IMG/VR virus record: IMGVR_UViG_3300044675_001501
Coordinates: 1-64,000 of that record
DNA length: 64,000 nt
Source of the DNA: a virus
Taxonomy: Duplodnaviria > Heunggongvirae > Uroviricota > Caudoviricetes
Reading direction: 5' to 3' (one strand)
In this document: positions 1 through 64,000 of the stretch, in pieces
How positions within the stretch are numbered: position 1 is the first letter of the stretch
Layout of the letters: every line of letters starts with the position of its first letter
Notes under the pieces: generated by a model
What the model was told of the DNA's origin: nothing
What the model saw: only the letters and a program-made list of their open reading frames with translations
Databases searched by the model: none
Program-made: the position numbers and the translations under genes

Positions 1-14
1 TTATTTCCCTGCAT
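1..14 (-). CDS. N-terminal fragment of a gene that continues beyond the window start (ATG at 14..12)
   Basis: ATG followed by an open frame running off the 5' end of the window on the minus strand. Too short to characterise. Confidence 0.2.
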
Positions 15-39
15 GTAAACATTAGTATAGAAATCCAAA

Positions 40-597
40 TTAAACTCCGTACATAAGCATCATAGCATCATAGGCGCAATCATGAATAGGATTGTGCTTG
101 ATTACATTGTGTCGTTTGAATGTTGGATGATCAACATCGCAGTAACCGTTCTTAGCTGTGGTAGATAAACAATCAACTGCTGTTCTGACATCACGCCAGT
201 TATTATACGGGAAAATAAGTTCTTCGTCAATCTTCTTACATAGCGAATCAATAATAACTTGATCGAAAGAACCTCGAGACCATACGGTATGATCACGACC
301 ATGCTTTGCGACATATTCTTTTAGAATGCGAATACCTTCTTGCGGTGTTAGATCTTGCGGAGTTGGGTCAAAAGAAGTAGCACGAATAGAAGGATGAATC
401 TTATCCCACCATTCTAATGTTTCTTTAGAGATTGATCTGTTATATTCTCTCGCTTGCAGTTTAGAATTAAACTTAACAAAACATGCATTGCTCAACATGG
501 TTTCATAATCGTCACCTTGTTGAACGAAGATTAAAGCAGCAGAAAGAACAACAGCAGTAGACTCAGCGTCTAGCGTCTCTATATCAAAAATGTACAT
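40..597 (-). CDS. dexA: DEDD-family 3'-5' exonuclease (DexA-like)
   Basis: N-terminal 'MYIFDIETLD' matches the exo I motif of DnaQ/DEDDh exonucleases, and the size is close to T4 DexA. The start is moved to the internal ATG at 597, which has a GGAG 5 nt upstream. The ORF-track start at 657 adds a hydrophobic leader and is probably not used. Confidence 0.6.
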   Translation of the reverse strand: MYIFDIETLDAESTAVVLSAALIFVQQGDDYETMLSNACFVKFNSKLQAREYNRSISKETLEWWDKIHPSIRATSFDPTPQDLTPQEGIRILKEYVAKHGRDHTVWSRGSFDQVIIDSLCKKIDEELIFPYNNWRDVRTAVDCLSTTAKNGYCDVDHPTFKRHNVIKHNPIHDCAYDAMMLMYGV

Positions 598-662
598 GAT
601 AACTCCAATGAGAAATGCCTCAAGTATTATTATACCTGAGGCATTAATAAAAAGCAAATGTA

Positions 663-995
663 TTATTGCACTTTTGCAGCACTTAGAATTTGAGCAGCTT
701 CTTCCTTTGTAAGAATTTCTAAACCACTACCAAAAAGTCTGCTGTATTCATTGATAAGTTTTTCAGCTGGCTCACACTCAGCAGCAATACTTGTCCAAAA
801 TACTTTGACTCTTCCATCTTTTGCAAAAGGCATATATGGTGCCATAACACCATCAGTCTTACCATCTGCTGTGCTCTTCAAGAAGATAATAGCAGGGTTG
901 ACTACTGAAAGATATTCAGGTGCTGTGCCTGCGGTATCATCTTCTTTTGCAATTAATACATCACCATTAATTAATCTAAATGTTCTTACGTTCAT
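663..995 (-). CDS. hypothetical protein (110 aa)
   Basis: Open frame whose internal ATG (995..993) overlaps the stop of the upstream ORF in an ATGA arrangement, suggesting translational coupling. No recognisable motifs. Confidence 0.4.
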   Translation of the reverse strand: MNVRTFRLINGDVLIAKEDDTAGTAPEYLSVVNPAIIFLKSTADGKTDGVMAPYMPFAKDGRVKVFWTSIAAECEPAEKLINEYSRLFGSGLEILTKEEAAQILSAAKVQ

Positions 996-1204
996 ATGTT
1001 CTCCTGTGCAATTAACCATTCGACCCATTCGCTCGCTTCTACATAATTAACGAACTGCTGGATCAATACCTTGTCAGCATCATAAACATGCTGAGCTACC
1101 ACCATGACAAACTTGTCATTGAATACGGATACCTTCAACAGCCAAGATGCTCTTCGCACAAGCTGATAAGATACTAGATGTTTGTAGATACGTGATTTCA
1201 TCAT
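992..1204 (-). CDS. hypothetical protein (70 aa)
   Basis: Open frame in an operon-like position. Its stop overlaps the next start (ATGA). Confidence 0.35.
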   Translation of the reverse strand: MMKSRIYKHLVSYQLVRRASWLLKVSVFNDKFVMVVAQHVYDADKVLIQQFVNYVEASEWVEWLIAQENI

Positions 1205-1228
1205 ACTTCTATTTAGTATGATGAAGTG

Positions 1229-1248
1229 GGGAGTTTCCTCCCCACCAG
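1229..1248. other. perfect hairpin gtggggag-tttc-ctccccac (8-bp stem) in the intergenic leader of ORF70
   Basis: Inverted repeat seen directly. A T-run follows it on the plus strand, but on the gene-bearing minus strand it is immediately followed by the RBS and ATG of the 70-aa ORF. Confidence 0.4.
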
Positions 1249-1323
1249 ATTTATTTTTGATTTGGATTTGTTGGAGTCTTTCCGTTTACCCAATCCCAAT
1301 CATCATCTGTCATAGGAAGCCAA

Positions 1324-1848
1324 TTACAACCTTTCTGATAAATCATCTTTTTCCTTTTCTGTTAAAAGTTGTTTATCAGTTTTCTTCGCTTCACCTTTTT
1401 CTGCAATATCAATTTTCTGTGGCTTCTTATGCTCAGGAATAATACGCTCAAGAGCAATCTTCAACATACCATTAATTAATTCTGCACCTTTGATCTCTAC
1501 TTGATCATTCAGCGCAAAGGTATGTGTAAAGTTACGAGTAGCGATTCCCTTATGCAACCACTCTAGTGCTGTGTTATCTTCATTTGCCTTACCTTTAACA
1601 ATTAGTTTGTCATCAGCAAATTCGATTTCTAGTTCCTGTTTTGTGAAACCAGCAACAGCCATCTCAACAACATACTTATTTTCTGCTGTCTTCTTGATAT
1701 TGAATGGTGGATAGTTTGGAACATTTTTGGTCAGATCGTCATGCATTTTTGCTAGACGATTGAATTGATCATCGAAACCGACAAAGAACTTGTCGAAATC
1801 TTTGAACTGAGGGTGTAACATTGTATCTGGTAGCCATTTGTGTACCAT
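1324..1848 (-). CDS. hsp20: small heat-shock protein (Hsp20 / alpha-crystallin family)
   Basis: 174 aa with an alpha-crystallin-domain-like core (…AVAGFTKQELEIEFADDKLIVKGK…IATRNFTHTFAL…). AAGGAG RBS 7 nt upstream. hsp20 is a hallmark of marine T4-like phages. Confidence 0.85.
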   Translation of the reverse strand: MVHKWLPDTMLHPQFKDFDKFFVGFDDQFNRLAKMHDDLTKNVPNYPPFNIKKTAENKYVVEMAVAGFTKQELEIEFADDKLIVKGKANEDNTALEWLHKGIATRNFTHTFALNDQVEIKGAELINGMLKIALERIIPEHKKPQKIDIAEKGEAKKTDKQLLTEKEKDDLSERL

Positions 1849-1870
1849 AATAGTCTCCTTATTAAGCGAG
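1846..1870 (-). promoter_or_regulatory. short hairpin sequestering the hsp20 Shine-Dalgarno (ROSE/fourU-like RNA-thermometer candidate)
   Basis: The minus-strand RNA 5'-CUCGCUU-AAU-AAGGAG-3' can pair CUC/GAG and CUU/AAG with a bulged G opposite the SD. The anti-SD contains UCGCU, which matches the ROSE U(U/C)GCU motif. Confidence 0.3.
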
Positions 1871-1919
1871 TTATAAAATTACTACCCCGAAGGCGTAGCA
1901 GTTTAAATAGTCGGCTTTT

Positions 1920-1961
1920 AACGTAGTTACCGACCAACTACGTTCCCATCCCGATTGGGAT
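1920..1961 (-). other. two adjacent perfect stem-loops in the regA–hsp20 leader (aacgtagtt/aactacgtt 9-bp stem; atccc-gatt-gggat 5-bp stem)
   Basis: Exact inverted repeats seen directly in the sequence. No flanking T-run, so they are not classical terminators. Confidence 0.5.
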
Positions 1962-1970
1962 CAGATTTAT

Positions 1971-2042
1971 TTAGCGATTTGCGATATACATTGTAATCTC
2001 AAATCCAAAACGCATATCAGTAGCTACTGGTTTTGTCCACAT
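1971..2042 (-). CDS. micro-ORF (23 aa, [23 protein letters not shown]) with a strong AAGGAG RBS
   Basis: ATG lies 7 nt downstream of AAGGAG in the noncoding tract where T4 carries gene 43. Coding status is uncertain. Confidence 0.2.
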
Positions 2043-2060
2043 AATTATCTCCTTGGTTAA

Positions 2061-2077
2061 TTGTCCGAACTGGACAA
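2061..2077 (-). other. perfect hairpin ttgtcc-gaact-ggacaa just downstream of regA
   Basis: 6-bp perfect inverted repeat with a 5-nt loop. Confidence 0.4.
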
Positions 2078-2140
2078 TAATACTTATCCCTACTGTGGCG
2101 ATAAGTCCCTAAGGATTTTCATTAAAAACTCATAAATTAT

Positions 2141-2557
2141 TTAGCGTTTTTTTCCGATATTATACTTAGGAACTAATTCCCATTCATCTTTTTCTTTATG
2201 CGTAACTACTTTAATCTGCGACAAAGATGCTTTCGGCTCTGACTTAGATGGTAGCATAATCTTTAACAAACCCCAATCTTGCAAAAGACCAGCAATAGTA
2301 TTGCGTCTCTCAACATCATTGGATGTAATGTTAGATTCTTTACCGTCTAGAGCGAACAGCTCTTTAAAGTGCACAATAAAGTACCTGCCCTGCTTATGTA
2401 AGATATGGCAAGACTGGTATAATTTTTTATCTTTACGGGAAGCGATACCAATACGAGTTAGAGTCTCTCTAACCTTCAGGAAATTGTCTGGTTCTGGTAG
2501 GGTCACTTCTAGCATGGACTCTGGAGTCCAATCGTAATAAACCATTTCAACACTCAT
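2141..2557 (-). CDS. regA: translational repressor RegA
   Basis: Clear similarity to T4 RegA along the whole length (…FLKVRETLTRIGIA…KLYQSCHILHKQGRYFIVHFKE…EWELVPKYNIG). Confidence 0.85.
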   Translation of the reverse strand: MSVEMVYYDWTPESMLEVTLPEPDNFLKVRETLTRIGIASRKDKKLYQSCHILHKQGRYFIVHFKELFALDGKESNITSNDVERRNTIAGLLQDWGLLKIMLPSKSEPKASLSQIKVVTHKEKDEWELVPKYNIGKKR

Positions 2558-2943
2558 GATTTTCCACCCTTATATAATTTTTCTTCTATTTCTTTCAGTT
2601 GATCATCCGTAAGTATGCTCATAGCAACTTTCGCCTTTTCATCAGAATACTTAAAATATTCTTTAACTAAGGAGAAGTGTTTACCTAATTTTTCCTTTTC
2701 GTTCCATTTGGAAAAACGCTTCTTCTTAACTACACTATTTAGTAAAAACGAAAATTGCCATTCTGGTGGAATCTGTGAGTACTGGTTTACTACATTAGCA
2801 TATGCTACAGTGTCTACAAAGTAAGACAAGCCCCTGTTAATGATAAAGGCGCTCTTCTTGTAGTCCTTGGAAGCCAAAGAATCCTTCTTTAGCAAGTCCT
2901 CCTTTGTGTAGGAAATAGCGTTAATAAAGTCAAATGGATTCAT
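2554..2943 (-). CDS. 62: clamp-loader small subunit gp62
   Basis: Position next to gp44. Motifs resemble T4 gp62 (…KKRFSKWNEKEK… versus T4 …KRYGKWAKL…). Its start overlaps the preceding stop. Confidence 0.65.
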   Translation of the reverse strand: MNPFDFINAISYTKEDLLKKDSLASKDYKKSAFIINRGLSYFVDTVAYANVVNQYSQIPPEWQFSFLLNSVVKKKRFSKWNEKEKLGKHFSLVKEYFKYSDEKAKVAMSILTDDQLKEIEEKLYKGGKS

Positions 2944-3266
2944 GATAAGTTCTCTAGGACTTCTTTTTCTACAATAAATTTAGTATTGGGATAACGCTTA
3001 ACCATGGCTTCCAGCAAAGAATCTCTGGTGTTACCCTGAGCGATAAACTCATCGGTGTCATAGTTATATGCGAAAAGGAATCCCTGCTCTTTTTCGAAGT
3101 ATATACGGACTATCTCCTGGTCATCCTGGTGCTCTTCCATCTGATTGAGCATTTTCCTGACTTCATTCTTTGCAGTCAGTTCTCGTAATGCCCAACCAAG
3201 TTTATAGCACATCCAACCATAGAGTAGGATAAGTAATAGATCTAAGACGTTCATTTGAATTTGCAA
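2940..3266 (-). CDS. small membrane-anchored protein (108 aa) inserted between gp44 and gp62
   Basis: N-terminal hydrophobic helix (VLDLLLILLYGWMCYKLGWAL) followed by a charged soluble part. No T4 counterpart at this position. Confidence 0.45.
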   Translation of the reverse strand: MQIQMNVLDLLLILLYGWMCYKLGWALRELTAKNEVRKMLNQMEEHQDDQEIVRIYFEKEQGFLFAYNYDTDEFIAQGNTRDSLLEAMVKRYPNTKFIVEKEVLENLS

Positions 3267-4192
3267 TTTACCATTAGTTCAGTCAACGCTGCCATCATAT
3301 TTATTTCCTGATCAGCTACGAAAGCAGACTTGTACTGATAGTCTGCTAGGGTTACCACTAGCTGAGGGATAGATGATGGATCCATAATCTCAATTGCTTT
3401 GTCATAAAGATTACGGAAAATATGGGCAGTTCCCATATCAGCATTCTTACCAACCCAACGACGAATGTCTGTATACTTCTTCGTCTTTAGTAAATCTACA
3501 AGTTCTTTAAATGATTCATCACTAACATTCAGAAGAATACCAGAATCAATCTTACCTGAAACTGAATAACGCTGAAGTTCATTCAGAGTTCTACGGAAGT
3601 CTGGGAAATGTTTTGTGACGAGTTCAGCTACAACCTTAGAGTCAAACTCTACCTGTTCAGAAGATAGAATGTCAACAATACGCTTATAGAAAGCAGCTGC
3701 GATCTTTGGCTTCTCGCCATTGTCGATTTTAAAATCAACATTAATGCAGCGAGACTGAAGAGCATCAAGAAGACGATGCTTAAAATTACAAGTAAAGATG
3801 AAGCGGCAATTGCCAGCAAACTCTTCAATAAACGCACGCAATGCAGGTTGTACTGAGTCGGCATTCATATAATCAGCCTCATCAATAATAACAACCTTCT
3901 TTGCTTCTGTCAAAGAAACAGTTGAAGCAAAAGATTTAATAACAGTTCGGAGAGTGTCGATAGAACGACCTTCGTCCGAACCGTTAATCATCAAATATTC
4001 TGCGCCAACTTCATCACATAGTGCTTTTGCTACAGTAGTTTTACCAACACCAGCTGTTCCGCTGAAAATAAAATTAGGAAGTTCACCACTAGCGATGAAC
4101 TCCTTAAAAGTTTTCTTCAGAGATTCTGGTAAAATACAATCATCAATTTTCTGCGGACGATACTTCTCAACCCACAAATAGTGTTCACTCAT
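3251..4192 (-). CDS. 44: clamp-loader large subunit gp44 (AAA+ ATPase)
   Basis: Walker A GTAGVGKTT, Walker B VVIIDEAD, and an SRC motif (LQSRCINV). Co-linear with T4 gp44. Confidence 0.9.
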   Translation of the reverse strand: MSEHYLWVEKYRPQKIDDCILPESLKKTFKEFIASGELPNFIFSGTAGVGKTTVAKALCDEVGAEYLMINGSDEGRSIDTLRTVIKSFASTVSLTEAKKVVIIDEADYMNADSVQPALRAFIEEFAGNCRFIFTCNFKHRLLDALQSRCINVDFKIDNGEKPKIAAAFYKRIVDILSSEQVEFDSKVVAELVTKHFPDFRRTLNELQRYSVSGKIDSGILLNVSDESFKELVDLLKTKKYTDIRRWVGKNADMGTAHIFRNLYDKAIEIMDPSSIPQLVVTLADYQYKSAFVADQEINMMAALTELMVNCKFK

Positions 4193-4209
4193 AATATATC
4201 CTCAATTGT

Positions 4210-4494
4210 TTACTTAGAATGTACTGCCTTTAAAGTGCGCTCAAAAATAAGTCGCATATTTTCGTCATAAACATCATCATCAAATTCATCTTGCGTCATA
4301 CATGGTTTAGTTTCAGCCTCAGTCATCCATTCTGGAGGGTTGCCGAAAAAACCAATTGGGGCAAGTGCCATACGGAATCTTATCATAGAGCCTGACATAC
4401 CTAGCTGAGTATCACCTGGAGCAGCATGCTCAGCGATCAGTTTGCCACGACGAACCAATTCCATAATCACTTCATCACGTTGTGTAGTAATCAT
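4210..4494 (-). CDS. hypothetical protein (94 aa) between gp45 and gp44
   Basis: Open frame in an operon position with no recognisable homology. T4 has no gene here. Confidence 0.4.
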   Translation of the reverse strand: MITTQRDEVIMELVRRGKLIAEHAAPGDTQLGMSGSMIRFRMALAPIGFFGNPPEWMTEAETKPCMTQDEFDDDVYDENMRLIFERTLKAVHSK

Positions 4495-4496
4495 AA

Positions 4497-5159
4497 TTAT
4501 TCAAATGTAGAGTCAGCTTCAACAGCAACGAAATAAACTAAATCTGAAGTAGAAGATTGGAAACGACTGATCTTCTTGTTAGAGATTGCGACAGAATAGT
4601 TTCCTGGGATCATCTTAAGATTATCTACCTTCAAGTTTACCTTGAACGATTTATCAGTGTCAGAAAGTGCAACTTCATAAGCATTAGCTGCTGCATTCTT
4701 TTTGTCAGCAACAACGATCTTCATTTTAGAACCATCACCAACTACGCTTACGTCAGCTGAGTGAAGAACAGAAGCAGTACGCTGAACCATAGCAAGAGTT
4801 GCTGCGGTTAAGTCAAAAGTAATATCTTCTGATGGCAGTTGAATCTGCTTTGCTGGAGGAATAGTCAAAGTGCCAGCATCAGCAGCATAGTAACGAATAG
4901 AGTTATTACCTTGCTTGATACGAACAGACTTCTCAGAGAACTCTAGATCGGGATCTTCAAACAAAGATAATGCGCCAAGGAATTCATTAAGATCATAGAT
5001 AGCAAACTCGCTATCGAAAGTCTCAGGAACTGTGATAGATGCCATCACGTTTTTCTGAGCAGAAATCGTTGCGAGTTTAGAACCTTCTTTGATCAAAAGG
5101 TTTCCATTAATGGATGCGAAATTCTTTAGAACTCCGACTGTTTCTTTAGATAACTTCAT
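4497..5159 (-). CDS. 45: sliding clamp gp45
   Basis: Strong similarity to T4 gp45 (MKLSKETVGVLKNFASING…AIYDLNEFLGALSL…VAVEADSTFE). The start is taken at the ATG matching the T4 N-terminus and has an AGGAG RBS. The ORF-track TTG start at 5174 adds 5 residues. Confidence 0.9.
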   Translation of the reverse strand: MKLSKETVGVLKNFASINGNLLIKEGSKLATISAQKNVMASITVPETFDSEFAIYDLNEFLGALSLFEDPDLEFSEKSVRIKQGNNSIRYYAADAGTLTIPPAKQIQLPSEDITFDLTAATLAMVQRTASVLHSADVSVVGDGSKMKIVVADKKNAAANAYEVALSDTDKSFKVNLKVDNLKMIPGNYSVAISNKKISRFQSSTSDLVYFVAVEADSTFE

Positions 5160-5198
5160 ATTTTCTCCTATCAATTAAACACATAACTATGTATATAC

Positions 5199-5227
5199 AT
5201 TATACCCCAGAAATGGGGTATAGTCAA
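5199..5227 (-). promoter_or_regulatory. sigma70-type early promoter for the gp45-gp44-gp62-regA operon (TTGACT-N17-TATAAT)
   Basis: Minus-strand TTGACTataccccatttctggggTATAAT. The spacer contains the palindrome cccca-uuuc-ugggg. Confidence 0.6.
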
Positions 5228-5228
5228 A

Positions 5229-6032
5229 TTATTTTTGCATCATCAAAGCATTGAAGTTAGCAGGAACAACAATGGTCTGCACTCGACCATTCTTAATACC
5301 CTCAGAGATATTCAACGCAGCTTGAGCTTGCATAAAAGCAATAGAACTGGCAGAGTTATTGGCAAGAGCAGCCATACGCTCAGCTTCCTTCTTAGCAGTT
5401 TGAACCTCTACTTCTTTCTGCTTGTATTCATTCTTAGCACGAACCAAAGCATTAGCAGATTCAACAACACTGTCAGCTGGGACTACGTTACGAATTAAGA
5501 CTTGGCTAATTGTAATTGAACCATCAAGTTTTTCTTCAGCAAGATTCTTTTGAATCTCTTCTTGAATCATACGCTCCATATTCTCACGATTGTCTGCCAT
5601 ATCAAGTGCTTCATATTTACGAGCAGCTTTATAGATGGCATTACGAGCATTCTGAACAACGTAGTTATACATTACGTAGGTGTCACCCTTGAACTCAGCG
5701 TGGAATGCTTTGTTCTTAGTTGAGTAGAGTTCTGCTACAGTTTGTGGATTGATGTTGTAAACAACAACAGCATCTAGATCTTTCATAGTGCTATTATCTT
5801 TTGCTACTGGAGTCATATCCTGAAGGACTACGTTAACATCTTTCACTGGGAATGTCAAAACATCACCAATCATAGTTTGGTTAAAAGATCCAGGCAGCAA
5901 CTCTCCTGGTTTAACCTGCTTATCAAAGCCAACTCGAACACCAACCTCGCCTGTCTCAATACGAGTGCAGCCAGTAGCCAGAGCAACAGTAGCAACCAGA
6001 GCAGAGATTTTCAACATTTGTTTCATGATCAT
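5229..6032 (-). CDS. SPFH/band-7 (prohibitin/HflK-like) lipoprotein
   Basis: Signal peptide with a lipobox (LATGC), then a PHB-like domain and a long Ala/Glu-rich coiled-coil tail (…EYKQKEVEVQTAKKEAERMAALAN…). Confidence 0.65.
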   Translation of the reverse strand: MIMKQMLKISALVATVALATGCTRIETGEVGVRVGFDKQVKPGELLPGSFNQTMIGDVLTFPVKDVNVVLQDMTPVAKDNSTMKDLDAVVVYNINPQTVAELYSTKNKAFHAEFKGDTYVMYNYVVQNARNAIYKAARKYEALDMADNRENMERMIQEEIQKNLAEEKLDGSITISQVLIRNVVPADSVVESANALVRAKNEYKQKEVEVQTAKKEAERMAALANNSASSIAFMQAQAALNISEGIKNGRVQTIVVPANFNALMMQK

Positions 6033-6038
6033 TTTCCT

Positions 6039-6215
6039 TTAAAATAAAACAACAATACCAACCATAACAATTACAACCAAAGCAGAAATACCAAGAGAGT
6101 ATGCTGTAATTTTAGCAAGACTCAATTTTTCTTTGTTAGTCATTTTTCTAAACATGTCTATGCCAGTAAAGAAAATAATAAACAAAGAGATGAAAGCGAG
6201 AACTATCTTAATCAT
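6039..6215 (-). CDS. 58-aa membrane micro-protein (MIKIVLAFISLFIIFFTGIDMFRKMTNKEKLSLAKITAYSLGISALVVIVMVGIVVLF)
   Basis: Below the 60-aa cutoff of the ORF track. Two predicted TM helices. AAGGAAG RBS. Its ATG overlaps the upstream stop (ATGA), and it ends 7 nt before the SPFH gene. Confidence 0.45.
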   Translation of the reverse strand: MIKIVLAFISLFIIFFTGIDMFRKMTNKEKLSLAKITAYSLGISALVVIVMVGIVVLF

Positions 6216-6550
6216 TTTTCTTCCTTAGAATATTTTACATCATGCTCATATAGAAAGTAAAGGCAGCACATTGCATGCGCCAAATGATGAATACCAGATT
6301 CAGGATCTAATTGTTCACCTTCTTTCCACGCCCATAGATGTCTTTGCATAGCATCAAAGTATCTACGCTTAGAATCGGGAACAAATTTCCAGTTGTCTGG
6401 TTCATATTTTTCTGCTCCGAATGTAAGGACTTTAACCATTTCTTTCAGAGCGAGTGGTGGGACTAGCCCATATTGAAGTTTGCCACCATCAAACTTTCTA
6501 CCGCCAGTGGTAGAATTCTGAGATTGTTCAATTTCTTTTTTAGTTGCCAT
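6212..6550 (-). CDS. hypothetical protein (112 aa), possibly a phage dATP/dGTP-pyrophosphohydrolase-like small domain
   Basis: Conserved-looking core (…GGKLQYGLVPPLALKEMVKVLTFGAEKYEPDNWKF…SGIHHLAHAMCCLYFL) recalled from small phage nucleotide-hydrolase-like proteins. The assignment is tentative. Confidence 0.4.
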   Translation of the reverse strand: MATKKEIEQSQNSTTGGRKFDGGKLQYGLVPPLALKEMVKVLTFGAEKYEPDNWKFVPDSKRRYFDAMQRHLWAWKEGEQLDPESGIHHLAHAMCCLYFLYEHDVKYSKEEK

Positions 6551-6573
6551 AGATCCTCCAAGTGAGAATGACT

Positions 6574-6596
6574 ATGGGCACTCTAGGAATGCCCAT
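6574..6596 (-). other. intercistronic hairpin atgggca-N9-tgcccat
   Basis: Perfect 7-bp inverted repeat between ORF86 and ORF112. No U-run follows it. Confidence 0.35.
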
Positions 6597-6607
6597 AAGC
6601 AGGTCAC

Positions 6608-6868
6608 TTACGCAAAGAGACCAAGGCGATACGCAGCTGCTACCATCGCACGAGTAGGCTTACCAATGCGATACTTTACAACTGGCTCACCCTTACTATC
6701 GCTTTTAGAGTTTGCGTAAACGCAATAACCCTGCTCGCGAAGATTGCGAATAGCAGATGCGGGATGGGCGATACCGAACTGACCACGGATTTGTGAAGCA
6801 GTTAGTTCTTTACCATTTTGTAGAACCTGCAAAAGTTTAGATTGACGACTCATAGATTTAATCCTCAT
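6608..6868 (-). CDS. small DNA-binding protein (putative helix-turn-helix)
   Basis: 86 aa, basic, with an HTH-like segment (LTASQIRGQFGIAHPASAIRNLREQGY). Confidence 0.4.
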   Translation of the reverse strand: MRIKSMSRQSKLLQVLQNGKELTASQIRGQFGIAHPASAIRNLREQGYCVYANSKSDSKGEPVVKYRIGKPTRAMVAAAYRLGLFA

Positions 6869-6889
6869 TCAAGTCAATACCATCAAACG

Positions 6890-6929
6890 AAAAAAAGTCA
6901 AGAGTGGTGATGGCATTCCCACTCTTGAC
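6890..6929 (-). terminator. rho-independent terminator (11-bp perfect stem gtcaagagtgg/ccactcttgac followed by U7 on the minus strand)
   Basis: Stem and 11-nt loop seen directly. The A7 run on the plus strand corresponds to a U-run downstream on the minus-strand transcript. Confidence 0.7.
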
Positions 6930-6946
6930 TGTCAAACCAAGTCAGC

Positions 6947-7324
6947 TTAGACTTGGATACCGTTAGCACGAAGTTCTGCGGTAAACTCATCTTCATCGAT
7001 AGACACTGGCTCAGCGTCCTCGATAATTTTCTCGAGCTTCTTCTTAGCAGCAGCAGTTTGCTTAGCTACTGCATCTTTGACTGAACCTGTAGACTTCGGT
7101 CCAGGAAACGCAAAAACTCCACGCGAAATTGTGTTGTTAGCAGACAACCAAAGCGGATAACCAATTTTTGGAGCACCGTCGGTGCGCTTCTCATGAAGAT
7201 CCCAAAAAAGTTTTTGAACTTCTTTGGTCGTAATAGTCTCAGCCGAAGCAAGTTTCGGATTGAGAGAAATAAAAGCATCGATACAACGCTTTTGACCCTT
7301 AGACAAATCAGCATATTTCAGCAT
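6947..7324 (-). CDS. hypothetical protein (125 aa) sharing a motif with the N-terminus of the AAA+ ATPase
   Basis: 'KIGYPLWLSANNTISRGVFAFPGP' resembles 'KFPSWLMTNKVGRGLYAIPGG' of the ORF at 7451..8626. It has its own promoter and terminator. Confidence 0.5.
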   Translation of the reverse strand: MLKYADLSKGQKRCIDAFISLNPKLASAETITTKEVQKLFWDLHEKRTDGAPKIGYPLWLSANNTISRGVFAFPGPKSTGSVKDAVAKQTAAAKKKLEKIIEDAEPVSIDEDEFTAELRANGIQV

Positions 7325-7379
7325 AGTTTAACTCCTGTGTGTGTTAATAAAAAAGAAACTACTCAACTTTACAACTATA

Positions 7380-7408
7380 ATTATACCCCGACTGGGCATA
7401 AATGTCAA
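7380..7408 (-). promoter_or_regulatory. sigma70 consensus early promoter (TTGACA-N17-TATAAT) for ORF125
   Basis: Minus-strand gcTTGACAtttatgcccagtcggggTATAAT. Both hexamers are perfect. Confidence 0.65.
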
Positions 7409-7441
7409 GCATAACCCTACAGTTTGCAAGGTTATTTTCAG

Positions 7442-7464
7442 CCTTTAAAATCAAGGACTTACAG
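7442..7464 (-). repeat. copy 1 of a 23-nt element (minus strand CTGTAAGTCCTTGATTTTAAAGG) at the 3' end of the CobS-like gene
   Basis: Identical 23-mer also present at 11004..11026. This copy spans the TGA stop of the ATPase gene. Confidence 0.6.
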
Positions 7465-8626
7465 CCTCCCCTTCGGCTACAGGGGTTTCCACAGCGGCAG
7501 CTGAGGACTCTTCAACGTAATCGCCTGTCGAAACCTTTTCGAACAAGTCAACAAAGGCAAGGCGAGTAGCGTCATCAAATCGATTCGTGCAAAGTTCAAT
7601 TGCTTTCTTCTGATTCTTGAAGATCGCATAAGCACGAACGATGTGAATTAAACGGCGAGTAGTAATTGTTTCGTCAACACCACCAGCATCAAAAGTACGG
7701 CGAATAGCATCAGCCCACTTGACCATGTTCTCAGCAAACTTCTCATCAAAGCAACCGTAAGAAGTCATGAGATTAGTAACGATCTTCATCTCAGTACGCT
7801 GCTCAGGGTATTCCTGGTTGAAGGTAACAGCGAATCGCTCAAGAAATGCTTCGTTAAGAACATTGGTACCAATGTAACGACCATCTTCGCTACCCTTACC
7901 TTTTGTGTTTGCGGTAGCAAAAATATTGAAACCACGAGCAGGATAGATAAGTTCGTTTTTCAGTTTGAAGTAGAATGGCTTACCTTCAAGAATTGGCTGC
8001 AAGCACATCAGAGTATTTGAGTTACCAGCATCAATCTCATCAAGAAGCAGAGGAATACCAAGACGCATAGCAATAACGATTGGACCTTCAACGATTTCGA
8101 CATTACCATCGATCAAAGTCTTAGTGCCAATCAACTGATCTTCATCAGTCATGCTGTTAAAGTTAATACGAATCAGCGGACGCTTACGCTTTGCGCAAAT
8201 CTGCTCAATGCTGGTAGACTTACCGTTACCAGTTGGACCGCTGATGTAAGAAGGATAAAAGATCTCAGACTTGATAATCTCATCAAGATCTTTATAGTTA
8301 CCGAAGGGGACATAGTTAGGATCAACCTTCGGAATCAAAGATGAAGTGTCGCTATAATTCACAATAACATTCTCATTTTTTTCGGGAGCCAAAGCTGTAT
8401 TGCCAACAACTGGTGCTGTAATATTACCACCAGGAATAGCATACAAACCACGACCAACCTTGTTAGTCATAAGCCAAGAAGGAAACTTGTCAGTTCCGAA
8501 TGAAGTCATAACCTCAATCAATTGAGAGCGAGAAACGACACCCTTAGAAGAAACATCAGGGAACATCTCAAAAAGTTTGGTTTCAAACTCATCACGATAA
8601 GCAGCAGTAGTCATCAAAATCTCCAT
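7451..8626 (-). CDS. cobS: AAA+ ATPase, CobS/MoxR-like
   Basis: Walker A GPTGNGKST and Walker B LLLDEID. The size and context (paired with a vWA protein) resemble the cobS/cobT-like pairs of T4-like phages. Confidence 0.75.
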   Translation of the reverse strand: MEILMTTAAYRDEFETKLFEMFPDVSSKGVVSRSQLIEVMTSFGTDKFPSWLMTNKVGRGLYAIPGGNITAPVVGNTALAPEKNENVIVNYSDTSSLIPKVDPNYVPFGNYKDLDEIIKSEIFYPSYISGPTGNGKSTSIEQICAKRKRPLIRINFNSMTDEDQLIGTKTLIDGNVEIVEGPIVIAMRLGIPLLLDEIDAGNSNTLMCLQPILEGKPFYFKLKNELIYPARGFNIFATANTKGKGSEDGRYIGTNVLNEAFLERFAVTFNQEYPEQRTEMKIVTNLMTSYGCFDEKFAENMVKWADAIRRTFDAGGVDETITTRRLIHIVRAYAIFKNQKKAIELCTNRFDDATRLAFVDLFEKVSTGDYVEESSAAAVETPVAEGEAVSP

Positions 8627-8647
8627 AATAAAATTTACTACAATTAA

Positions 8648-8676
8648 ATTATACTAGCATTGGCAATTAATGTCAA
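8648..8676 (-). promoter_or_regulatory. sigma70 consensus early promoter (TTGACA-N17-TATAAT) for the AAA+ ATPase gene
   Basis: Minus-strand gcTTGACAttaattgccaatgctagTATAAT. Its extended -35 flank resembles the promoter at 7380..7408. Confidence 0.65.
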
Positions 8677-8690
8677 GCAAAATGCAAACT

Positions 8691-10943
8691 TTATGCAACC
8701 AGCCCAACAAAGCGATTCAGAAGGATCCGATTTGTCTTCTGAACATTCAGATACTTGTTGAACGCTTTTGCAATTTGCTTGCTATTCATCTTGTCAGAAA
8801 CTTCCAAGTCTTCATCTTTAATTGCAAGTTTAGACGAAGGGATAATATACAGTTCATCACGACCACAGTTTGTAAGCATAGCGAAGTCATTCTTACGAAT
8901 TTCTTTTTGCATTGCTTCAACCGTAGCCATATCCTCAATAGAACCACCCTTAGCAGAAGTAACATTGTTACGAACAAACCAAGTTAGATCACGGCGAGAA
9001 TTTCTACCGATGTAGAAACCAACAGTAGTAGCGTTATATCGATCTTTGATAATCTGCAGGAACACATTAGTTTGTGTGCTAGATTCCTGAGTGATACGAT
9101 ATTCTTTCTTAGTAATTGGATCAACCAAGTAGTTAAGAACTTTACAACGCTTGTACTCTGGCTCATATACGGTAACGTATTCACGAAGAGACTTGTGATG
9201 ATTACCGTGAAGAGTTCCACCCTCGCCATCAGTCAAAGTAATAAATGTCAGTTTCTCGACATTGTTCTTTGACTTAAACTCAGCAAGATGGTTAGTCATA
9301 AACAGCAACGCTTCATTAAGCGGAGTGCTATTAAGAGTCAATCTAGAACTATAATAATAGAAATTAGAAAGACACATCTGAACCATCTTAGTAAATTCAC
9401 TGTTAGTCATTTTATCAGTGAACAACTCAAGAAGGTAAACATCGGCATTGGTAAAACCGTTGAACGATACATCAGTCTCATCAGGAACTCTGGTATAAGG
9501 ATCTTCTGGGTACAGAATATCACCACGTTCGTTTCTAGGATAACGATCGAAACCATTGCTAAATGCGTAGACACGGAAAGGAATCTGTGCACGCTGGCAG
9601 AACATAACCAGAGTAATAGTTTGCTTCAGCGTATCATGAATGTTATCATACATTGAACCAGACCAGTCAAGCAACATAACCATACCGTGATTCTTTGTAT
9701 CTTTAGTAACAGAGATACGCTTAAAGATGTCATCGGTCAACTGATACATCGCCAGTTTGTTTACGTTCAAATTACCAGTCTTAGAAATTTTACTACGACG
9801 ATAAGCAGTAGCTGACTTACGCATTTCAAATTCTTTGACTAGATAATTGACGATACGGCTACTTTCAGACTTGAATTGTTGAGCAGCTGTGGTCATTCTA
9901 TTAGCAGCTTCTGCTCGCTCCTTATTTCTGTCTGCGTCTGTCAAATAACGATTTGCGAAGTGACGATCGAAGTCTTCATCAAAAACTTTGAAGATTTCTT
10001 TATAAGGTACAACCTGATTGACGTCACGCAAATTGGCAGTCTTAGGTTCCCAACGCTGAACAATAGTATTCGTATCTGCTAGGTCTTGAAGGCGAACACG
10101 CAGGGCACGTTCTGTTTGCGACTCCATTTCAGTGGTAGTCGGTAAGGTAGAAGTATTCTGTGTGTTATCACCAGCAACAAAACGCTTGTTAGAACTGTCA
10201 GACTGTTCTTCATGTTCTGTTTCAGTATAGGGATCATACTCGCCGTCAAAGAAGATTTCATCTTCATCTTCATCTTCATCAACATCACCGAACTCAATTT
10301 CGGTATCGTAATTCATTTGCTCTTCGATATCATCGAGATCTTCTTGAGTGAGTTCTTTGTTGGAGTTGAGTTCTTCCTTACGCTTTTTCAATTCCTCATA
10401 AGAAAAGTTGTAAACTTCAAGAGCAAGATTCTGCACGTCTTTGATAGTGTCGCACTTGTCAACTCGGCGAACAAGTTCCATTTCTTGCGGTGTAAACTTA
10501 ACACCAGAGTTGATGCCAACTTTGTAATAGATGTTGATGCGGTCAATCAGCAAAAGTTTGCTGAGGTCTTTGTCTTTAACTTCAAAGAAGTCTTTGTCGT
10601 TGAGGTATTTGTATCCAGCAATAAAGCATTTACGCAAGCCAGGATACTTGTTCTTCATCATTTTTTCAATGCGAACATCTTCAATCACATTAAGATAACT
10701 GTGCATCTTGTGGTAGTTTTCTGTTTGAAGGTATTCTTGAGAAGTGAACAAAGCATGCCCAACCTCATGGGAAATGAGCATGTCCTCCACATCTTCGTTC
10801 ATTTCTTTCCAAAGAGGGAGGACTAGTGTACGACTGGTGATATCAAATGAAGCAGTAGTCGTTCTTGCGCGAACCACGTTCAGGTTCTCGGCTGCAAGAA
10901 GGCGAGCAAGCATGTCCTTACTATTCATAATGTAGGTCTCCAA
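8691..10943 (-). CDS. cobT: vWA-domain protein (CobT-like) with an N-terminal HExxH metallopeptidase-like motif and an acidic linker
   Basis: HEVGH with a downstream Glu (…NVIEDVRIE). A poly-acidic stretch DEDEDEDE. A vWA MIDAS motif VMLLDWSGSM. 750 aa. Confidence 0.7.
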   Translation of the reverse strand: METYIMNSKDMLARLLAAENLNVVRARTTTASFDITSRTLVLPLWKEMNEDVEDMLISHEVGHALFTSQEYLQTENYHKMHSYLNVIEDVRIEKMMKNKYPGLRKCFIAGYKYLNDKDFFEVKDKDLSKLLLIDRINIYYKVGINSGVKFTPQEMELVRRVDKCDTIKDVQNLALEVYNFSYEELKKRKEELNSNKELTQEDLDDIEEQMNYDTEIEFGDVDEDEDEDEIFFDGEYDPYTETEHEEQSDSSNKRFVAGDNTQNTSTLPTTTEMESQTERALRVRLQDLADTNTIVQRWEPKTANLRDVNQVVPYKEIFKVFDEDFDRHFANRYLTDADRNKERAEAANRMTTAAQQFKSESSRIVNYLVKEFEMRKSATAYRRSKISKTGNLNVNKLAMYQLTDDIFKRISVTKDTKNHGMVMLLDWSGSMYDNIHDTLKQTITLVMFCQRAQIPFRVYAFSNGFDRYPRNERGDILYPEDPYTRVPDETDVSFNGFTNADVYLLELFTDKMTNSEFTKMVQMCLSNFYYYSSRLTLNSTPLNEALLFMTNHLAEFKSKNNVEKLTFITLTDGEGGTLHGNHHKSLREYVTVYEPEYKRCKVLNYLVDPITKKEYRITQESSTQTNVFLQIIKDRYNATTVGFYIGRNSRRDLTWFVRNNVTSAKGGSIEDMATVEAMQKEIRKNDFAMLTNCGRDELYIIPSSKLAIKDEDLEVSDKMNSKQIAKAFNKYLNVQKTNRILLNRFVGLVA

Positions 10944-10959
10944 GTTTATTACAGTTAGA

Positions 10960-10988
10960 ATTATGCCCTATTTATGAATTAAAAGCAA
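10960..10988 (-). promoter_or_regulatory. sigma70-like promoter (TTGCTT-N17-CATAAT) for the vWA gene
   Basis: Minus-strand cTTGCTTttaattcataaatagggCATAAT with a 17-nt spacer. Confidence 0.45.
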
Positions 10989-11003
10989 GTCTTGCATATT
11001 TGT

Positions 11004-11026
11004 CCTTTAAAATCAAGGACTTACAG
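11004..11026 (-). repeat. copy 2 of the 23-nt element, 4 nt after the gp46 stop
   Basis: Exact match to 7442..7464. Confidence 0.6.
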
Positions 11027-11030
11027 AGGG

Positions 11031-12749
11031 TTATGGTGCTGACATGACTGAAAAATCGTTCTTCTTTTCGAACTTTACCACACTATGAAACTTGTCAAAT
11101 AGTTGGTCGCCCTTGTGAGAAATTACAAAAACATTAGTCTTTTCGCCCAACTGATTCATCACACTCAAGAAATAGTCAGTTCCTGCTGTGTCTAGAGATG
11201 AATCAAAGATCTCATCCAAGATAAGTAGGTTAGTGTTAACTGAGTTCTTCATCTTCGCAATCTGTCGCCAAGTAAACAAGATAGCCAAGTCAATACGCAT
11301 CTTCTCACCTTCTGAGAAACTCGCATAGGTAAACTCATCACGGAATCTAGACTTAATAGTTTCGTTGAATGATTCATCTAATTCAAAGTGAACATAGAAG
11401 TCCATAGCCTGTAGATACATGTTAATTAACTTGTTCATAGCAGGTAGATATTCTTTGATCACCGCAGTCTTAATTCCAGTGTCCTTTAGTAAGGTAGCTG
11501 AGATTTCTTGAATAGTTCTTTCTTCGCTTAGGACTGTCTTTCTGTCCAGGAACTGCATAGCAGCTTTCGCTAACTCCTTCAACTTAACTTTTTCAGCATC
11601 AATACTTTCAGTGTTAGACTTTGTGTTTTCTATTTCCTGAAGGAGTTTAGTGTTCTGAGAGTTTAGAGTTGAGATTGTGCTATTCATAGTTGAGATTTCA
11701 ATGTTTAACTCAGAGATCTCAGTAACTATGTCATCTATTTGCTTCAATCTAGTTCCTAGATCTTCTAGTCTAGTTTTGATACTATCTTTCTCTGTCTGAT
11801 TAATCTCAAGATCAGCAGTTAAAGTAGTCGCAATCTTTTCAGCATGGGAATGTGGGATGTTCTGATCGCAAGATGGGCACTGGTCGTTTGACGAAAAGAA
11901 TCTAACTCTTTCGTTTAGATCAGAAACTTTTTGATTAATCTTTACCAAAGTTTCTTTAAATGAGGCAATCCCCTCAGTAACAGCTTGCTTATCTGCTATA
12001 TCCTCTCGTAATTCCTTAACTCGATTAGATAGTTCCGTAAGAGTTGTTGTTGTGGTATGAATCTCAGCTTCGTTTGATTGAATTCTTGTTCTAATAGAAT
12101 CAAGGTGCTCTTTCTTTGAAGTAACGAGGCTAGAGATGATCTTCTGTTGAGACTCCACTGCTGACTTTGAAATTTGTAGCTGCGATTCGACATTAGCCAA
12201 TTCCTCTTTGGTTGCTTGTACTTTTTCTTTTAAGAGTTGATTCATCGTAGAGAAAATCTTAATGTCTAAGATATCTTCAATAACTTCTCTACGCTGACCA
12301 GAAGGTAACTGCATAAATGGAACAAATGATGCGCTACCCAGAATAACAACCTGAGTAAATGTCTTATAGTTTAGTTTTAAGATTTGTTGCTCTAGAATCT
12401 TTTGGTAATCCTTAGAGGCAGCATCTTGATTGATTAGATTGTCGTTGTGATAGATCTCAAACAAGTTTGGTTTGATACCACGCTTGATAACATAGTTGTT
12501 TGAGGCAATAGAAAATTCTACTACAACCAAACACTGCTTTTGATTGATGCTGTTGACTAGCTGCCCTTTGTTAATGTTTCTAAATGGTTTTCCGAATAGA
12601 GCAAAACAAAGAGCATCTAGAATAGTCGATTTACCGTCACCATTCTTACCAACAATCAATGTTGACTGCGAACGATTAAGTAAAACTTTATTTGGGGAAT
12701 TGCCTGTTGATAAAAAGTTTTTCCATTCTATAGATTTAAATACGATCAT
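11031..12749 (-). CDS. 46: recombination endonuclease subunit gp46 (SbcC/Rad50-like ATPase)
   Basis: N-terminal Walker A GKNGDGKST, long coiled-coil middle, a CPSC zinc-hook-like motif, and C-terminal signature and D-loop (LLILDEIFDS). Confidence 0.85.
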   Translation of the reverse strand: MIVFKSIEWKNFLSTGNSPNKVLLNRSQSTLIVGKNGDGKSTILDALCFALFGKPFRNINKGQLVNSINQKQCLVVVEFSIASNNYVIKRGIKPNLFEIYHNDNLINQDAASKDYQKILEQQILKLNYKTFTQVVILGSASFVPFMQLPSGQRREVIEDILDIKIFSTMNQLLKEKVQATKEELANVESQLQISKSAVESQQKIISSLVTSKKEHLDSIRTRIQSNEAEIHTTTTTLTELSNRVKELREDIADKQAVTEGIASFKETLVKINQKVSDLNERVRFFSSNDQCPSCDQNIPHSHAEKIATTLTADLEINQTEKDSIKTRLEDLGTRLKQIDDIVTEISELNIEISTMNSTISTLNSQNTKLLQEIENTKSNTESIDAEKVKLKELAKAAMQFLDRKTVLSEERTIQEISATLLKDTGIKTAVIKEYLPAMNKLINMYLQAMDFYVHFELDESFNETIKSRFRDEFTYASFSEGEKMRIDLAILFTWRQIAKMKNSVNTNLLILDEIFDSSLDTAGTDYFLSVMNQLGEKTNVFVISHKGDQLFDKFHSVVKFEKKNDFSVMSAP

Positions 12750-13069
12750 TTATCTTTCCATTTCCATCCAAGCATGAACTCAGTATATTTTCTATTAAGC
12801 CAACTTGGTTTCTCAGTTCTCCATATTTGGATACTTTCAGTAACCTGCCAATAACCAATAGAGTCAGGCGATGGTATAAACTGAAAAGAAGGAGAAGTGT
12901 TTATTGTTGTACTACCTGTTAAACCATTCGCAACCAAGTAACTAGAAACAGTGTTTAAAGAAACTAGATTAGATTTCTGTCTTTGATAATCTTCGCATGG
13001 TGAATAGTCAAGATTCAGCGGAATCTGCTCCGTCAGCGGAAAGAAATATCTTATTTCTAATTGTTGCAT
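12746..13069 (-). CDS. hypothetical protein (107 aa) between gp47 and gp46
   Basis: Occupies the position of the T4 46.1/46.2-like small ORFs. Overlapping start and stop codons. Confidence 0.45.
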   Translation of the reverse strand: MQQLEIRYFFPLTEQIPLNLDYSPCEDYQRQKSNLVSLNTVSSYLVANGLTGSTTINTSPSFQFIPSPDSIGYWQVTESIQIWRTEKPSWLNRKYTEFMLGWKWKDK

Positions 13070-14133
13070 TAGACCACCTCAACATTAATTGCCTCAGTAT
13101 AAAGAGACTTCATATAAGTTTTGACTTTCTCTTTGTCAGTATCTGTTTGAACAGAGTCGATGTAATCATTTAGCAAATCAACAGTGTCCTCAAGATTTAT
13201 GTCTGACGAAACTGCGCCTTCATTGTATTCAGAGAAGTCTTCAATAATTTTGATCTCGGCGCATCCTTTATTATATAACTGTTGAAGGAATTGGTCAAAC
13301 TTGTAATAATCAGTCTTGTTAACAACTACAACTTTAACGAAACAATTTTTTAAGTCGAGTAGCGAAATGTCTTGGACTTCGCTGGTGTCGTCGTACTCGA
13401 ATCTTGTAAACATACTATAATCGTTTCTGATAAACTCGAGTTGTCTGGTCCCAAGGTCAAACAAGTGAAACCCTCTGGGATCGTTATAGTCCTGCCACGT
13501 GAGCTCATAAGGATTTCCGAGGTAAAAGATATGACCGTCGTTAGAGCGATGATGGTAATGACCACTGAATACCATATCAAATTTTTTGAATAGATCTTTT
13601 CCGAGTCCCTCATGAGATTCCATCCCTCTATACATTGCGAAGCCAGCAATCTCAAAGTGCCCCATACAAAGAGTTGCTGATGTGTTATTGATTTCATCCA
13701 TCGCTCTTTGATAGTTGTCTGCGCATATCCAAGGAATCATGCAAACATCGCAATCAATATCTTCATAGTTGAGATGAATTGTTTGTGGGGTGTCGATTAC
13801 GTTGATGTTGTCGTACTCTCTTAAGAGTAGATCTGGTGAGTTTACATCGTTGGTGTTTTTGTAATAAGTGTCGTGATTACCAGCAAGCATATGAACTTGA
13901 ATTTCTCGCTTGGCTAGTTCATCAAAGAACATTCTCTTTGCTCTGTCAAGAGCATAGAAATTTACATACTTACGTCGATCAAAAGTATCGCCAAGAATAA
14001 GAACAGTATTAATACCAGCTGCGTCAAGACTAGGAAAGAAAATATTGTCATAGAATTTTTGAAAAAAGTCTAGAAATAAAACACTGTCATTACGAGCACC
14101 AAAATGTTGGTCAGTTATAATAGCAACTTTCAT
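13069..14133 (-). CDS. 47: recombination endonuclease subunit gp47 (Mre11/SbcD-like phosphoesterase)
   Basis: Calcineurin-like phosphoesterase motifs (DQHFG…GDTFD…GNHD…GHYH). Confidence 0.85.
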   Translation of the reverse strand: MKVAIITDQHFGARNDSVLFLDFFQKFYDNIFFPSLDAAGINTVLILGDTFDRRKYVNFYALDRAKRMFFDELAKREIQVHMLAGNHDTYYKNTNDVNSPDLLLREYDNINVIDTPQTIHLNYEDIDCDVCMIPWICADNYQRAMDEINNTSATLCMGHFEIAGFAMYRGMESHEGLGKDLFKKFDMVFSGHYHHRSNDGHIFYLGNPYELTWQDYNDPRGFHLFDLGTRQLEFIRNDYSMFTRFEYDDTSEVQDISLLDLKNCFVKVVVVNKTDYYKFDQFLQQLYNKGCAEIKIIEDFSEYNEGAVSSDINLEDTVDLLNDYIDSVQTDTDKEKVKTYMKSLYTEAINVEVV

Positions 14134-14687
14134 TCTTCACCTTTTATTAAATCCTCAAGACTATTCGACTTTGCTAACTTTTTCTGTTTTCTTTTTTGCT
14201 TCTTGCGTTCAATAAAGTCATCAAAGTCATTGTTCATCTGCATATATTCAAGATACGTATTATGGTGGTCATCGCCATCATCATGATCCTGAAGTTCAAA
14301 CGCTTCGAACGGCATCTGTTGGATAAGTTTCTGTTTGACGTAGCTTTGTTTCTTTTCCTTGGCTATCGTCCTTAAGAACGAATAATATATTACCTGCGTA
14401 AAATAAGCAAATGGGTTATTGGATTTAGAAGGATCAAAGTTTTTAACAATAGCAAGACAGTTTTCAACACCGTCAAGTATCATATCATTACGGTAGCTGT
14501 AGTTAATGAAGTTACCTTTATATGAGAGGTGAGTAGCAATTTTGTAAAAGCATTCCCCAATATAGTTTGTAACTTGCGGAGGATCATCTCCTGATTCTTC
14601 AGCTTCTTTTACCTTTGTCTTCCATTCAACAATTGCTTTTAAAAATTCTTCATTGTTTACATAATGTGCACCACCTGCCATAACCAA
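14130..14687 (-). CDS. 55: late-transcription sigma factor gp55
   Basis: 'YVNNEEFLKAIVEWKT' aligns with T4 gp55 'YVNNKELLQAIIDWKT'. Similar length. Confidence 0.85.
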   Translation of the reverse strand: MVMAGGAHYVNNEEFLKAIVEWKTKVKEAEESGDDPPQVTNYIGECFYKIATHLSYKGNFINYSYRNDMILDGVENCLAIVKNFDPSKSNNPFAYFTQVIYYSFLRTIAKEKKQSYVKQKLIQQMPFEAFELQDHDDGDDHHNTYLEYMQMNNDFDDFIERKKQKRKQKKLAKSNSLEDLIKGEE

Positions 14688-14711
14688 CTCCTCTTGTTTT
14701 TAACTACTTAC

Positions 14712-14740
14712 ATTATACCTTAACATTATCAATAAGTAAA
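14712..14740 (-). promoter_or_regulatory. early promoter for gp55-gp47-gp46 (TTTACT-N17-TATAAT), followed by an AAGAGGAG RBS
   Basis: Perfect -10 hexamer and a 4/6 match at -35. Confidence 0.5.
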
Positions 14741-14812
14741 ATATTTTTCTTTGCAAACTTTGCTTTTCGCTTGACATAAGAACATAATTACGGTGTAGGG
14801 GTTGATAGATAC

Positions 14813-15286
14813 CTAGTGAAGTGTATTATTACCTCTTACCACTTGCTTCTCTTCTTCCTCCTGCTGCTCTTCCTGAGGATCTTCAGCAAGAGACTTCAAA
14901 TGATCCATAAGTCTGTTCACTCTATCAGATAACTCCTCCACCGAAGAAGGTGGTTCATCAGGAACTTCGATAGTAGCTTCATATTCATTCACCAAACGAA
15001 CATAAAACGGTATAGCATATTGGTGAACTCTCTTCTCAAATACAATATCTCTTTTCTTGAATTCAAAGATCTTGTCTTCTGCGAATTTGCAGTATGGTGC
15101 TGCTGTAACATGTTCTCCGATCTCTCCATCATTCATAAAGGGAAAGCTCTTAATCAACATTGGATATTCAATTGTTACAGAGGTTTGCGATTCATCTCTT
15201 TTTACTGCCATAATTTGTTCACCAGTAACTAATTTTAAAACAACATACTCATCTTTTGCAGTTAGGTTGAATTCGTTCTCGTTCAT
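14813..15286 (-). CDS. hypothetical protein (157 aa) with an acidic C-terminus
   Basis: Open frame in operon context. No homology recognised. Confidence 0.45.
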   Translation of the reverse strand: MNENEFNLTAKDEYVVLKLVTGEQIMAVKRDESQTSVTIEYPMLIKSFPFMNDGEIGEHVTAAPYCKFAEDKIFEFKKRDIVFEKRVHQYAIPFYVRLVNEYEATIEVPDEPPSSVEELSDRVNRLMDHLKSLAEDPQEEQQEEEEKQVVRGNNTLH

Positions 15287-16770
15287 ATTTCGACCTCTAC
15301 GATCTTATAATTAAATTGTTCTTCTGAGTATGTTTTAATTCTCTCAGCGAAGTGGTTTAGCGTATGATTTTTCCAAGATTTCCAGTGAAGATCATCTGCT
15401 ATATCGTAAAGATTACATTCTGTCTTGCCATCTTTTAATCTTAGACCACGCCCAATACTTTGTAAATTGCGTATCTTACTTTTAGAAGGGGACGCAAAAA
15501 TAACATTCTCAATCGAAGGTATATTGATGCCTGTCGAGAAGGTGCCAAACGACGCAATAATGATAGCATCTTCCTCTCCCTCGCAGATATGCCTAATTGC
15601 CTCTCGATCAGATGTTTCGGTGCCACCATAAACGAAAAATACTTTTCTATCTTCATCAGCTTTTTCTTTGATTAGATCGTAAAGAACTTTTCCATGTTTC
15701 TCAACAAACTGAAAAAGAACTAGAGTATTACCACTTGACTTTACGGCAAGATTACGAATAAATCTATTTCGTTTCTCATGAGTAACTATAAAGTCCATCT
15801 CGTCTTGATAGTTATTGTTCTTTCTACCTTGACGAGTTATGTCATCGTACTTTAGTAATATACAGGTAATATTTAGATTCGCTAAACGTGATGAGTCCAT
15901 CAACGCTTTCGTTGTAGTTACTCGGTGGACTGGTCCAAATATTCCTTCAAGTACAAGTCTATGGACTTTCTTATTATCCAGTGTCCCAGTAGTGCCAATG
16001 CGATAACGTACATCGGTAAGTTTCTCCATTACTGACGTCAATGACTTCGCTTTAAACTGGTGCGCTTCATCACCAAAGATGACGTCAAACTGATTAAACC
16101 ATTGTTTTGGTTGTTTATAAATCGACTGCCATGTTGTAATTAATACGTCTTTGGTAAAATCTTTAGGAAACCCAGCATATAGTTTTTGACAGTGTCTATC
16201 AACACGCCAACCATTTGCTGAAGAATAATCTTCAAAATCTGAATATAACTGCTCAACCAAAGAGGTTGTTGGTACTACAATAATACATTTTCTTCCTTGC
16301 TCTAAATGCCATCTTAGAGTAGTATAGATAATAAATGATTTACCAGAAGCAGTTGGTGATAGTAATAGGACACGCTCATCTGTTACAGCTTTGTGAACAG
16401 CTTCTAATTGATAGTCTCTAATCTCGATAGGTTTGCCGTGACCCATTGGTTTTAGCCAATCGGCATAACTTTTAATTTCTTCTATTGAAACTATTGATTT
16501 AGATTCAACAGGAGTAATATAATTTAATTCGTATTCGTTGTTCTTAGCAAACTCTTCTACGTAGCCGAGCAATCCATTGTATAAAGTTTTTCTAAACACA
16601 TCATATAGTCTTACTTTACCATCCCATAATCTAGCTCTATACTGCGGAGTGAACCTCGCTCCTGGATATTCATAAGTGAAGAATTGTGACAACTCCTGCT
16701 CAATACCAGGATCAGCATAACAACGAATAAAAACTTCATTAATTTTTTCTACATTAATAGTACTCATCAA
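15283..16770 (-). CDS. uvsW: UvsW SF2 helicase
   Basis: N-terminus (…RARLWDGKVRLYD…) and C-terminus (…EQFNYKIVEVEI) co-linear with T4 UvsW. Walker A PTASGKS and a DEAH box (FGDEAHQF). Confidence 0.85.
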   Translation of the reverse strand: MMSTINVEKINEVFIRCYADPGIEQELSQFFTYEYPGARFTPQYRARLWDGKVRLYDVFRKTLYNGLLGYVEEFAKNNEYELNYITPVESKSIVSIEEIKSYADWLKPMGHGKPIEIRDYQLEAVHKAVTDERVLLLSPTASGKSFIIYTTLRWHLEQGRKCIIVVPTTSLVEQLYSDFEDYSSANGWRVDRHCQKLYAGFPKDFTKDVLITTWQSIYKQPKQWFNQFDVIFGDEAHQFKAKSLTSVMEKLTDVRYRIGTTGTLDNKKVHRLVLEGIFGPVHRVTTTKALMDSSRLANLNITCILLKYDDITRQGRKNNNYQDEMDFIVTHEKRNRFIRNLAVKSSGNTLVLFQFVEKHGKVLYDLIKEKADEDRKVFFVYGGTETSDREAIRHICEGEEDAIIIASFGTFSTGINIPSIENVIFASPSKSKIRNLQSIGRGLRLKDGKTECNLYDIADDLHWKSWKNHTLNHFAERIKTYSEEQFNYKIVEVEI

Positions 16771-17204
16771 GCGCCACTAATAAATTTTTTCCATTCGATA
16801 CTATTACGAATCTGCCAATCTCTTTGCTTAATTTGATTCATAATGCTCTCAAGATAACTAATAATACTTTCTAGATACTCTTGTCTAAGTTGGGCTTCTG
16901 ATAATTCAAAGTCACCCTCTAGAAACTCTTCCATCTCATTCTTCAATGGTTTAACACCTTGCCATTGTTCCCAGCCATATTGTTCCAACTCACTCTTACT
17001 TAGTTCACCTCTATAATAGCGAAACTTTAGTTGACGTAGTGTGTTGTAATCTTTCTTCGCTTTAGCAAGTTTTAACTTGTAACCGATAAGAAAATTTAAA
17101 TACTTTGCGTGAAGGTTTGGTGTCCTAACTGACTCTCGATCTAGATGATCGTCATCTATGGCACAGTCAGTTTCCCACGCTTCTTGCAGTTGCTCTAAGT
17201 TCAT
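16767..17204 (-). CDS. uvsY: recombination mediator UvsY
   Basis: 'MNLEQLQEAWETDCAIDDDHL' matches T4 UvsY 'MRLEDLQEELKKDVFIDSTKL'. Similar size. Confidence 0.75.
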   Translation of the reverse strand: MNLEQLQEAWETDCAIDDDHLDRESVRTPNLHAKYLNFLIGYKLKLAKAKKDYNTLRQLKFRYYRGELSKSELEQYGWEQWQGVKPLKNEMEEFLEGDFELSEAQLRQEYLESIISYLESIMNQIKQRDWQIRNSIEWKKFISGA

Positions 17205-17220
17205 AATAACTCCAAAAACA

Positions 17221-17249
17221 AATAATAAAAATTATACTATAATTATTGT
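17221..17249 (-). promoter_or_regulatory. sigma70 consensus early promoter (TTGACA-N17-TATAAT) for uvsY-uvsW
   Basis: Minus-strand TTGACAttttacaataattatagTATAAT. Confidence 0.65.
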
Positions 17250-17260
17250 AAAATGTCAAA

Positions 17261-17797
17261 TTACAAGAACTTATAGTAGGAGAATCTAAATGTTGCTCTA
17301 CCGATTAAATACTGAACATCTTGTTGAACTGAAGAAAATTGTAAAGAATCAATATTCGTTGGGAACAAGTCAATAAACTCAACAGTTTGTGATGGTCTGT
17401 TATTGTTAGTGAGGATAGTTAGCGTTGCGTCTGAGTAGTTGCTTGCTAGTTCATTAAGTTGACCACGTTGCTCTTCTGTTAGAAATGATGTATATTGAGT
17501 GTAAGATTCTGGGAATCCTAATGCAACAAGCCAATTATAAACAGACTTGTAGTTAGCCATATCTTCGTCAACCAAGAACTGAATAGTTAATTGATCATAA
17601 GTTAGTGTTTCACCTGGAATCGGAACTCTAGCAAATGGGTTAACGAATTCAGGATCACCTAGAGTTATTCCTGGTAAATTAACTTCTTGACAAAAGAATG
17701 ATAGTGCTGGTAATTTTTGAATAGAAAACTGAAACCCTACTGGCGACAGAGGGTTTATATTATCTGGTGTCGGGCAAGTAAAAATTCTGTTAGACAT
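17261..17797 (-). CDS. 3: putative tail completion/sheath stabiliser gp3
   Basis: 178 aa (T4 gp3 is 176 aa). It sits immediately after gp23 as in cyanomyovirus gene order (g23-g3-uvsY-uvsW), and has its own late promoter. No sequence check was possible. Confidence 0.4.
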   Translation of the reverse strand: MSNRIFTCPTPDNINPLSPVGFQFSIQKLPALSFFCQEVNLPGITLGDPEFVNPFARVPIPGETLTYDQLTIQFLVDEDMANYKSVYNWLVALGFPESYTQYTSFLTEEQRGQLNELASNYSDATLTILTNNNRPSQTVEFIDLFPTNIDSLQFSSVQQDVQYLIGRATFRFSYYKFL

Positions 17798-17823
17798 AAT
17801 TCACCTATTAATTGTAGTATCAC

Positions 17824-17831
17824 TATTTATA
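17824..17831 (-). promoter_or_regulatory. T4-type late promoter TATAAATA about 27 nt upstream of the gp3 ATG
   Basis: Exact TATAAATA on the minus strand. Confidence 0.55.
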
Positions 17832-17834
17832 ATG

Positions 17835-17862
17835 AAAAAAAGGAGGGACGAAAGTCCCTCCT
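17835..17862 (-). terminator. rho-independent terminator after gp23 (ggagggac-GAAA-gtccctcc followed by U7)
   Basis: 8-bp GC-rich perfect stem, a GNRA tetraloop, and a 7-U run on the minus-strand transcript. Confidence 0.8.
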
Positions 17863-17903
17863 TAAAACGCTACTCTTAGGTGGTAGCTTCGTAACCTTAA
17901 AAA

Positions 17904-19211
17904 TTACATTAGGTTAGAAACGAATACCTTACGGAAGTAGTAGTTACTTGCTGACTGTAGGTTTGAACCATTTCCGTCTAGTTGAACGAATGGGTTAGAA
18001 ACCATACCGTAGCGAGTCTTGAAGCCAATCTTAGGCTGGAAGCTCTCTGGATCAACTGCACGAACCAACTGTAGTGGAACGTATGGGCAGTAGAATAGAC
18101 CAGCGTCGAATGCGGAAGCACCCTTATAGCCAACCATGAAGAATTGGTTGTTACCACCGTTACCTGCATATGGATCAACATATACACGGAAACGACCGTT
18201 TAGAACACCTGCGAAGGTAGTTGATGCTTCATCGATTGCTAGACCTTTGTTTGCTTCTAGAGCTGGAGTGTAATCTAGTACACCTGCCATTGCTAGAGCA
18301 GAAGCAACATCAGAAGAACAAACGATAAAGTTACCCTTACCACGACGTGTTTGCTGAGCAATTACGTTAGCATCACGTTCGATTTGGAACATTAGTCCCT
18401 TGAACTTTTCAACGCTCCAACGACCATTAGCGTCAACGTCTAGGTCAAAAGTACCTGCTGATGCTGTACCAGCTTGTGCACCTGGCTTAGCAACTTTGTA
18501 AACAGTACGGATGACTTCACGGTTGATTTCAGCAAGAATCTCAGTTGAGAGAATGTTGCTTAGTTCGCCTTCAGCATCTAGACCATGAACGCTCTTTAGA
18601 TCTTGAGCAAGTTCAATAGTGTATTCTGCTTTTAGAGCACGGCTCTTAGCAGTAACACTGGTCTTTTCGATTGAGAAAGACATCTCGTTGAAAGTACCGT
18701 CACCAGTACCACCAGCGCCTAATGCTTCAGCAGCAGCGGTTGTTAGACCAGTACCGTTGGTAGCATTGTTAGCTGTTGGTTCACCAGTTGAGTGAGTACC
18801 TGTACCAGAGAAATCTGTATCTGCTTCGTTGAAGAGAGCTTCAGTACCATTTTGTGCACTGTAACGGCTCTTCATTGCGAAGATTAGACCTGTTGGTTGT
18901 GTCATTGGCTGAACACCGCAGATGTCATAAGCGATCATCTGTGGCATTGCGCGACGGACTAGGCTGATTAGAACTGGGTCGTAACCTGCCATTTGTGCAT
19001 TAGTACCAGCACCGCCAAGAGCGATACCAGAACCACCTGCGTTAACGTGAGTACCAGTTTCGAAAAGTGCTGACTTTTCTTCTTTAAGAGCCTTTTCTTG
19101 GTTCTCTAGAAGAACTGCAGTAACTTCCTTACGGTAGTTGTCTCTAATTCCTGGCAGAGAGTCATGCTCTAGGATTGGCTGCCATTTCTTTAATAGATCT
19201 TGACGATTCAT
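17904..19211 (-). CDS. 23: major capsid protein gp23
   Basis: 'LLKKWQPILE…VRRAMPQMIAYDICGVQPM…' and the C-terminal 'FQPKIGFKTRYG…' are co-linear with T4 gp23. It is shorter (435 aa) than T4 gp23. Confidence 0.9.
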   Translation of the reverse strand: MNRQDLLKKWQPILEHDSLPGIRDNYRKEVTAVLLENQEKALKEEKSALFETGTHVNAGGSGIALGGAGTNAQMAGYDPVLISLVRRAMPQMIAYDICGVQPMTQPTGLIFAMKSRYSAQNGTEALFNEADTDFSGTGTHSTGEPTANNATNGTGLTTAAAEALGAGGTGDGTFNEMSFSIEKTSVTAKSRALKAEYTIELAQDLKSVHGLDAEGELSNILSTEILAEINREVIRTVYKVAKPGAQAGTASAGTFDLDVDANGRWSVEKFKGLMFQIERDANVIAQQTRRGKGNFIVCSSDVASALAMAGVLDYTPALEANKGLAIDEASTTFAGVLNGRFRVYVDPYAGNGGNNQFFMVGYKGASAFDAGLFYCPYVPLQLVRAVDPESFQPKIGFKTRYGMVSNPFVQLDGNGSNLQSASNYYFRKVFVSNLM

Positions 19212-19234
19212 TTTACTTAACTCCTTGGGTTGAT

Positions 19235-20251
19235 TTACTTCTTAATGGAATTCAAAACTTGCAAGTATGACTTAATAGATGGATCTACGATCTTATCTTC
19301 AGTCAAGGTAACAGCTTCGTCGCTAACGACAGAAGATACTACGCTACTTGTTGTCTTCTTATCACCGAAATAATTTTCGCGAATAGTCTGAAGTTTTGTT
19401 TTAAATGTTTCTTGATTTTCGTAAGATAGTTCTTCAGCTAGACCTTTGAACTTCTCAACTTCTGTGTCGGTTAGACCAGATGTTGCTTCTTCAATAGTCT
19501 TTTGACGAGCCATCTCATCAAGAGTTTTATTCAACGCAACATTCTTTTCAGTAGTTTCGTTTAGTTTATCCTCAAGAGTTGCAATATGCTGTTCCATTTC
19601 TCCTAGAACATCATACTTCTCTTCAGGAACGTCGATGTAGTGCTCTTCAAATAGACCTTTTAGACCACCAACAAAACTTTCAAGAATGTCAGACTTCATA
19701 CCAGATTCAAGGGCAATTTCATTTTGTTCCATCCACTGCTCGACAACGTAGTCGAGATATCCATCAACCTTTTCAACAAGACCCTCTTTTACTTGTTCAA
19801 CTTGTTCTGCAAGTTGAGTTTGGTATTCTTCTTCGATACGTGCTAGTTCTGACTTAACACGTGTCATAACTGCAGCTTCAAAGATTGTTTCTGCTTTCTG
19901 ACGGAATTCTTCTGAGAAGCCTTCTTCGCCATTAAATAAAGCATCTACGTCTTCTTTGACGCTCTTTAGATGAGATCCTTCTGGTGCGGATGCGCCAGCT
20001 GTAACTTTGTTAGCGGTCTTAGAAGTACCACCTTCAGCAGCTTTCTCATCAGTTACTGCGTTTTTCTTATTCTCTGGATTATCTCCAGCGACAGAGGTAA
20101 CGCCATCGGTCTTACCGTTAGCAGCCTCTTCATCTAATTCTTCTTCTACTACTGTAGTTTCGCTGTCTAACTCTTCGGCAACAGTCTCTTCAGCTAATTG
20201 AGCTTTTTTAGATTCTGCCAAGAGTTCAGCAATTTTTTGTTCGATAGACAT
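19235..20251 (-). CDS. 22: prohead core scaffold protein gp22
   Basis: Highly acidic coiled-coil protein. '…LKGLFEEHYIDVPEEKYDVLGEMEQ…' parallels T4 gp22 '…LKELFVEHNVVVPEESVDVVAEMEE…'. Confidence 0.8.
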   Translation of the reverse strand: MSIEQKIAELLAESKKAQLAEETVAEELDSETTVVEEELDEEAANGKTDGVTSVAGDNPENKKNAVTDEKAAEGGTSKTANKVTAGASAPEGSHLKSVKEDVDALFNGEEGFSEEFRQKAETIFEAAVMTRVKSELARIEEEYQTQLAEQVEQVKEGLVEKVDGYLDYVVEQWMEQNEIALESGMKSDILESFVGGLKGLFEEHYIDVPEEKYDVLGEMEQHIATLEDKLNETTEKNVALNKTLDEMARQKTIEEATSGLTDTEVEKFKGLAEELSYENQETFKTKLQTIRENYFGDKKTTSSVVSSVVSDEAVTLTEDKIVDPSIKSYLQVLNSIKK

Positions 20252-20286
20252 CTGTAATCTCCTATTGGAATGATTCTCTAATAAAT

Positions 20287-20294
20287 TATTTATA
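20287..20294 (-). promoter_or_regulatory. T4-type late promoter TATAAATA upstream of gp22
   Basis: Exact TATAAATA on the minus strand, about 36 nt from the gp22 ATG. Confidence 0.5.
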
Positions 20295-20296
20295 AG

Positions 20297-20950
20297 TTAT
20301 TTGATTTTACTTAAAAAGTATTCAAAAGCACGAATCTTCGCTTCCACCAATTGCTTAGAGGATGCTTGTTTAATTGAATGCTTTACAGCATCAATGTGCT
20401 TCTCCACAAAGTTTCCATCAACGTAAATCCATTCTTTACTTTCCATAACTCCACGGACGAAAGCCTCTGGAGCTGAAGGGTCGGCTACGATGTCAGCGGC
20501 AGTAGATAACATAAAGTCATCCTGTACTACTTGGACGCCTTCTTCGTTTTCTTTTAGAGAACCAAGTGCTCTACTAGAAACTCCAAGATTAGCGCCACCG
20601 TCTAACAATCCTTTAGCAATCTGACCCATTGGTGTGTCAAGAATTTTTGCCTTACCAACATAGTTGGTTCCCTCTTTTTTAAGAGAGGTGATTAAATGAG
20701 AAACTCGCTCTAAATTAATGGAAGGGTTTTCAGGATGTCCCAGCTCTCCATATGCACGATTTTTCTCAACGTATTCTTTAATGTAACGATCGACTTCTTT
20801 ATCCATAATGTCTTCTGAATACATACGACCATTACGGTTTACTAATTCTGATTGAAGGAAGATACCTTCAATAAAATATTGTTTACCCTTGCCGAGTTTT
20901 TCCTCAACAATAAGTTTTGGTGTCTCGATAAATTCTCTAATTAGTTTCAT
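20297..20950 (-). CDS. 21: prohead core protease gp21
   Basis: 'AYGELGHPENPSINLERVSHLIT…LDTPMGQIAKGLLDGGANLGVSSRALGSL' closely matches T4 gp21. Confidence 0.9.
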   Translation of the reverse strand: MKLIREFIETPKLIVEEKLGKGKQYFIEGIFLQSELVNRNGRMYSEDIMDKEVDRYIKEYVEKNRAYGELGHPENPSINLERVSHLITSLKKEGTNYVGKAKILDTPMGQIAKGLLDGGANLGVSSRALGSLKENEEGVQVVQDDFMLSTAADIVADPSAPEAFVRGVMESKEWIYVDGNFVEKHIDAVKHSIKQASSKQLVEAKIRAFEYFLSKIK

Positions 20951-20951
20951 T

Positions 20952-21359
20952 TTAGCTTCCTACTGCGTTAGGATTATCATAAGAACCAAATCTAACTGGT
21001 TCGAAAGGAGTATTATATCCATCAACTTTCTTTAGATGCATAACAATACTTCCAGGTCCAGTAAAAGTGGCAATAATATCATGCGTTGATTGATCAGTTA
21101 TCGCCCATTCGGCTTCGACGAACTGATTATTTCCATATAGATCAGCAACAGTTACTGAGTTTCTTTGTAGTTTGATGTTATCATTAGTGCTAGTTAATAC
21201 AGCAGTAATGTAAACAGTTTGAGTTGCGCCAATTGTTTCATTGGTCATTTTTAAATCAGTCTGTAAATCAATAGTAGCTGCGTCTGCTGCAGTTGTTGCT
21301 ACGATTCTAACAATAGCATCAGTTGTAGTTAATTTTGTAACCGTTTTTGTAGCTGCCAT
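20952..21359 (-). CDS. hypothetical protein (135 aa) inserted between gp68 and gp21
   Basis: Thr/Ala-rich, not matched to a T4 head gene. Tightly packed in the head operon. Confidence 0.45.
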   Translation of the reverse strand: MAATKTVTKLTTTDAIVRIVATTAADAATIDLQTDLKMTNETIGATQTVYITAVLTSTNDNIKLQRNSVTVADLYGNNQFVEAEWAITDQSTHDIIATFTGPGSIVMHLKKVDGYNTPFEPVRFGSYDNPNAVGS

Positions 21360-21360
21360 T

Positions 21361-21921
21361 TTATTCCTCTGTTAACAAATCTATCACTTGTAGAAAATTC
21401 TCTTTATTTTCCCTCATATAATCCAACACTTCTTTTTGATCTTTCAATATATTATTTAGATATTCCTGTGTATGCAAATCGATAACTACTTTAGAGCCAT
21501 CAGCTAACACATAATCAATTTTATCTTCAAAAATGCAATCATGTTTGTTTAATTTTCTGATTGCTTGAACTGTTGAATCAACGGTAAAAACCTTAGAAGA
21601 GGCGAGATCAATATAATGTTCTAGTATATTATCTGTAACTTTTATATTGTGCTCTTCTTTTATTATTGACGCGATCTTATTTTCTAACACTTCTTCATAG
21701 ATATCTTTAGACACTTCTTGTTCGATATATTGTAACTTATTTTGTTGTCTAAGGTAAGATCTCGCCTCATCTAAGGTCTTGAACTCAGTTTCAACATTGC
21801 TAATAAAGACTTTACCTTCCTCTGTTAAATACAATGGAATGTTAAATGCAGAGCTCTGTTCTACAATTTTCTTCTGTAGAACAGAACCCTTTACTTTATT
21901 AGCGAATTGCTTAAAATACAT
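21361..21921 (-). CDS. 68: putative prohead core protein (gp68 position)
   Basis: Assigned by synteny only (20-67-68-21). Lys/Glu-rich 186-aa protein. Confidence 0.35.
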   Translation of the reverse strand: MYFKQFANKVKGSVLQKKIVEQSSAFNIPLYLTEEGKVFISNVETEFKTLDEARSYLRQQNKLQYIEQEVSKDIYEEVLENKIASIIKEEHNIKVTDNILEHYIDLASSKVFTVDSTVQAIRKLNKHDCIFEDKIDYVLADGSKVVIDLHTQEYLNNILKDQKEVLDYMRENKENFLQVIDLLTEE

Positions 21922-21927
21922 ATTAGA

Positions 21928-22257
21928 TTATTTGGTTTTAGCTTTTTCAGCTGCTTGTTTTTCAGCACGCTTTTTAGCAGCCAAAGCCTCTAGACCAGGA
22001 TTAGTGAAAGCTCCTTCTTTCATGTCTTCCTTCTCGTCTTCATCTTCATCATCTTCTTTTTCATCTTCTTTCTCATCTTCGTCTTCTTCTTTGTCTTTAG
22101 CCTCAGCTACTTGAGAAGCGAACATATTTTTAGCAACTTCTTGTCTAAATGTATCAAGTTTAGTAGCAACTTTATCTGCCATAATACCCTCAAACGCTGC
22201 TTCAATCTCTAAGGTTTTCCCAGAGTCAATTGCATCAATTAGTTGTCTTGCGTTCAT
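21928..22257 (-). CDS. 67: prohead core protein gp67
   Basis: The N-terminus resembles T4 gp67, followed by a poly-acidic DEDEKEDE tract. Position immediately after gp20. Confidence 0.65.
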   Translation of the reverse strand: MNARQLIDAIDSGKTLEIEAAFEGIMADKVATKLDTFRQEVAKNMFASQVAEAKDKEEDEDEKEDEKEDDEDEDEKEDMKEGAFTNPGLEALAAKKRAEKQAAEKAKTK

Positions 22258-23828
22258 TTCTGATCTCCTGTTTGTTGTTCCTCGTCTGGCATATACGCTT
22301 GTTGAGTTTGCGCAGCCATACCTTGTTGCATACCAGCCATCATACCCATACGTTCAGCATGGTCTAAGTGTTCTTCCTCTTCTTCTTCAATCTGACTTTC
22401 AATTTCTTCAATTTCTTTTTCAGATTGTCTAAGGATATTCTTTCTAACCCATTCTTTAGAATAGTATTTACCAACCATCTGATTTTGTTCTAACATCATT
22501 AGAAGGTTAATTCTATTTGTTAGAATTTCAGAATCTTTTAATTCAGCATAGTAGTTATCTTTATGGTAACTAAACTTGATAAGAGGAAGCATATCTGCCC
22601 ACTCATCATCACGAATAATACCTTTAGCTACTAACTGAATCTTTAATGCGTCAGTAAATAAACTTGTAAATCTCTTACGAATACGTTGGATGAATTTATT
22701 AAATTTAACTTCATCTCTAGTAATCTCGCTGCTCTTGCCAAGATTAAATCCATTATCGGATTGCATTCTAGTAGCAGGAACATTCAATGCTTGATATAGT
22801 TTACGTTGGAAATATTCAATATCTTGAATTTCTCCAAGATTGGTGCCTCCAGGTAGAGTAGTAATTTCAGTACCCTTACCACCTTCACGACGTGGCATCC
22901 AAAAATCTTCAAGCATCGACATATGTTTTCTGTCGTCACGAACTTCGCCAGTACTAGCATCATACTGTATCTTATTGCGAAACTTATTCATAATATCATT
23001 GACGTATTGCTCAGCTCTAATCTTAGGCAAGTTACCTACGTCAATGTAAAAAATTCTACGCTCAGGTGCTCTACTAATACGATAGATAACCAAAGCATCT
23101 TCCATAAACTTCAACTGGTTAGTTGGCTTAATTGCTTTATGCAAATAACTTAAAACCATACCAGTGTTAGAATCTAAGAATCCAGAATGAGCATATATTA
23201 CAGAATCTATAGAGAGTTTAACTCCCTGAACATTATTCTCTGTAATACCTTTATCATTATAGATATAGTATTCCTCAACTTCTTTAACAACCTCAACACC
23301 GTTAGGTTGTCTTTCCTTCTTAATATTCTTGACCTTGCGAATCTTTCTTGGGTCAATATAACGAAGTTCTACGATACCTTCTTTAACTTTATTTGGATCA
23401 ATCAGTATATGATAGAATAATCTTCCATCAACATACCAAGATCTAAAGATATCATGCGATCTAGTTTGAAAATCTAATAGCTGAAGAACAGTAGAGAACT
23501 CTTCTCTAATTTTAGACTTGATACCAGTTGATACTTTTAAGTCATCTAAGACAATATCAACTGGCATCTTGTTTTCATCTGCTACGATCGACTCATTAAC
23601 AATATCTTCAATAGCGCTGTCTACATCTGCATACTGTGCGATTTCACGGTAACGACGGATTAGATCATTTTCATTTTTAATGATCGAATCCATATCAAGC
23701 ACCATGCTATAATAAGCAGCAGCACTTGATATGGTCGTTGCGCCATCGTCTTGAGCTGGAGCAACTACACTAGGTACTTGCTTCTCAATACTCTTGCGCT
23801 TTATCTCAAAGCCAAAAAACTCAGCCAT
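22254..23828 (-). CDS. 20: portal vertex protein gp20
   Basis: 524 aa, the same length as T4 gp20. '…FRSWYVDGRLFYHILIDPNKVKEGIVELRYIDPRK…' matches T4 gp20. Confidence 0.95.
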   Translation of the reverse strand: MAEFFGFEIKRKSIEKQVPSVVAPAQDDGATTISSAAAYYSMVLDMDSIIKNENDLIRRYREIAQYADVDSAIEDIVNESIVADENKMPVDIVLDDLKVSTGIKSKIREEFSTVLQLLDFQTRSHDIFRSWYVDGRLFYHILIDPNKVKEGIVELRYIDPRKIRKVKNIKKERQPNGVEVVKEVEEYYIYNDKGITENNVQGVKLSIDSVIYAHSGFLDSNTGMVLSYLHKAIKPTNQLKFMEDALVIYRISRAPERRIFYIDVGNLPKIRAEQYVNDIMNKFRNKIQYDASTGEVRDDRKHMSMLEDFWMPRREGGKGTEITTLPGGTNLGEIQDIEYFQRKLYQALNVPATRMQSDNGFNLGKSSEITRDEVKFNKFIQRIRKRFTSLFTDALKIQLVAKGIIRDDEWADMLPLIKFSYHKDNYYAELKDSEILTNRINLLMMLEQNQMVGKYYSKEWVRKNILRQSEKEIEEIESQIEEEEEEHLDHAERMGMMAGMQQGMAAQTQQAYMPDEEQQTGDQK

Positions 23829-23851
23829 ACTATAAAATCCTCAAGTTATAA

Positions 23852-24445
23852 TTAGATACGAATTGGTAGCGAACCAATAGGTGTGTCAACAGATACATTA
23901 ACTCCAATGCCACTGCTAGTAGCTGTATTAGATGTCCAGTAGTTGTATTGGAACTCTACTGTAAATTCTTCAACAGCGTTAGTTGTGTCGAAGTTCAATT
24001 CAATTGCGCCGATACTAATTGGATACGCATCAACAAACTTGTAAGTTTTAACGATAGCACCGCTACGATCTAACTGATGAACTGTTAGGTCGGTTTGGTA
24101 TTCACGTGGGTTAGTTCTACCGTTTGTTGTTGCTAAGTTTTGTACTCCATTTGACCATACTTCCATCGCATTGCGAATAGTAAATGTAGTGTCATTTAGA
24201 ATAGTTACTGACCATGGGGCGAAGGTACGCTCACCAGCTACGTTAACAACACGACCACGATAGTTTAGTGGGATGTTCTCAACGGTTGATGCTGGCAACT
24301 GAGCACCTTTACACATAAACTGCGCTTGTTGCCCTACTAAAACACCAGCGGTAACGTAAGATGGGAATGATAACTCAACTCTAAATTGGTTAGCACGTGC
24401 ACCACCTCCGATAAGCTGCGCTTTAAAATCTGAAATGTTTGCCAT
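23852..24445 (-). CDS. 19: tail tube protein gp19
   Basis: 'ANQFRVELSF…NVAGERTF…' parallels T4 gp19 'PNLFQVEISY…NVAGDRTF…'. Confidence 0.85.
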   Translation of the reverse strand: MANISDFKAQLIGGGARANQFRVELSFPSYVTAGVLVGQQAQFMCKGAQLPASTVENIPLNYRGRVVNVAGERTFAPWSVTILNDTTFTIRNAMEVWSNGVQNLATTNGRTNPREYQTDLTVHQLDRSGAIVKTYKFVDAYPISIGAIELNFDTTNAVEEFTVEFQYNYWTSNTATSSGIGVNVSVDTPIGSLPIRI

Positions 24446-24477
24446 TTAAATCTCCTGTTGTGACTTCTTTATATTAT

Positions 24478-26670
24478 TTATCCACCAATTTCATCAAAGT
24501 TTACAGCTGAACGAGCAGCTACAAAGGTTAGAGTAATGAAGTTGATAGAACGGTTTGGTTTGATAAAGATTTCAGCAACAAACTCGTTACGGTCAACGAC
24601 CTCAGCTGTATTGTTGGAATCGTCACACTTAACACGGAAATCTATAATACCACGACGACCTTGAACGTCACGTAGGAATGGTTCAACTAGATTACGGAAC
24701 TGAGCACGTGTAAAACTGTCGTTGAATTCAAACAACTGGAACTTCGCTGCAGTTGAAATAGATTTCTCAAGAGTAATGAATAGGCGACGAACGTTGATGC
24801 GATCAAATGCGCTTGGCTTAGATAGCATTGTCTTATCACCGAACAGAACAGTACCTTGTCCTGGGAATGTAACAACTGGATTAATACCTGCTTTGTAAAG
24901 AGTGTCACGCTCAGTCTTGCTTGGTGTAACAGCCAATTTAATAACATTCTTAACCTGACCACGAGTAAATCCACCTGGAGAGAACCATGGGTCAGCAGTA
25001 AAGTCAGTTCTTGCGCAAATACCAGCGATGTCACCGTTTAGTGGAACATAACGATACTTGTCGTTATAACGGTCATACTGATACTTGTAACCAGAATCAC
25101 AAACTGCGTAGCTGCTACTTGGTAGAGCATTGCGATATGCGATTAATTCATCAACATAATCTGCAGTTTGTTGTGTGATTGGATCGCCGTTACCCATTTG
25201 TGGAGAAACGAATACGATACAATCTTTTCTAAATTCTGCAACGTTGTTGATAACCCAAGTTGCAACAGCAGTAGAAGCTGCGCCTACTGGAATTAATGAG
25301 ATGTCATATAGTTCATCATTTTTAAAGATCTCATATCCAGCTTGTAGAGCTGCGTCAGATACGCTAAAGTCATCAACACCACCAGATAGTGTAGAAGTTT
25401 GAGCTGCTGTTAGTGCCTTAAATGCAGAACTTGTCATGTTTTCGATACGAACACCCCAAGCATTTCCTGTGTTAGCGATAGCAGTTGGGTGATCCATCCA
25501 CCACACATACTTAGATGATTGATTCATAACATCTCTGTAGTATGCGTTAGAACCATCAACACGCTTTGCGCCATCAGCTTTAGAAACGTAAGAATACTTT
25601 TCTAGAGTAGAACCAGCAACACCAGTCCATAGACCTAGAGAGTCGATAACGATAATATGAACTTCGTCTAATGCTGCGTTCTTGCCGTTATTAGTAGCCC
25701 ATGGCGATGTTCCTGGAGCAGTATCAAATTCTGCTTTATATGTCCAAGTATCGAATGTTGCGCTGTCGGCGATAGAAACTGTAATTGAGTTTCCTAGAGC
25801 ACCTGGGAATTTCGCAGCCCAGCTACCAACTAGACCTTGACCAGTTGAGTATGCTGCTAGATATTCTTCAGTGTTTTTAATTTTAACACCAGCTGTTGTA
25901 ACTGTTGCTGTTGCTGTTGCGCCAGTACCGTTACCACCAGTTACGTTTACTGTTGGTGCAGTGCTATAACCAGTACCTGCTGTTCCAACAGAGATAGAAG
26001 CAACTGCGAAACCAAGAGTTGCTGTTGCTGTTGCGATAGAAGTGATAGTGTCGCCAGCATCTGGAGTAATAACTACTGTTGGTGCGCTGGTATAACCAGA
26101 ACCACCTGCTGTTACGTTAATTGCAGTAACTGCGCCACCAGAAACAGTTGCTGTTGCAGTAGCACCTGTACCACCACCGCCAGTAAAGGTAATAGTAGGA
26201 GCAGTAGTATATCCTGCGCCACCACCTGATACTGCTATTGTCTTAACAGCACCTGCTGTTGCTAGAGTAGCAGTAGCAACTGCTTGAACGCCACCAGAAA
26301 TATCTGGTGCTGCGATAGCAACCACTGGTGCGCTAGTATAACCTGTTCCACCTGCACTAAGCGCTACTCCAACAGAACCAGTCTTAACAGCAACTGCGTT
26401 TCTTAGGTTTGGCGAATCAATACGGACGGTCAAAAGGTTGTTTGCGTATGATAAAAAGTTGGCAGCTACTAAAAATGACTGCCAGTTTGCATCTGTTGGT
26501 TTTCCAAAACGATCTGCTAGACTGTTTTCTGAGGAAACTTGAACTGGGTCAAGAACTGGACCCCACTGGAATGATCCAGCAAACGCTCCTGCAGAAGTAG
26601 AAACCGCTGGAACAATTGAAGAGAAATCTTTCTCTACAACTGAAACTCCTGGACTAAGTTGGAAAGGCAT
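24478..26670 (-). CDS. 18: tail sheath protein gp18 with an inserted GYT-APT repeat domain
   Basis: N-terminal (…FQWGPV…) and C-terminal (…[11 protein letters not shown]…[27 protein letters not shown]…) regions are co-linear with T4 gp18. Residues ~95-245 consist of about 5 repeats of '…GG(S/A)GYT(S/T)APT(V/I)…TG…ATATV'. Confidence 0.9.
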
Positions 26671-26756
26671 TGTAATTCTCCTTATTACATTTTACATGTT
26701 ATTCTTTTGCTTTGAAGAGCACAAACTTCATAAGATTATTTATTAAAATCGGTATT

Positions 26757-28337
26757 TTAGAAGTTGTATATGGGTTTCTCCTCATCTGGAGTTCCGTCAT
26801 CGAAAAATCCAAATGGGGTTAGTTCATCTTCAATTGCCTTTAGTTGTTTCTCGTAAATTAATTTTCTCAAGTTTAGATTATTCAAGTCCTTAAAATAAGG
26901 GTTTGTTGATAACCAAGAAAAGAGAACCAGAGTCATAACTAAATCGTCATAGTACCCATCGTCAGCTGCAAAAGAATTCCTCTTTTCAATAAATGTAGAA
27001 AGTTCAGATATAATATCAGCGTCAGTAATAATGAGTTTTTTCTCCTCGATAAAACTCTTCAAAACTGAACAGCCGATTCGTTTGACTTTTTTGTCTGTTG
27101 TTACACCATATTTTGTTCTGCCGCCACCAAATCCACCGTTTACAGTTTGTCCTTGGTTGCCTCTATTAACGAACAACATATTCTCATACTCAAGTTCCCC
27201 ATACAGGATGTCAGCAACCTGTGGGTCTGAGTTAACCTCAATCAGAACATAAGCATTGTTGTATTGTTTCGCTATTTTCTCGATAATGTTTGGATACAAC
27301 AAGGGACTTACTTTGTTACTTCTATATTTAGCGTTTATGAAATACGGAGTTGTAGTAATGTCTATTACCGTAAATGCGCTGTAGTCGCCGTCAAGACCCT
27401 GTGAGGTGTCTGCTACAAGAACATAAGTGTGGTCTTTTTCTGGCTTATTAAAGATGTCAAGACCTTCGTTATTATAGATAGGTTTAATCGGCGACATCTG
27501 AGCGATGACATCAGCATTAATAAGAGTAAGAGAAGAACCAAGGAATTTACACAGAACCTCTTGGTTATATTTAAGGTCGCCAAGTTGACGACGCTGTTCT
27601 TCTGCCCATTTCGCATCTCTACCTGGAATTTCCCAATATGGAATAAACAATGGAACAAAGTCATTATACTTCTGTTCAGCATCGTTCCAGAATTTCCAGA
27701 AATGATTATATCCAAGTGGAGTTGATGTTATCAAAATCTTGGTTGACGTACCAGCAGAAATTGTAGGATATATAGAAGTGAAGAACTGTTCTGCAATTTG
27801 ATTAGGAATAATCGCAGCCTCGTCAATATACAACATGTTAACAGATTTAGAACGAATACCAGAAGCTGTAGTAGCTGCAGTAAAAACCTTTGAACCGTTC
27901 TCTAATTCAACGTCGCCCTTGTTCCATGTTTTAACACCTTGCTGCATCCACAGAGGTAAATTCTCGTACATTAATTGATAACGAGAAAGTATTTCTCTAG
28001 ATGTAGCAGCTTTGTTCGCTAGAATAGCGACATTCTTATTGTCATTAAAAATAGTATACCAAAGAATATAACCAGCAGCTGTAGTTGTTTTACCCTGCTG
28101 ACGACCTTCCATAATAATTACTTTACGATTGTCGTGAATCGTTCTTACTTTTTTCTTTTGACATTCGTATAATTTAAACTGTTGAAGACCATGATCGAGT
28201 GTAACAATATAACAGTAATTATCAATAAAGTAGACTGGGTCTTCTTTACATTTTAGATACTCTTTAATTGTTTCTTCTGTAAATTCTACAGGTACACCAA
28301 CAGCTTTTAAATTCGCATTAGCATTATAATTCTTCAT
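26757..28337 (-). CDS. 17: large terminase subunit gp17
   Basis: Walker A region 'EGRQQGKTTT', with T4 gp17-like motifs throughout. Confidence 0.9.
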   Translation of the reverse strand: MKNYNANANLKAVGVPVEFTEETIKEYLKCKEDPVYFIDNYCYIVTLDHGLQQFKLYECQKKKVRTIHDNRKVIIMEGRQQGKTTTAAGYILWYTIFNDNKNVAILANKAATSREILSRYQLMYENLPLWMQQGVKTWNKGDVELENGSKVFTAATTASGIRSKSVNMLYIDEAAIIPNQIAEQFFTSIYPTISAGTSTKILITSTPLGYNHFWKFWNDAEQKYNDFVPLFIPYWEIPGRDAKWAEEQRRQLGDLKYNQEVLCKFLGSSLTLINADVIAQMSPIKPIYNNEGLDIFNKPEKDHTYVLVADTSQGLDGDYSAFTVIDITTTPYFINAKYRSNKVSPLLYPNIIEKIAKQYNNAYVLIEVNSDPQVADILYGELEYENMLFVNRGNQGQTVNGGFGGGRTKYGVTTDKKVKRIGCSVLKSFIEEKKLIITDADIISELSTFIEKRNSFAADDGYYDDLVMTLVLFSWLSTNPYFKDLNNLNLRKLIYEKQLKAIEDELTPFGFFDDGTPDEEKPIYNF

Positions 28338-29086
28338 TATTCCCAGCCTTCAATTATCGCTGATCCAGGTGTTTCTTGTGTTGCTGAATATGTTGATGTT
28401 TCAATATCAAACTGATTAGTTTGAGAAATGCTTGCATTGATAGTTCTAATAATACCGTTCTTAGAAACAGGTCCAAACAAATTAAGTTTAAGAGTAAATG
28501 TCATAGTATAAGTAACAAATCTTCTTGTCTGAAAATCACCATCATAATCATCTTGAATACTTACGCTATTTAGAATAATTGGAATGTCCTGAACTACATT
28601 CATTTCTGGAACAACATTAAGAGATAGTGTAAACTCTGGTGTAAAATATGGAAGGATCTGCTCTACTATTTGCAAACAGTCTTCTTGGGTTTTAGCGATA
28701 GCATAAAGGGATATGTCAATATTATATGGAACAGGCGAGAACATTTGATCTCTGCCACCATTATCTTTAACGCAAACCAATTTATTCATTCTATTTACTT
28801 TTCTTGTTGCGTCATACGCAATATTAGTAACTTCGAATGAAAGTCTTGGTAGAGTTGTATAAACTTGATTTTCTAAAGTTGGATCTGAGTCAACACGAAC
28901 AATCCACTTTTCTTTAGGTGCGTAAGCAATAGGAACATCAACAGTTTGAATTGTGTCCCCAGTGTTTCCGTATTCGGCGCTATTCTCTTTTAACTTTCTT
29001 TCAATTTTAATGTTACTAAAAAGGCTACCGAAGGCTACGATAGTCTTTCTAATTACACCATGATAGAATGTTTGACCTTTTAACAT
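28337..29086 (-). CDS. 15: tail sheath stabiliser/terminator gp15
   Basis: 'GSLFSNIKIERKL' and 'QIVEQILPYF' match T4 gp15 'GDLFSNIQIKRQL' and 'QIVEQILPYF'. Confidence 0.8.
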   Translation of the reverse strand: MLKGQTFYHGVIRKTIVAFGSLFSNIKIERKLKENSAEYGNTGDTIQTVDVPIAYAPKEKWIVRVDSDPTLENQVYTTLPRLSFEVTNIAYDATRKVNRMNKLVCVKDNGGRDQMFSPVPYNIDISLYAIAKTQEDCLQIVEQILPYFTPEFTLSLNVVPEMNVVQDIPIILNSVSIQDDYDGDFQTRRFVTYTMTFTLKLNLFGPVSKNGIIRTINASISQTNQFDIETSTYSATQETPGSAIIEGWE

Positions 29087-29799
29087 TATACGATATCCCC
29101 AAACGGATTATCTTCATTAAAGATAATATCTCTCATTTCTTTTCTAAACTTCTCATTGTCTCCGAATGAAGTAACTTCATCTGTTCCGTAACCACCACCA
29201 AGCTGTTGACCATTTTCTGCAAGCATTAGATCGCCAGTTTCTAGTAGTAAACCATATTCTCCGTAAGACTTTAGTTCTTCGAAAACATCAATATCAGGGA
29301 TACCAGTTTGGATTGTCTCAGAAGCATACTGGAACAATTCAACTTGTAGTTTGTAAATATAGAGTTTGCCTAATTGAAAGAATGGATCTAGATGATCAAC
29401 ATACTTAATTTCAAACAAACCTTTTGTTAGTGGGAAATATAATAGGTCGCCTTCTGCTGGTCTAGCTGGGATAATCGTTTGACCGAATCTACCAATAAGC
29501 TGATCCCATCTACGTCTTGCTACTGTGAAGGTTGCGCTTGATTCATTAAACAAACCGAACTTTTGAATAAAAGAACCTTGACCACCGTAGTCAGTAACAT
29601 TCTCAAAATACATCTCAATTGGGTATGCATCTAAGAACTGGCTTAAACGATCTTCGCCTAAGATCTCATCTTTACCTACAAGTTTTCTTGGAATGTAAAA
29701 CATATCCTGTCCATAGATGGACAGGGACTCAACTATTAGGTCTTCAATAAGATACTGTTCGTTCTTTGTGCCATGACTAAAGTAGACATTTCTTGTCAT
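29086..29799 (-). CDS. 14: putative neck protein gp14
   Basis: Assigned by synteny (13-14-15-17) and size. Confidence 0.45.
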   Translation of the reverse strand: MTRNVYFSHGTKNEQYLIEDLIVESLSIYGQDMFYIPRKLVGKDEILGEDRLSQFLDAYPIEMYFENVTDYGGQGSFIQKFGLFNESSATFTVARRRWDQLIGRFGQTIIPARPAEGDLLYFPLTKGLFEIKYVDHLDPFFQLGKLYIYKLQVELFQYASETIQTGIPDIDVFEELKSYGEYGLLLETGDLMLAENGQQLGGGYGTDEVTSFGDNEKFRKEMRDIIFNEDNPFGDIV

Positions 29800-29801
29800 T
29801 T

Positions 29802-30548
29802 TTATCCCATAAAGAATTCTAGCGGAGCAGCCTTAGTAATTAAGTCTTCTTCTAATTCCTTTATTTCTTCGACTGCTTCTTGATATAATTTATCGCCATC
29901 AATTACAACACCACCTGGTAATTGTAATCCTTGGAATTTCTTTAGGTTAGTTCCCCACTGTTTCTTAAACAATGCAGTTGTAAACTTCTTTAGCCAAGTT
30001 TCGTTTAACATTCTTGGGAATGTTGCTGGATCTAAAGCACGATAACACTCAACTAGAACATACTCACCAACATTAATATCACTTTCCCAGTTAATATCTA
30101 GGTGTAATCTATTTTGAAATCTATTAAAACGATAAAGAGTATGTCCATTTAGAACCATGTCAAGCAAAGCAAGATGTCCTCTTACCATTTCATAATAGAT
30201 TATAGATGTGCTTGTTAAGTCGTAAAGATCGTGAAGACGTAGTTGGTATTGCATATCAAACATATTACGACTAGAGCCAGAAGCGCCAGAACCACCTGTT
30301 GGGAAAACTCTAGTAATACCATAAACAATATCAGGGATTGGAATATATCTATTTGTCTTATCTGTTTCGGTAATCTGATGTTTTAAATAAAACTTTTCAG
30401 TACCTTCATGGTGATATACTCTAAACTTCTCGATAGCATCATCAATTCTGTCCTCTAGTTGATCGTCGTCTACGTTGATCTCGAGAACTGGTGCGCCCAG
30501 TTCTCTTAAGCAGTACTCTTTTAATTGTTCTCTAGTAGCAACAGCCAT
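29802..30548 (-). CDS. 13: putative neck protein gp13
   Basis: Assigned by synteny and size. Confidence 0.45.
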   Translation of the reverse strand: MAVATREQLKEYCLRELGAPVLEINVDDDQLEDRIDDAIEKFRVYHHEGTEKFYLKHQITETDKTNRYIPIPDIVYGITRVFPTGGSGASGSSRNMFDMQYQLRLHDLYDLTSTSIIYYEMVRGHLALLDMVLNGHTLYRFNRFQNRLHLDINWESDINVGEYVLVECYRALDPATFPRMLNETWLKKFTTALFKKQWGTNLKKFQGLQLPGGVVIDGDKLYQEAVEEIKELEEDLITKAAPLEFFMG

Positions 30549-30557
30549 TTTGTTTCC

Positions 30558-33500
30558 TTATGCTTGTGATTCAGTCCAAGACAGACGGCAAGAAGCAGCG
30601 AACGTAGCAGCAGCAGTAACGTCAGAAGCTAGACCAATGTATCTCATACGTAGAGTCAATACGTCTGGACCGTCAGGGAATACACCGTTACCGCCCATAA
30701 TAGAGTTACCAAGAGTTGCAATTTCACGTAGGTCAATAGAGGTCAATGCTTGAGCTCTGTTGTTTGGTGTTGTCAACTGGTTTCCAGGTGGAACACGGAA
30801 CGAGAAGATAACAGAACCTTGGTCAATTGTGTCAGAAATGTTATGGTAAACAACCTGACTCAATGAAGGAGCAGTAACACGCTTCCAATCCAAGTTATCC
30901 AAGTCAGCATTCAGAACCAGAGACAATTCAATCTCGTGGGTTGAAAGAACGTCAAGAGCTTTCAAGTTCAATTGCATGCGGTTAATAATTTCTCTTTCTC
31001 CAAGTAATCCTGGAATACCATTATCAACAGAAGGCGATAGACGTAAAGACAATAGAGGAATTGTTTTAGTCAAATCAACAGCCTGTGAAACTGTATATGT
31101 AGTATTTGTCGCTTGGATAGAAGAAGGTCTTGCGTTAACAACCAATAAGTTTTTAAGAATATTAGATGTTGGAGAAACTCTGACCTGACGCAAATATGGT
31201 TGACTACCGATAGATGAGTTGGTTGGGTTTGCAGTTAATGTACCAGCAACAATACCATTTCCTGATATACCAGAATTAGCATTAATAGAAAAATATGTAT
31301 CTGCATGAGTAGGAATTTCAATAGCAAAACCAATTTCACCAATCAGCTTACCGCCATTGTTATAAGCATACCATTTTCCTAGTTCGAATGCGTTACCAGC
31401 TGTAACTCCACCAGCTGCGGCAAGACTTGGTGCTACTGCGGTACAAACAAAACTTGTTCCAACGTTGTTGTTTGCTGCTCCATATGAAGTCCAAGTTGTT
31501 GATCCTGCCGTATTAATTGTATAAGAACGACCGATAACTAAATTGTTTGCTGTAAAGGTTTGAGATACTGATGCTTGTGTTCCACCAGTAACGCTAATTG
31601 TGCCAGAAGTACCAGTAGAAGTACGAATCTGGTTAGAAGTAGCGGAGAACAAGTATGCTTTATCGTCATCGAAACCACCGTCCATAATAACGGAAGTACC
31701 CCAGTGTGCAAGTTTAGGTATAAAGGAAGGAGAAACGCCAGTATCAACCTCATAGCGAGCTGGCAGGTTACCCGAACGTAGGTACGCTTCTGTTTCTAAG
31801 TTGTTGTGGACAATTTGGTGTACGTATCTAACAACACCATCAGTAGTTTTAAATCCAAAACGAACTTTACCAGCGCCATACCAAGAATAGTCCATGTAAG
31901 CCATCTGAATCTTACGAATATCTAAAGTATATCCTGTTGGACCACTTCCATTACATACATCTAAATTCCAGCTTGATTGTGGAACTCTAATCTCATTAGT
32001 CTTACTTACTACAACATTAGTTGATGTAGAACCTCTATATGATGGTTGAACATAGAACGTATTGTTGTTTGGAATTTCAATAACTTTATATGATTGTCCT
32101 TTAATTACAACATAATCTCCAGAGACTAATTCTGTTACGTATTGTGTTCCTGTTCCTACAATTTGATTGCTGTTAAAAATAACACTTGCAGTTCCACCTA
32201 GCTGAACTGTAGAATTTCTTCTGCATACGCTAAGAGTCGAACCATTATATTCAAAGAACATACCATTTTGATCATCAAATAAACCACAACGAACTGTTGC
32301 GTTATTCCAAGAATTTACGTAGAATTGTGGGCGACCGCTGGAAACGTTGCTATATGGGAAATTCAAACTAATTCTAAATGAATAATCATCTATAATGTCA
32401 TAAATTGTGAACGATCCATTATAGGTAGATCCAGTATCCCCAGAAATAGTAATGTCTAGACCAGCAGTACATCTGTGAGGAACACGAGTAGTTACTGTTG
32501 CATAGTAGTTACTATTACCTGTAACTGAGTTAATAGGTACTGAAGGGCTGAAGTTAATAGCAAACGAAACTTGAATGCCTTTACCTGACTGATAACGGAA
32601 ATACTTACGAGTCTGACGAACAACACGTGCGTTCGGAGAATCTGTTGAGATTAATTCAACACCACCGTCATATGGTCTATGTAACGCTGATGAGTCAGCA
32701 CGCAACAATAGACTAGAAGTAACATCATAGGTGTTTGTTGCTGGGAATCCGTGACAGTTTATTGCGTTTACAGTAGAAGCTGTTGTTGTTGCTGGGATAG
32801 TTGCAGTCGCAGCAGCATTAGTTTGCATAGTAACAACAATAGAAGTGCTATTGCTACCAGCATTAGTTTTGACAATTAATGGAATATTGTCAATCTGAGT
32901 TGTATTACCAGTTCCTGTTAAAACAATGACAGAGCCAGCAGGGAATGGGCAAGGCATTGGGAAAGCGACAGTAATATCTGGGCTGGCGCTTGTTAGTGAT
33001 ATAGAAGTTACTGGCAATTTATATTGTTCATTAATTGGGATAGTATCAACTAAGTTTAACACAGTGCGTGAGTTGACTGTGCTAATTAGAGAAACACCAG
33101 TATTTCCAGGAACAATTAAAGAAACAGTGTGAACACCTGAACCACCAGAAGCAACGATCAAGTTAGTCCCATTTACTGCATCATTATAGGTAGGAGCTAA
33201 GTTGAAGTCGGCAGCTGACGCCCATCTTACATAGTAGATACCACCGTTAATTAGACCAGTTGGTGCAGCAACAGTAGAGTTCCAGCGTACAGACATGCCT
33301 GTCAACATACCGTGCGCAGCACTAGTAAATGTTGAAGAAACGAAAGTTGTTGTTTTTGCAGTGTAAACTGCTGGGTAATTCCAATAGAAGTTATCGCCAG
33401 ATTTAAACGCAGTTGAGAAGTTTGTGTTATTACCAACTACCTTAGTTGTTCCTGCTGCTAGTGCAATAGTACCAGCACCAACAATAGAACCAACAACAGA

Positions 33501-36500
33501 AGCTGCTTCAAATTGATGCGTTCCAGAACCCAAGAAGTTTCCGCTGTTTAAGTTAATTGGAACAACAATAGGATTAACAGCATCTGCTACTGTCGCAGCA
33601 AGTCTGAACCAATCTTCTGTTATTTTAATAATGTAGTATGTTGTATTACTAATTAATGGACCGAATGGTGTTCCTGATGCTGTATATAATACAGGAGTTC
33701 CTGTAATCAATTTGTGTCCGACGCTATAAATCGCATTCCAGTTAAAGTCGACATTAATCTGAGGATTAATACCTAGAACACGTTTAGGAACAACAGCATT
33801 GTTAGGATTATTAAGGGTAAATTTATTTGTTGCGCCACCAGGAGCATTATTTGCGACAGTATACAACCCATCAATGGCTCCAGTAGTAACCCCAGTAGTC
33901 ATTGTGTGGGATGCGCCAGTTCCTTCTGCTGTTATATCAACAACAGTTGATTGACGTAAAGAACCAGTTCCAGAAGGAGTTCCAACAAACTTCACACGAT
34001 CATCTGCGGTATTGTTAATCGCACCAAGTTGAGTCCAGTACAATGTACATGTCGTAGTAGAATCTGCACGAACGTAGTAGAACGCACCATTGGTTAGTCC
34101 TGTAGCTGGTGTTGCTGACAAATATTGAACTAGACGACCAGTAGTAAACCCATGAGTTCCAGTTGTAATAACACCAGTCGCAGTCGCTAAGTTGGTAGTA
34201 TTCTGCGTAAATGAAATCGCAGCAGTATCCCAACCTGTTAACGTATCAGCTAACTGGAATCTATCGGTAGTAGAATTGAAAACGAATTTAGTTGATCCGC
34301 TTGTTAGTCCTCCAACTTCAGAGCCACCACCTGTTGCGTATGTTACAGAGGTTCCATTGTTTAATCCATGATTTTGTTTATAGATGGTGTCGCCAGCGGT
34401 ATTCGATGCTCTTCTTGTGAAGTAATGATTATTTCCAACAAAAGATAGTTTTGCGCCGAGGAAATAAATTCTACCAACATCTGTGCCATTATTATATGCA
34501 GCAAAAGCAGAAGTGTTTAGAGGCTCAGTAGCTTCAGCATCTTTGTAAATTTCTAGTGTTGTAGATGTTGCTGATTTAGCATAATATATCTTATGATCCC
34601 ATAGAGCATACCAAGGAGAAGCTGGTGCAGCAAAACCTTGGAAGTGAATAGGAACAACTGCGCCAACAGGGACGCTGTGCGCTGCAGTCGTAGCAACCGC
34701 AGTAGAGTTACTGGTGAATGCAGTAATCGCAAGGATCTGAGGGTTCAATGCTGGAATTAGCTGAGAAGCAGTACCGTTTGTTGACACTGCTCCATTGGTT
34801 CCACTATTAGCATATGTGAACGTATTAAATGTAGCTTGTAAAATTACTGCAGTTGCATTGTTAAAGGTTGTGTCAGTAACAGAAGCAATAGCAACTTGTG
34901 TTCCAATTTTGAAACCATGAGGAACAGCAGTAGTAACTGTAGCTACGTTATTATCTCTACGAATAGAAGCAATATTTACGCTGTTCGATGGGAATGTATA
35001 TGTTATTGAATTTGTCTCACCAACAGTAATCGCTGTAATAGATCCTCGTTTTAGTGTAGTAGAAGGAATCTTTGTGATTTCAAAGTAATCAGTAATTTGT
35101 GAGCCAACAAGAGGGAAATATGAGTTATCTTTAGGGTGAGCCCAAACACTCTGCAACCAGCTTGTTCCAATAGCAAGGTTATCTTCATCGCGAACTCCAT
35201 GTCCTGTATCAATAACAACCTTCGCAGTAGATATTGTAGAGAATGTTCCTGGAAGACCTCCTGGAGTCATAACATAAACAATAACACTTAGTGCTGGCGC
35301 AGTTCCTGATACGGCTCCAACTCTAATATCATAAGCATTGAAACGAGAATCTCCGATATATGTTAACTCCGCAGTGCCATCAGAAACCGCACCACTTGTG
35401 TGAGAAGGCGCTGATGTGCTGGTTGTTCCAGCAACAGAAACATTGTATAAATTATTATTCCAGAAAACTTTTTGGTTTAGTGTTAACGCAGTATTTGGAC
35501 CCCATGGTGTACCCATTTTTAGTGGTTGGTTATTTGCGTCAAAGAACTTGATTAAACCGCCATGGTGTGCAACGTTGGCTAAAGCGCTACCTCCTGCGAT
35601 ACGTGCTGCTGAAGTAAACGTGAATGTATTAGCACCAGCAGTAATAGTTGGAACTACAATGTTTGCTGTAGTTGACCATGCAGAAGATGGATACGAAATC
35701 GTCATCGATGTTCCACCAGAAGCCACAGCTGCAGTTTTCCAATTCCAATATGCGGTGTCAAATGTTGTGTTAACATTTGTTAGTGTCTTATCTGCAAATG
35801 CGTTAGCTGTATCTAAATGCGCACCAGCAGCGCTTGTTACTGCCAGAGCAGATCCAGCATCAGAAAGAAGTTTAAATCTATCTGTGGTTGCAGAGTCAAC
35901 AATAAAGTATGATCTATTTGTTAAACCAGTAGGAACAGAAGCTGCGGCTTGGGTTCCACCTGATGCCTCCCAGAAAACCAATTCTCCGTTTTGGAATCCG
36001 TGAGACTTAGAATACCAAGATCTACCAGTAGACCATGGTTGTGTATAGTTAATAGGAACAACATATCCATCAACAGAAGTGCCACTAAGAGTTAAATTAG
36101 ATCCACTAACAGTTGTTGACAAATTGAATGTTAGAATATCTGAACTTGCTGAACCATAGAGATCAAAACCAACATTATTGGTTTGAACTGCAAGAGAATT
36201 GTTTAATGGATTTTTAAGTTTAATTGTTAAAGTTCTAGTTGTTGTTCCTGTGTGGTTGGTTATCATACCAACTGGATTTACTGTAGAACCTGGGAATTCA
36301 CCAAAAGGGCTAACCTCATATGATTGATACAATCCAGTATTATTTCTTAAAACAATCTGGTGTCCTTTCGGAGTATTTCTTAGAGGAGTTCCTGTGAACA
36401 GTGCGCCAGCGTTTGATGCGGTAGCAAGAGTGAATGTTGCACCACCTTGCGTAGAGCTTAAAGTGATATCTGCGCTACTTTCGATAGTTTTAACATAATA

Positions 36501-39500
36501 CGTTGTGCCAGAAACAATATTACCGAAAGATGCACCTACAGTGAATGGTTGATTAACTGCAAGACCTTGAGTTGTATGTAGCGTTAGTCTATTAGTTCCA
36601 GCTGTGGTGTTTGTTGCAATAGTTGTTACGTTTGTAGCGCCAAGGAATCCTGACATGACGTCAGTCTTAACTACTGGTAATGGTCCATACGAATAGCAAG
36701 AAACACGCTGAGCTGAAGTAGTAGATAGAGTTGCTAAAGCCCCACCACGAGTAGTAGAAACTGTAAGTGTTGTTCCAGAAAGAACGCTTACAATGTAATA
36801 AAGTTGTCCAGAAGATAATCCACCAACGCTGGCATCAACTTCAAACATCTGACCAGCTTTCATACCAGTAGTGCTTGACACAGTAATTACGTTCGTTGTT
36901 ACAGCAGTGCCAGTAATTGTAGTAAATGCACCCTCATCAAAAGTTAATGATAATGTTGCAGCGTCTTGAGCCGCAAGAGCGATGGTGCCGATTGCGCCAT
37001 CAAGTTCTCCATTCGGACCACTATAACTAGAAAAATTTGCATTACCTGGAGCACTGTTAGATCCATTGGTTGCGCCGAAGGGTAAGGTTACTTGTGATTG
37101 GTGCGTGTCAGAATTTGGATTTCTGGCATACACAATGTTTGGCAATTGAGCTGGTGTCCAGTTATTAGTGAATGCTGTAGTTCCACCAATAGCAGTAGTC
37201 CATACAGCTAAAGGTTGGTTATCTAAAATCGCAGAATTGAGAGTATCTAAACACTGGACAAACATTGTTCCAGAAGCTGTTTGATAGTCATGAACTCTAG
37301 CTGCAGCCATAAAGGAATGTGGACCAAATCTATCTGTAGCAAGAGGGAATCTAGATGCAGCTGCTTGTACACCGAAGTTAACTGAAAGAGCAGTTCTTCT
37401 GTTTGCTTGTGTAACTAATACGCACTGTGTTGTCGAATCTGTAATAATAGTGCCGATTTGAGCAGTAAACGAAGCAGCAGTAGCAGTACCCATTGCTACT
37501 GGATTTGTAAACTGTTTAGGTGTAGCACTAGAATCGTTTACATCAGTAGTTGGTGTATCAGAAATTGTAATCTGAGTGCCAGACAAAACGTCTTTGACGT
37601 AGTATGTAGTATTTCCAAGAATACCAGCAAGGCTACCGTTAGCAGTACCAGTACCAGATGCTGCTCCATTAGTTGCGGCAGTGAATGTTGAACCAACAGC
37701 ATAAGTTACGCCAGATGTTCCAGCAATAGTATTCCACTGAGGTTGTGTAGTTGTTCCAAGAGCAGCAATAGTGTATTGCTGTCCTACAGTAAAATGACCT
37801 GCAGATACTGTTGGACCTTGAATGTGAGTGCTTAGATATGGGGTTACTGCAGTTCCTGGCACGAAACGAATTGCCATACCTGGAGTCATGTTTGCAGTAG
37901 CTGCTACAGTAACAATATTTCTCTCAGCGTTTAGGGAGTTACCGCTGATCACTGGAATGTTCAAGTAGCGATTAATTGTATAAGTACCAGCTGCTCCTGT
38001 ACCAGTGCCTCTTGCAGTAATGTAAGTTCCTGCTGGTACATGTCCATTAGTATCTGACAGATATGCTCCAAGGTCGAATGCAGTACCTGTTACAGTAGCG
38101 TTAACTGTCAATACGTTTCCTGAAATAGAGAACGAGGTTGTGCTACCTGTTTGGTTTAATGTTGCAGTGCCTGTTGTTGTGTTACCGTTATAGAATCCAG
38201 GTTTAGTTCTTACATAATAAACTGTAGGCGCAGTAATTTGCGATCCACCAATAGTAAGACCGCCATTTAGAGCACCCATGTTGTATAGGTATGGTCTATT
38301 ATCGATAAGACCATGAGAAGAAGCGAAAGTAATTACATTGGCTCTCGTTGAAGCGATGTAGTTTGTATCGTTTACACCTTTATGCTCAAGTAGATCTGCT
38401 GCGTTTTTACCCAATGTGAAAAATAAAGTTGGGCGAGATGCTCCAGCTGGGTTGAAGTTATACTTCTCAGCTGTCCATGTATATGGGTTAAATTTAGATG
38501 TGTTGTCTAGATCTAAAGAGTTTTCTGAGTAGCCGTTAGAAGATGATACGGTTTCGTTAGAAGAAGTTGTTCTGATAAACAACTGTCTCTTCCAGCTCTG
38601 CTGTGGATCTAAGAATACATCACCAGTGAATGTTGCATTAACAGCTTCGTTGTTTGGACCTCTAATACTAAAAGTTAAACTAGATAGAGAATAATTTACT
38701 AAATCTGCTTTTATTAATCTAGCATCAATTGTATCGTTTTCGCAGTCAAATGTTACTTCCCAGATTATTGTAGTATTAGTTGATCCGTCTTGAAACTCTT
38801 TACCTTCCCATCTAATTCTAAGGCTGGTAGTTGTTGTTGAAAAATAAAGTTTCTTAAGATTAAAGTCCCCAGTTAAGAAGTTAATCTTTGGAGAATATGT
38901 ATTGTTATTATCAACGCCATTCCAAGCAGCAACATCAACAGCAGGACCATTACCAATTACGCTTGTGCTATTTGTAAAGTGAATAGTCGAATTAGATGTT
39001 ACCCAAACACGGTCAAAGGTTTGGTCGAAAATTTTAAACGGCATTGATTCTGGGAATAGTACTCTGTAAACACCCTCATCAATACCAACGTTTGATGTTG
39101 TTGCATCACCATCAATAATTAATGTCATACCCAGAGTTCCTGGGTCTGTAATGCCAGAAGTTCCAAAGGTTACGTATGCTTTGTCTGTATAACCATTGTT
39201 ATCAGTAACTACAGCATCATCTGTTCTTAGTATTGCTTGGTTTTCAGTGTAAATTAAAGAAGTAACTAATGTTGAATCGAATGTAATCTGCTGCGATGTT
39301 AGGCTGTTTAGAAGAATAAATGTAGTGCCAATAGCAAATCCATGTGGACCATTGGTTGTAATTGTAATAGTAGATGGGCTTTCTCCATCTGTTGCGATCG
39401 CGCCAAGAGATTCTAACTTAAATTCAGTTCCTTGGTATAATGATGCAAGATAAATTTCTGTAGAGCTTTCTCTTACAGAACCTGTAATTGGTGATGTTCT

Positions 39501-39899
39501 TCTTGCTCTGTATGTAAACGATGTTGATGATGGAGTTGTTAAAACAACGTATGTACCGTCAGCAAACTGTAGATTAGCACCTTTAACAATAATTGAGTTA
39601 CCAACAACAAGACCATGATCCTCAGAAGTGGTAACTGTGATCGTGTTGCTTCCTGAGATTGCAGTCATTGTTAAAATGCTTAAACTCAAAGAACCATCTC
39701 GAGCAAAGAAAGTAGGAATATTATTGATGAGCTCTAAAGTTTCCCACTTTGAAGATTGCAAACCGTATTCGAAGTCAGTATCAATTAAGTTAGATGGCTC
39801 AGAGACACGCATCTTAGACACTGGGTCATAGATGGTCTCATTAGGTTCAATATAAACTGAACCAGCGATTCTGTTTGCTTTTAATACGTCAAGAGACAT
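30558..39899 (-). CDS. giant virion structural protein (3113 aa), fibre/baseplate-associated, paralogue of the gene at 45419..55813
   Basis: Uninterrupted 9.3-kb frame. Thr/Ser/Gly/Asn/Val-rich throughout. Conserved N-terminal (…DPVSKMRVSEPSNLIDTDFEYGLQSSKWETL…) and ~650-aa C-terminal modules shared with the 3464-aa protein. Confidence 0.85.
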   Translation of the reverse strand: MSLDVLKANRIAGSVYIEPNETIYDPVSKMRVSEPSNLIDTDFEYGLQSSKWETLELINNIPTFFARDGSLSLSILTMTAISGSNTITVTTSEDHGLVVGNSIIVKGANLQFADGTYVVLTTPSSTSFTYRARRTSPITGSVRESSTEIYLASLYQGTEFKLESLGAIATDGESPSTITITTNGPHGFAIGTTFILLNSLTSQQITFDSTLVTSLIYTENQAILRTDDAVVTDNNGYTDKAYVTFGTSGITDPGTLGMTLIIDGDATTSNVGIDEGVYRVLFPESMPFKIFDQTFDRVWVTSNSTIHFTNSTSVIGNGPAVDVAAWNGVDNNNTYSPKINFLTGDFNLKKLYFSTTTTSLRIRWEGKEFQDGSTNTTIIWEVTFDCENDTIDARLIKADLVNYSLSSLTFSIRGPNNEAVNATFTGDVFLDPQQSWKRQLFIRTTSSNETVSSSNGYSENSLDLDNTSKFNPYTWTAEKYNFNPAGASRPTLFFTLGKNAADLLEHKGVNDTNYIASTRANVITFASSHGLIDNRPYLYNMGALNGGLTIGGSQITAPTVYYVRTKPGFYNGNTTTGTATLNQTGSTTSFSISGNVLTVNATVTGTAFDLGAYLSDTNGHVPAGTYITARGTGTGAAGTYTINRYLNIPVISGNSLNAERNIVTVAATANMTPGMAIRFVPGTAVTPYLSTHIQGPTVSAGHFTVGQQYTIAALGTTTQPQWNTIAGTSGVTYAVGSTFTAATNGAASGTGTANGSLAGILGNTTYYVKDVLSGTQITISDTPTTDVNDSSATPKQFTNPVAMGTATAASFTAQIGTIITDSTTQCVLVTQANRRTALSVNFGVQAAASRFPLATDRFGPHSFMAAARVHDYQTASGTMFVQCLDTLNSAILDNQPLAVWTTAIGGTTAFTNNWTPAQLPNIVYARNPNSDTHQSQVTLPFGATNGSNSAPGNANFSSYSGPNGELDGAIGTIALAAQDAATLSLTFDEGAFTTITGTAVTTNVITVSSTTGMKAGQMFEVDASVGGLSSGQLYYIVSVLSGTTLTVSTTRGGALATLSTTSAQRVSCYSYGPLPVVKTDVMSGFLGATNVTTIATNTTAGTNRLTLHTTQGLAVNQPFTVGASFGNIVSGTTYYVKTIESSADITLSSTQGGATFTLATASNAGALFTGTPLRNTPKGHQIVLRNNTGLYQSYEVSPFGEFPGSTVNPVGMITNHTGTTTRTLTIKLKNPLNNSLAVQTNNVGFDLYGSASSDILTFNLSTTVSGSNLTLSGTSVDGYVVPINYTQPWSTGRSWYSKSHGFQNGELVFWEASGGTQAAASVPTGLTNRSYFIVDSATTDRFKLLSDAGSALAVTSAAGAHLDTANAFADKTLTNVNTTFDTAYWNWKTAAVASGGTSMTISYPSSAWSTTANIVVPTITAGANTFTFTSAARIAGGSALANVAHHGGLIKFFDANNQPLKMGTPWGPNTALTLNQKVFWNNNLYNVSVAGTTSTSAPSHTSGAVSDGTAELTYIGDSRFNAYDIRVGAVSGTAPALSVIVYVMTPGGLPGTFSTISTAKVVIDTGHGVRDEDNLAIGTSWLQSVWAHPKDNSYFPLVGSQITDYFEITKIPSTTLKRGSITAITVGETNSITYTFPSNSVNIASIRRDNNVATVTTAVPHGFKIGTQVAIASVTDTTFNNATAVILQATFNTFTYANSGTNGAVSTNGTASQLIPALNPQILAITAFTSNSTAVATTAAHSVPVGAVVPIHFQGFAAPASPWYALWDHKIYYAKSATSTTLEIYKDAEATEPLNTSAFAAYNNGTDVGRIYFLGAKLSFVGNNHYFTRRASNTAGDTIYKQNHGLNNGTSVTYATGGGSEVGGLTSGSTKFVFNSTTDRFQLADTLTGWDTAAISFTQNTTNLATATGVITTGTHGFTTGRLVQYLSATPATGLTNGAFYYVRADSTTTCTLYWTQLGAINNTADDRVKFVGTPSGTGSLRQSTVVDITAEGTGASHTMTTGVTTGAIDGLYTVANNAPGGATNKFTLNNPNNAVVPKRVLGINPQINVDFNWNAIYSVGHKLITGTPVLYTASGTPFGPLISNTTYYIIKITEDWFRLAATVADAVNPIVVPINLNSGNFLGSGTHQFEAASVVGSIVGAGTIALAAGTTKVVGNNTNFSTAFKSGDNFYWNYPAVYTAKTTTFVSSTFTSAAHGMLTGMSVRWNSTVAAPTGLINGGIYYVRWASAADFNLAPTYNDAVNGTNLIVASGGSGVHTVSLIVPGNTGVSLISTVNSRTVLNLVDTIPINEQYKLPVTSISLTSASPDITVAFPMPCPFPAGSVIVLTGTGNTTQIDNIPLIVKTNAGSNSTSIVVTMQTNAAATATIPATTTASTVNAINCHGFPATNTYDVTSSLLLRADSSALHRPYDGGVELISTDSPNARVVRQTRKYFRYQSGKGIQVSFAINFSPSVPINSVTGNSNYYATVTTRVPHRCTAGLDITISGDTGSTYNGSFTIYDIIDDYSFRISLNFPYSNVSSGRPQFYVNSWNNATVRCGLFDDQNGMFFEYNGSTLSVCRRNSTVQLGGTASVIFNSNQIVGTGTQYVTELVSGDYVVIKGQSYKVIEIPNNNTFYVQPSYRGSTSTNVVVSKTNEIRVPQSSWNLDVCNGSGPTGYTLDIRKIQMAYMDYSWYGAGKVRFGFKTTDGVVRYVHQIVHNNLETEAYLRSGNLPARYEVDTGVSPSFIPKLAHWGTSVIMDGGFDDDKAYLFSATSNQIRTSTGTSGTISVTGGTQASVSQTFTANNLVIGRSYTINTAGSTTWTSYGAANNNVGTSFVCTAVAPSLAAAGGVTAGNAFELGKWYAYNNGGKLIGEIGFAIEIPTHADTYFSINANSGISGNGIVAGTLTANPTNSSIGSQPYLRQVRVSPTSNILKNLLVVNARPSSIQATNTTYTVSQAVDLTKTIPLLSLRLSPSVDNGIPGLLGEREIINRMQLNLKALDVLSTHEIELSLVLNADLDNLDWKRVTAPSLSQVVYHNISDTIDQGSVIFSFRVPPGNQLTTPNNRAQALTSIDLREIATLGNSIMGGNGVFPDGPDVLTLRMRYIGLASDVTAAATFAASCRLSWTESQA

Positions 39900-39930
39900 T
39901 TTTTCTCCAATTTTCCAATAGTTTTATTAT

Positions 39931-41622
39931 TTATGTTCCACCACGAACCTTAAACACATTATAGCGAATAACGATTCTATCATCTGGATTTGGCGCTTCT
40001 GTAAAAATTAAAGTGCTACCAGAAGTGTAGTACGAATAAGAAGATCCTGGTGTTTGAGGAACGCCACCAACAGTAACAAATATCTCGTCTTCAGCCATCG
40101 CAGCAGCTAATGCGTATGAGGTTGTAGTTCCGTCACCAGTGTATATAGTTCTACTATATTTAGGCGTAAATTCTAACGCAGAACCAGAAGAATTTAATAG
40201 TGGAGTTGCCGCACTTAATCTTAAAGATGTTGCGTTAATCGTTCCAACAACATCTAATGGAAAAACTGCTGTAGTGTTTAAAGTTCTTGGTGTGCTGGCT
40301 GTTCCACTAGAAGTACCATTTACTGGGCTTAGAGCAACTGACAGATAATAATAAAAACCAGAAACTTGTCCATACGCACCACCAGAGGCATTAGCTGTTG
40401 CTAGAGAGTTTGTTCTAGCGGTAGTAAATGTTGAGCTATGAGTTCTTGTGTTAGCTGAAGGTACAGTCTCAACCAGAAACCATGATGTGCTAAATGAAGT
40501 TTTTCTATAAACTTTATATGATGTTGCGCCAGTAACAGCACTCCATGTTACTGTTGCTGTGTGGCTAGTTGGTGATGCGCCAGCGGAATAAAAGCGAGAT
40601 GAGGTTGCGGTTCCTATGGTTTCTCCGTATGCATTAACTGCTGTAACTGCAAAGGAGACCAAAATTGCTCCAGTAGAATTAAGAGAAGAACCAGTTGCAT
40701 ATGTTATAGATGTTTCGCTTAATGATGTAACTGCGCTACTACCAGTAATATGTAAATTACCACCTCTAATACCACCTGCAACTTTTAATGCACCAGCAGA
40801 AGATGTTGAAGGTGTTGTGCTACCTAGAGTTATGTCTCCAGTTGGACCATCAATACTAAATTTTGTTGTTAAAATATCTACATCAACCAAAGTGCCAGTT
40901 GTTTCGCTAACAAGAAGAGGGTATAATGTTCCAGTTGCGTTTGTGGTGTCAGTAATAGCAATAGCATCTGAAGACTGAACCCACTGAACTCCTGTCCCTG
41001 TTGATTTAAGAACATAATTATTAGTTCCAGCGCTACCACCAGCAGTAATTGTTCCAGTTAGGATTAAATTGTTTATTGTTTTACCACTTAGACTTTGCGT
41101 GGAGTCAGTGTCTACAATTGTTTTTCTACCAGTAGCGGTGCCGATGGTTAGAATATTATCATCTGTATCCCAGAAGATAGAACCTTCCGCAGTTTGCGCA
41201 GCGGAAGCACCTTGAGGTAAAACAAGAGAACCTGCTGCTGCATCAATTGTTGGGTTGTTGATTGTTGGGGATGTTAAAGTTTTGTTTGTTAAAGTTTGTG
41301 TATGATCTTTAAAAACAAATTCATCGTTACCAGATAATATTGGTAACGTAATTGTTCTTGTTCCATCCAACTCTCCGACTGCAAACTGGTAAAAATGATC
41401 ACCAGTAGTATCCCCGATCTTAGGGAGAGTCAATACTTTGTTGGATAAAGTTTGCGATGTGTTTGTTCCGACTAAGGTAGTTGTTACCTGTGGAAGAGTA
41501 AGAATCTTGTCACTGTCAACAATAATCCCATTACCTGTTAGGTCTAGATTATCGCCAGAGGCAAGTTCTTCAATTGTGTTGGTTTGTCCAGATTTAACTA
41601 TTAGAGGAAAACGATTTGCCAT
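39931..41622 (-). CDS. tail-fibre-like structural protein (563 aa)
   Basis: Gly/Thr/Ser-rich beta-rich composition within the fibre gene cluster. Confidence 0.65.
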   Translation of the reverse strand: MANRFPLIVKSGQTNTIEELASGDNLDLTGNGIIVDSDKILTLPQVTTTLVGTNTSQTLSNKVLTLPKIGDTTGDHFYQFAVGELDGTRTITLPILSGNDEFVFKDHTQTLTNKTLTSPTINNPTIDAAAGSLVLPQGASAAQTAEGSIFWDTDDNILTIGTATGRKTIVDTDSTQSLSGKTINNLILTGTITAGGSAGTNNYVLKSTGTGVQWVQSSDAIAITDTTNATGTLYPLLVSETTGTLVDVDILTTKFSIDGPTGDITLGSTTPSTSSAGALKVAGGIRGGNLHITGSSAVTSLSETSITYATGSSLNSTGAILVSFAVTAVNAYGETIGTATSSRFYSAGASPTSHTATVTWSAVTGATSYKVYRKTSFSTSWFLVETVPSANTRTHSSTFTTARTNSLATANASGGAYGQVSGFYYYLSVALSPVNGTSSGTASTPRTLNTTAVFPLDVVGTINATSLRLSAATPLLNSSGSALEFTPKYSRTIYTGDGTTTSYALAAAMAEDEIFVTVGGVPQTPGSSYSYYTSGSTLIFTEAPNPDDRIVIRYNVFKVRGGT

Positions 41623-41924
41623 TATACTGCCACTCCTACGACTCCAGTTGGGCTAGTGGATGTCCTAACAATTATTCCTAGAACCCCAGAAGTCACAGAA
41701 ACTACTACAGCATCTTCTTGTAGTAAATCTCCCCTTTGATACACTCTTAATGACGAGGAGCCGCCACCAGCCCCACCGCCAATTAATCCAACCGTGTTAT
41801 TTTGATTTTTGTAATACAGTTTACCGTCAGCGTAGTTGAGAGCCAACTCACCGTATTCTAAGTCTGTATTTAGTGGTATCTTTCCAACTATACTAGACTT
41901 CTTAAGTATAATTCTGTTTGCCAT
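41622..41924 (-). CDS. short protein (100 aa) carrying only the conserved fibre N-terminal module
   Basis: 'MANRIILKKSSIVGKIPLNTDLEYGELALNYADGKLYYKN' matches the N-terminus of the 719-aa protein. Confidence 0.5.
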   Translation of the reverse strand: MANRIILKKSSIVGKIPLNTDLEYGELALNYADGKLYYKNQNNTVGLIGGGAGGGSSSLRVYQRGDLLQEDAVVVSVTSGVLGIIVRTSTSPTGVVGVAV

Positions 41925-41986
41925 TATAATCCTTAAAAAAGGGTATCACTGAATGATGTGGAGTAAAAACTCCATAATGCTTTTAT

Positions 41987-44146
41987 TTAGTAAGTGCCAC
42001 CTTCAATATTAAATCCGTCAATGTCAGAAGTTGCAGCGCCAGCACCAATGATATCTGCAGCAGTTCTAATATTTTTTAGAATACCCAAACCACCAGCAAT
42101 AACAACAGAAGCAGCAGTAGTTGATGTAGCTTCAGTCGTATCAGCGATTGCCATTTTACCAAATCTAACATTACCATAAATTCCAGTTACGCGAGGGTCG
42201 AATGTTGATCCAGTTTCTGCAGCATCAGCAATAAAAACAAATTCAGATAGCGAATCATCATAACCGAAGAAACCATGTTTAGCCATTCCAGCGCCAGACG
42301 AATCATACCAGTGAAACTTAATACCACGATCTAAGTTGTCGTCAGATATAGCATCAAGTTCTCCACCTAAAGTGAAGATTGGGTCATCAATTGCAATCTG
42401 TGTAGAATTAATGGTAGTAGTTGTACCATCAACTTGCAAGTTACCTTTGATGATAACAGTACCACCGTTATCGTTTACTGGAGCTGGATCAAGATAGAGA
42501 GTGTTACTATTATCAGTAGTAGAAATTGTATTACCATCAATTCGAATGTTATCGATATTCGCTTGACCAGTAATTGTTACAGTAGAATCATTACCAGAAC
42601 CAGCAGTTCCTCTAATGGTTACTGTATTAGAATTTAGAATTGTTTCAGCAGTTGTAGCAATAATGCTATTGTTTGTGCCTGTGGCATCGATAGTTACATT
42701 AGTTGCATTAACGTCTAAGGTTGTTACATTAACTTCAACCTCGTCTGACGCTACAGTTGTCTTAACTGAAGAAGTTAATGATAAGTTATCTGTGCTAGAA
42801 GAACCAACTAAAATTTGAGCAGCACCAGTCCCAGAATTTATTGCATCAATTGTAAGAGTTTTAGTTGCTGCGCTGTTGGTTGTAATTGTTAAATTAGAAC
42901 TATCGGTTGCATCGATAGAAATAGAAGTAGCGTCTAATGTAAATAGATTCTTTACATTAACATCCATGTTGGCATCGCCAACAGAGTTATCAGATTTTAA
43001 CTCATAGGTGATTGCAGTGCCAGTAGCGGCATCAACACCCATAGTTGTTGTATTGCTACCAGTGATAGAAACTGTAGTGCCATAAATTGTTGTCGCTACT
43101 CTTGCGCCAGACGCACCGATTGTTGTTGCGCTATCAATCTGAACTGTACCGTCAACCTCAAGATTTCCAAGAACATGAGCATTATGGTTTATTGTTGTTG
43201 TACCAGTGTTAGCACCGATGCTAACAGTTGAGGCTCCCAAGAACGCATTAACGGTAGATGGACCATCATTAGTTAGTGATGCTTCTGTGTCTTTATTTAA
43301 TAAGTTGAATGTTGACTGATTAGAATATAAGTCACCACCATTAATAGCGAAGTCGCCAGAAATAATCTGCGCACCAGTTACAGCGAAGTCGCCTTGGACA
43401 TTCAAGTTACCTGCGATACCAACTCCACCATCAACAACCAAAGCACCATTATTATATGCTGTTGAAGCTGTTGTTGCGTTAATATTAACAGTAGCAATCT
43501 TAGATTCGATATCTAGACTGTTGGTGTCAACAGCCATCGCAAGAGTGCCATCAGTATAGAATCTTAATGTATCATCAGATCCTGCTGGTGTGCTTTCTGC
43601 AGTAATATATGTCAAACCATCTACTGAGCGAACACCACCAAGCGATGACCAGTTTGAACCAGAGTAACCTTCAAATTGAGAGATTTCACTATTATAGCGA
43701 ATAGCACCCTGAACTGCTGGACCTTGTTGCGCTGATGTTCCTACTGGAATTACAACACCATTAGTTCCGATAATATGAACGTAACCAGTGCCAGCTGGAT
43801 CTAATTCAATATTACCATTGGTATCAGTAGAAGAAATCTTATTACCATTGATAGTAATATTATCAACATTTAATTCATCAATTTTCTTATTAGCATCAAC
43901 AATAATTGCAGAGTTTGCAGTTAGAGTTCCGTGTACATGATCAAGTAGGTCAGTAAAATATTTACCACCGATAACATAAGTATTAGCAGCATTACCTGCA
44001 GTTTCTGGACCAAAACCTATGTATAATCTATCACCACCGTTTGCTTGCGTACCACCTGCAGCAGAGTATGCCAATTCACCATTGGCTAATGGTGTTGGCG
44101 CAGAAGCTGCTGTGCCAGAACGCTTGATACGAATAATTGATGCCAT
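41987..44146 (-). CDS. tail-fibre-like structural protein (719 aa) with the conserved N-terminal module
   Basis: 'MASIIRIKRSGTAASAPTPLANGELAYSAAG…DRLYIG' at the N-terminus. Long Thr/Asn/Gly-rich body. Confidence 0.7.
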   Translation of the reverse strand: MASIIRIKRSGTAASAPTPLANGELAYSAAGGTQANGGDRLYIGFGPETAGNAANTYVIGGKYFTDLLDHVHGTLTANSAIIVDANKKIDELNVDNITINGNKISSTDTNGNIELDPAGTGYVHIIGTNGVVIPVGTSAQQGPAVQGAIRYNSEISQFEGYSGSNWSSLGGVRSVDGLTYITAESTPAGSDDTLRFYTDGTLAMAVDTNSLDIESKIATVNINATTASTAYNNGALVVDGGVGIAGNLNVQGDFAVTGAQIISGDFAINGGDLYSNQSTFNLLNKDTEASLTNDGPSTVNAFLGASTVSIGANTGTTTINHNAHVLGNLEVDGTVQIDSATTIGASGARVATTIYGTTVSITGSNTTTMGVDAATGTAITYELKSDNSVGDANMDVNVKNLFTLDATSISIDATDSSNLTITTNSAATKTLTIDAINSGTGAAQILVGSSSTDNLSLTSSVKTTVASDEVEVNVTTLDVNATNVTIDATGTNNSIIATTAETILNSNTVTIRGTAGSGNDSTVTITGQANIDNIRIDGNTISTTDNSNTLYLDPAPVNDNGGTVIIKGNLQVDGTTTTINSTQIAIDDPIFTLGGELDAISDDNLDRGIKFHWYDSSGAGMAKHGFFGYDDSLSEFVFIADAAETGSTFDPRVTGIYGNVRFGKMAIADTTEATSTTAASVVIAGGLGILKNIRTAADIIGAGAATSDIDGFNIEGGTY

Positions 44147-44160
44147 CTACTTATCTCCGA

Positions 44161-44421
44161 TTAAAAATTTCCGCCATCCATGTCTTGAGCCACGAGGTTT
44201 CTTGACGCAACCCACTTAGTCGCTGGGACATTGTATATTAATAAAGAACCTGTCTCTAAGTTTGAAGAGTCTACGTTAGCAGCCTGTTCTATGGTAAATT
44301 CTTGAAGTGCACCAGAAACACCCTGTATACCAACACTTGGAACTTGAACCTGAGCACCAATAGCGCTTATGGTGGCTGGTATATTCTGTGTTTGAGAAAC
44401 TTTTGCTTTTATGTTACTCAT
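44161..44421 (-). CDS. hypothetical small structural-cluster protein (86 aa)
   Basis: Open frame overlapping its neighbours' start and stop codons. Confidence 0.4.
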   Translation of the reverse strand: MSNIKAKVSQTQNIPATISAIGAQVQVPSVGIQGVSGALQEFTIEQAANVDSSNLETGSLLIYNVPATKWVASRNLVAQDMDGGNF

Positions 44422-44756
44422 CTTGTTATCTCTGGCGATATTACTACTATACCTTCCAACACTCTATATTTATCTTGAGTTGTTGTATTTGTTATTTCTA
44501 TATCATAAAGGTATCTTCCTGCTCTCATAGCGGAAGATACCGATGGAGTTAACTGTAGTCTAATCTGACCATTTGTTGGCGTTCCATACACAGATGCTGT
44601 AAAATTAGTAAAGGTTGAAGATTGATATGACTTTCTTATTTGAGCCTGAATGGTAAACCCAGTTAGATTCATAGGACTTCCGTCCTGATTTGTCAAATCA
44701 ATAATCGTACTAAATGTTGTTCCCTGATCAATATACAGATTAGATATTGTTGCCAC
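44418..44756 (-). CDS. hypothetical small beta-rich protein (112 aa)
   Basis: Thr/Ser-rich sequence in the fibre cluster. Confidence 0.45.
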   Translation of the reverse strand: MATISNLYIDQGTTFSTIIDLTNQDGSPMNLTGFTIQAQIRKSYQSSTFTNFTASVYGTPTNGQIRLQLTPSVSSAMRAGRYLYDIEITNTTTQDKYRVLEGIVVISPEITR

Positions 44757-44782
44757 TTAATTCTCCACTCTCTTATTTATTA

Positions 44783-45409
44783 TTATGCAAAGTTGTGGTT
44801 TTCACCGTAGACCCAACCTCTTGCCTCATTATAATAAACAAAAACTCTAGCCTCTCTGGAATCGTTTAGCACAGGATTATCTGTTGACCCAGCCAGCTTT
44901 TTACCATTTAGGTTGATTGTGCAGTTGTTTGTTGCAAAAGTTCCAGCGGCATCAACTATCTTAATAGTATCTCCCATTGAAGCTGTTGCTGGGAATGTAA
45001 CCACAATAGCACCAGCTGTGGTGTTAACGAAATAGTATCCACCAGCTACAGCTGTAAAGTTTGCAGTTTTCTCTTCCCACTGCCCGACGCTAGATCTAGA
45101 AATAGATTGCGCCAGTTTATCTCTTGTAATAGCTCCGTCTGCTACGCTCGGAACGAGGAATTGTTTACCAAGGAAGATGATAAAAACATTACCATTGTTT
45201 ACTGGGGGAGTCGTAAAAACAATTTGACTCCCACCAGATGTAATGTTAAAATCCCTGCCTGGTTTTTGGACTTGCCCATTTCTCACAACAAGCAAAGAAG
45301 CAGCGTTGGAAACCTTATAATCTAAATCAAAAGTCGTAGTTGAACCATCGACTGGAGGTGTTTGCACCTCAAAAATTCCATAACTTGGTTCTCTTCCTAG
45401 ATATGCCAT
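44783..45409 (-). CDS. structural protein with a T7-tail-fibre-N-terminal-like domain (208 aa)
   Basis: 'MAYLGREPSYGIFEVQTPPVDGSTTTFDLDYKV' resembles the T7 gp17 N-terminal adaptor 'MANVIKTVLTYQLDGSNRDFNIPFEYL'. The N-terminus of the 1183-aa protein is similar. Confidence 0.55.
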   Translation of the reverse strand: MAYLGREPSYGIFEVQTPPVDGSTTTFDLDYKVSNAASLLVVRNGQVQKPGRDFNITSGGSQIVFTTPPVNNGNVFIIFLGKQFLVPSVADGAITRDKLAQSISRSSVGQWEEKTANFTAVAGGYYFVNTTAGAIVVTFPATASMGDTIKIVDAAGTFATNNCTINLNGKKLAGSTDNPVLNDSREARVFVYYNEARGWVYGENHNFA

Positions 45410-45418
45410 TCTAACCTC

Positions 45419-48400
45419 TTATGCCTGTGATTCTGACCAAGTAATACGAGCGGATGCTTGGAACGGAGCAGAACCATTGATAGTTGATGTATCAATTGGT
45501 GTCGCTGTAATAGTCAAGATATCTGGACCGTTAGGGAATGTTTCGTCACCGCCCAAGATCGAGTTACCTAGCTGAGCAACTTCACCAAGCTCTGCTGTTG
45601 TCTGAACTAAACTACGCTGACCAGTTGTTGCGCTAATAATAGAACCACCAGAAGCACGGAACGAGAATAACTGAATACCGTTCTTAATGGTTTCTCCTGG
45701 TGAATGTCTATAGATTTGCGACAATGAAGGAGCAGTATTATTAACGAAGTTACTGTCTGACAAATCAGAGTTCAAGAATAGTTTAATCTCAGATTCATGT
45801 GTCAATAGAACACCGCAAGAGTTTAGAGTCAGTTGCATTCTGTTAATGACATCTCGGAAACCAAGACCTCCAGTTAATCCGTTATCTACAGAAGGGGCAA
45901 GACGGATAGAAACTAGAGGAACTGGAGCAAGAGCAGAAATTGACTGATTACTTGTTCCACCACCAACAATAAAGTTTTGACCACTAGCGCCAACTCCAGT
46001 GATATTGTTTCTAAATCTTTGTGTTAATATGACTCTACTATTTGTGGTTCCTGCAACAATAGAAACAGATTTAACTAAAGTGTTTGCTGGTAAATAGAAG
46101 TTATTAAAATCATTCTGAACAGAAACACTAGAACCAACAATAAACTTAGATGAGTTAGCGTTAGTTACAAGGATAAAATCGTCTCCTCTGTTGATATTAG
46201 TGCTTGCTAATGATGCAACAATCTGAGTACCACCATTCGTTAGCGTAATAACATTAGAGTCAGCAGTAAACAAGTATGCTTTATCGTCATCGAAACGACC
46301 ATCCATAATAACAGAAGTACCCCAGTGGAATAGTTGTGGAGAGAATGTTGGTTCGCCGAATGTTACAACTTCGTAACGTGCTGGGATATTACCAGAACGC
46401 ATATATGCTTCAACGAATTCATTGTTGTGGATAAACTCATGGAAGTAGCGAACTTCACCACGCTGGTCTTTAACACCAAAGCGAATCTTACCAGCACCAT
46501 ACCAAGAGTAGTCAATGTATACCATCTGAATCTTATTAAGGTCTAGGACATAACCGCTTCTTCCGTTTCCGTCTGCCTTATCAAGAGTCCATTGATTTTG
46601 CGGTACTTTTGTATCAATTGTTTTGGTTCCAATAATGTTGGTTAGAGTTGATCCGCGATATTCTGGTTGAATATACATTTGAGTATCACTATCAATTCCA
46701 ATAATTTTGTAAGACATACCACGAATAACAACATATTCTCCAACACTTAGTTGCGTTGTAAATTTAGTTTTTTCTCCAGTGATCAAAGAAGAACGATATG
46801 TTGCATTAATTCTTCCAGAAATCTGCTGGATAGAACTTCTTCTAACGCAATATAACTGCTGTCCATCATACTCAAAGAACATACCGTTTTGAGTGTCAAA
46901 TAAACCACAGCGAACCGCAGCGTCTTTCCAAGAAACTAAGTTAAACTTAGGGAATCCATAAGCAACCGAAGATCCATTCTGTCTGTAGATAGGTAGTCTA
47001 ATTTGTTTTATTACAGTTCCAGAATTCTCTGTTATGTTTACACCCGCTTGAGTATAAGTGAATGTTGTTGAATCAACAACTGTTACTGGAGCAGAGAATC
47101 CATTGAAGTTTGCGCCAACACCAGTGCCAGAGATAGAGATATAATTTCCTGTTACAAGACCGTGACTTGATGAAGTAACAACTGTTACAGTGTCATTTAA
47201 TCTTGAGATAGAAGAAATTCCAACTGTTGGTGAACTTCCTACAACAGTGTTAGACAATGTCAAAACTTTAGTATTTGTATTTACATCAGTAATGATTGTG
47301 TTTGCTGGAATTGTTATACCGCCATATGTTCCTGCTTTTATTGTTTTTCCAACTGCAACACCATTCAAATTCCAAACTGAACCGATAGTATTAGTTCCAT
47401 TTGTCACTGTTCCAAATAATGGTGTGTCTTCATAAACATATGTAAAGGTATACTCGTCAACAACTTCTAAAATATCAAATTGACCATTATAACCATTATG
47501 CCCAGAAGCAACTGTTGCTTCTGAAACTCTTATTCTATTAGTTGTTCCTGGTTTAAATCCATGAGGCGAGTCAACCTTAATCTTAGCAATATTCTCATTA
47601 GATGTAAGCTCTTCGCAATCTGTTGGTGGGTTAAAGTTAATAGCAATAGAAACTTGAATACCCTTACCAGATTGATAGCGGAAATACTTACGAGTCTGAC
47701 GAACTACGCTAGAGTCAGGAACTAGACCAGTAGTCATAGTAACTCCACCATCGAATGGACGATGAGCAGTAGTAGCATTAGACTTAACGTAAATGTTAGT
47801 GTTAATAAAGTATTCAAAAACTGGTTGAATAGAAATTGCATTACCAGCAGCAAAACTTGAATTTAAGTATTCACTAATTGTCAATATGTTACCATTAATT
47901 GCAGTAATTCTGGTATTTGCTTTAAATCTTCCGTTACTATCGAATAGGTAGTAACCAACAGCTAAATCAGCAGCATTGTTTACTGTTATAGTTTGAGATC
48001 CAGTTGTTACTGCTGCGCCAGCTGATACTGTTCTATCAATAATCAAATTAACCTTAACAATTGCGTCAGGAGTAATAGGAGATCTCAACTTAATTGAAGT
48101 ATCAGACTTAACAGAAGAAATGATATAGTTAAAGATTTTACCTGGATTAGCTGCAGTATAGAAACGTAGAACGTCACCACCCTTAAAGTTTGTTAAGAAC
48201 TTAGTTCCGATACCTGTAATAATGTCAGATTCTTCAGTAACAACTACTGTACCCAATCCTCTAGTTAAACCAACAATAGAGTAAGTATCAAAGCTCTGAG
48301 ATCCATTAGTTCCAGCAGTCAAATCGATTGTTGTTGGAGTTGGAGAAACAGCCTCATCGAATGTTGGCGCCAACTTAACAAAGTTAGGGTCAACAACAAC

Positions 48401-51400
48401 AGCATAATATGTCTGACCAGAAACAAGAGCAGTTTGTGTTACACCATCTTTGTCAACATAAGGAGCAGTTGCGATTGGTGTAGCTGATCCAGGTCTATAG
48501 ATTAGAGAAGTTCCATCTCTGAACTTATGGTTCTGAATTCTAATGTAGTCTTGTGTTGTGTTTACTTCAGTGTTTGTAAACGACTTAGTGTTGAATGGAA
48601 TGTTCGAACTTGTCGCAACAACAAAAGTTGTTGGATCAGGAATATCCTCAATAACATAAACACCATCAGCATCAGAAGCTCTAGTAAACACGTGAGTTCC
48701 ATAAGACTTAAATGCAACATTGTCGCCAAGATTCTTATTAGAACCAGTAAAGACTAGAGGTCTTGATTCAGCTGTATACGCAACAGGTAGAGGTGTAGTA
48801 AAATCAAGCCTCAATGCCCAATTGGTTGCGGCATATGGTGGAATAGAACCTAAGAATGTTCTTGGTGGTAGTCTATTAAAGTTAATGAATGTTCCACCGA
48901 ACATACCAGCATGCGTTTGGTTCAGAGTAACAGTAATGTTAGGTGCTGTTCCGCTAAACGCTGTAACATATGTGCCAACTGGGAACGGACTAAATGTAAC
49001 TCTCTGACCAGCAGTAACACCACCGTGGATATCGCTGATAGTAACTGTTGTTCCACTAACTGCAGTTACTGTTACATTTTCTGGGAAGTTAGCCTCTGGT
49101 GAACTTACATATAGACCAGGAATAACAGCACCAGCAATAGTGCCAGTAATAGAAGCATTAGATAGAGCAACAGTTGGTGATGCGCCAACAGTAAAGGTGT
49201 TAAGGATTGGATCAATATCAGTGATCAACAACCCTGTTGCTGCAAGAGTACCAGTACCAGCAGTAACTGCAACAGTCATACCAGTGTTCAAACCAACCGT
49301 TGAAGGAACACGAATAATTGAAGTTGTTGGTGTGCTAGAACCAATACCTGCTGCAATAACAGTACCAGCAAGTCTAGTTGCTGGAGTATTACCAGCAGTA
49401 ATTACACCAGTTGTTGCGTTCGCAGTACCAGTAATTAGAGTTGGTTTTAGTGGGTTAGTTGTTACGATAGACTGAATAACTGTTTGTGTTGCATAGTTTG
49501 TTGCAGTCGCGAACGCACCCTGTCCACCAGTAGCTGTTGAAATTAGAGTTAGTAATTGACCAACTTTAAATCCTGTTGCGCTTGGAACATAGATATCGTT
49601 AGTTAAGTTAGTTCCTGTTCCGCTTGAAACACCAGCGATGAATCTAGCGCCAGATAGTGCAGTAGTAGGAGCATCAGTTAATACAAATCTATTGCTGTCA
49701 ATAATAGCAGCAACTCGAGTATTATTAGCAAGAGCTCCAGCACTGCTAATACCACCTGTAGTAATAGCACCAGTAGCCGTAACTTCAACTGCCATACCCT
49801 GAACTAAACCAGCAGTGCTACTTGTGTAGACCATGTTGCTGTTTAATGTCATTGTACCAGTAGCAGTTGTTAATGTCTTAACAGTACCAGCTACACCACC
49901 AGAAATAGTTTCTGAAACAGTGAAGGTAGTTGCGCTTAGGATCTGCTTAACATAGTAAACAGTATTTGTTAGGATAGTACCGAATGTTGTTCCAGTAAAT
50001 ACTACTGGGGTGTTAACTTCAATATTTGCAGTATTGCCAGAAGTTGTAATAGCATTTGTTACTGAAGAAGTTGCAGTACATGCTAGAGTGACAACTACGC
50101 TACCAGCACCAGCGATAATTCTCTGTCCAAACAATGGTGTTGATGGCGTTTGGTTAACCGTGAATGATTTTCCATCAACTGCAATAGATGTAACATAGGT
50201 AGCTACTGGAGTTGTTACTAGAACGCCAGCTGATCCTGCTACGTTAGTTGCAAGAACTGGAACCATACCAACTTGAAGACCAGTTGTGCTATCGCAGAAA
50301 ATACGATTACCAACAGAACCGAAACCACCTCTAATGATTGAGGTGTTAATTACTGGTTCATCTCCAGTTGTCGAACCAATACTACCAACACGATATGTGT
50401 CTGATGCAAAAACAGTTTCATCTAGATTGTTGTTAGCATCTTTGTATCCAACAATAAATGCAACAGAGCGATATGCTGCTGGGCTATCAGGAACAGTTCT
50501 CTTAGAAACAACAACAGAGCCTTGTGGAAGCCCAGCTGTAAATCCAGCTGTTGTAGCATTAACGTGGTGACCTTCAGTTAGAGTACCGCCACCAGTAAAG
50601 CTGTTACCCCAGAAAATATTACCACGAATATATTGCTGAGAACCAGAACCGTATGTTGTTAATGGAATAGCTGTATTACTTTGGGCATTAACCAAAGATG
50701 ATGCTAGTTGAATGTAGTTTGCATTAACTTTAATGATATAGTACAAGTTACCATTCGTTAATCCACCAATATCATTACCACCGTTGCTGAAATAGCGAAC
50801 TGGGTCGCCTGTTAGATATGGGTGTTGTGGTAGACGAATAGAACTTAGAATAGCCGAAGGTCTTCCGTCAGTGCTTGTATAAACATCATTACCAGAGTCA
50901 GCCTTGAACCCTCTAATGTTAGAGAATCCGCTAGTTCCAGCAACTGCACCAGTAGCAAGGAATACTGCACTACTATTAAATGGAACTGCTGAAGTTACAG
51001 CTGCTGCAGTCTGAACTCTATTTTCTGTATAGATGTTAGCAGTTGAGCTAACTTCGAAAGTATTACCTTCACCAGCAGTAGCTGCAAAAGTTGTAGTTGA
51101 TCTATTACCATCAACATACATATTTACCGCTAGTCCAGTATTTGACTTAACAGTAAAAGTATTAGTGTTTGCAGTAGCAGTAGCTGCAGCAACAGTTGAT
51201 AGGTTAGGTGTTGCTTGTGTTACTTCTTGACCTGCTTGAATCTTAAAGAATGTATAAGATCCAGCAGTAGTAGTCGCAGTATGTGGGGCTGTCAACTCAA
51301 TTTGAGTTGGAGAAAGAATTCTCTGAATTCTAGCGTCTAGATTAATACCAGCGCCAACAACTGGCATACCTGGTTTCAATTCTAATGTGTCAGGAACAAT

Positions 51401-54400
51401 CAAAGTGTATTGATTGATTAAACCTGCATTAGCAGCTAGGGTCTTAGTAACATTAGTGATTTGGGTTGCAGTAGCAACTGTTGCCGTTGTCGATACAGCA
51501 CCAACTATTCCTGCCGCAACAGCTACGTTATTTGCTCCACTATTAGCATCATGCCCAACTGAAGATAGAAGATCAGCTTGAGCAGAGGTTAGAGCCATAA
51601 CAACAATAGAATCTACGTCTATTGTTGCAGACTCATCTGATCCAGTTTGAGCGAAAGTGAACGTATTAGTTCCAGTTGTTGTAATTGTAACAGGAGATGA
51701 AGTATTAAACGAAGTTGTTGGCAACCCCTGAATCATTACAGTTTGTGAATTATTGTAACCATGAGCTTCTTCTGTTGTAATTGTAACAATATTAGAAGCT
51801 CTTACTGCGCTCTGAATATCTCTTGGCTTGAACAAGATTCTTGCTGTTCTAATGTTACTTCCTGTTACTGCAGAAACTTTTGACTCGAATGGAAGAACGC
51901 TACTAGACTTAACTAGATGATTTGTAACAATACCACCACCATTAGCAGAAGGAGTCTTCTTGTCTAATAGTCCATCAATTGCTTTCAAGGTAGTAAATGT
52001 TTTACCAGCAGGAACTGGGGTAATAATTGCACGTCTAGCTGTTACGTTAGCAAAGTCAACATATTTGTAAGCAATACCATACGTTACACCAGTCGCAGCG
52101 TTTTGAGTTACTGCTGGAGCAGGATTAGTAAATACTGGAATGTTAACTGTAATTGTAGAAGGGGAAGCATTAATTACTGGAGTTGCTGGAACAGTAGCAA
52201 CAGTCCAGAATCCATTCATATAAGGAACTGGATTATCACGAATAATAATCGAATCACCAACAGCCAAACTGTGGTTGGTGTTAAAGGTAATCGTCATTGT
52301 TGACGCATTAGCAGTTTTACTTACAGCAGTTATTCCTAGTTCTTGAGTTGTTGTTGAAACTCTAAAGTTGTCAGTATTAACTGCTTTAACGAAGTATTCA
52401 AAGGTGTTTCTCAAACCGTCAACAATTGGAGCACCAGCTGAGTCATAAATGACTGTTTGGTTTGCTAAGAATCCATGATTTGGTTTATAAACAGTGTTAG
52501 CTGTTGCTGAATACTTAACACCAGTAAAGGTGTGAGATCCAGTGCCAAATCCTCTTAGATCAATTAAAGTTCCTGTTGCTCTGTCTTTTAGTTTAAAGCG
52601 GTCGTCAGAAACTTTTTCAACTAGATAACCATTAGAACCAGCAGCAGCCAAACTTGTTGCGCTTGGGCTCTGAATTGCAGTATCTGTTGCAGTATATAAA
52701 ATGTAATCGTTATTTAAGAATCCATGATTAGGGATATAGATAGAATCTGATTCTGCTAAAAGAACAATAGGTGTAATGAACACCTCACCATTAGTTCTAG
52801 CTCCAGGTGTAACTAGAGGATTTGCTGGTCCTGTTGAGAATGTTAAATCAAATCCAGAATTTGTTACAGTTCTAACAAAATAAATTGTGTGAGCAGTATT
52901 ATTAGTTGTTGCATCAGTAGCATTTGTTACTGTAGTATTGGCAAGAGCGCCATTAGCTGTATTATTTGTTACAATAAACGCATCACCAGCAGCAAGACCA
53001 TAAGGGACTCCGCTAACCGATGCATTTAATGTCATAACACTTCCAGCAGAACTTACGAATCTGAAGGATCTTGTTGCTACAAACTTTCTACCCTCAAGAA
53101 TAGTTCCAGTGTTTAGAACAACCCTAGCATTAGAGTTTGTCTGGCTGTATACTGTAGGTAGAGCTGTTGCTAATAAAGCAAAATTATCATCGTCGATTGG
53201 ATAAACGAAATAATTTCTAGATGCTGTTAAAGCAGCTGGGAATGTGTTTCCTGGTGGATTATAGAACCATAGAGCATCACCAAGAGCATATCCGTGACTT
53301 GGTACATTAAAGCAAGAAACTCTAATATTTGGCTGTAGGTTTGCTGCTGTTCCAGGATTGTCAGAGAATGTAATCTTCTGACCATGAGTAATGTTAGCGT
53401 TAATGTTAGCGCTAATTTGAACAGTAACAAAGTTATTTACATCTGGCGCACCAACTGTGTTAACTGTAGCATTGGTTGGGATACCAGTTCCGCTAACAAC
53501 CATTCCAGGATAAATCTGTTTATCGTATAGAGTAGCTTTAAATGTCAACTGGTTTGTCGAACCGCTTGCTCTTGTGCCGCCAGAAAAACCAGAAAGATCA
53601 AGAGCTCTTGTTTCCTGATAAGCGAGAGCACTAATAGATGAATTTCTATCATATGCCCAACCAGCATCAACAACAGAAATTGACGATACACTAGAACCTG
53701 TTACTGTTGTTGAGAACACTGCTGGAGCTGCTGAAAATCTTTGAGCAGTTCCGACGCCACCAGAGGTATATGTAATTACGTTGGTGTTATTTAATGCATC
53801 ATTTCTAGTTGGGTGTAACTGAATTGTTGTTGCTGATAGATTTCTAACATATAAACTTAAACTACTTGCGATGAATACATTTCCTGGCAAGAATCTACCA
53901 GTAGCGTTGTTAAAACAACCAGAACCAATATTAGTAAACTTGATGAAGTTTCCACGTAGAGCATCTGAGTATGTAGCAGCAAGTCTAAAATTATCCGCAT
54001 CAATTCTAATTACAAAATACGGAGTAGAATCAGTTAGACCACCAATAACTGCTAGTGCTGGAGAGTTAGCGTTAACTGTTCCAGAAGCAGTTACAACTCT
54101 TCTGTAATAAACTCTATCTCCAGTAACAAATCCGTGATCATCAGTTCTGATGATGCTTGTTTGAGAAGAGATAGAAGCTGCGTACCAAGCAGTAGTAGCA
54201 TTAAAACTAATACCTGTTGAAAGGTTATAAGGGAACTCAATAACAATTGTTAAGATATTGTTTTGAATTTCATAAGAAGAAATTCTAGTTCCTTCTGGTG
54301 TTAATAATGTAGGAGCTGTTGTAGTCGTAGCGCTAATAGACCAAAGTCTTAATTCCTGACCAATTTCAATCTTACCATAATAAGATAATGGATCACAAGT

Positions 54401-55813
54401 AATTAAAGCTGTCTTTGCGCCGACGCTTGCGCCACCGAAACTAGCGCCAGTACCAAATGCAGCTGGAGAATATCCAACTTGACCATCAACAACACTTGCT
54501 TCGCCCATAAAACGACCATTAGATGCCCAGCTGTATGGATCTCTAATTACAGGTGTGCTACCGATAACTGGGTTAATATTCGCGCCTTCCATGTGATACT
54601 CGACACGATCACCAGTATTAAATGTATGAGTAGATGTAGTAATTCTACCAGCATTAGCACCAGTTCCAAGAGTAACACCACCTGCAGTAAATGTAATAGA
54701 GTTTACGTTTGCTGTTGTGCTTCCACTAAAGAATGGGACAGCAACAGGAGCACTAACATAACCTGCGCCACCATTGACAATTCTTGCTGAAGAAATTGGA
54801 GCATTTAATGTAGTGTTGATATTGCTGTTGTCGAAATATAACGTACCCTTACCAACAAATCTGTATGGGGTTACTGATGTAATTCTGTAGTCTAATACAG
54901 ATTCACCAATAGAAGTTGATGTTGTTGTTTTCTCAGTTGTTATTGTATCATCAGAATTAAAGTTTTCAATAGGGATATCTTGACGATAGATAGCAACAGT
55001 ATTGAGGAAATAGAACGGTGTATTTAAAGAGAAACCGTGTGGGAATTTAGTTTTAACAATTAGATGTGATGGGTTTAAACCATTTGTTTCAATATCAGCA
55101 ACAGTAATCTGCGAACCAAAATAGAATGCGCCTGGAATAACTGCAGTATAAACAGTAGATAGTTCTAATGTTGTTTGTGGGGAGAATGTTAACTGATATG
55201 TAAACTGACTTGTGCTGATGACAGCAGTAACAATATAACCACCCTCGAATTGAGAGTTAGCCAAACCAGTAATTTCAAATGGGGAGCCAGCAGTTAATCC
55301 ATGACTTGGAGCTGTAACTAGAACAGTTGAGGAACCTTGTGTTGACTGAACAGATGTTACTGAGATTGCATTCGCACCGTTTCTTGAATAGAATGATGGT
55401 ACATTATTAACAAGTTTCAGAGTTTCCCATTTTGTGGTTTGTAAACCATATTCAAAGTCAGTATCGATAAGATTCTCTGGCTGAGAAATACGTATCTTAG
55501 AAACTGGATCGATGAATGGATCTTCAGGGCGAATTTCTGTTGATTCATTTTCAACTAGAACCTGAAGTGTATCGGTATTTAAAACATTAAGCGCAGCTAG
55601 AGACTGTCTAAAGACAAATTTAGTTTCATGTGTATCTAAATCGTATTCTCTAGTAAGAACACCAGATCCTTCATCCGCGAAGTTATAGATAATTCTGTTT
55701 GTAGTTACATCAGTAATAAGCAATAATCTTTGCAAGAGAATATTGCCATTGATGAAAATAGCATTATTATCTCTATCAATTCTATATCCTGTTGCTAATA
55801 GTTTCTTAGCCAT
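45419..55813 (-). CDS. giant virion structural protein (3464 aa), paralogue of the gene at 30558..39899
   Basis: Uninterrupted 10.4-kb frame. It shares the N-terminal attachment motif and the C-terminal ~650-aa module (…RQTRKYFRYQSGKGIQVS…YSWYGAGK(V/I)RFG…WGTSVIMDG(G/R)FDDDKAYLF…WSESQA) with the 3113-aa protein. Confidence 0.85.
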   Translation of the reverse strand: MAKKLLATGYRIDRDNNAIFINGNILLQRLLLITDVTTNRIIYNFADEGSGVLTREYDLDTHETKFVFRQSLAALNVLNTDTLQVLVENESTEIRPEDPFIDPVSKIRISQPENLIDTDFEYGLQTTKWETLKLVNNVPSFYSRNGANAISVTSVQSTQGSSTVLVTAPSHGLTAGSPFEITGLANSQFEGGYIVTAVISTSQFTYQLTFSPQTTLELSTVYTAVIPGAFYFGSQITVADIETNGLNPSHLIVKTKFPHGFSLNTPFYFLNTVAIYRQDIPIENFNSDDTITTEKTTTSTSIGESVLDYRITSVTPYRFVGKGTLYFDNSNINTTLNAPISSARIVNGGAGYVSAPVAVPFFSGSTTANVNSITFTAGGVTLGTGANAGRITTSTHTFNTGDRVEYHMEGANINPVIGSTPVIRDPYSWASNGRFMGEASVVDGQVGYSPAAFGTGASFGGASVGAKTALITCDPLSYYGKIEIGQELRLWSISATTTTAPTLLTPEGTRISSYEIQNNILTIVIEFPYNLSTGISFNATTAWYAASISSQTSIIRTDDHGFVTGDRVYYRRVVTASGTVNANSPALAVIGGLTDSTPYFVIRIDADNFRLAATYSDALRGNFIKFTNIGSGCFNNATGRFLPGNVFIASSLSLYVRNLSATTIQLHPTRNDALNNTNVITYTSGGVGTAQRFSAAPAVFSTTVTGSSVSSISVVDAGWAYDRNSSISALAYQETRALDLSGFSGGTRASGSTNQLTFKATLYDKQIYPGMVVSGTGIPTNATVNTVGAPDVNNFVTVQISANINANITHGQKITFSDNPGTAANLQPNIRVSCFNVPSHGYALGDALWFYNPPGNTFPAALTASRNYFVYPIDDDNFALLATALPTVYSQTNSNARVVLNTGTILEGRKFVATRSFRFVSSAGSVMTLNASVSGVPYGLAAGDAFIVTNNTANGALANTTVTNATDATTNNTAHTIYFVRTVTNSGFDLTFSTGPANPLVTPGARTNGEVFITPIVLLAESDSIYIPNHGFLNNDYILYTATDTAIQSPSATSLAAAGSNGYLVEKVSDDRFKLKDRATGTLIDLRGFGTGSHTFTGVKYSATANTVYKPNHGFLANQTVIYDSAGAPIVDGLRNTFEYFVKAVNTDNFRVSTTTQELGITAVSKTANASTMTITFNTNHSLAVGDSIIIRDNPVPYMNGFWTVATVPATPVINASPSTITVNIPVFTNPAPAVTQNAATGVTYGIAYKYVDFANVTARRAIITPVPAGKTFTTLKAIDGLLDKKTPSANGGGIVTNHLVKSSSVLPFESKVSAVTGSNIRTARILFKPRDIQSAVRASNIVTITTEEAHGYNNSQTVMIQGLPTTSFNTSSPVTITTTGTNTFTFAQTGSDESATIDVDSIVVMALTSAQADLLSSVGHDANSGANNVAVAAGIVGAVSTTATVATATQITNVTKTLAANAGLINQYTLIVPDTLELKPGMPVVGAGINLDARIQRILSPTQIELTAPHTATTTAGSYTFFKIQAGQEVTQATPNLSTVAAATATANTNTFTVKSNTGLAVNMYVDGNRSTTTFAATAGEGNTFEVSSTANIYTENRVQTAAAVTSAVPFNSSAVFLATGAVAGTSGFSNIRGFKADSGNDVYTSTDGRPSAILSSIRLPQHPYLTGDPVRYFSNGGNDIGGLTNGNLYYIIKVNANYIQLASSLVNAQSNTAIPLTTYGSGSQQYIRGNIFWGNSFTGGGTLTEGHHVNATTAGFTAGLPQGSVVVSKRTVPDSPAAYRSVAFIVGYKDANNNLDETVFASDTYRVGSIGSTTGDEPVINTSIIRGGFGSVGNRIFCDSTTGLQVGMVPVLATNVAGSAGVLVTTPVATYVTSIAVDGKSFTVNQTPSTPLFGQRIIAGAGSVVVTLACTATSSVTNAITTSGNTANIEVNTPVVFTGTTFGTILTNTVYYVKQILSATTFTVSETISGGVAGTVKTLTTATGTMTLNSNMVYTSSTAGLVQGMAVEVTATGAITTGGISSAGALANNTRVAAIIDSNRFVLTDAPTTALSGARFIAGVSSGTGTNLTNDIYVPSATGFKVGQLLTLISTATGGQGAFATATNYATQTVIQSIVTTNPLKPTLITGTANATTGVITAGNTPATRLAGTVIAAGIGSSTPTTSIIRVPSTVGLNTGMTVAVTAGTGTLAATGLLITDIDPILNTFTVGASPTVALSNASITGTIAGAVIPGLYVSSPEANFPENVTVTAVSGTTVTISDIHGGVTAGQRVTFSPFPVGTYVTAFSGTAPNITVTLNQTHAGMFGGTFINFNRLPPRTFLGSIPPYAATNWALRLDFTTPLPVAYTAESRPLVFTGSNKNLGDNVAFKSYGTHVFTRASDADGVYVIEDIPDPTTFVVATSSNIPFNTKSFTNTEVNTTQDYIRIQNHKFRDGTSLIYRPGSATPIATAPYVDKDGVTQTALVSGQTYYAVVVDPNFVKLAPTFDEAVSPTPTTIDLTAGTNGSQSFDTYSIVGLTRGLGTVVVTEESDIITGIGTKFLTNFKGGDVLRFYTAANPGKIFNYIISSVKSDTSIKLRSPITPDAIVKVNLIIDRTVSAGAAVTTGSQTITVNNAADLAVGYYLFDSNGRFKANTRITAINGNILTISEYLNSSFAAGNAISIQPVFEYFINTNIYVKSNATTAHRPFDGGVTMTTGLVPDSSVVRQTRKYFRYQSGKGIQVSIAINFNPPTDCEELTSNENIAKIKVDSPHGFKPGTTNRIRVSEATVASGHNGYNGQFDILEVVDEYTFTYVYEDTPLFGTVTNGTNTIGSVWNLNGVAVGKTIKAGTYGGITIPANTIITDVNTNTKVLTLSNTVVGSSPTVGISSISRLNDTVTVVTSSSHGLVTGNYISISGTGVGANFNGFSAPVTVVDSTTFTYTQAGVNITENSGTVIKQIRLPIYRQNGSSVAYGFPKFNLVSWKDAAVRCGLFDTQNGMFFEYDGQQLYCVRRSSIQQISGRINATYRSSLITGEKTKFTTQLSVGEYVVIRGMSYKIIGIDSDTQMYIQPEYRGSTLTNIIGTKTIDTKVPQNQWTLDKADGNGRSGYVLDLNKIQMVYIDYSWYGAGKIRFGVKDQRGEVRYFHEFIHNNEFVEAYMRSGNIPARYEVVTFGEPTFSPQLFHWGTSVIMDGRFDDDKAYLFTADSNVITLTNGGTQIVASLASTNINRGDDFILVTNANSSKFIVGSSVSVQNDFNNFYLPANTLVKSVSIVAGTTNSRVILTQRFRNNITGVGASGQNFIVGGGTSNQSISALAPVPLVSIRLAPSVDNGLTGGLGFRDVINRMQLTLNSCGVLLTHESEIKLFLNSDLSDSNFVNNTAPSLSQIYRHSPGETIKNGIQLFSFRASGGSIISATTGQRSLVQTTAELGEVAQLGNSILGGDETFPNGPDILTITATPIDTSTINGSAPFQASARITWSESQA

Positions 55814-55835
55814 TTAGTTCCTCTGTTCCAAAAAG

Positions 55836-56063
55836 TTATGCTAGTGCAACTGCAAGCGCAATTTGTAATGATTGTGGGTTAACTGAATCCCATCCCGATC
55901 CATTGTATACTTCTAATTTTCTTACAGTTTCATTATAGCGAACCTGACCAGCTTCTGGGCTCCCAGTTCTTTGTGCTGTAGTTCCTCCTGGCATATCAAC
56001 AACATCGCCTTGTAGTTTGATGTTTGATTGCAGAGAACCTGATTTGATTTTACTGATCGCCAT
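55836..56063 (-). CDS. small fibre-associated protein (75 aa) with a phage tail-fibre repeat-like motif
   Basis: '…TTAQRTGSPEAGQVRYNETVRKLEVYNGSGW…' resembles the recurrent tail-fibre motif. Hydrophobic C-terminus IALAVALA. Confidence 0.45.
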   Translation of the reverse strand: MAISKIKSGSLQSNIKLQGDVVDMPGGTTAQRTGSPEAGQVRYNETVRKLEVYNGSGWDSVNPQSLQIALAVALA

Positions 56064-56083
56064 GTTTTCCCCTGAAGATAGTA

Positions 56084-59000
56084 TTATTTAGCGGACATAT
56101 AAGTGAAACTTAGATTCATAAACGCTGAATTTGTAAGAGAAGTGTGAGTTAGTGGAATCCATCTTCCTGTTAACAAGTTGGTATATCCAAGTCTTACGAT
56201 GTTTGAAGATTGTGGAATAACAGCCATTGCTGGTCCAAATTGTTCTGTTGATTCATCAAAGTTAAATCCAAAAGATTGCTGAGTAACACCATATGATTGA
56301 TACGGTAGACCAATAATAGTCAACTCACCAAGAGAAGTTCCAAATTGAATTAAACGAATTTGGATATTTACTGTAACAATTCTTCCAGTTTTAACATATT
56401 GACCAATATTATTTAGGTAGATTAACCCAACAGAATTTCCACCAATTCTTAATTGTGGAGTAAACGAACCAACTTCTTCATTTACGTTTCTACTTACTGT
56501 ACTAAAACCAAGATGTTGAATAGTAACTTTTTCCCCAGTAGATCTTGGTGTAACAAACTCGATAGAATCCGAGCTACCAAGAACAGCAACAGCTGTCGCT
56601 GCGACTAGAGGAACATCTCCAGACTGCGGTGTTACCACGACAGTTGGGGTATTTTCGTAACCTGAACCCTGATTCGTTACTGCTATACTTGCAACCCCAT
56701 ATCCCAGTCTTGCAGTAGCAGTTGCTCCGCTACCGCCACCACCAGAGAATGATACTGATGGAATGCTTGTGTAGGAAGATCCAGGACTAATAACTGTAAC
56801 AGCAACAACCGATCTAGCAAGTGTTACTGTTGCAGTTGCTGTTGTTGTATTAGTGTCGCCAACTTGTGGTGTAATTGTAACTTGAGTGCTTAAATTATAT
56901 CCAGAACCTGCGGTGTTAACTCCAATGCTTGCGATTCCATACCCAAGAACAGCAGTAGCAGCAGCGCCAGAACCATCACCAGTAAATGAAACTGTTGGGG
57001 CAGAAGTATATCCTGAACCTCCAGAAAGAACAGTTAGATTCTTAATAGAACCTGTTGATACTAGGTTTGCTGTAGCAGTTACGCCAGTTCCTGACCCACC
57101 TGAGAAAGAAATAGTAGGAGCAACAGTATATCCAGATCCACCAGCAGTAATTGTGATAGAAGCAACAGCAAAACCTAGTGTAGCAGTAGCTGCTGCACCA
57201 GATCCACTTCCAGTAAATGAAATCGTTGGCGCTGATGTATAACCAGAACCATTATTGGTAATTGTTAATGATGCTACCGCGAAACCTAGTGTAGCAGTAG
57301 CTGCTGCACCAGATCCACTTCCAGTAAATAAAATCGTTGGCGCTGATGTATAACCAGATCCACCAGCAGTAATTGTAATAGAAGCAACAGCAAAACCTAA
57401 AGTTGATGTAGCGACTGCGCTGGTTGTTGCTGCCTGAGCGCCAGTATCAGTAATAACAACTGTTGGCGCTGAAGTGTAACCTGAACCGCCAGCAGTAATA
57501 TTTAAACTAGCAATTGTGTAACCAAGAACTGCTGTAGCAGAAGCTCCATTACCGTCACCAGTAATTGTAATTGTTGGTGCTGAAGTATAACCAGTACCAT
57601 TATTTGAAAGCGTAATAGAAGCAACAGCATAGCCAATTACTGCAGATGCGGTAGCTGGGTTTGTAATTGTATCGCCTGGATCAGCAGTAATAACAACAGT
57701 TGCTGTGGTATAACCAGAACCAGCATTAGTGATGGTAATTCCTGTAATTGTTCCACCAGAAACTGTTGCAGTAGCAGTAGCGCCAGAACCATCTCCACCA
57801 AATGTAATTGTTGGAGCAACAGTATATCCAGCACCACCGTTAGTGATATTTACTTGTTTAATTCCACCTGTTGATGATAAGGTTGCAGTAGCAACTGCGC
57901 CAGAACCACCACCTCCAGAGAAAGAAACAGTAGGAGCATTTTGATAGTTAGACCCACCGTTGTTTAACGCAATTCTTTTTACGTTAGCAGTAGCAGATAA
58001 TGTTGCGGTAGCAGTAGCGCCAATACCAGAACCACCACTGAAAGAAATAGTAGGCGTAGCTTCGTAACCTGCTCCAACATTACTAAGAGTTAATGATTTA
58101 ATTACACCACTAGAAGCAAGAACAGCATCTGCTGTTGCGCCACTACCATTACCGCCAGTAAATGTTACAGCAGGTGCTTCTTCGTACAATGTCCCACCTG
58201 AAGTAACAGAAGCAGAAACAACGCTACCTGATGTTGCTAAAGTTGCAGTAGCAGCAGCATTGCTTCCATCACCAGTGAATGAAACTGTTGGTGCTGTTGT
58301 ATAACCAGAACCACCGTTGCTTAGTGTTAATGTTTTAAGAGCGCCAGCAGTAGCTAATGTTGATGTTGCTGTTGCTCCAGTTCCGTTGCCACCAGTAAGA
58401 GTAACAGTTGGCGCTGATGTGTAACCAGAACCACCACTGTCAACTGTTGCGGTGTTAACCGCAAATCCTAAAACTGCAACTGCGGCAGCGCCAGTTCCAC
58501 TACCACCTGTAAAGTCTACGGTAGGAGCGCTGCTATAACCAGAACCAGCATTATCTAATGTTAGAGATTTTAAAGAACCAGTTGTTGTTAGAGTTGCTGT
58601 TGCTGTTGCGCTTGATCCACCACCACCTGTAAAGGTAATAGATGGTGCTGAAGTGTAGTTTGCTCCTGGATTTGTTACAGCAACAGAAGCAATTTTACCA
58701 GTAGATGCTAGAGAAGCCTCAGCTACTGCGCCCTCACCAGCGCCACCTGAGAAAGAAACTGATGGTGGTGTTGTATAGTCATCTCCACCGTTATTTACCG
58801 TTACACCTTTAACAATACCAGTTGTTCCTAGTGTTGCTACTGCTGTTGCTCCAGAACCATCACCAGTGAAGGAAATTGATGGAGTCTGCTCGTAACCTGT
58901 TCCGTTATTTGTTATAGAAACAAGTTTTACAGATCCAGTAGTTGCTAGAGTAAAATCCTCAACAGGAGTTTGAACTTGACCATCAACCGAAACCAAAAGT

Positions 59001-59635
59001 GTGTTAATATAATTTTCTGGTTGTGACAGCGAGAAAGAAATTTGATTGTTTGTTGCGGTATGCTTATCAATAACAAAGTTTCTTAAATTCTCTGAAAGAG
59101 TTTCTGGTGTAACAGATCCAGCTGCAGGAACTAGATTATAAGTTGCTCCACCATTGTTTATTGCATAAATTACTGCACCAATATCTGGGATACTAGTAAA
59201 TTGCAAACCACAATCATATAGCTCTTGAATCTCTGTAACCAAACCAGAAGCAAGGAGAATAGCATTTTGTGATTCTACTCTAATGCTACTTGCTTGGAAA
59301 TCAGCAGAAGATGTTTGAAGAATATCAACATAACCACTGTTCTGAACGTAGTTGATAACAATACCAGAAGCAGCAGTTGCTGGTTGGTTGATTGTTCTGT
59401 TAATTTCAAAATCGTTAATCTGACCAGTCAGTCTCAAACGCTTTAATGTTACAACCTTGTACGCATCATCAGGTTGCTGTGGTACGTTCTCTACAAAAAC
59501 TGTTAGATTTCCTGGGTATCCACCTGGAACTGGAGTAGAAAGCAAAAATGTTCTCTGAACACCATCGCCCCTAAACTCATCTTTAGGTCTTGCGCCAGAA
59601 GAAACATCAGCTACTGTATTTCCGATATATGCCAT
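56084..59635 (-). CDS. repeat-rich fibre protein (1183 aa): T7-fibre-like N-terminus followed by ~25 tandem ~36-aa GYT-APT repeats
   Basis: The N-terminus 'MAYIGNTVADV…' parallels the 208-aa protein. The central region is made of '…[10 protein letters not shown](V/I)(S/T)FTG…G…ATATL…' repeats. Confidence 0.85.
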   Translation of the reverse strand: MAYIGNTVADVSSGARPKDEFRGDGVQRTFLLSTPVPGGYPGNLTVFVENVPQQPDDAYKVVTLKRLRLTGQINDFEINRTINQPATAASGIVINYVQNSGYVDILQTSSADFQASSIRVESQNAILLASGLVTEIQELYDCGLQFTSIPDIGAVIYAINNGGATYNLVPAAGSVTPETLSENLRNFVIDKHTATNNQISFSLSQPENYINTLLVSVDGQVQTPVEDFTLATTGSVKLVSITNNGTGYEQTPSISFTGDGSGATAVATLGTTGIVKGVTVNNGGDDYTTPPSVSFSGGAGEGAVAEASLASTGKIASVAVTNPGANYTSAPSITFTGGGGSSATATATLTTTGSLKSLTLDNAGSGYSSAPTVDFTGGSGTGAAAVAVLGFAVNTATVDSGGSGYTSAPTVTLTGGNGTGATATSTLATAGALKTLTLSNGGSGYTTAPTVSFTGDGSNAAATATLATSGSVVSASVTSGGTLYEEAPAVTFTGGNGSGATADAVLASSGVIKSLTLSNVGAGYEATPTISFSGGSGIGATATATLSATANVKRIALNNGGSNYQNAPTVSFSGGGGSGAVATATLSSTGGIKQVNITNGGAGYTVAPTITFGGDGSGATATATVSGGTITGITITNAGSGYTTATVVITADPGDTITNPATASAVIGYAVASITLSNNGTGYTSAPTITITGDGNGASATAVLGYTIASLNITAGGSGYTSAPTVVITDTGAQAATTSAVATSTLGFAVASITITAGGSGYTSAPTILFTGSGSGAAATATLGFAVASLTITNNGSGYTSAPTISFTGSGSGAAATATLGFAVASITITAGGSGYTVAPTISFSGGSGTGVTATANLVSTGSIKNLTVLSGGSGYTSAPTVSFTGDGSGAAATAVLGYGIASIGVNTAGSGYNLSTQVTITPQVGDTNTTTATATVTLARSVVAVTVISPGSSYTSIPSVSFSGGGGSGATATARLGYGVASIAVTNQGSGYENTPTVVVTPQSGDVPLVAATAVAVLGSSDSIEFVTPRSTGEKVTIQHLGFSTVSRNVNEEVGSFTPQLRIGGNSVGLIYLNNIGQYVKTGRIVTVNIQIRLIQFGTSLGELTIIGLPYQSYGVTQQSFGFNFDESTEQFGPAMAVIPQSSNIVRLGYTNLLTGRWIPLTHTSLTNSAFMNLSFTYMSAK
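57140..57410 (-). repeat. near-identical 111-bp tandem DNA repeats inside the 1183-aa gene
   Basis: 57171-57248 and 57282-57359 are identical except for 1 nt, with a third partial unit either side. Period is 111 bp (37 codons). Confidence 0.8.
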
Positions 59636-59958
59636 TATACATCCTCTAGGATTGATGCGATCGCGTCGATAGAAGATGCTACACTAGATTTAATTTTTAA
59701 AGCATCCCCAGCTTGAAGAACGATCTTTTGCCCTGAAATAACTTGTAATGATCCGCCAACTGGAACTGGAGCAGCCTTAACAACATAATAATCCAAAGCA
59801 GATTTTGTGATATAAACATCACAAGTCACTGCGCCATTTGTTGTATTGCAAATGTCAAGTTCAATAATGATAGACTTTAACCCAGTAGGAACAGTGTAAA
59901 CTGTTTCAGCTGATGATCCTACATTTCTTCTTAGTTCGTTTTTAAATACGTTTGCCAT
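59635..59958 (-). CDS. hypothetical protein (107 aa)
   Basis: Open frame abutting the start of the 1183-aa gene. Confidence 0.45.
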   Translation of the reverse strand: MANVFKNELRRNVGSSAETVYTVPTGLKSIIIELDICNTTNGAVTCDVYITKSALDYYVVKAAPVPVGGSLQVISGQKIVLQAGDALKIKSSVASSIDAIASILEDV

Positions 59959-59964
59959 GTTTAA

Positions 59965-60183
59965 TTATCCTAGAGCAAGTGTGATTGCGATTGAAAACTG
60001 ACGACCAGAATTAACAGCAGCTACTAGATTATCTTGAGGGTCAAGAAGAGTGTTAAGATCACCGATCTTCACTTCTTGATTATTAGTTCTCTCAATCGTT
60101 TGATTTGTTTTTACACGCCACTGATCAAAATTGTCAGTTTGCGGAACAGTAGGGATTGGAGTAGACTGATATGGTAGAGCCAT
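59965..60183 (-). CDS. small protein (72 aa) with a hydrophobic C-terminus (IAITLALG) similar to the ORF at 55836..56063
   Basis: Both start with MA, and both end in an Ile/Ala/Leu-rich tail. Confidence 0.4.
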   Translation of the reverse strand: MALPYQSTPIPTVPQTDNFDQWRVKTNQTIERTNNQEVKIGDLNTLLDPQDNLVAAVNSGRQFSIAITLALG

Positions 60184-60434
60184 TATTCTTTCCTATCTAT
60201 TAGAATTTGTAACATTTGTTTGATACTATCAACATCATTCTTAAGATTATTTATTTCACAATTTAAAGAAGAAATTGAAGTAGACATAGCTTGTTTTTCT
60301 AACTCATTTCTTCTAGAGATAGACATCATTTTCTTATGTTCAAGATACCTTTTCGTATCAATGTTGACGACCGACCCAGTTCTTAAATCTTTAACTAGGT
60401 CGGGTCTTTTGTCAATCTTAGCAAGTTTTTCCAT
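60183..60434 (-). CDS. small coiled-coil protein (83 aa)
   Basis: Heptad-like Lys/Glu/Leu-rich sequence (…LNCEINNLKNDVDSIKQMLQILIDRKE). Confidence 0.4.
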   Translation of the reverse strand: MEKLAKIDKRPDLVKDLRTGSVVNIDTKRYLEHKKMMSISRRNELEKQAMSTSISSLNCEINNLKNDVDSIKQMLQILIDRKE

Positions 60435-63400
60435 TATGAGTGAGCGATTAATCTTAGTTTCTTAATACGAGGAACTTTACTTGGATCAGTTGACTTCATA
60501 ACAATCTTAATGATTGCATTAGTAAACGGAGTAATGTCAATAACATCAATTGTTTGTTCACTAAACACATCTAATGCGTCATTAGATGCAGTAGTAAAAC
60601 CTGTATCAACATAATTTAGGGTGTTTGGATCCACACCAGTTGTCCAAGTCTTATAGTAAATTCTCAGATCAGTAAACTGCGGAATGTTACTGTCAAACAA
60701 GATCTTCAACGAATCTGCTGGGTTAGAAATAACCAGAGGACGTGTAATATAGTTTGCATAGTTTGATGTTCCAGTAGGAGCCCAATCTTCAACAAACTTA
60801 TCTAGCTGATCAATCTTCCAACTTGGGGTATTCTTTCTGATATAATATTCAGTTGAAGAAGTAATAGAAGATGTTGGGTTTGCTGTTAGAGTAATAGATG
60901 TATCACTATTAACAATAGAGACTGTTCCGATAGTAATACCTGTCTCACCATCTGTTCTTCCGTTTCCACCAAAACTTTGTTCAGTCAGAACATCACCAAC
61001 TGCAACTTCTGTTAGGAATGCGCTACCAGATCCAGTAACTGCAGTTGCTGCGCTACTTGTTGCTGTAATAAATCCTGCACCTTTGAAGTATAGATAATCA
61101 TTCACCATATCAATTGTTGCAGATGTTACGCCTGATGGGAAAGTAAACGCTGGAGAAACTGTAATTGTAATAACATCGTCTTCAGCGTTACCAACATTAA
61201 CAGTAGTATCGCTTGATGTTACAACAGTTTCAACTAGATACTTTCCGTTAATACCAGCGATCATACCAGACAAGTAGATATACTTACCTTGTTTAGCAAG
61301 AGATAACAGGTTATCAGCAGTATCAATATTAGTAGAAATAATACCCTTACCACCAGAGTTAGAGAATGTTAGTTTAGCTTCTGGAGTACCAATAGTAAAT
61401 GTTGTAGCTGGGTCAGTTGAAACAGTAACAGTAGATGCTGTTGCTAATGACTCTAATTCAAGCAAAGTATTGCCAAGAGTATAACCATTATCAGTTCCAG
61501 AAACTTGAGCTACCTTACCAATTAGTTGATTCTGTGTATTATACAATAATGTTCCAACTGGAGTTTCAGTAGTAAACTGGGTTCCGATACCAAACACATA
61601 TTTACTTCTAACAACAAATTGGTCTCCAGCATTAGTAGTTGGAGATGTTGTGTTAATTTTTATAGATCCTGGATTAACTTCCGTAATAGCTCCAATTAAA
61701 ACTGGAGTTGCAGCAGTTGTATAAATCTCATCACCAACTCTTAGTCGTTTCCATGGTGCACCAGTTTGTGAAGTTCCAGAACCATCAAACAAGTAAGTAG
61801 TTCCAGTAATAGTATATGTTCTAGTTCCTCCTGATGTAGTTGCAGCAGGTAGTGTTAGATTTGCGCCAAACAAATTGGTATAGTGGAACGCACCAATTGT
61901 TCCTGTCGCTGGTTCTGCATCAATATCAGCAGCTGTTACATCGTTCGCTTTTAGTAGAGGTCTGTTGTCAACACCAATAACATTAATGTCTGCTTCAGTT
62001 GGGCTATTAATCAGATTTCTAATAGCGAACACTGATAATCTACCCATATCGATAATAGGTGAGACGTTGGCATTAGATGAAGACAACTTAGCTCTTATTG
62101 AAACAGATGGACGTACCAATCCTGTTGCTGCAGAGAGAACGTCTTCGTTCTCATACGATCTAATAATCTTTCTTGAATTAAATGTAAAGTTTGTATTTTC
62201 AGTTAAAGACTGGTATCCACTAGGAGTTCCGTCAGTATCGATAGCTTGAACTTCAAATTTTAATTCAGTATCTGTAGGAACAACGTTGTCGCCCTTTAAG
62301 AATAGGTAATCAACAATTAGTTGTCTTGAGCACTTAATTCCTGTGCCACCATAATCACCTTTGACGAATTGATCTAGAATTTGCTGAACAGTTGTTTCTG
62401 TTCCAGCTTCCCCAGTGATTAGAATGTTTGGCTCAGACTCACCTGTTTGTGGATTAATATATTCATCTTCAGTTTGTAATCTAAAGCAGAATGAATCTTG
62501 ATCAACACCTTCTTGAAGTACAATCTGACCACCGTTTAGTAAACTTGCTGGAATACCAAAAGACTGCGACTTAGTTCCGTAATATCTTGTTTCTTCGAGA
62601 GTGTCAGCAATAAATTCTGCAACTCCCTCAATCATTACAACGTCGCCAGCACTAAATCCGTGGCGTGGTGCTCTAACTCTAATAATATCTGATCCTGGAG
62701 TAACCTCAAATGGATTAGCAGGAAGATTCATTAGTTTAGGTGGTAATGCTTTTAACTCAACCTGAGCTGTTTGACCAATATCAAACTCTGCCTGATACAT
62801 TCTAAACTTCATATCGAACAGAGGATTAATCTCAAACTCTTTACTGTTTTGCGACAAGTATAGAGATCCAGTTAGAGGTTGGTTTGTAACTACGTTACCT
62901 GTTAAAATGTCGCTCTTACCAAGCTCTGAAATGAAAACTTGACATCCTGGCTCGTCAGTCTTAACGATTAGAGCATAGTTCTCATTATCGACCAAGTAGA
63001 TTGGAGATCTAAACTTAAAGTTTGTTGCAACGCTACCATCATCGGAAACTGCTATCTCTGCTGGATTCTTAGTTACTTCAGAGAATGGCAGAATCTTAGA
63101 AGATGGGACGCCATTATCGGTGGTTCTAATCTCAACTGTAACAGGACGATTACCTGCTTCAGAGAAATATAGATCAACAGAAGTGATAAACATTCCACCA
63201 AAAGATTGAACAACGAATGTTTGTGCTAATGGATCGTGACCACGTCTTGGTCGAATAACCTGCAGGACACGTTGAGATGTTGAAACTCGGCGAACTGGAA
63301 TTGATTCGAATACACGATCTCGTACAAAGTTTGCTTGACGACTATTGACAATAGTTCGTTCGCGAGAAAGCGTAACTCCCACAGAGGAATAAGTAGCCTC

Positions 63401-63562
63401 ACCTATAGAATCAAAGTCAGCGCTGCTATTTGAAATATTATCTGTTATCTTAAATGAACGCTCACCAGTTCTAAATCTAATTGTATCGCTACTTGGGAGA
63501 TTAAAGACTCCAGCGCAAGATCCAGTAGTATCGGTTCTAATAGCATCACCAATTTTCTTCAT
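60434..63562 (-). CDS. large structural protein (~1042 aa), fibre/baseplate-associated
   Basis: The long open frame begins at a TTG at 63571. The first in-frame ATG at 63562 (MKKIGDAIRTD…) is the more likely start. Thr/Ser/Gly-rich. Confidence 0.75.
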   Translation of the reverse strand: MKKIGDAIRTDTTGSCAGVFNLPSSDTIRFRTGERSFKITDNISNSSADFDSIGEATYSSVGVTLSRERTIVNSRQANFVRDRVFESIPVRRVSTSQRVLQVIRPRRGHDPLAQTFVVQSFGGMFITSVDLYFSEAGNRPVTVEIRTTDNGVPSSKILPFSEVTKNPAEIAVSDDGSVATNFKFRSPIYLVDNENYALIVKTDEPGCQVFISELGKSDILTGNVVTNQPLTGSLYLSQNSKEFEINPLFDMKFRMYQAEFDIGQTAQVELKALPPKLMNLPANPFEVTPGSDIIRVRAPRHGFSAGDVVMIEGVAEFIADTLEETRYYGTKSQSFGIPASLLNGGQIVLQEGVDQDSFCFRLQTEDEYINPQTGESEPNILITGEAGTETTVQQILDQFVKGDYGGTGIKCSRQLIVDYLFLKGDNVVPTDTELKFEVQAIDTDGTPSGYQSLTENTNFTFNSRKIIRSYENEDVLSAATGLVRPSVSIRAKLSSSNANVSPIIDMGRLSVFAIRNLINSPTEADINVIGVDNRPLLKANDVTAADIDAEPATGTIGAFHYTNLFGANLTLPAATTSGGTRTYTITGTTYLFDGSGTSQTGAPWKRLRVGDEIYTTAATPVLIGAITEVNPGSIKINTTSPTTNAGDQFVVRSKYVFGIGTQFTTETPVGTLLYNTQNQLIGKVAQVSGTDNGYTLGNTLLELESLATASTVTVSTDPATTFTIGTPEAKLTFSNSGGKGIISTNIDTADNLLSLAKQGKYIYLSGMIAGINGKYLVETVVTSSDTTVNVGNAEDDVITITVSPAFTFPSGVTSATIDMVNDYLYFKGAGFITATSSAATAVTGSGSAFLTEVAVGDVLTEQSFGGNGRTDGETGITIGTVSIVNSDTSITLTANPTSSITSSTEYYIRKNTPSWKIDQLDKFVEDWAPTGTSNYANYITRPLVISNPADSLKILFDSNIPQFTDLRIYYKTWTTGVDPNTLNYVDTGFTTASNDALDVFSEQTIDVIDITPFTNAIIKIVMKSTDPSKVPRIKKLRLIAHS

Positions 63563-63651
63563 TACTGGCAATGTTCCAGCAGTCGAGTTTCCATTGATTG
63601 CTGTTACAGTTACTTGGTTTCTAGCAGAGTTTGCGAATACAAGAGTACCAG

Positions 63652-64000
63652 TTAAGTTCTCGCCAATAGAGAAACCATTTTTAATGTTAGTTACATAAAT
63701 TTCTTGTGTTACTGGTCCAAGAGCATCAGTAGCAGAAGCGACACCAGCAAATACTACAACACCAGTAGCTTGTAATCTTCTAATGTAACCACCATCAGCG
63801 CCAGCGTAAGCAGCAGCTCTATCGTATGTGCTGAACTGTCTAATTCTTGAACCGTCTAATGACGTTAGAGTAATTGTTGTTCCGCTAATCGCTGCAATTT
63901 TAAATACTCTATTATTGATTTCTCTAGAAGTTCCAACATTATAAGTTCTAATTGTTGTCTGATTATTGATACGCTCAGTAACAGTTCTTGTAATGTTTAG
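63652..64000 (-). CDS. C-terminal part of another Thr/Gly/Ala-rich structural protein; its N-terminus lies beyond the window
   Basis: The minus-strand frame with codon-start coordinate ≡1 (mod 3) is free of stops across 63655-64000 and ends at TAA 63654..63652 (…NIKNGFSIGRT*). Confidence 0.5.

Follow-up and report, generated by a model that had tools for sequence, protein, structure and literature searches.

ROSE-like RNA thermometers are defined by a U(U/C)GCU sequence that pairs imperfectly with a gene's Shine-Dalgarno (SD) motif and leaves a predicted bulged G; they occupy the 5′ UTR immediately ahead of the gene under their control, classically one for a small heat-shock protein, and allow translation to rise with temperature, the bulged G being required for induction (PMC11342760). 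The ROSE_3 elements of Pseudomonas ibpA consist of two short hairpins in front of a gene for an IbpA-type small heat-shock protein, an arrangement shared with the phage leader described here. The enterobacterial ibpA elements (ROSE_2; the Salmonella leader reads UUCUCGCUGAUUUCAGGAG) and the classical ROSE elements of rhizobial hspA and other genes contain the same SD hairpin with U(U/C)GCU and a bulged G, and regulate the same class of gene. Their upstream hairpins differ from those of the phage element, the classical type having three to four hairpins in total. FourU thermometers (Salmonella agsA, SPbeta prophage blyA and a sigma70 gene of gut Caudoviricetes) likewise occlude the SD in a short, weak hairpin, and this type accounts for some of the few RNA thermometers that have been reported from phages to date (PMC11182007).

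In 2024 three phage RNA thermometers were counted, on lambda cIII, on SPbeta blyA and on the sigma70 gene of a gut phage; ROSE-type elements and heat-shock genes are not among them (PMC11182007). In lambda cIII, translation initiation on a phage mRNA is set by a temperature-sensitive alternative structure (cited in PMC11182007). This system differs from the present one in using two alternative global folds and in having no association with a heat-shock gene. Its logic is also opposite, as lower or physiological temperature favours translation. Phage RNA thermometers are regarded as rare. T4-like phages are known to mask SD sequences for temporal control, as in the T4 genes e, soc and I-TevI; masking of the SD by a 5′ hairpin, late TATAAATA promoters nearby and a T4-like phage background are all common to T4 e and soc and the leader analysed here. 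The gene concerned, hsp20, is a hallmark of cyanomyoviruses, and its role and regulation are poorly understood.

The hsp20 gene lies on the minus strand of the 64-kb stretch of phage DNA that was analysed (hereafter the window). Its ORF matches the Pfam family HSP20 with 63 bits, and its best NCBIfam family is IbpA, with 122 bits, which is under the equivalog cutoff of 212. The product is 47% identical to the IbpA-like protein of a Burkholderiales metagenome-assembled genome (MAG), L091. The features of the gene and its leader are collected in Table 1.

Table 1. Features of the hsp20 locus (window coordinates; hairpins, pseudoknot and promoter-like box as predicted).
Feature	Position	Strand	Description
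hsp20, IbpA-type small heat-shock protein, 174 aa	1324..1848	−	proposed regulated gene
hsp20 AUG	1848..1846	−	6 nt downstream of SD
SD AAGGAG	1860..1855	−	
Leader end and start codon	1870..1846	−	5′-CTCGCTTAATAAGGAGACTATTATG-3′
Hairpin II, SD-occluding, ROSE-like	1855..1870	−	CUC-G-CUU / AAU loop / AAG-GAG
Anti-SD of hairpin II	1870..1864	−	
Other parts of hairpin II		−	bulged G1867; AAU loop 1863..1861
Spacer between hairpins, A/U-rich	1871..1879	−	AUUUUAUAA
Hairpin I	1880..1900	−	UGCUAC-G-CC / UUCG / GG-GUAGUA; bulged G1894; tetraloop 1891..1888
Predicted H-type pseudoknot, upstream leader	1910..1944	−	A-rich linker AAAAG
Pseudoknot S1	1943..1936 with 1928..1921	−	ACGUAGUU/AACUACGU
Pseudoknot S2	1934..1930 with 1914..1910	−	GUCGG/CCGAC
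Conserved 5′ block, small hairpin	1944..1961	−	AUCCCAAUCGGGAUGGGA
Late-promoter-like box gcTAAATA	1968..1975	−	6/8 matches to T4-type TATAAATA; overlaps pqqA stop codon

The sequence hallmarks of published ROSE-like elements are found at this site, with UCGCU and a bulged G in an element that ends 6 nt before the hsp20 AUG. The proposed pairs of hairpin II are C1870:G1855, U1869:A1856, C1868:G1857, C1866:G1858, U1865:A1859 and U1864:A1860. When the RNA is folded over a range of temperatures, as the first-pass annotation had suggested, hairpin II is the local minimum free energy (MFE) fold throughout 15–42 °C, with energies of the 25-mer ranging from −5.2 to −1.5 kcal/mol, and this fold is the same as the hairpin which that annotation had drawn, with its CUC/GAG and CUU/AAG pairs around a bulged G. 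The presence of an SD-hiding hairpin before hsp20 is confirmed. The additional label 'fourU-like' does not hold, as only two U residues pair with the SD region and the FourU family of Rfam (RF01795) gives no match at the site; instead of a run of four U opposite the SD, the anti-SD contains UCGCU with the bulged G, and apart from the paired U1865 and U1864 it reads CUC-G-C.

The predicted stability of hairpin II is marginal and temperature-dependent, changing from −4.3 kcal/mol at 10 °C to −0.5 kcal/mol at 42 °C, and is similar to that predicted for the bacterial copy. The nearest-neighbour melting range is ∼30–45 °C. The phages that carry the element live in cool lakes and seas, which, set against this melting range, counts against a thermometer. 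A single occurrence of the bare motif CTCGCT-N3-8-AGGAG is present in the window, with 0.08 occurrences expected. Single-sequence thermodynamics was dropped as evidence, since the element is unremarkable on its own at −2.2 kcal/mol (37 °C), the 66-nt leader is not exceptionally stable compared to shuffled sequences (z = −0.73) and the predicted SD occlusion at hsp20 ranks only 7th–8th among the 27 SD-bearing gene starts of the window. It is conservation in related sequences, and not the single sequence, that shows the hairpin to be more than a chance fold.

These predictions bear on a rather unlikely alternative, in which the leader is a temperature-independent translational attenuator or an mRNA-stabilising structure, keeping hsp20 translation low and constant or protecting the 5′ end against RNases, and its ROSE likeness is inherited without thermosensing. 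Such a leader would fit the shallow opening predicted in context, where the pairing probability of the SD decreases from 0.92 at 5 °C to 0.73 at 42 °C and alternative pairing of the SD with the coding region is predicted at 30 °C and above. It would also fit the similar SD occlusion commonly predicted for other genes of this phage, and habitat temperatures that are probably far under the predicted melting range. A plain attenuator, however, could use any stem, whereas the bulged G and the weak design of 5–6 bp are strictly conserved and the element is associated exclusively with a heat-shock gene. In addition, in silico deletion of the bulged G yields a much more stable stem (by ∼4 kcal/mol, with −4.9 kcal/mol at 37 °C), and removal of the bulged G from a ROSE-like element has been found experimentally to impair heat induction (PMC11342760).

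The conservation of hairpin II is evident from related phage contigs. MAFFT alignments of whole leaders (A1 and A2) misplace the SD when the loop length varies, and therefore explicit parsing and model-based alignment were used instead. By explicit parsing, all 32 distinct leaders contain an invariant CU(C/U)-G-CU...AG-GAG, including the bulged G, while the loop varies freely between 4 and 7 nt (UAAU, GAAA, UUUA, UAACA, UAAUUUA and others). Hairpin II is also essentially invariant over a set of 87 distinct sequences, where it is 100% pairable; the sole change is from C:G to U.G, which gives UUGCU, the other allowed ROSE variant. The UCGCU at 1869..1865, put forward in the first-pass annotation as a ROSE element within the anti-SD, is indeed kept with its bulged G, being present in 84 of these 87 relatives and replaced by UUGCU in the other three, and is always complementary to AGGAG. 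The A preceding CUCGCU is nearly invariant as well (alignments A1 and A2). Compensatory changes are not observed in hairpin II because the SD side is fixed, and covariation can therefore not prove its proposed pairing in vivo.

The lack of covariation in hairpin II would also be compatible with ACUCGCU being an invariant site for a small RNA or a protein, such as the translational repressor RegA, with incidental complementarity to the SD, and regA lies immediately upstream in many loci. This possibility is very improbable, as the motif also occurs in bacteria that have no RegA (L091, Pseudomonas, Salmonella) and in phages whose hsp20 does not adjoin regA. The known RegA sites of T4 are A/U-rich and include the AUG. 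Moreover, the spacing between motif and SD tracks the loop length, such that the hairpin is always preserved.

Hairpin I, in contrast to hairpin II, shows strong covariation. Its consensus in the relatives is AYGCC-N4-GGGU with a bulged G. In alignment A2, 94.6% of the cells pair and six of the eight pairs change on both sides, a result reached by none of 500 shuffles; in alignment A5, 99.8% pair and both partners vary in five of the seven pairs. Since UAAUUUUAUAA follows hairpin I in the window, this hairpin could be viewed as an intrinsic terminator of the upstream gene with a U-rich tail, the SD hairpin being a chance fold in keeping with its unremarkable single-sequence statistics. The comparative data effectively refute this view. 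The two hairpins always co-occur, and only before hsp20 operons, where they lie behind promoters that would start transcription at hairpin I. The spacer between them measures 8–18 nt across the relatives and is not U-rich in L046, L061 and the bacterial L091, so that any function as a terminator is not a conserved one. Finally, the anti-SD is invariant although the Hsp20 proteins of the cultured phages sampled are only 30–47% identical to that of the window.

A comparison with Rfam reveals ROSE_3 (RF02523) as the only thermoregulator family matched at the site. The window scores 16.1 bits, and higher scores are obtained for the phage relatives L004 (17.7 bits), L011 (18.8 bits), C48C1 (26.8 bits) and Melnitz (34.1 bits, E = 9e-4) and for the ibpA-like leader of L091 (30.7 bits, E = 1e-4), but the gathering score of 43 bits is reached by no phage copy nor by L091, and 0 of 20 loci pass it. 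The cmscan alignments to ROSE_3 nonetheless include both hairpins and both bulged G residues, with the AUG in register. In controls, Salmonella ibpA was recognised as ROSE_2 with 94.9 bits and the P. aeruginosa sequence as ROSE_3 with 69.2 bits. ROSE_2 (RF01832) and classical ROSE (RF00435) gave no match at E ≤ 10 between positions 1300 and 2600 of the window. Weak Rfam matches to SAM-II (2131..2194), snoRNAs, IS009 and Plastid-clpP were judged to be noise.

In the reverse direction, the phage-derived covariance model R2 finds the ROSE_3 site of P. aeruginosa (L129, 536..588), which was outside its training set, with 17.9 bits (E = 0.002). The Salmonella element was not recovered by R2 (7 bits, hairpin II only), and R1, which has a narrow seed, detected neither the Pseudomonas nor the Salmonella element. 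ROSE_3 and the phage leader share AUGCC...GGGU with a bulged G in hairpin I and, in hairpin II, ACU(C/U)GCU, which leaves a G bulged when it pairs with AGGAG. The phage element differs in its shorter stems, with 5–6 bp in hairpin II against ∼9 in ROSE_3, in its more A/U-rich sequence, in the replacement of sigma32 promoters by late-type phage promoters and, in the window and some relatives, in the addition of a 5′ hairpin and a pseudoknot.

Within the window R1 and R2 give one match each, with 57.5 and 57.1 bits, respectively; the next best matches score 10.3 and 7.6 bits. R1 matches 77 of 80 related loci, and the three misses have no upstream sequence. Sixteen of the 18 cultured phages sampled (P-SSM2, Syn19, S-RIM8, HTVC008M, Melnitz and others) carry the element directly 5′ of hsp20. 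The association also holds when the gene is ignored in the selection. Of the copies in 120 IMG/VR viral contigs that were chosen only for the RNA signature, 113 could be assessed, and 112 of these stand at the head of hsp20 or of a short operon ending in hsp20. The next gene is hsp20 in 100, a 72-aa ORF followed by hsp20 in nine and a rubredoxin gene followed by hsp20 in two, while seven copies are interrupted by contig ends. No family of Pfam or NCBIfam corresponds to the 72-aa ORF located behind the element in some loci. A scan of reference genomes with the single protein found no close Hsp20 relatives. The 41 matches from a scan of reference genomes with the RNA signature approximate chance, with only ∼6 real after model and ORF checks, most of which look like phage contigs binned into MAGs.

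Hundreds of phage genomes, those of well-known ocean cyanophages among them, carry the element in front of hsp20, and a ROSE-like leader on phage hsp20 has apparently not been described before. Judged by sequence signature, hsp20 normally has a ROSE-type leader in the T4-like phages that infect cyanobacteria, SAR11 and methylotrophs, as well as in several jumbo phages. Thermometer-like control of a phage heat-shock gene had been expected to be unusual; such a leader is instead the rule among hsp20-bearing phages and is not peculiar to this one.

With respect to the AUCCC...GGGAUGGGA block, TATAAATA, NATAAATA or cTAAATA stands in the relatives where the window has gcTAAATA, and in phage copies a TATAAATA late-promoter box is located 2–6 nt upstream of hairpin I. 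Bacterial copies have a sigma32-like CTTGAAA...CCCxATxT where the phages have TATAAATA. By analogy, the box at 1968..1975 is a candidate promoter of the hsp20 leader in the window, and the promoter boxes suggest that the element is part of the 5′ UTR. The window's own box is imperfect (6/8), which counts against the thermometer reading. The copies of TATAAATA in the window were too few to define the late promoters of this phage (only two, no enrichment), and a sigma70 and terminator scan of the region found no promoter in the leader.

A transcript start within or just before the hairpin would allow temporal control in the manner of T4 gene e, a known device of T4-like phages: early read-through transcripts would be blocked, and late transcripts would have no anti-SD. 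The window spacer does contain an A/T-rich TTTATAAC just upstream of CUCGCU. The spacers of the relatives, however, read AUUUUUAA, AAUUAUUAA, GAAUCAACAUCA and so on, and none of the 32 leaders contains a TATAAATA-like box in the stretch from hairpin I to the anti-SD. Recognisable promoter boxes are found instead upstream of hairpin I or farther upstream, and late transcripts would therefore contain both hairpins, retaining the anti-SD, unlike those of T4 e and soc. The bacterial counterparts, moreover, carry the same hairpin behind a sigma32 promoter. The positions of the promoter-like boxes do not support a transcript that begins downstream of the anti-SD, the case that the first-pass annotation had named as a refutation, and temporal control of this kind has very little probability.

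Further upstream, the conserved 5′ block probably represents the 5′ end of the hsp20 transcript, as suggested by its position behind the promoter-like boxes. GGATGGGA is present in 30 of 55 distinct upstream regions of the relatives, typically 4–6 nt downstream of a late-promoter-like box, and in 17 of 115 independently selected leaders, compared to a background of ∼0.004 per 170 nt. The sole other exact copy of GGGATGGGA in the window, at 55888..55896, lies within coding sequence and is a chance match. An explicit pseudoknot search predicts the pseudoknot in 15 of 18 short leaders, with S1 and S2 sequences that differ between lineages; its score is reached by at most 3 of 300 shuffles in 11 of the 18, and the region matches no Rfam family. 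The small hairpin and the pseudoknot resemble stability elements, and in this respect they fit a temperature-independent, mRNA-stabilising leader.

Taken together, the hsp20 leader is most readily interpreted as a ROSE-type RNA thermometer of the short, two-hairpin Pseudomonas ibpA kind in a T4-like phage, to which we assign a probability of roughly 0.7. The ROSE character proposed in the first-pass annotation agrees with the leader in every feature that can be checked in silico. According to this proposal, a stable, covarying hairpin I with its bulged G would be followed by hairpin II, in which CUCGCUU pairs with the SD AAGGAG around the second bulged G; the ribosome-binding site would thereby be masked at low temperature and freed when the weak helix melts, such that warming would raise translation of the phage chaperone with no protein factor involved. 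For the element, joint acquisition with an ibpA-type gene from proteobacteria is the most likely origin. Purifying selection would since have kept the element, while the host sigma32 promoter would have been exchanged for phage promoters, mostly of the T4 late type. A host regulatory RNA would in that case have persisted across horizontal transfer, with its promoter swapped from sigma32 to T4-type late.

The phage leaders provide a large natural set of short ROSE variants, with stems of 5–6 bp and many different loops, for studies of threshold tuning. Since cultured systems exist (P-SSM2, Syn19, S-RIM8, HTVC008M and Melnitz), a ready-made experimental handle is available. More tentatively, the leader may be an ancient, near-universal hsp20 module in T4-like phages of the most abundant aquatic bacteria, moved from the sigma32 regulon to late promoters of the phage and adjusted to the temperatures of lakes and oceans, in which the 5′ hairpin and the A-rich H-type pseudoknot of this lineage would form a second sensing or stability module stacked on the thermometer; this wider scenario is possible but doubtful. 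The hosts concerned would be Prochlorococcus and Synechococcus, infected by cyanophages, and the hosts of pelagiphages and methylophages. If the scenario is true, water temperature would directly set the amount of phage chaperone during infection. If the thermometer is functional, it would couple phage gene expression to water temperature without a protein, in virus-host systems that are abundant worldwide.

The window comes from the genome of a T4-like myovirus (38.7% G+C). The minus strand of the region encodes sliding-clamp and clamp-loader homologues as well as a RegA homologue (the last identified by Pfam Translat_reg), whose DNA is similar to regA of pelagiphage HTVC008M, cyanophages and the methylophage Melnitz. 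Downstream of regA lie a PqqA-like ORF, conserved in 19 of the sequences retrieved, and then hsp20. Phage PqqA is already known from Lake Baikal, in T4-like phages whose predicted hosts are Methylophilaceae (PMC7678222); this precedent, together with the gene itself, suggests that the host may be a freshwater methylotroph. Two very large ORFs elsewhere in the window presumably encode structural or fibre proteins.

Features of the window discussed in the text
Feature	Position	Strand	Remarks
hsp20	1324..1848	minus	Pfam HSP20; best NCBIfam family IbpA, below equivalog cutoff; AUG at 1848
SD, AAGGAG	1860..1855	minus	
Hairpin II	1870..1855	minus	predicted to mask the SD
Hairpin I	1900..1880	minus	
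Predicted H-type pseudoknot	1944..1910	minus	A-rich linker; found in 15/18 short leaders
Conserved block AUCCC...GGGAUGGGA	1961..1944	minus	follows the gcTAAATA box
Late-promoter-like box gcTAAATA	1975..1968	minus	overlaps pqqA stop
PqqA precursor peptide	1971..2042	minus	23 codons, own SD; Pfam PqqA 37.9 bits; TIGR02107 38.5 bits, above cutoff
Very large ORF	45419..55813	minus	3464 aa
Very large ORF	56084..59635	minus	1183 aa, many GGSGY(T/E)SAPT-type repeats

The first-pass annotation had claimed a ROSE/fourU-like hairpin that occludes the hsp20 ribosome-binding site at 1846-1870. The sequence of these 25 bases (CUCGCUUAAUAAGGAGACUAUUAUG) bears out the proposed fold, with CUC/GAG and CUU/AAG pairs, a bulged G1867 and an AAU loop. 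Folding returns it as the local minimum-free-energy structure, but a weak one (-2.2 kcal/mol at 37 °C, -5.2 at 15 °C). Compared with shuffled sequence, the 66-nt leader has no folding advantage (z = -0.73), and hsp20 reaches only rank 7-8 in predicted SD occlusion among the 27 SD-bearing gene starts of the window. For the bare motif CTCGCT-N3-8-AGGAG, 0.08 occurrences are expected and one is observed. Taken alone, the window hairpin thus barely exceeds chance, and the case rests on comparison. Strongly predicted SD-sequestering hairpins also occur at several other minus-strand genes of the window (59635 region, 20950 and 41924); the one where the 1183-aa repeat protein begins, AUCCUAGAGGAU, for example, has a predicted pairing probability of 1.0.

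The comparison set comprised 80 IMG/VR loci encoding Hsp20 relatives with 58-100% identity to the window protein. All 32 distinct leaders directly upstream of hsp20 show the hairpin II pattern CU(C/U)-G-CU-[loop]-AG-GAG, with a freely varying loop of 4-7 nt (UAAU, GAAA, UUUA, UAACA, UAAUUUA and others), and the protein N-termini behind these conserved leaders are completely different. A second structure, hairpin I (AYGCC-N4-GGGU, with a variable stem and its own bulged G), is always present 8-18 nt upstream of hairpin II. In A2, an alignment of related leaders, 94.6% of hairpin I cells pair and 6 of the 8 pairs show changes on both sides; none of 500 shuffles reaches the observed value, and slid registers give 32-56%. 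In a model-based alignment of 87 distinct sequences these values are 99.8% and 5 of 7 pairs. A terminator followed by a chance SD hairpin, a reading that the single-sequence statistics might suit, is given a small probability. Hairpin II is 100% pairable in the same 87 sequences and essentially invariant: four of its five pairs never vary and the remaining one changes only from C:G to U.G. Covariation therefore cannot prove this helix, although invariance is expected, because one arm is the SD. The reading of the invariant stretch as a binding site for a protein or sRNA is given a small probability.

The narrow two-hairpin covariance model R1 has a single match in the window (57.5 bits, E = 6e-12; next best 10.3 bits) and matches 77 of the 80 related loci, the three misses lacking upstream sequence. 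In loci first scored negative the element lies 250-300 nt further upstream, before a 72-aa ORF or a 48-aa rubredoxin gene that hsp20 directly follows; this puts the element at the head of a small hsp20 operon. In an independent sample of at least 120 IMG/VR contigs chosen by RNA signature alone, the element is followed directly by hsp20 in 100, by the 72-aa ORF and then hsp20 in nine, by rubredoxin and then hsp20 in two, by a miscalled first ORF and then hsp20 in one, by the 72-aa ORF with no recognised gene after it in one, and by the contig end, with Hsp20-like N-termini, in seven. The intervening ORF of 71-74 aa recurs in many related phages (contigs L018 1266..1490, L004 1253..1474, L031 1266..1487 and others; consensus ...IDTI.G.KT.FV.TFV.NEE....LQTYIDAQ..FAK.V...), matches no Pfam or NCBIfam family and is presumably co-regulated with hsp20. 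Small rubredoxin-like genes (34 bits with Pfam Rubredoxin) are found repeatedly beside hsp20, in L062 (1325..1471) and L066 (1322..1471) and among the upstream genes of L030, L051, L048 and L057; they separate the element from hsp20 or else stand immediately ahead of the promoter box. The hsp20 of L062 and that of L066 are each preceded by their own, second CUUGCU...AGGAG hairpin.

Among cultured phages there is no close relative of the window Hsp20 (best 42-48% identity), yet 16 of the 18 sampled carry the element immediately before hsp20. Scores with the broader model R2 are 52.7 bits for S-RIM8, 51.0 for P-SSM2, 49.7 for S-CAM9, 49.5 for Syn19, 44.9 for S-CRM01, 37.6 for S-SSM5, 33.2 for Ralstonia RsoM2USA, 33.0 for Melnitz, 28.5 for ACG-2014f, 27.1 for C48C1, 25.8 for Sinorhizobium Phosso, 25.2 for Pelagiphage Mosig, 24.0 for S-RSM4, 23.7 for Pelagibacter podovirus HTVC115P, 16.9 for Pseudomonas MIJ3 and 13.0 for HTVC008M (clear by eye); those of S-RIM8, S-CRM01, RsoM2USA, Melnitz and C48C1 are partly by construction, because these phages are in the R2 training alignment (R1 scores 36.8, 25.3, 20.4, 25.4 and 19.9, respectively). 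S-TIM5 is without the element. The 18th record, named 'Pseudomonas phage Y7', is unverified; its sequence resembles host DNA and has a bona fide ROSE_3. Five low-GC contigs (L094, L104, L096, L118, L120) assigned in the reference-genome collection to MAGs of Aquiluna, Actinomycetota, Acidibacter, Acidimicrobiaceae and Erysipelotrichaceae carry the phage-type element and hsp20, some with TATAAATA boxes, and are probably mis-binned phage contigs.

Promoters were assigned throughout by consensus matches, not by mapped 5' ends. Mosig, HTVC008M, Melnitz and S-CRM01 have a perfect late box of the T4 type, TATAAATA, whose end lies 2-6 nt upstream of hairpin I; several metagenomic relatives have it there too, and bacteria have a sigma32-type promoter in this place. 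Temporal masking of the SD in the manner of gene e is given a small probability. Between hairpin I and the anti-SD, promoter-like boxes are absent from all relatives; the first-pass annotation had named a transcript start downstream of the anti-SD as evidence against its hairpin, and the predicted boxes point the other way. The leader is longer in the window and in roughly half of its close relatives; there a late-promoter-like box is followed by a conserved block and then a predicted pseudoknot. Both pseudoknot helices are lineage-specific in sequence (S2 is GUCGG/CCGAC in the window, elsewhere GGAGGU/ACCUUC, GCAGU/ACUGC, UGGUAG/CUACCA or UGACGG/CCGUCA). This module matches no Rfam family and is optional (17 of 115 independent leaders), yet strongly enriched there.

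The ROSE reading of the first-pass annotation is borne out in that the window has the structural parts of the published ROSE-like definition, a U(U/C)GCU motif in imperfect pairing with the SD and a predicted bulged G (PMC11342760). The only Rfam thermoregulator family matched at the site is ROSE_3 (RF02523), the short type known from Pseudomonas ibpA, with which both hairpins, both bulges and the AUG align. The scores (window 16.1 bits, L004 17.7, related contig L011 18.8, C48C1 26.8, Melnitz 34.1 with E = 9e-4) all stay below the gathering score of 43, which none of 20 loci passes; controls behaved as expected (Salmonella ibpA 94.9 bits on ROSE_2, P. aeruginosa 69.2 on ROSE_3). By Rfam's own threshold the phage element is outside RF02523. 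Reciprocally, R2, built from phage elements, finds the P. aeruginosa ROSE_3 site, which was outside its training (17.9 bits, E = 0.002), but not the Salmonella ROSE_2 element. In the Salmonella ibpA-ibpB intergenic region (L131 1259..1364) weak second matches just upstream of ibpB (ROSE_2 22.5, R2 14.9 bits) are consistent with a separate structure there. An RNA-signature scan of reference genomes gave 41 matches, about the chance expectation and mostly chance, and yielded L091, a Burkholderiales MAG contig (52% G+C) with ordinary chromosomal neighbours. Here both hairpins stand after a sigma32-like promoter and before a 151-aa IbpA-like gene; the leader scores 30.7 bits on ROSE_3 (E = 1e-4), and the protein is the nearest to the window Hsp20 in the panel compared (47% identity). 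From these sequence comparisons we conclude that the phage element is a divergent relative of short ROSE-like leaders.

Hairpin II alone has predicted stabilities of -4.3, -3.1, -1.1 and -0.5 kcal/mol at 10, 20, 37 and 42 °C, the range of the bacterial copy, and removal of the bulged G in silico gives -4.9 kcal/mol at 37 °C; as modelled, it is a marginal, bulge-weakened ROSE design. In a published ROSE-like element, heat induction is impaired once the bulged G is deleted, and the SD stem can be enough by itself (PMC11342760). In the full leader predicted SD pairing drops only a little, from 0.92 at 5 °C to 0.73 at 42 °C, and alternative SD pairing with the coding region is predicted from 30 °C upward. 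Such behaviour might also fit a conserved leader that attenuates translation or stabilises the mRNA independently of temperature, which we regard as unlikely. Nearest-neighbour models perform poorly on ROSE stems, which hold non-canonical pairs (PMC11342760), and folding predictions therefore neither prove nor disprove thermosensing. On comparative and modelling grounds, we put the probability that the leader is a functional ROSE-like thermometer at roughly 0.7.

Full-text literature searches, with most subscription journals outside their scope, gave nothing that ties phage or cyanophage hsp20 to an RNA thermometer or ROSE, and a 2024 paper names no phage thermometers other than lambda cIII, SPbeta blyA and a sigma70 gene of a gut phage (PMC11182007). 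The element adds a new branch, carried by phages, to an established type of regulator; it is not a new mechanism.

What the first reader, a model, noticed from the sequence alone, without database searches (positions are those of the whole stretch)
1862..2140. Structured ~290-nt noncoding tract with three perfect hairpins and an RBS-equipped 23-codon micro-ORF where gene 43 sits in T4
In T4 the operon continues 45-44-62-regA-43. Here regA is followed by a noncoding region instead of DNA polymerase. The region contains, on the mRNA strand, ttgtcc-N5-ggacaa, a 23-codon ORF with a perfect AAGGAG-N7-ATG, and atccc-N4-gggat. It also holds a 9-bp stem (aacguaguu/aacuacguu), a GC-rich 4+2-bp stem, and the SD hairpin of hsp20. 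This is either a small structured RNA or a leader, or the remnant of the polymerase locus, which must lie elsewhere in the genome.
Basis: seen in the sequence. Interest (0 to 1): 0.5.

Follow-up and report, generated by a model that had tools for sequence, protein, structure and literature searches.

The report
Phage pqqA gene plus hsp20 leader
The "noncoding" gap after regA in this T4-like phage holds a 23-codon gene for PqqA, the peptide bacteria convert into the cofactor PQQ. It is followed by a conserved folded RNA leader, a pseudoknot plus a heat-shock-type "RNA thermometer" hairpin, in front of the phage's small heat-shock gene.

Summary
The hairpins and the micro-ORF are real and sit where reported (tract 1849-2140, minus strand). 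The tract is two functional modules, not a polymerase remnant.

1. The micro-ORF (2042-1971) is pqqA. It scores above the curated cut-offs of Pfam PF08042 and TIGR02107 and has the Glu-X-X-X-Tyr core. In 20 phage copies it varies mostly at third codon positions. No pqqB-E homologue was found in the window. Intact, unannotated pqqA copies occur in cultured phages of methylotrophic Methylophilales (Melnitz, Venkman, MEP301/401/402, P19250A). Viral PqqA was reported once before, in Lake Baikal viromes.

2. H3 plus the SD hairpin align full-length, below threshold, to Rfam ROSE_3. The same two-hairpin module precedes hsp20 in cultured cyanophages and pelagiphage HTVC008M.

Gene 43 starts at window position 38, about 1.8 kb downstream.

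Proposed functions are inferred, not shown: supply of the consumed PQQ precursor, and temperature-tuned Hsp20 translation.

The parts
2141..2557 (-). regA (translational repressor). This is the upstream flanking gene; its stop is at 2143-2141.
   Evidence: Pfam PF01818, 160.6 bits.
2109..2125 (-). Conserved TTAATGA...CCTTAG motif upstream of pqqA. Its role is unknown. In relatives, TAATGAtttt is the 3' half of a terminator-like inverted repeat that follows a 57-61-aa ORF absent from the window.
   Evidence: The TTAG and TAAGTA columns are invariant in the 12-sequence alignment A2.
2082..2106 (-). Hairpin P-a: ACTTATC (2106-2100) paired with GATAAGT (2088-2082). Its 3' arm overlaps the conserved ATAAGTA box (2087-2081). 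That box is one base off this phage's late-promoter core ATAAATA.
   Evidence: P-a appears in the MFE and centroid folds. There is one compensatory change in close relatives (L154: CTTATT/AATAAG). The ATAAGTA/TAAGTA box is conserved in 11 T4-like relatives and in Melnitz. ATAAATA occurs 10 times on the minus strand and never on the plus strand.
2060..2078 (-). Hairpin P-b (ATTGTCC-AGTTC-GGACAAT). It lies in the pqqA 5' UTR, 2-4 nt after the box and 4-11 nt before the SD.
   Evidence: It occupies the same position in 11 relatives with different stems (GTCC/GGAC, GTGC/GCAC, GTAG/CTAC, CTACC/GGTAG). Mean stem length is 5.6 bp against 3.8 bp in shuffles.
2049..2054 (-). Shine-Dalgarno AAGGAG of pqqA, with a 6-nt spacer to the ATG.
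1971..2042 (-). pqqA: 23 codons plus stop, [23 protein letters not shown]. Glu15 and Tyr19 form the E-X-X-X-Y core.
   Evidence: PF08042 scores 37.9 bits (cut-off 21.1). TIGR02107 equivalog scores 38.5 bits (cut-off 20). Across 18 unique copies, variable columns by codon position are 10/7/21, with CGT/AGA Arg codon switches.
1968..1974 (-). CTAAATA, a near-consensus (6 of 7) late-promoter core. It overlaps the pqqA stop codon and lies 6 nt upstream of H1.
   Evidence: 36 of 66 unique related leaders have an exact ATAAATA 9-14 nt before the GGGAT of H1. The window's own late-promoter cores are listed.
1948..1961 (-). H1 hairpin ATCCC-AATC-GGGAT of the hsp20 leader, followed by the conserved GGGAAC (1947-1942).
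   Evidence: Conserved in relatives found independently through regA (L024, L034, L056, L060, L005, L006, L012, L016, L017). There is little covariation.
1910..1944 (-). H-type pseudoknot. Stem P2 is AACGTAGTT (1944-1936) with AACTACGTT (1928-1920). The loop strand GTCGG (1934-1930) pairs with CCGAC (1914-1910) across an A-rich linker (1919-1915).
   Evidence: Each loop's best match to its own linker averages 5.46 bp, against 3.87 +/- 0.12 bp for swapped partners (n=59, 28 distinct strand sequences). P2 is 96.5% paired, and 3 of its 6 pairs show changes on both sides.
1881..1899 (-). H3 hairpin CTAC(G)CC-UUCG-GGGTAG with bulged G1894. A U-rich stretch follows (1880-1871). It corresponds to hairpin I of short ROSE-like elements and also looks like a weak terminator.
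   Evidence: 95.8% paired, and 6 of 8 pairs have compensatory changes. It aligns to ROSE_3 hairpin I, including the bulged G. It is present directly after a late-promoter-like box in S-RIM2, S-SSM5, P-SSM2, HTVC008M and C48C1.
1855..1870 (-). ROSE-like SD hairpin. The anti-SD CUCGCU (1870-1865; a U(U/C)GCU motif with bulged G1867) pairs with the hsp20 SD AGGAG (1859-1855).
   Evidence: 39 of 39 hsp20 genes with a free upstream region in regA-derived loci carry U(U/C)GC(U/C/A) 2-16 nt before the SD. This is the only such motif in the 64-kb window. Predicted hairpin dG runs from -6.4 kcal/mol at 5 C to -2.2 at 37 C. Full-length sub-threshold ROSE_3 hits fall on this position.
1324..1848 (-). hsp20 (IbpA-like small heat-shock protein), the gene served by the leader.
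   Evidence: PF00011, 63.3 bits. NCBIfam IbpA, 122 bits, which is below that equivalog's cut-off.
1..38 (-). Start of gene 43 (DNA polymerase): TTG start, MDFYTNVYMQGN..., running off the window edge.
   Evidence: Matches the gp43 N-termini of relatives (L005: MDFYTHVYCYGNNLL). Gene order in L003 and L005 is exonuclease then gp43.

Best explanation
The 292-nt regA-hsp20 spacer contains two independent, conserved modules.

Module 1: a stand-alone pqqA cassette.
- It consists of a conserved upstream box (ATAAGTA), a 5'-UTR hairpin, a strong SD and a 23-codon ORF.
- The ORF encodes the precursor peptide of pyrroloquinoline quinone (PQQ).
- PqqA is the one component of the PQQ pathway that is consumed, one peptide per cofactor molecule. 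PqqB-E are catalysts.
- Proposed mechanism (inferred): the phage keeps supplying this precursor to the host's own PqqB-E after host gene expression declines. That would sustain PQQ-dependent methanol or alcohol dehydrogenases, and so energy supply, in a methylotrophic (Methylophilaceae-type) host.

Module 2: the structured 5' leader of the hsp20 transcription unit.
- In order: a near-consensus late-promoter core, hairpin H1, an H-type pseudoknot, stable hairpin H3 with a bulged G and a U-rich tail, and a short hairpin in which CUCGCU masks the hsp20 Shine-Dalgarno around a bulged G.
- The last two hairpins have the architecture of short ROSE-like RNA thermometers of proteobacterial ibpA.
- Proposed mechanism (inferred): the SD hairpin melts as temperature rises, tuning Hsp20 translation.
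- H1, the pseudoknot and H3 would stabilise or fold the leader. They would also form the structured 3' end, possibly a leaky terminator, of the pqqA message.

What is shown and what is not:
- Shown: family membership of the peptide, a coding-type substitution pattern, conservation and covariation of the RNA helices, and synteny.
- Inferred: translation, PQQ boosting, thermosensing, and promoter and terminator activity.
For: pqqA identity and selection:
- Pfam and TIGRFAM scores exceed the curated cut-offs.
- The E-X-X-X-Y motif that defines the PQQ precursor is present (PMC2294125).
- The ORF is conserved at 70-96% amino-acid identity in at least 14 regA-linked IMG/VR contigs, and it is intact in close relatives L107 and L154 and in the identical contig L151.
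- Changes fall mostly at third codon positions, with 994 synonymous and 615 non-synonymous pairwise codon differences.

pqqA distribution:
- tblastn against GenBank phages gives 12 hits. Nine records are cultured phages of Methylophilales or Methylophilaceae, of very different genome sizes and types. All these copies are intact, orphan and unannotated.
- This PqqA subtype was found in 120 or more bacterial loci, almost all Methylophilaceae or Methylophaga.
- PqqA variants from relatives are identical to NCBI PqqA entries of Ca. Methylopumilus and Methylotenera.
- No PqqB, C, D or E homologue is in the window or in any viral locus (Pfam scans).
- Viral PqqA was proposed as an auxiliary metabolic gene (AMG) in Lake Baikal viruses (PMC7678222).
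- PqqA is expressed about 20-fold above PqqC/E in bacteria (PMC2294125).

hsp20 leader:
- 86 IMG/VR loci carry it.
- On alignment A1, 91.8% of cells are paired against 74% in shuffles (0 of 500 shuffles as high). The covariation score is 0.515 against 0.193. Slid controls are 33-45% paired.
- The pseudoknot partner-swap test gives 5.46 against 3.87 +/- 0.12 bp.
- Full-length ROSE_3 alignments fall at the same place: 16.1 bits in the window, 22-29 bits in relatives, 26.8 bits in phage C48C1.
- The U(U/C)GCU-type anti-SD is present in 39 of 39 free hsp20 upstream regions.
- The same late-box, hairpin, ACUCGCUU and SD module occurs in cultured cyanophages S-RIM2, S-SSM5 and P-SSM2 and in pelagiphage HTVC008M.
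- Predicted pairing of the SD falls from about 0.8 at 5 C to about 0.5 at 37 C.
- The defining ROSE features are taken from PMC3669281.
Against: General:
- There are no expression, translation or temperature-response data.
- The host is unknown.
- Only 64 kb of the genome is visible, so pqqB-E or a methanol dehydrogenase could lie elsewhere.

pqqA:
- The window's PqqA has E-I-T-M-Y. All 130 bacterial copies retrieved have E-V-T-M-Y.

Leader:
- ROSE_3 scores are well below the gathering score of 43.
- The SD hairpin is only 5-6 bp and invariant, so covariation cannot test it.
- Its predicted melting is gradual.
- The 86-locus leader set was retrieved with fixed anchors (GGGATGGGAAC and CTCGCTTAA), which biases apparent conservation of those segments.
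- The sequences are related, so shuffle controls overstate significance.
- Column-wise support for the pseudoknot is weaker (74% paired) because MAFFT misaligns the loop.

Promoter and terminator roles:
- These rest on consensus resemblance only.
- The consensus scan found no sigma-70-type promoter in the tract.
Confidence: 0.75

Rival explanations
1. The leader hairpins are only transcript-end and stability elements. H3 plus its U-rich tail terminates regA/pqqA transcripts. H1 and the pseudoknot protect RNA ends. The CUCGCU...AGGAG pairing has no temperature-sensing role.
For: H3 is followed by AAUUUUAUAA. In relatives L016, L037, L039, L040 and L041, pqqA is followed instead by a canonical GC-hairpin plus U-run terminator. 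A 5'-terminal hairpin role was discussed for ROSE hairpin I (PMC3669281). The SD hairpin is short and predicted to be only partly closed.
Against: In cultured cyanophages and HTVC008M, H3 sits immediately after a late-promoter-like box with no upstream gene to terminate. The anti-SD motif is present in 39 of 39 free hsp20 upstream regions and only there in the window. Full-length ROSE_3 alignments recur at the same place.
Confidence: 0.25
2. The H1-pseudoknot domain is a sensor. It would be a riboswitch-like aptamer, or an operator for a phage protein as in the T4 gene 32 leader pseudoknot. It would add a second input to the ROSE-like switch or control termination at H3.
For: The layout is that of an aptamer followed by a terminator-like hairpin and then the SD. 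The pseudoknot shows strong covariation, with conserved unpaired GGGAAC, GUAA and A-rich segments. The domain is absent from cyanophage versions of the leader, so it is an added module.
Against: There is no similarity to any Rfam family, even at E<=10. The helix sequences and sizes vary widely, and the upstream domain is replaced by quite different hairpin sets in other relatives. That fits a generic structural role better than a ligand pocket.
Confidence: 0.15
3. The phage PqqA does not boost PQQ. It might be a decoy that titrates PqqD/PqqE, a precursor for a different product, or a recently acquired passenger gene.
For: It is an orphan with no pqqB-E nearby. The window's E-I-T-M-Y variant was not seen in bacterial copies. 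pqqA is present in only about 14 of 80 regA-linked relatives.
Against: The substitution pattern is coding-type, and it is retained in several unrelated phage lineages of one host group. Leader and core residues are conserved as in functional PqqA. Orphan pqqA copies are also common in host genomes: 96 of 120 have no pqqB-E within the 8-kb locus held.
Confidence: 0.1
4. The tract is a non-coding small RNA or a decayed remnant of the polymerase locus, and the micro-ORF is a chance ORF.
For: The region folds better than shuffles on both strands.
Against: The ORF exceeds curated PqqA thresholds and evolves as a coding sequence. gp43 is intact in relatives and starts at window position 38. There is no similarity to polymerase sequence in the tract.
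Confidence: 0.02

Closest known systems
Bacterial PqqA (PF08042 / TIGR02107), especially the Methylophilaceae and Methylophaga types
   Same: The length is 23 aa. It shares the MWTKP... leader and the conserved Glu-X-X-X-Tyr core. It has a strong SD and a stable structure downstream of the gene.
   Different: It is encoded by a T4-like phage and is an orphan with no pqqB-E. The upstream box and hairpin are phage-specific: ATAAGTA occurs in only 1 of 130 bacterial upstream regions. The core is E-I-T-M-Y instead of E-V-T-M-Y.
Viral PqqA reported in Lake Baikal virus population VP_266 (Coutinho et al. 2020, PMC7678222)
   Same: A virus-encoded PqqA, interpreted as an auxiliary metabolic gene for methylotroph hosts.
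   Different: That report was a metagenomic annotation alongside a viral methanol dehydrogenase. Here no methanol dehydrogenase was found among the window ORFs scanned, and pqqA sits in the replication-gene cluster of a T4-like phage. Its presence in cultured Methylophilales phages is unannotated in the records and absent from the papers on those phages that the library holds.
Short two-hairpin ROSE-like RNA thermometers of Pseudomonas ibpA (Krajewski et al. 2013; the similar Rfam model is ROSE_3, RF02523)
   Same: It is the 5' UTR of an IbpA-like small heat-shock gene. A GC-rich hairpin I with a bulged G before CC is followed by a short spacer. A 3' hairpin then has a U(U/C)GCU motif masking the SD around a bulged G, and the AUG is unpaired.
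   Different: Scores are 16-29 bits against a gathering score of 43. The SD hairpin is shorter. The element is phage-borne and usually sits behind a T4-type late promoter rather than a sigma-32 promoter. In the window's clade it is preceded by an extra H1 plus pseudoknot domain.
T4 gene 32 mRNA leader pseudoknot; small H-type pseudoknot aptamers (preQ1-I, SAM-II) - resemblance recalled from general knowledge
   Same: An H-type pseudoknot with an A-rich linker, located in a 5' leader of a T4-like phage gene.
   Different: There is no sequence or model similarity (no Rfam hit). No ligand or protein partner is known. The downstream context is different.

Membership tests
PqqA (PQQ precursor peptide) | Matches the curated family models above their trusted cut-offs | tested here: met
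   PF08042 scores 37.9 bits against 21.1. TIGR02107 (equivalog) scores 38.5 bits against 20.
PqqA (PQQ precursor peptide) | A short peptide (about 20-40 aa) with the conserved Glu-X-X-X-Tyr from which PQQ is built | tested here: met
   The peptide is 23 aa, with E15-I-T-M-Y19. Glu and Tyr are invariant in all 20 phage copies. The motif definition comes from PMC2294125.
PqqA (PQQ precursor peptide) | Encoded next to pqqB, C, D and E | tested here: not met
   No PqqB/C/D/E homologue is in the 64-kb window or the viral loci (Pfam scans). This is typical rather than strictly defining: 96 of 120 host pqqA copies retrieved also lack pqqB-E within the 8-kb locus held.
PqqA (PQQ precursor peptide) | Bound by PqqD and cross-linked by PqqE, yielding PQQ | not testable with these tools
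   Needs biochemistry or complementation.
ROSE-like RNA thermometer (Rfam ROSE_3, RF02523) | Lies in the 5' UTR of a small heat-shock gene | tested here: met
   It is directly upstream of hsp20 (PF00011; IbpA-like). In some relatives it precedes the first gene of an hsp20 operon.
ROSE-like RNA thermometer (Rfam ROSE_3, RF02523) | A U(U/C)GCU motif imperfectly pairs with the SD in the 3'-proximal hairpin | tested here: met
   CUCGCU pairs with AGGAG around bulged G1867. The motif is present in 39 of 39 free hsp20 upstream regions. The definition comes from PMC3669281.
ROSE-like RNA thermometer (Rfam ROSE_3, RF02523) | Two to four hairpins, with a stable 5' hairpin | tested here: met
   H3 is 95.8% paired, with compensatory changes in 6 of 8 pairs. 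It aligns to ROSE_3 hairpin I.
ROSE-like RNA thermometer (Rfam ROSE_3, RF02523) | Reaches the Rfam gathering score | tested here: not met
   Scores are 16.1 bits in the window and 22-29 bits in relatives, against 43. It is therefore filed as 'works like, probably related', not as a member.
ROSE-like RNA thermometer (Rfam ROSE_3, RF02523) | Temperature-dependent melting and translation | not testable with these tools
   Only a thermodynamic prediction is available.
Known pseudoknot riboswitch or other Rfam families | Covariance-model match | tested here: not met
   No hit for the H1-pseudoknot domain at E<=10 in the window, and none at gathering score in 15 relatives.
T4-type late promoter (TATAAATA) | Consensus box a few nt upstream of the transcript start | tested here: inconclusive
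   The window has CTAAATA (6 of 7) before H1 and ATAAGTA (6 of 7) before pqqA. 36 of 66 related leaders have an exact ATAAATA. Promoter activity was not tested.
Intrinsic terminator | GC-rich hairpin followed by a U-run | tested here: inconclusive
   The consensus scan calls no minus-strand terminator in the tract. H3 is followed by an interrupted U-run, AAUUUUAUAA.

The most novel reading that the evidence does not exclude
The H1-pseudoknot domain may be a new regulatory RNA module, either a ligand aptamer or an operator for a phage protein. It would be grafted onto an ancestral ROSE-like thermometer that is common to hsp20 of T4-like cyanophages and pelagiphages. The hsp20 operon, and the 3' end of the pqqA message, would then receive dual-input control during late infection.
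Probability: 0.15. Interest if true: 0.8.

Novelty: new variant of a known kind. Interest (0 to 1): 0.55.

Why it matters
Three things follow if this reading is right.

1. pqqA as an overlooked phage metabolic gene
- A 23-codon gene that gene callers skip turns out to be a recurrent metabolic gene of phages infecting methylotrophs.
- No gene is called in this gap in six public contigs that carry the identical hsp20. pqqA is also not annotated in the GenBank records of Melnitz, Venkman, MEP301/401/402 and P19250A.
- It could serve as a simple host-prediction marker for viromes.
- It suggests a testable principle: phages resupply the one stoichiometrically consumed component of a cofactor pathway, much as cyanophages resupply fast-turnover D1 protein (an analogy from general knowledge).

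2. A possible phage RNA thermometer
- The hsp20 gene of T4-like cyanophages and pelagiphages appears to carry a ROSE-like SD-masking leader.
- I found no description of this in the paper library.
- If functional, it would be a phage-encoded RNA thermometer.
- It could be tested directly in cultured systems: S-RIM2, S-SSM5, P-SSM2 and HTVC008M.

3. A new structured RNA domain
- The leader in the window's clade has a well-supported pseudoknot domain that is absent from Rfam.

Tried and rejected
- Near-identity DNA search against GenBank phages found nothing. A distant search found only regA homology.
- Rfam gave no family at gathering score, in the window or in 15 relatives.
- The sigma-70 promoter and terminator consensus scan found nothing useful in the tract on the coding strand.
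- The search for homologous proteins refuses 23-aa queries. I used tblastn against phages, an exact-sequence cluster look-up and a degenerate DNA pattern scan of genomes instead.
- The first two heuristic parsers for the pseudoknot mis-assigned helices or failed on the bulged H3.
- RNAalifold on the pqqA upstream region returned no consensus structure, because MAFFT misaligns the short hairpin. The hairpin was scored per sequence instead.
- I considered that CCUUAG upstream of pqqA acts as an anti-SD, as in the MFE. I rejected this as a general explanation: in most relatives the invariant TTAG is not complementary to the SD context.
- I considered that the TTAATGA and ATAAGTA motifs were co-transferred from the host pqqA promoter. 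I rejected this because they occur in only 4 and 1 of 130 bacterial upstream regions.
- The two 'Acinetobacter phage MD-2021a' hits are bacterial-type contigs with ppk and a full pqqABCDE operon. They were excluded as phage evidence.
- Paper PMC4861456 is not held.
- The remaining window ORFs (44.4-63.6 kb and the two giant ORFs) were not scanned with Pfam. They were covered only by tblastn with PqqB-E.
Full report
CONTEXT
All genes in window 1-5200 are on the minus strand. From high to low coordinates they are:
- gp45 (4497-5174)
- gp44 (3251-4192)
- an ORF of 108 aa
- gp62 (2554-2943)
- regA (2141-2557)
- a 292-nt gap (1849-2140)
- an IbpA-like hsp20 (1324-1848)
- three small ORFs
- an Rv2179c-like 3'-5' exonuclease (40-657)

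The window has no near-identical GenBank phage. Its regA is about 70% identical in DNA to pelagiphage HTVC008M, T4-like cyanophages and the OM43 phage Melnitz.

OBSERVATION
Three corrections apply:
- The SD-ATG spacer of the micro-ORF is 6 nt, not 7.
- The 'GC-rich 4+2 stem' is a six-pair stem, CTAC(G)CC/GGGTAG, with a bulged G and a UUCG loop.
- The tract is 1849-2140.

The region folds better than all 100 dinucleotide shuffles (z = -2.89).

WHERE GENE 43 IS
A scan of IMG/VR with RegA returned 80 related loci at 70-89% amino-acid identity. In these the usual order is regA-(small genes)-hsp20-small ORFs-exonuclease-gp43. In the window, the 12 codons left of the exonuclease read (TTG)MDFYTNVYMQGN. 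This matches the gp43 N-termini of relatives. The polymerase gene therefore starts at window position 38. The regA-gp43 interval is a variable accessory slot, not a decayed polymerase locus.

THE MICRO-ORF IS pqqA
[23 protein letters not shown] scores 37.9 bits on Pfam PqqA (cut-off 21.1). It scores 38.5 bits on the TIGR02107 equivalog (cut-off 20). It has the Glu-X-X-X-Tyr motif from which PQQ is made (PMC2294125).

The ORF is present at 70-96% identity in at least 14 of the regA-linked contigs. It is intact in the identical contig L151 and in close relatives L107 and L154.

Across 18 unique nucleotide versions, the variable columns by codon position are 10, 7 and 21 of 23. Arg11 alternates between CGT and AGA codons. 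Most copies have stops in the other two sense frames. This is a coding-type pattern of change.

tblastn with Acinetobacter PqqB, C, D and E found nothing in the window or in any viral locus. Pfam scans of 30 further window ORFs found only replication, repair and structural families.

DISTRIBUTION OF pqqA
tblastn of the peptide against 50,697 GenBank phage records gave 12 hits:
- four Melnitz isolates
- Venkman
- MEP301, MEP401 and MEP402
- P19250A
- a Manatee Spring podovirus
- two mislabelled bacterial contigs that carry a full pqqABCDE operon

Melnitz, Venkman and the MEP phages infect OM43-type Methylophilales, and P19250A infects a Methylophilaceae isolate.

In every phage record the ORF is intact, has an SD, is an orphan and is not annotated. 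In Melnitz an opposite-strand 'hypothetical protein' is annotated over it. Gene callers also left the regA-hsp20 gap empty in six public contigs that carry the identical hsp20.

A degenerate pattern for this PqqA subtype hit 120 or more loci in reference genomes. Almost all are Methylophilaceae (Methylotenera, Methylophilus, Methylobacillus, Ca. Methylopumilus) or Methylophaga. Two PqqA variants from relatives are identical to NCBI PqqA entries of Ca. Methylopumilus and Methylotenera. The pattern was built from this subtype, so it shows where the subtype lives, not where PqqA lives in general.

Viral PqqA has been reported once, in Lake Baikal viruses predicted to infect Methylophilaceae (PMC7678222). 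The held papers on Melnitz, MEP301, MEP401/402 and Venkman do not mention a phage pqqA.

pqqA FLANKS
Upstream, 11 T4-like relatives share an invariant TTAG and a TAAGTA box, usually ATAAGTA. This is one base off the late-promoter core ATAAATA. That core occurs 10 times on the minus strand of the window and never on the plus strand, and nine of the ten lie in intergenic regions 33-108 nt before a gene.

After the box come 2-4 nt, a 5-7-bp hairpin with differing stem sequences, and then 4-11 nt to the SD. Melnitz shares blocks TTAATGA..ATCCTTAG..TCGCC..ATAAGTAT with the window. These motifs are nearly absent upstream of bacterial pqqA.

Downstream, pqqA is followed either by a canonical terminator (L016, L037, L039-L041) or by the structured hsp20 leader. 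Promoter and terminator roles are inferred only.

THE hsp20 LEADER
The 3' part of the tract is not specific to pqqA. It precedes hsp20, or the first gene of an hsp20 operon, with or without pqqA. A pattern scan found 86 IMG/VR loci with the same type of leader.

Anatomy in the window:
- H1: 1961-1948
- GGGAAC: 1947-1942
- P2: 1944-1936 with 1928-1920
- pseudoknot strand GTCGG (1934-1930) with CCGAC (1914-1910), across AAAAG
- H3: 1899-1881, with bulged G1894
- U-rich stretch: 1880-1871
- CUCGCU (1870-1865) with SD AGGAG (1859-1855), around bulged G1867
- hsp20 ATG: 1848

On a 24-sequence alignment, 91.8% of cells are paired, against 74% in shuffles (0 of 500 shuffles as high). The covariation score is 0.515 against 0.193, and slid controls are 33-45% paired. 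Three of 6 P2 pairs and 6 of 8 H3 pairs change on both sides.

The pseudoknot was tested by matching each P2 loop to its own downstream linker or to other sequences' linkers. Own partners average 5.46 bp and swapped partners 3.87 +/- 0.12 bp (maximum 4.31 in 2000 permutations). There are 28 distinct strand sequences, for example GTCGG:CCGAC, GGAGGT:ACCTTC, TGAGGGGA:TCCCCTCA and GCCAGTGA:TCACTGGT.

An exact ATAAATA lies 9-14 nt before the GGGAT of H1 in 36 of 66 unique leaders. In others the leader starts right at the regA or pqqA stop codon. The window has CTAAATA overlapping the pqqA stop.

ROSE-LIKE MODULE
H3 plus the SD hairpin align over the whole Rfam ROSE_3 model, including its bulged G before CC and its ACUcGCu...AGgAG hairpin. 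The scores are below the gathering score of 43:
- window: 16.1 bits
- L104: 29.3 bits
- L110: 22.7 bits
- L154: 22.1 bits
- phage C48C1: 26.8 bits

The defining ROSE feature is a U(U/C)GCU motif imperfectly masking the SD in the 3' hairpin of a small heat-shock gene leader (PMC3669281). This feature is present.

In the regA-derived set, which was not selected for the motif, 39 of 39 hsp20 genes with a free upstream region have it 2-16 nt before the SD. It occurs once in the 64-kb window.

Cultured cyanophages S-RIM2, S-SSM5 and P-SSM2, pelagiphage HTVC008M and phage C48C1 show a late-promoter-like box, a GCC-UUCG-GGG-type hairpin, ACUCGCUU or UUUGCU, and then the SD. They lack H1 and the pseudoknot. 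The H1-pseudoknot domain is therefore an added module in the window's clade.

ViennaRNA predicts the SD hairpin at -6.4 kcal/mol at 5 C and -2.2 at 37 C. Predicted SD pairing probability falls from about 0.8 to about 0.5. I found no paper in the library describing an RNA thermometer for phage hsp20.

MECHANISM (INFERRED)
- PqqA is the substrate of the pathway and is consumed one peptide per PQQ. In bacteria it is made in about 20-fold excess over PqqC/E (PMC2294125). A phage that shuts down host expression could keep PQQ synthesis going by providing only this peptide to persisting host PqqB-E. That would sustain PQQ-dependent methanol dehydrogenase. The gene's restriction to phages of methylotrophs fits this.
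- The leader probably gives temperature-graded translation of Hsp20, often from late transcripts. This may hold structural proteins in a folding-competent state at higher temperature.
- H1, the pseudoknot and H3 would protect or fold the RNA. In the window they also form the structured 3' end of the pqqA message.

LIMITS
- There are no expression data, the host is unknown, and only part of the genome is visible.
- ROSE_3 scores are below threshold, and the SD hairpin is invariant and short.
- The 86-locus set is anchored on two fixed motifs.
- The sequences are related, which inflates shuffle-based support.
- The window's E-I-T-M-Y core was not seen in 130 bacterial copies.

VERDICT
pqqA is a new member of a known family, and viral pqqA has been reported once before. 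The hsp20 leader is a new, phage-borne variant of ROSE-like elements, with an added pseudoknot domain that is not in Rfam.

Noticed in passing
L082 (Melnitz-1 MZ577095.1 74882-74956, + strand); L083-L087: Intact pqqA ORFs are unannotated in cultured Methylophilales phages: Melnitz, Venkman, MEP301, MEP402 and P19250A (MEP401 matched in the same search but was not fetched). The same holds for a Manatee Spring podovirus. In Melnitz an opposite-strand hypothetical protein (QZI94433.1) is annotated over it, which is probably a mis-call.
   Followed up: yes
L300 (S-RIM2), L301 (S-SSM5), L302 (P-SSM2), L303 (C48C1), L001 (HTVC008M), each about 70 nt upstream of hsp20: Cultured T4-like cyanophages and a pelagiphage carry the same module before hsp20: a late-promoter-like box, a GCC-UUCG-GGG-type hairpin, ACUCGCUU or UUUGCU, and then the SD. 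This suggests a ROSE-like leader across the phage family, which could be tested in culture.
   Followed up: partly
L088 (CAKLQF020000010.1) and CAKLQH020000055.1: Records named 'Acinetobacter phage MD-2021a' carry polyphosphate kinase and a complete pqqABCDE operon. They look like bacterial chromosome contigs rather than phage.
   Followed up: partly
window 1251-1346 (-): A 31-aa ORF (MIYQKGCNWLPMTDDDWDWVNGKTPTNPNQK) overlaps the 3' end of hsp20. It is conserved at 59-93% amino-acid identity in many relatives and has no family match. It is probably another real micro-gene.
   Followed up: partly
Relatives L007, L009, L018, L024, L027, L029 and others, between regA and pqqA: A conserved 57-61-aa ORF (MIKLELTVDECNMILRVLGKHPFEEV...) is followed by a CATTAG-N6-CTAATG-ATTTT terminator-like repeat. 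Both are absent from the window, which keeps only the TAATGA half of the repeat.
   Followed up: partly
L174-L293 (Methylophilaceae and Methylophaga genome loci): 96 of 120 bacterial pqqA copies of this subtype have no pqqB-E within the 8-kb locus held, and several contigs carry two copies. Orphan or extra pqqA genes therefore seem common in the presumed hosts.
   Followed up: partly
window 30558-39899 (-) and 45419-55813 (-): Two giant ORFs of 3113 and 3464 aa lie within the structural module. They were not examined.
   Followed up: no
window 1226-1245: A perfect GC-rich palindromic hairpin (GTGGGGAG-TTTC-CTCCCCAC) lies between the 31-aa ORF and the 70-aa ORF. The scan calls it a terminator only on the plus strand, although all genes here are on the minus strand.
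   Followed up: no
window 5229-10943 (-): Accessory genes upstream of gp45 include an SPFH/Band-7 protein, a dATP/dGTP diphosphohydrolase-like protein, a winged-helix protein, a CbbQ/CobS-like AAA+ ATPase and a 750-aa ORF with no Pfam match.
   Followed up: no
L119, L158, L102, L139, L035 (gene directly after the leader): In some relatives the leader precedes a small Cys-rich protein that looks rubredoxin-like from its sequence (MSDSYDTYVCGVCGHEH...). In others it precedes a protein starting MFYANMAID... Both lie upstream of hsp20. This suggests a leader-controlled operon rather than a single gene.
   Followed up: no

Follow-up and report, generated by a model that had tools for sequence, protein, structure and literature searches.

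A cobST-like gene pair of T4-like aquatic phages accompanied by a free-standing paralogue of the ATPase N-terminal domain

Throughout the oceans, a CobS-like gene occurs in myo-cyanophages at roughly one copy per genome, and by routine it is classed with the auxiliary metabolic genes for vitamin B12; cobS is among the most cited cyanophage genes of this class and serves as a diversity marker for myo-cyanophages. Liu et al. (2021) handled the gene and its partner as cobST, and Iyer et al. (2021, Viruses) reported from T4-like jumbo phages a MoxR–vWA pair that includes a metallopeptidase domain at the N-terminus. For the CobS–CobT motor (CobSTN; PDB 9ujv, 9uka and 21vu), a 2026 preprint (bioRxiv 10.64898/2026.07.21.739949) finds the N-domain of genuine CobT to be M48C-like as well; it also describes a disordered linker of about 90 residues and a shaft. 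Adjacent genes for a MoxR-clade AAA+ ATPase and a vWA co-chaperone also define the MoxR–vWA pairs and ternary conflict systems (Kaur et al. 2020, eLife; Iyer et al. 2021).

In the window, the 64-kb stretch of phage DNA analyzed here, three minus-strand ORFs at 6947–10943 encode a vWA protein (hereafter the adaptor), an AAA+ ATPase and a small protein, ORF125 (Table 1). The module is the phage "CobS + peptidase" (cobST-like) pair, a core feature of T4-like cyanophages, pelagiphages and uncultured aquatic relatives, and it agrees with the pair of the Kyanoviridae (phrog_249 and phrog_459) in both protein families, in their order and in their position between gp46 and gp45. The order gp47-gp46-vWA-ATPase-...-gp45-gp44 is common to cyanophages, a pelagiphage and metagenomic relatives, and the pair sits side by side in one orientation between gp46 and gp45 in the window, in HTVC008M, S-RIM12 and P-HM1, and in metagenomic relatives. 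The neighbors are replication and recombination genes, and the structural block lies elsewhere, with gp23 at 17904–19211. Given this shared order and the ordinary GC content of the region, the "early-gene island" of the first-pass annotation does not hold. There was no DNA-level match between the window and isolated phages, and protein identity to them is 31–35% for the adaptor and about 50% for the ATPase. With the pairs of T4-like cyanophages and pelagiphages, the module shares the HExxH, ED.RIE and DWSGSM motifs and a similar N-terminal extension of the ATPase. What is new here is a small gene that copies this N-terminal winged-helix-like domain, previously unremarked beside the known pair and added in the window's clade relative to isolated cyanophages and pelagiphages.

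Table 1. Features of the module and its flanks (window coordinates).
Feature	Position	Strand	Basis
Zincin–linker–vWA protein (adaptor), 745 aa	8691..10928	-	phrog_459 "peptidase" (alias phage "CobT-like")
N-terminal zincin-fold domain, aa 1-190: helix a1, three-stranded sheet, then helices	10359..10928	-	predicted structure
HEVGH (H54-E55-x-x-H58), zincin metal-binding/catalytic motif	10755..10769	-	invariant in 34- and 93-sequence alignments
E83-D84-V-R86-I-E88 helix	10665..10682	-	E83, D84, R86 and E88 invariant in alignments
Acidic low-complexity linker, about aa 190-290	10059..10361	-	gapped and D/E-rich in all aligned homologs
Pre-vWA segment FK.ES.R.VNYLVKEFEMRKSA..Y.R...SK.G.L, aa 352-395	9744..9875	-	nearly invariant in alignments
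vWA domain and conserved C-terminal extension	8694..9716	-	complete MIDAS
CobS-clade MoxR AAA+ ATPase, 391 aa	7451..8626	-	AAA_5, CbbQ_C, phrog_249
Extra ATPase N-terminal domain, about aa 1-80, motif FPSWLMTNKVGRGLYAIPG	8387..8626	-	homologous to ORF125
ORF125	6947..7324	-	paralogue of ATPase N-domain
Weak promoter-like site TTGCTT-17-CATAAT upstream of vWA gene, not consensus	10960..10988	-	read from sequence
Perfect sigma-70-type promoter TTGACA-17-TATAAT upstream of ATPase gene	8648..8676	-	12/12 matches
Perfect sigma-70-type promoter TTGACA-17-TATAAT upstream of ORF125	7380..7408	-	12/12 matches
23-nt element CTGTAAGTCCTTGATTTTAAAGG, overlapping ATPase stop codon	7442..7464	-	exact repeat
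Intrinsic terminator after ORF125, closing the module: 12-bp stem, loop GAATGCCATCA, seven-T run	6889..6930	-	inverted repeat I5 and sequence

The architecture proposed in the first-pass annotation, in which a protein with zincin-like head, acidic linker and vWA-MIDAS is partnered with a MoxR/CobS-clade AAA+ protein, proved correct by motifs, profiles and structural model. The adaptor matches phrog_459 with E 5.4e-186 (residues 7–750 against profile positions 5–736 of 736); tblastn returned 464 phage records labeled "peptidase", 411 of them near full length, and homolog clusters number more than 6,793. A peptidase-like head on the vWA partner, which had been taken as unusual, is therefore not novel: it already carries this label in hundreds of cyanophage records and in PHROGs, and Iyer et al. 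(2021) described the MoxR–vWA–metallopeptidase combination. The adaptor had no match in Pfam, NCBIfam or the PDB sequences, and its two halves searched separately against Pfam at E up to 10 gave no hit, including to CobT (PF06213), CobT_C (PF11775) and the VWA models; Sphingomonas CobT, the positive control for the Pfam CobT search, scored E 2e-85 and 1e-104. Nor did a profile of the adaptor family find a CobT chain in the PDB. The ORF originally described as encoding a 750-aa protein is present, but that length stems from a mechanical call at TTG 10943. Translation likely starts at ATG 10928, because the TTG overlaps a GGAG ribosome-binding site and homologs open with MNSKD.

In the AF2 model, the head is confidently predicted as a zincin fold, with HExxH within helix 45–61, after strands 17–37, and a fold search matched zincins only. 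No CobT chain was among the hits, although the topology, compared by description, equals that published for CobT_N. Loss of HExxH in orthologs and lack of a metallopeptidase-like fold in the head had been set beforehand as refuting outcomes, and the proposal withstood both. The motif is kept in all orthologs checked and occurs in 120/120 top homologs as well as S-RIM12, P-HM1, HTVC008M and Ochrobactrum phage OC; H54, E55 and H58 are invariant across homologs from 100% down to 31% identity. In contrast, none of 81 Sphingomonadales CobT sequences has HExxH, with ADAFALR in its place, and an Acinetobacter plasmid CobT-like protein has QEVAK. Judged by its residues, the adaptor's active site looks live, with HExxH and its catalytic Glu intact, unlike that of true CobT. 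The glutamate expected downstream of HEVGH may lie in the E83–E88 helix, which could supply the third metal ligand, with E83 and E88 as candidates, or act as an ATPase-docking helix. This helix is the sole N-domain segment that aligns with true CobT (VETARIE), and the hhalign match of the head is weak (residues 76–106 against CobT 90–120, E only 0.012).

Behind the head, the plan of CobT is followed. CobT likewise has an M48-like head (helix a1, three b-strands, helices), from which a disordered acidic linker leads to a pre-vWA segment and the vWA-MIDAS domain. The poly-Asp/Glu linker noted earlier varies in length and sequence among homologs and occupies the same place as the CobT linker. The pre-vWA segment aligns by hhalign with the CobT region just ahead of the MIDAS; by position it corresponds to the shaft of CobT and to the a0'-a0 helices, which insert into the CobS ring, and it may be functionally equivalent. 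The predicted DWSGSM is found at 9651–9668 (D421-W-S423-G-S425) and in 119/120 homologs, and the MIDAS residues, which also include T535 in STPLNE and D567 in LTDGEG, are invariant; even their numbering is nearly equal to that of CobT (D422/S424/S426). Sequence similarity to CobT is nonetheless marginal (hhalign 64.8%, E 6e-5), and the adaptor matches an Acinetobacter CobT_C-family protein with 93.7% probability (E 1.8e-7).

The ATPase, as proposed earlier, is a MoxR/CobS-type AAA+ protein. It has intact Walker A (GPTGNGKS, 8216–8239) and Walker B (LLLDEID, 8033–8050) motifs and a CbbQ/NorQ-type C-terminal domain, and its neighbor bears a MIDAS, as befits the MoxR clade with a vWA partner. Pfam assigns AAA_5 (E 8e-16) and CbbQ_C (E 4e-5), phrog_249 ("CobS") matches with E 5.1e-102, and the top phage match is the "cobalt chelatase subunit" of HTVC008M (51%). 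Matches in the PDB are midasin, CobS, CbbQ and NorQ; the AAA+ module can be aligned end to end with CobS (9ujv, E 4e-28, residues 86–376 against 28–323), and helices a8–a10, which dock CobT_N in CobS, are retained, with E308 as D and R312 as K. The curated CobS and CobT models, in contrast, are not satisfied by the phage proteins: the ATPase scores 106.3 bits on TIGR01650 against a cut-off of 558.55, and the Pfam CobS_N model gave no hit to it in a search that found CobS_N in Sphingomonas CobS. The extra N-terminal domain is missing from true CobS, whose alignment begins only at ATPase residue 86, and is also present on the HTVC008M CobS. A second ATG at 8614 may be an alternative start to 8626.

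In ORF125, a putative winged-helix-like domain (aa 1–80, 7085–7324) is followed by a long helix and then, at the C-terminus, by a conserved one, DEDEF.AELRANGI.V (6950–7003). The repeat of the ATPase N-terminus that the first-pass annotation saw in it is real and stronger than could be seen by eye: BLASTP gives 37% identity over 46 aa (E 2e-6), and hhalign of the two profiles gives 98.2% probability over 62 columns (E 3e-14), with a common conserved surface, GYP.WL...RG.Y.P. When the six-frame ORFs of the window and of seven loci were all searched with an ORF125 HMM, only ORF125 orthologs and ATPase N-termini matched. These sequence comparisons support ORF125 as a free-standing paralogue of the ATPase N-domain, closely linked to the pair; an ORF125-family gene adjoins the pair in the window and at L002/3, L006, L007, L090, L091 and L092. 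At L088/89, where there is another such pair, the ORF125-family gene lies nearby and is joined to a second AAA+. No ORF125 was found by tblastn in 50,697 phage records.

Set against CobSTN, the phage side differs in its intact HExxH, its extra winged-helix-like domain and ORF125, and in having no CobN context. It resembles the MoxR–vWA ternary systems in that its linker is charged, its vWA protein carries a fused effector-type peptidase and a third component is conserved, and one relative adds a second classical AAA+, as those systems do. The bacterial effectors, however, lie C-terminal to the vWA, are mostly caspase- or trypsin-like and are often inactive, and the third components VMAP, iSTAND and FtsH are unrelated to ORF125; PADLOC defence models did not match the module. 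Small DNA-linked zincins (the ArdC protease domain, IrrE/PprI, ImmA-like CapP and M48/M56-fold minigluzincins) show no sequence similarity, and none of these proteases is coupled to an AAA+/vWA machine; for the phage domains, DNA binding is putative.

Our best single explanation, which we advance tentatively and at somewhat less than even confidence, is that the module is an ATP-driven machine that remodels and cleaves protein early in infection, and not a cobalt chelatase. The ATPase would assemble as a hexamer, and the adaptor would dock on it in the way CobT does on CobS: the head would contact the C-terminal helical subdomain, and the pre-vWA segment would occupy the ring pore. A target protein captured by the MIDAS would be remodeled via ATP hydrolysis, and the zincin head would cut the target or a partner early in infection. 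The winged-helix-like domain may deliver the machine to a ligand, either DNA or protein. Because the conserved surface is common to ORF125 and the ATPase N-domain, ORF125 might compete for this ligand or bridge it to another partner via its conserved C-terminal helix; both the decoy or adaptor role of ORF125 and substrate binding by the N-domain are putative.

A rather unlikely alternative is a MoxR–vWA chaperone that remodels or assembles a complex, such as a replication complex or a metallo-enzyme, without cleavage, the zincin head being a metal-stabilised docking or recognition domain as in CobT. RavA–ViaA, CbbQ–CbbO, NorQ–NorD and CobST all work by remodeling and metal-site maturation, CobT_N is a dead zincin serving docking to CobS and CobN, and the E..R.E helix is common to CobT and the phage head. 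However, the catalytic Glu of HExxH is dispensable for metal binding alone and yet is invariant down to 31% identity, whereas the motif has fully decayed in CobT. The standard annotation of the pair as an auxiliary metabolic gene, in which CobS/CobT subunits would hijack the CobN of the host so that more cobalamin or pseudocobalamin is at hand for nucleotide synthesis that depends on B12, we regard as quite unlikely. The ATPase matches CobS best, both in NCBIfam and, over full length, among solved structures, the adaptor follows the CobT domain plan, and, in the argument of Liu et al. (2021), viral CobST could fill in for the many hosts with CobN but without CobS/T. On the other hand, the ATPase falls far short of TIGR01650 and Pfam CobT, CobT_C and CobS_N are silent, real CobT lacks the invariant HExxH, the winged-helix-like domain and ORF125 have no chelatase counterpart, the module is placed among replication genes, and the field itself calls the function unknown; moreover, the pelagiphage HTVC008M has the pair though SAR11, which it infects, is a B12 auxotroph. 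Least probable is a virion-assembly chaperone with peptidolytic processing of structural proteins, which Iyer et al. (2021) suggested for T4-like jumbo phages with the same architecture, drawing an analogy to the MoxR–vWA needed in tail development of the archaeal virus ATV, since the ATPase and ORF125 are under perfect early-type promoters, the module lies between gp46/47 and gp45/44 outside the structural block, and winged-helix-like targeting domains do not point to capsid or tail substrates.

A more specific and speculative proposal, doubtful as a whole, is that the CobS-like ATPase and the live zincin–vWA adaptor work together with the winged-helix-like modules, both fused and free, as a protease that is driven by ATP and directed to DNA or the nucleoid, for early removal or processing of a host protein, and that true CobT is a derivative whose active site decayed to an ATPase-docking surface. 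The target might be a nucleoid protein, a defence factor or a repressor, much as for zincins of the ArdC, IrrE or CapP type. On such a reading, "cobS" may have no metabolic role; what viral "cobS" is taken to mean in ecology would have to be revised, and the pair would represent a phage machine of a new type for host takeover, with thousands of plasmids carrying relatives. The HExxH lost in CobT, the winged-helix-like ATPase domain and its free copy in a large uncultured clade could help to tell a chelatase from a protease or remodeler.

The first-pass annotation placed each gene under its own consensus promoter, which is borne out for the ATPase and ORF125 but not for the vWA gene, whose promoter-like site is below the promoter-scan threshold; a similar site is kept in the relatives L006 and L007. 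There are three perfect TTGACA-17-TATAAT sites in the window, and seven with at most one mismatch against 1.06 expected. At L002, the module ends in a hairpin with the same loop core as the terminator after ORF125. A second exact copy of the 23-nt element is located at 11004–11026, after gp46, and in relatives its copies lie where a gene ends and are followed by a hairpin and a promoter.

The large vWA protein carries a conserved catalytic-type zincin motif in an N-terminal head that is predicted to adopt the zincin fold. Two motifs, H54-E55-V-G-H58 and E83-D84-x-R86-I-E88, are kept without exception in alignments of 34 and of 93 sequences. All 120 top homologues have an HExxH with an ED.RI[ED] after it, as do three more metagenomic relatives, the L088 pair (from a different phage lineage), S-RIM12, P-HM1, HTVC008M and Ochrobactrum phage OC. 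For residues 1–190, AlphaFold2 gives a confident model (pLDDT 92.3, pTM 0.87), with a helix α1, three strands and then further helices, which places the HExxH within helix 45–61. The first-pass annotation had proposed a zincin-like motif here, and both the retention of HExxH in orthologues and, at the level of a model, a metallopeptidase-like fold are borne out.

That a vWA partner should have a peptidase-like head is, however, not the novelty it had been taken for, since the gene is already annotated as a peptidase and the pair and its head have been described. The protein falls in phrog_459 'peptidase' over its full length (E 5e-186). By tblastn it is found in 464 phage records at 31–35% identity, with the gene labelled 'peptidase', nearly all of them Synechococcus/Prochlorococcus myoviruses together with Pelagibacter phage HTVC008M; its metagenomic homologues form >6,793 clusters. 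At the DNA level, megablast matched the 4-kb region to none of 50,697 phage records, so there is no close sequenced relative among them. A literature search returned no experimental work on phage cobS or the phage pair. Three points appear to have gone unremarked: the phage family has a live HExxH where that of CobT is dead, ORF125 is homologous to the ATPase N-domain, and the three-gene arrangement is conserved across a large uncultured clade.

CobT has a domain plan like that of the phage protein. A recent study of CobSTN (bioRxiv 10.64898/2026.07.21.739949) describes a CobT N-domain consisting of an α-helix, a three-stranded β-sheet and eight α-helices that resembles peptidase M48C, a disordered linker of ~90 residues, a 'shaft' ahead of the vWA domain that enters the CobS ring, and a C-terminal vWA MIDAS (D422/S424/S426/N518/D546). 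The phage MIDAS is D421/S423/S425, T535 and D567, and the nearly invariant residues 352–395 lie at the position of the shaft. Given this shared plan, the peptidase-like head is part of the genuine CobT architecture. The active site differs: Sphingomonas CobT (Pfam CobT E 2e-85, CobT_C E 1e-104) has ADAFALRLKLHD where the phage protein has SHEVGHALFT, and none of 81 Sphingomonadales CobT proteins has an HExxH in its first 250 residues. By topology, the HExxH helix of the model would correspond to CobT helix α2, which bears the CobS contacts I72, R76 and D80 (bioRxiv 10.64898/2026.07.21.739949). A residue-level placing of HExxH on R76/D80 was dropped, as the register shifts by 0–2 residues between alignments.

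Similarity between the phage and CobT sequences is itself marginal. Our CobT profile was shallow because the genome scan returned only Sphingomonadales (≥67% identity), and against it hhalign gave 64.8% (E 6e-5) over the full length and E 0.012 for the head alone; against the Acinetobacter plasmid CobT-family protein it gave 93.7% (E 1.8e-7). Neither the vWA protein nor ORF125 matched Pfam (E up to 10 on split domains), NCBIfam or PADLOC, the CobT models included for the former. The vWA family profile returned only low-complexity noise from all PDB sequences, CobT not among the matches, and no CobT chain was among the fold-search hits for the head (library to April 2026).

The assignment of the neighbouring gene to the MoxR/CobS-type AAA+ ATPases, and of the two genes to a MoxR-vWA architecture, is confirmed by the MIDAS, by membership of phrog_249 ('porphyrin biosynthesis', CobS-like; E 5e-102) and by alignment of ATPase residues 86–376 to residues 28–323 of solved CobS (E 4e-28). 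The ATPase also matches midasin, CbbQ and NorQ, and is 51% identical to the HTVC008M 'cobalt chelatase subunit'. It scores 106 bits against the 558-bit cut-off of TIGR01650, and Pfam detects no CobS_N. Judged by sequence, it belongs to the CobS clade of MoxR ATPases without being a CobS equivalog. It has the C-terminal helices by which CobS docks CobT_N; E308 and R312 of CobS are conserved as D and K, while D263 and E317 are not retained. Residues 1–85 form an extra domain common to metagenomic relatives and HTVC008M, whereas the N-terminal extension of cyanophage CobS has diverged differently and has a winged-helix appearance. On an Acinetobacter baumannii phage-plasmid (NZ_CP046537, 88994-92311), a Ros/MucR-like C2H2 zinc finger replaces this domain; there the ATPase gene adjoins dnaE, and its partner is the CobT-family protein, which has lost the HExxH (QEVAK in its place). 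Among plasmid records, 4,416 carry CobS-like ATPase homologues, and most of these are enterobacterial conjugative plasmids.

ORF125 is a genuine and conserved gene: it has 23 close homologues, and its profile matches 135 cluster representatives (E<1e-3), almost all between 80 and 180 aa long; tblastn against the 50,697-record phage collection found nothing. Its suspected resemblance to the ATPase N-domain is supported by BLASTP (E 2e-6), by hhalign of the two families (98.2%, E 3.2e-14, over 62 columns or nearly the whole domain), and by an ORF125-family HMM that, among all six-frame ORFs of the window and seven comparison loci, matched only ORF125 orthologues and the N termini of CobS-like ATPases, that of HTVC008M included. 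At the family level this paralogy is significant only in profile-profile comparison and small-database HMM searches, and the ORF125 profile did not reach CobS-like ATPases at E<1e-3 among 1.84 billion representatives. The N-terminal 142 aa of the ATPase, taken as query, retrieved chiefly partial genes on short contigs, which we used as N-domain sequences only. Because the conserved residues of the two families coincide (GYP.WL, RG.Y.P), we infer that they may share a ligand. Some ORF125-family members end in AT-hook-like RGRP motifs.

The linkage is also conserved. An ORF125-family gene lies directly 3′ of the ATPase gene in the window and in five relatives (L006, L007, L090, L091 and L092), and between the two large genes at loci L002 and L003. 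In the different phage lineage of L088 and L089, an ORF125-like domain and a classical AAA+ form a single fusion protein (336 aa; 6001-7011), encoded 1.4 kb upstream of that lineage's own pair of HExxH-vWA (701 aa) and WH-CobS-like (370 aa) proteins (8458-11710); this is a two-ATPase version of the module.

The window belongs to a T4-like phage genome, and the three minus-strand ORFs are present as first annotated. We do not regard the region as an island, as had been suggested. Its GC content is ordinary, its gene order between gp46 and gp45 matches that of known phages (the pair is so placed in HTVC008M, S-RIM12 and P-HM1) and of metagenomic relatives, and cobS is a recognised core gene of cyanophages; on these grounds we take the region for a conserved segment of the replication-gene block. 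Plus-strand ORFs within the genes (e.g. 8670-8987, 10212-10826) overlap conserved minus-strand coding sequence and were set aside.

Features of the window in and around the three-gene module
Feature	Position	Strand
gp44	3251-4192	-
gp45	4497-5174	-
SPFH/Band_7 protein, lipoprotein-type signal (…LATGC), between module and gp45	5229-6032	-
Transmembrane protein, 58 aa, between module and gp45	6039-6215	-
dGTP_diPhyd_N protein (dATP/dGTP diphosphohydrolase N-domain)	6212-6550	-
HTH_39 winged-helix protein, 86 aa, weak MreA-family match	6608-6868	-
Strong intrinsic terminator 3′ of ORF125	6930-6889	-
vWA protein, ATPase and ORF125 genes	6947-10943	-
TTGACA-17-TATAAT upstream of ORF125	7408-7380	
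23-nt repeat, copy overlapping ATPase stop	7442-7464	-
TTGACA-17-TATAAT upstream of ATPase	8676-8648	
TTGCTT-17-CATAAT upstream of vWA gene	10988-10960	
23-nt repeat, copy 3′ of gp46 stop	11004-11026	-
gp46	11031-12749	-
gp47	13069-14133	-
gp23	17904-19211	-
Giant ORF, 3,113 aa	30558-39899	-
Giant ORF, 3,464 aa	45419-55813	-

A consensus promoter had been proposed for each gene. This holds for the ATPase and ORF125, which have two of the three perfect sites in the whole window, but not for the vWA gene, where only a poor match is found. Allowing up to one mismatch, the whole window has 7 such early-type sites against ~1 expected, every one on the coding strand. The called TTG start of the vWA gene (10943; 750 aa) overlaps the GGAG ribosome-binding site of a downstream ATG, and homologues begin MNSKD; the true start is thus almost certainly ATG 10928, giving 745 aa. 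The called ATPase start (8626) likewise overlaps a GGAG ribosome-binding site, and translation may begin at the second ATG (8614).

How might the module act? We propose that the vWA protein would serve as an adaptor that binds the ATPase hexamer in the manner of CobT on CobS and captures a target through its MIDAS, that the target would be remodelled through ATP hydrolysis, and that the intact zincin site could cleave it early in infection. Winged-helix-like domains might provide targeting, and ORF125 might compete or bridge. The main argument for a hydrolase is that the catalytic Glu is invariant in the phage family, whereas the motif has fully decayed in CobT; a non-proteolytic chaperone is a serious rival. 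The proposal that the pair are cobaltochelatase subunits (Liu et al. 2021) is possible for cyanobacterial hosts, but it is weakened by the presence of the pair in a phage of SAR11, a B12 auxotroph, by the failed equivalog tests, by the live HExxH and by the extra domains. A role for the MoxR-vWA-peptidase system in virion assembly (Iyer et al. 2021) fits poorly with the early promoters and the genomic position. A possible fourth component of the module is the HTH_39 winged-helix protein.

Several further features of the locus recur in relatives. The HTH_39 and dGTP_diPhyd_N genes are syntenic downstream of the module in L002, L006, L007 and L091, and L091 has a Band_7 gene in the matching place. 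The terminator hairpin has the loop GAATGCCATCA; a module-ending hairpin after the ATPase gene of L002 (9612-9650) shares its loop core, AATGCCATC, despite a different gene order, pointing to conservation of the loop sequence itself. No Pfam family scores above threshold in either giant ORF; both presumably encode structural or fibre proteins. Finally, an exact 23-nt direct repeat, CTGTAAGTCCTTGATTTTAAAGG, flanks the vWA and ATPase genes. Identical or degenerate copies stand at gene ends of relatives (L007, 10467-10489; a tandem pair in L002, 7449-7510), and in every case a short hairpin and an early-type promoter come after the element. Relatives whose gene order differs have it at other gene ends too, which argues against an insertion scar; it has the look of a recurring intergenic element for regulation or recombination.
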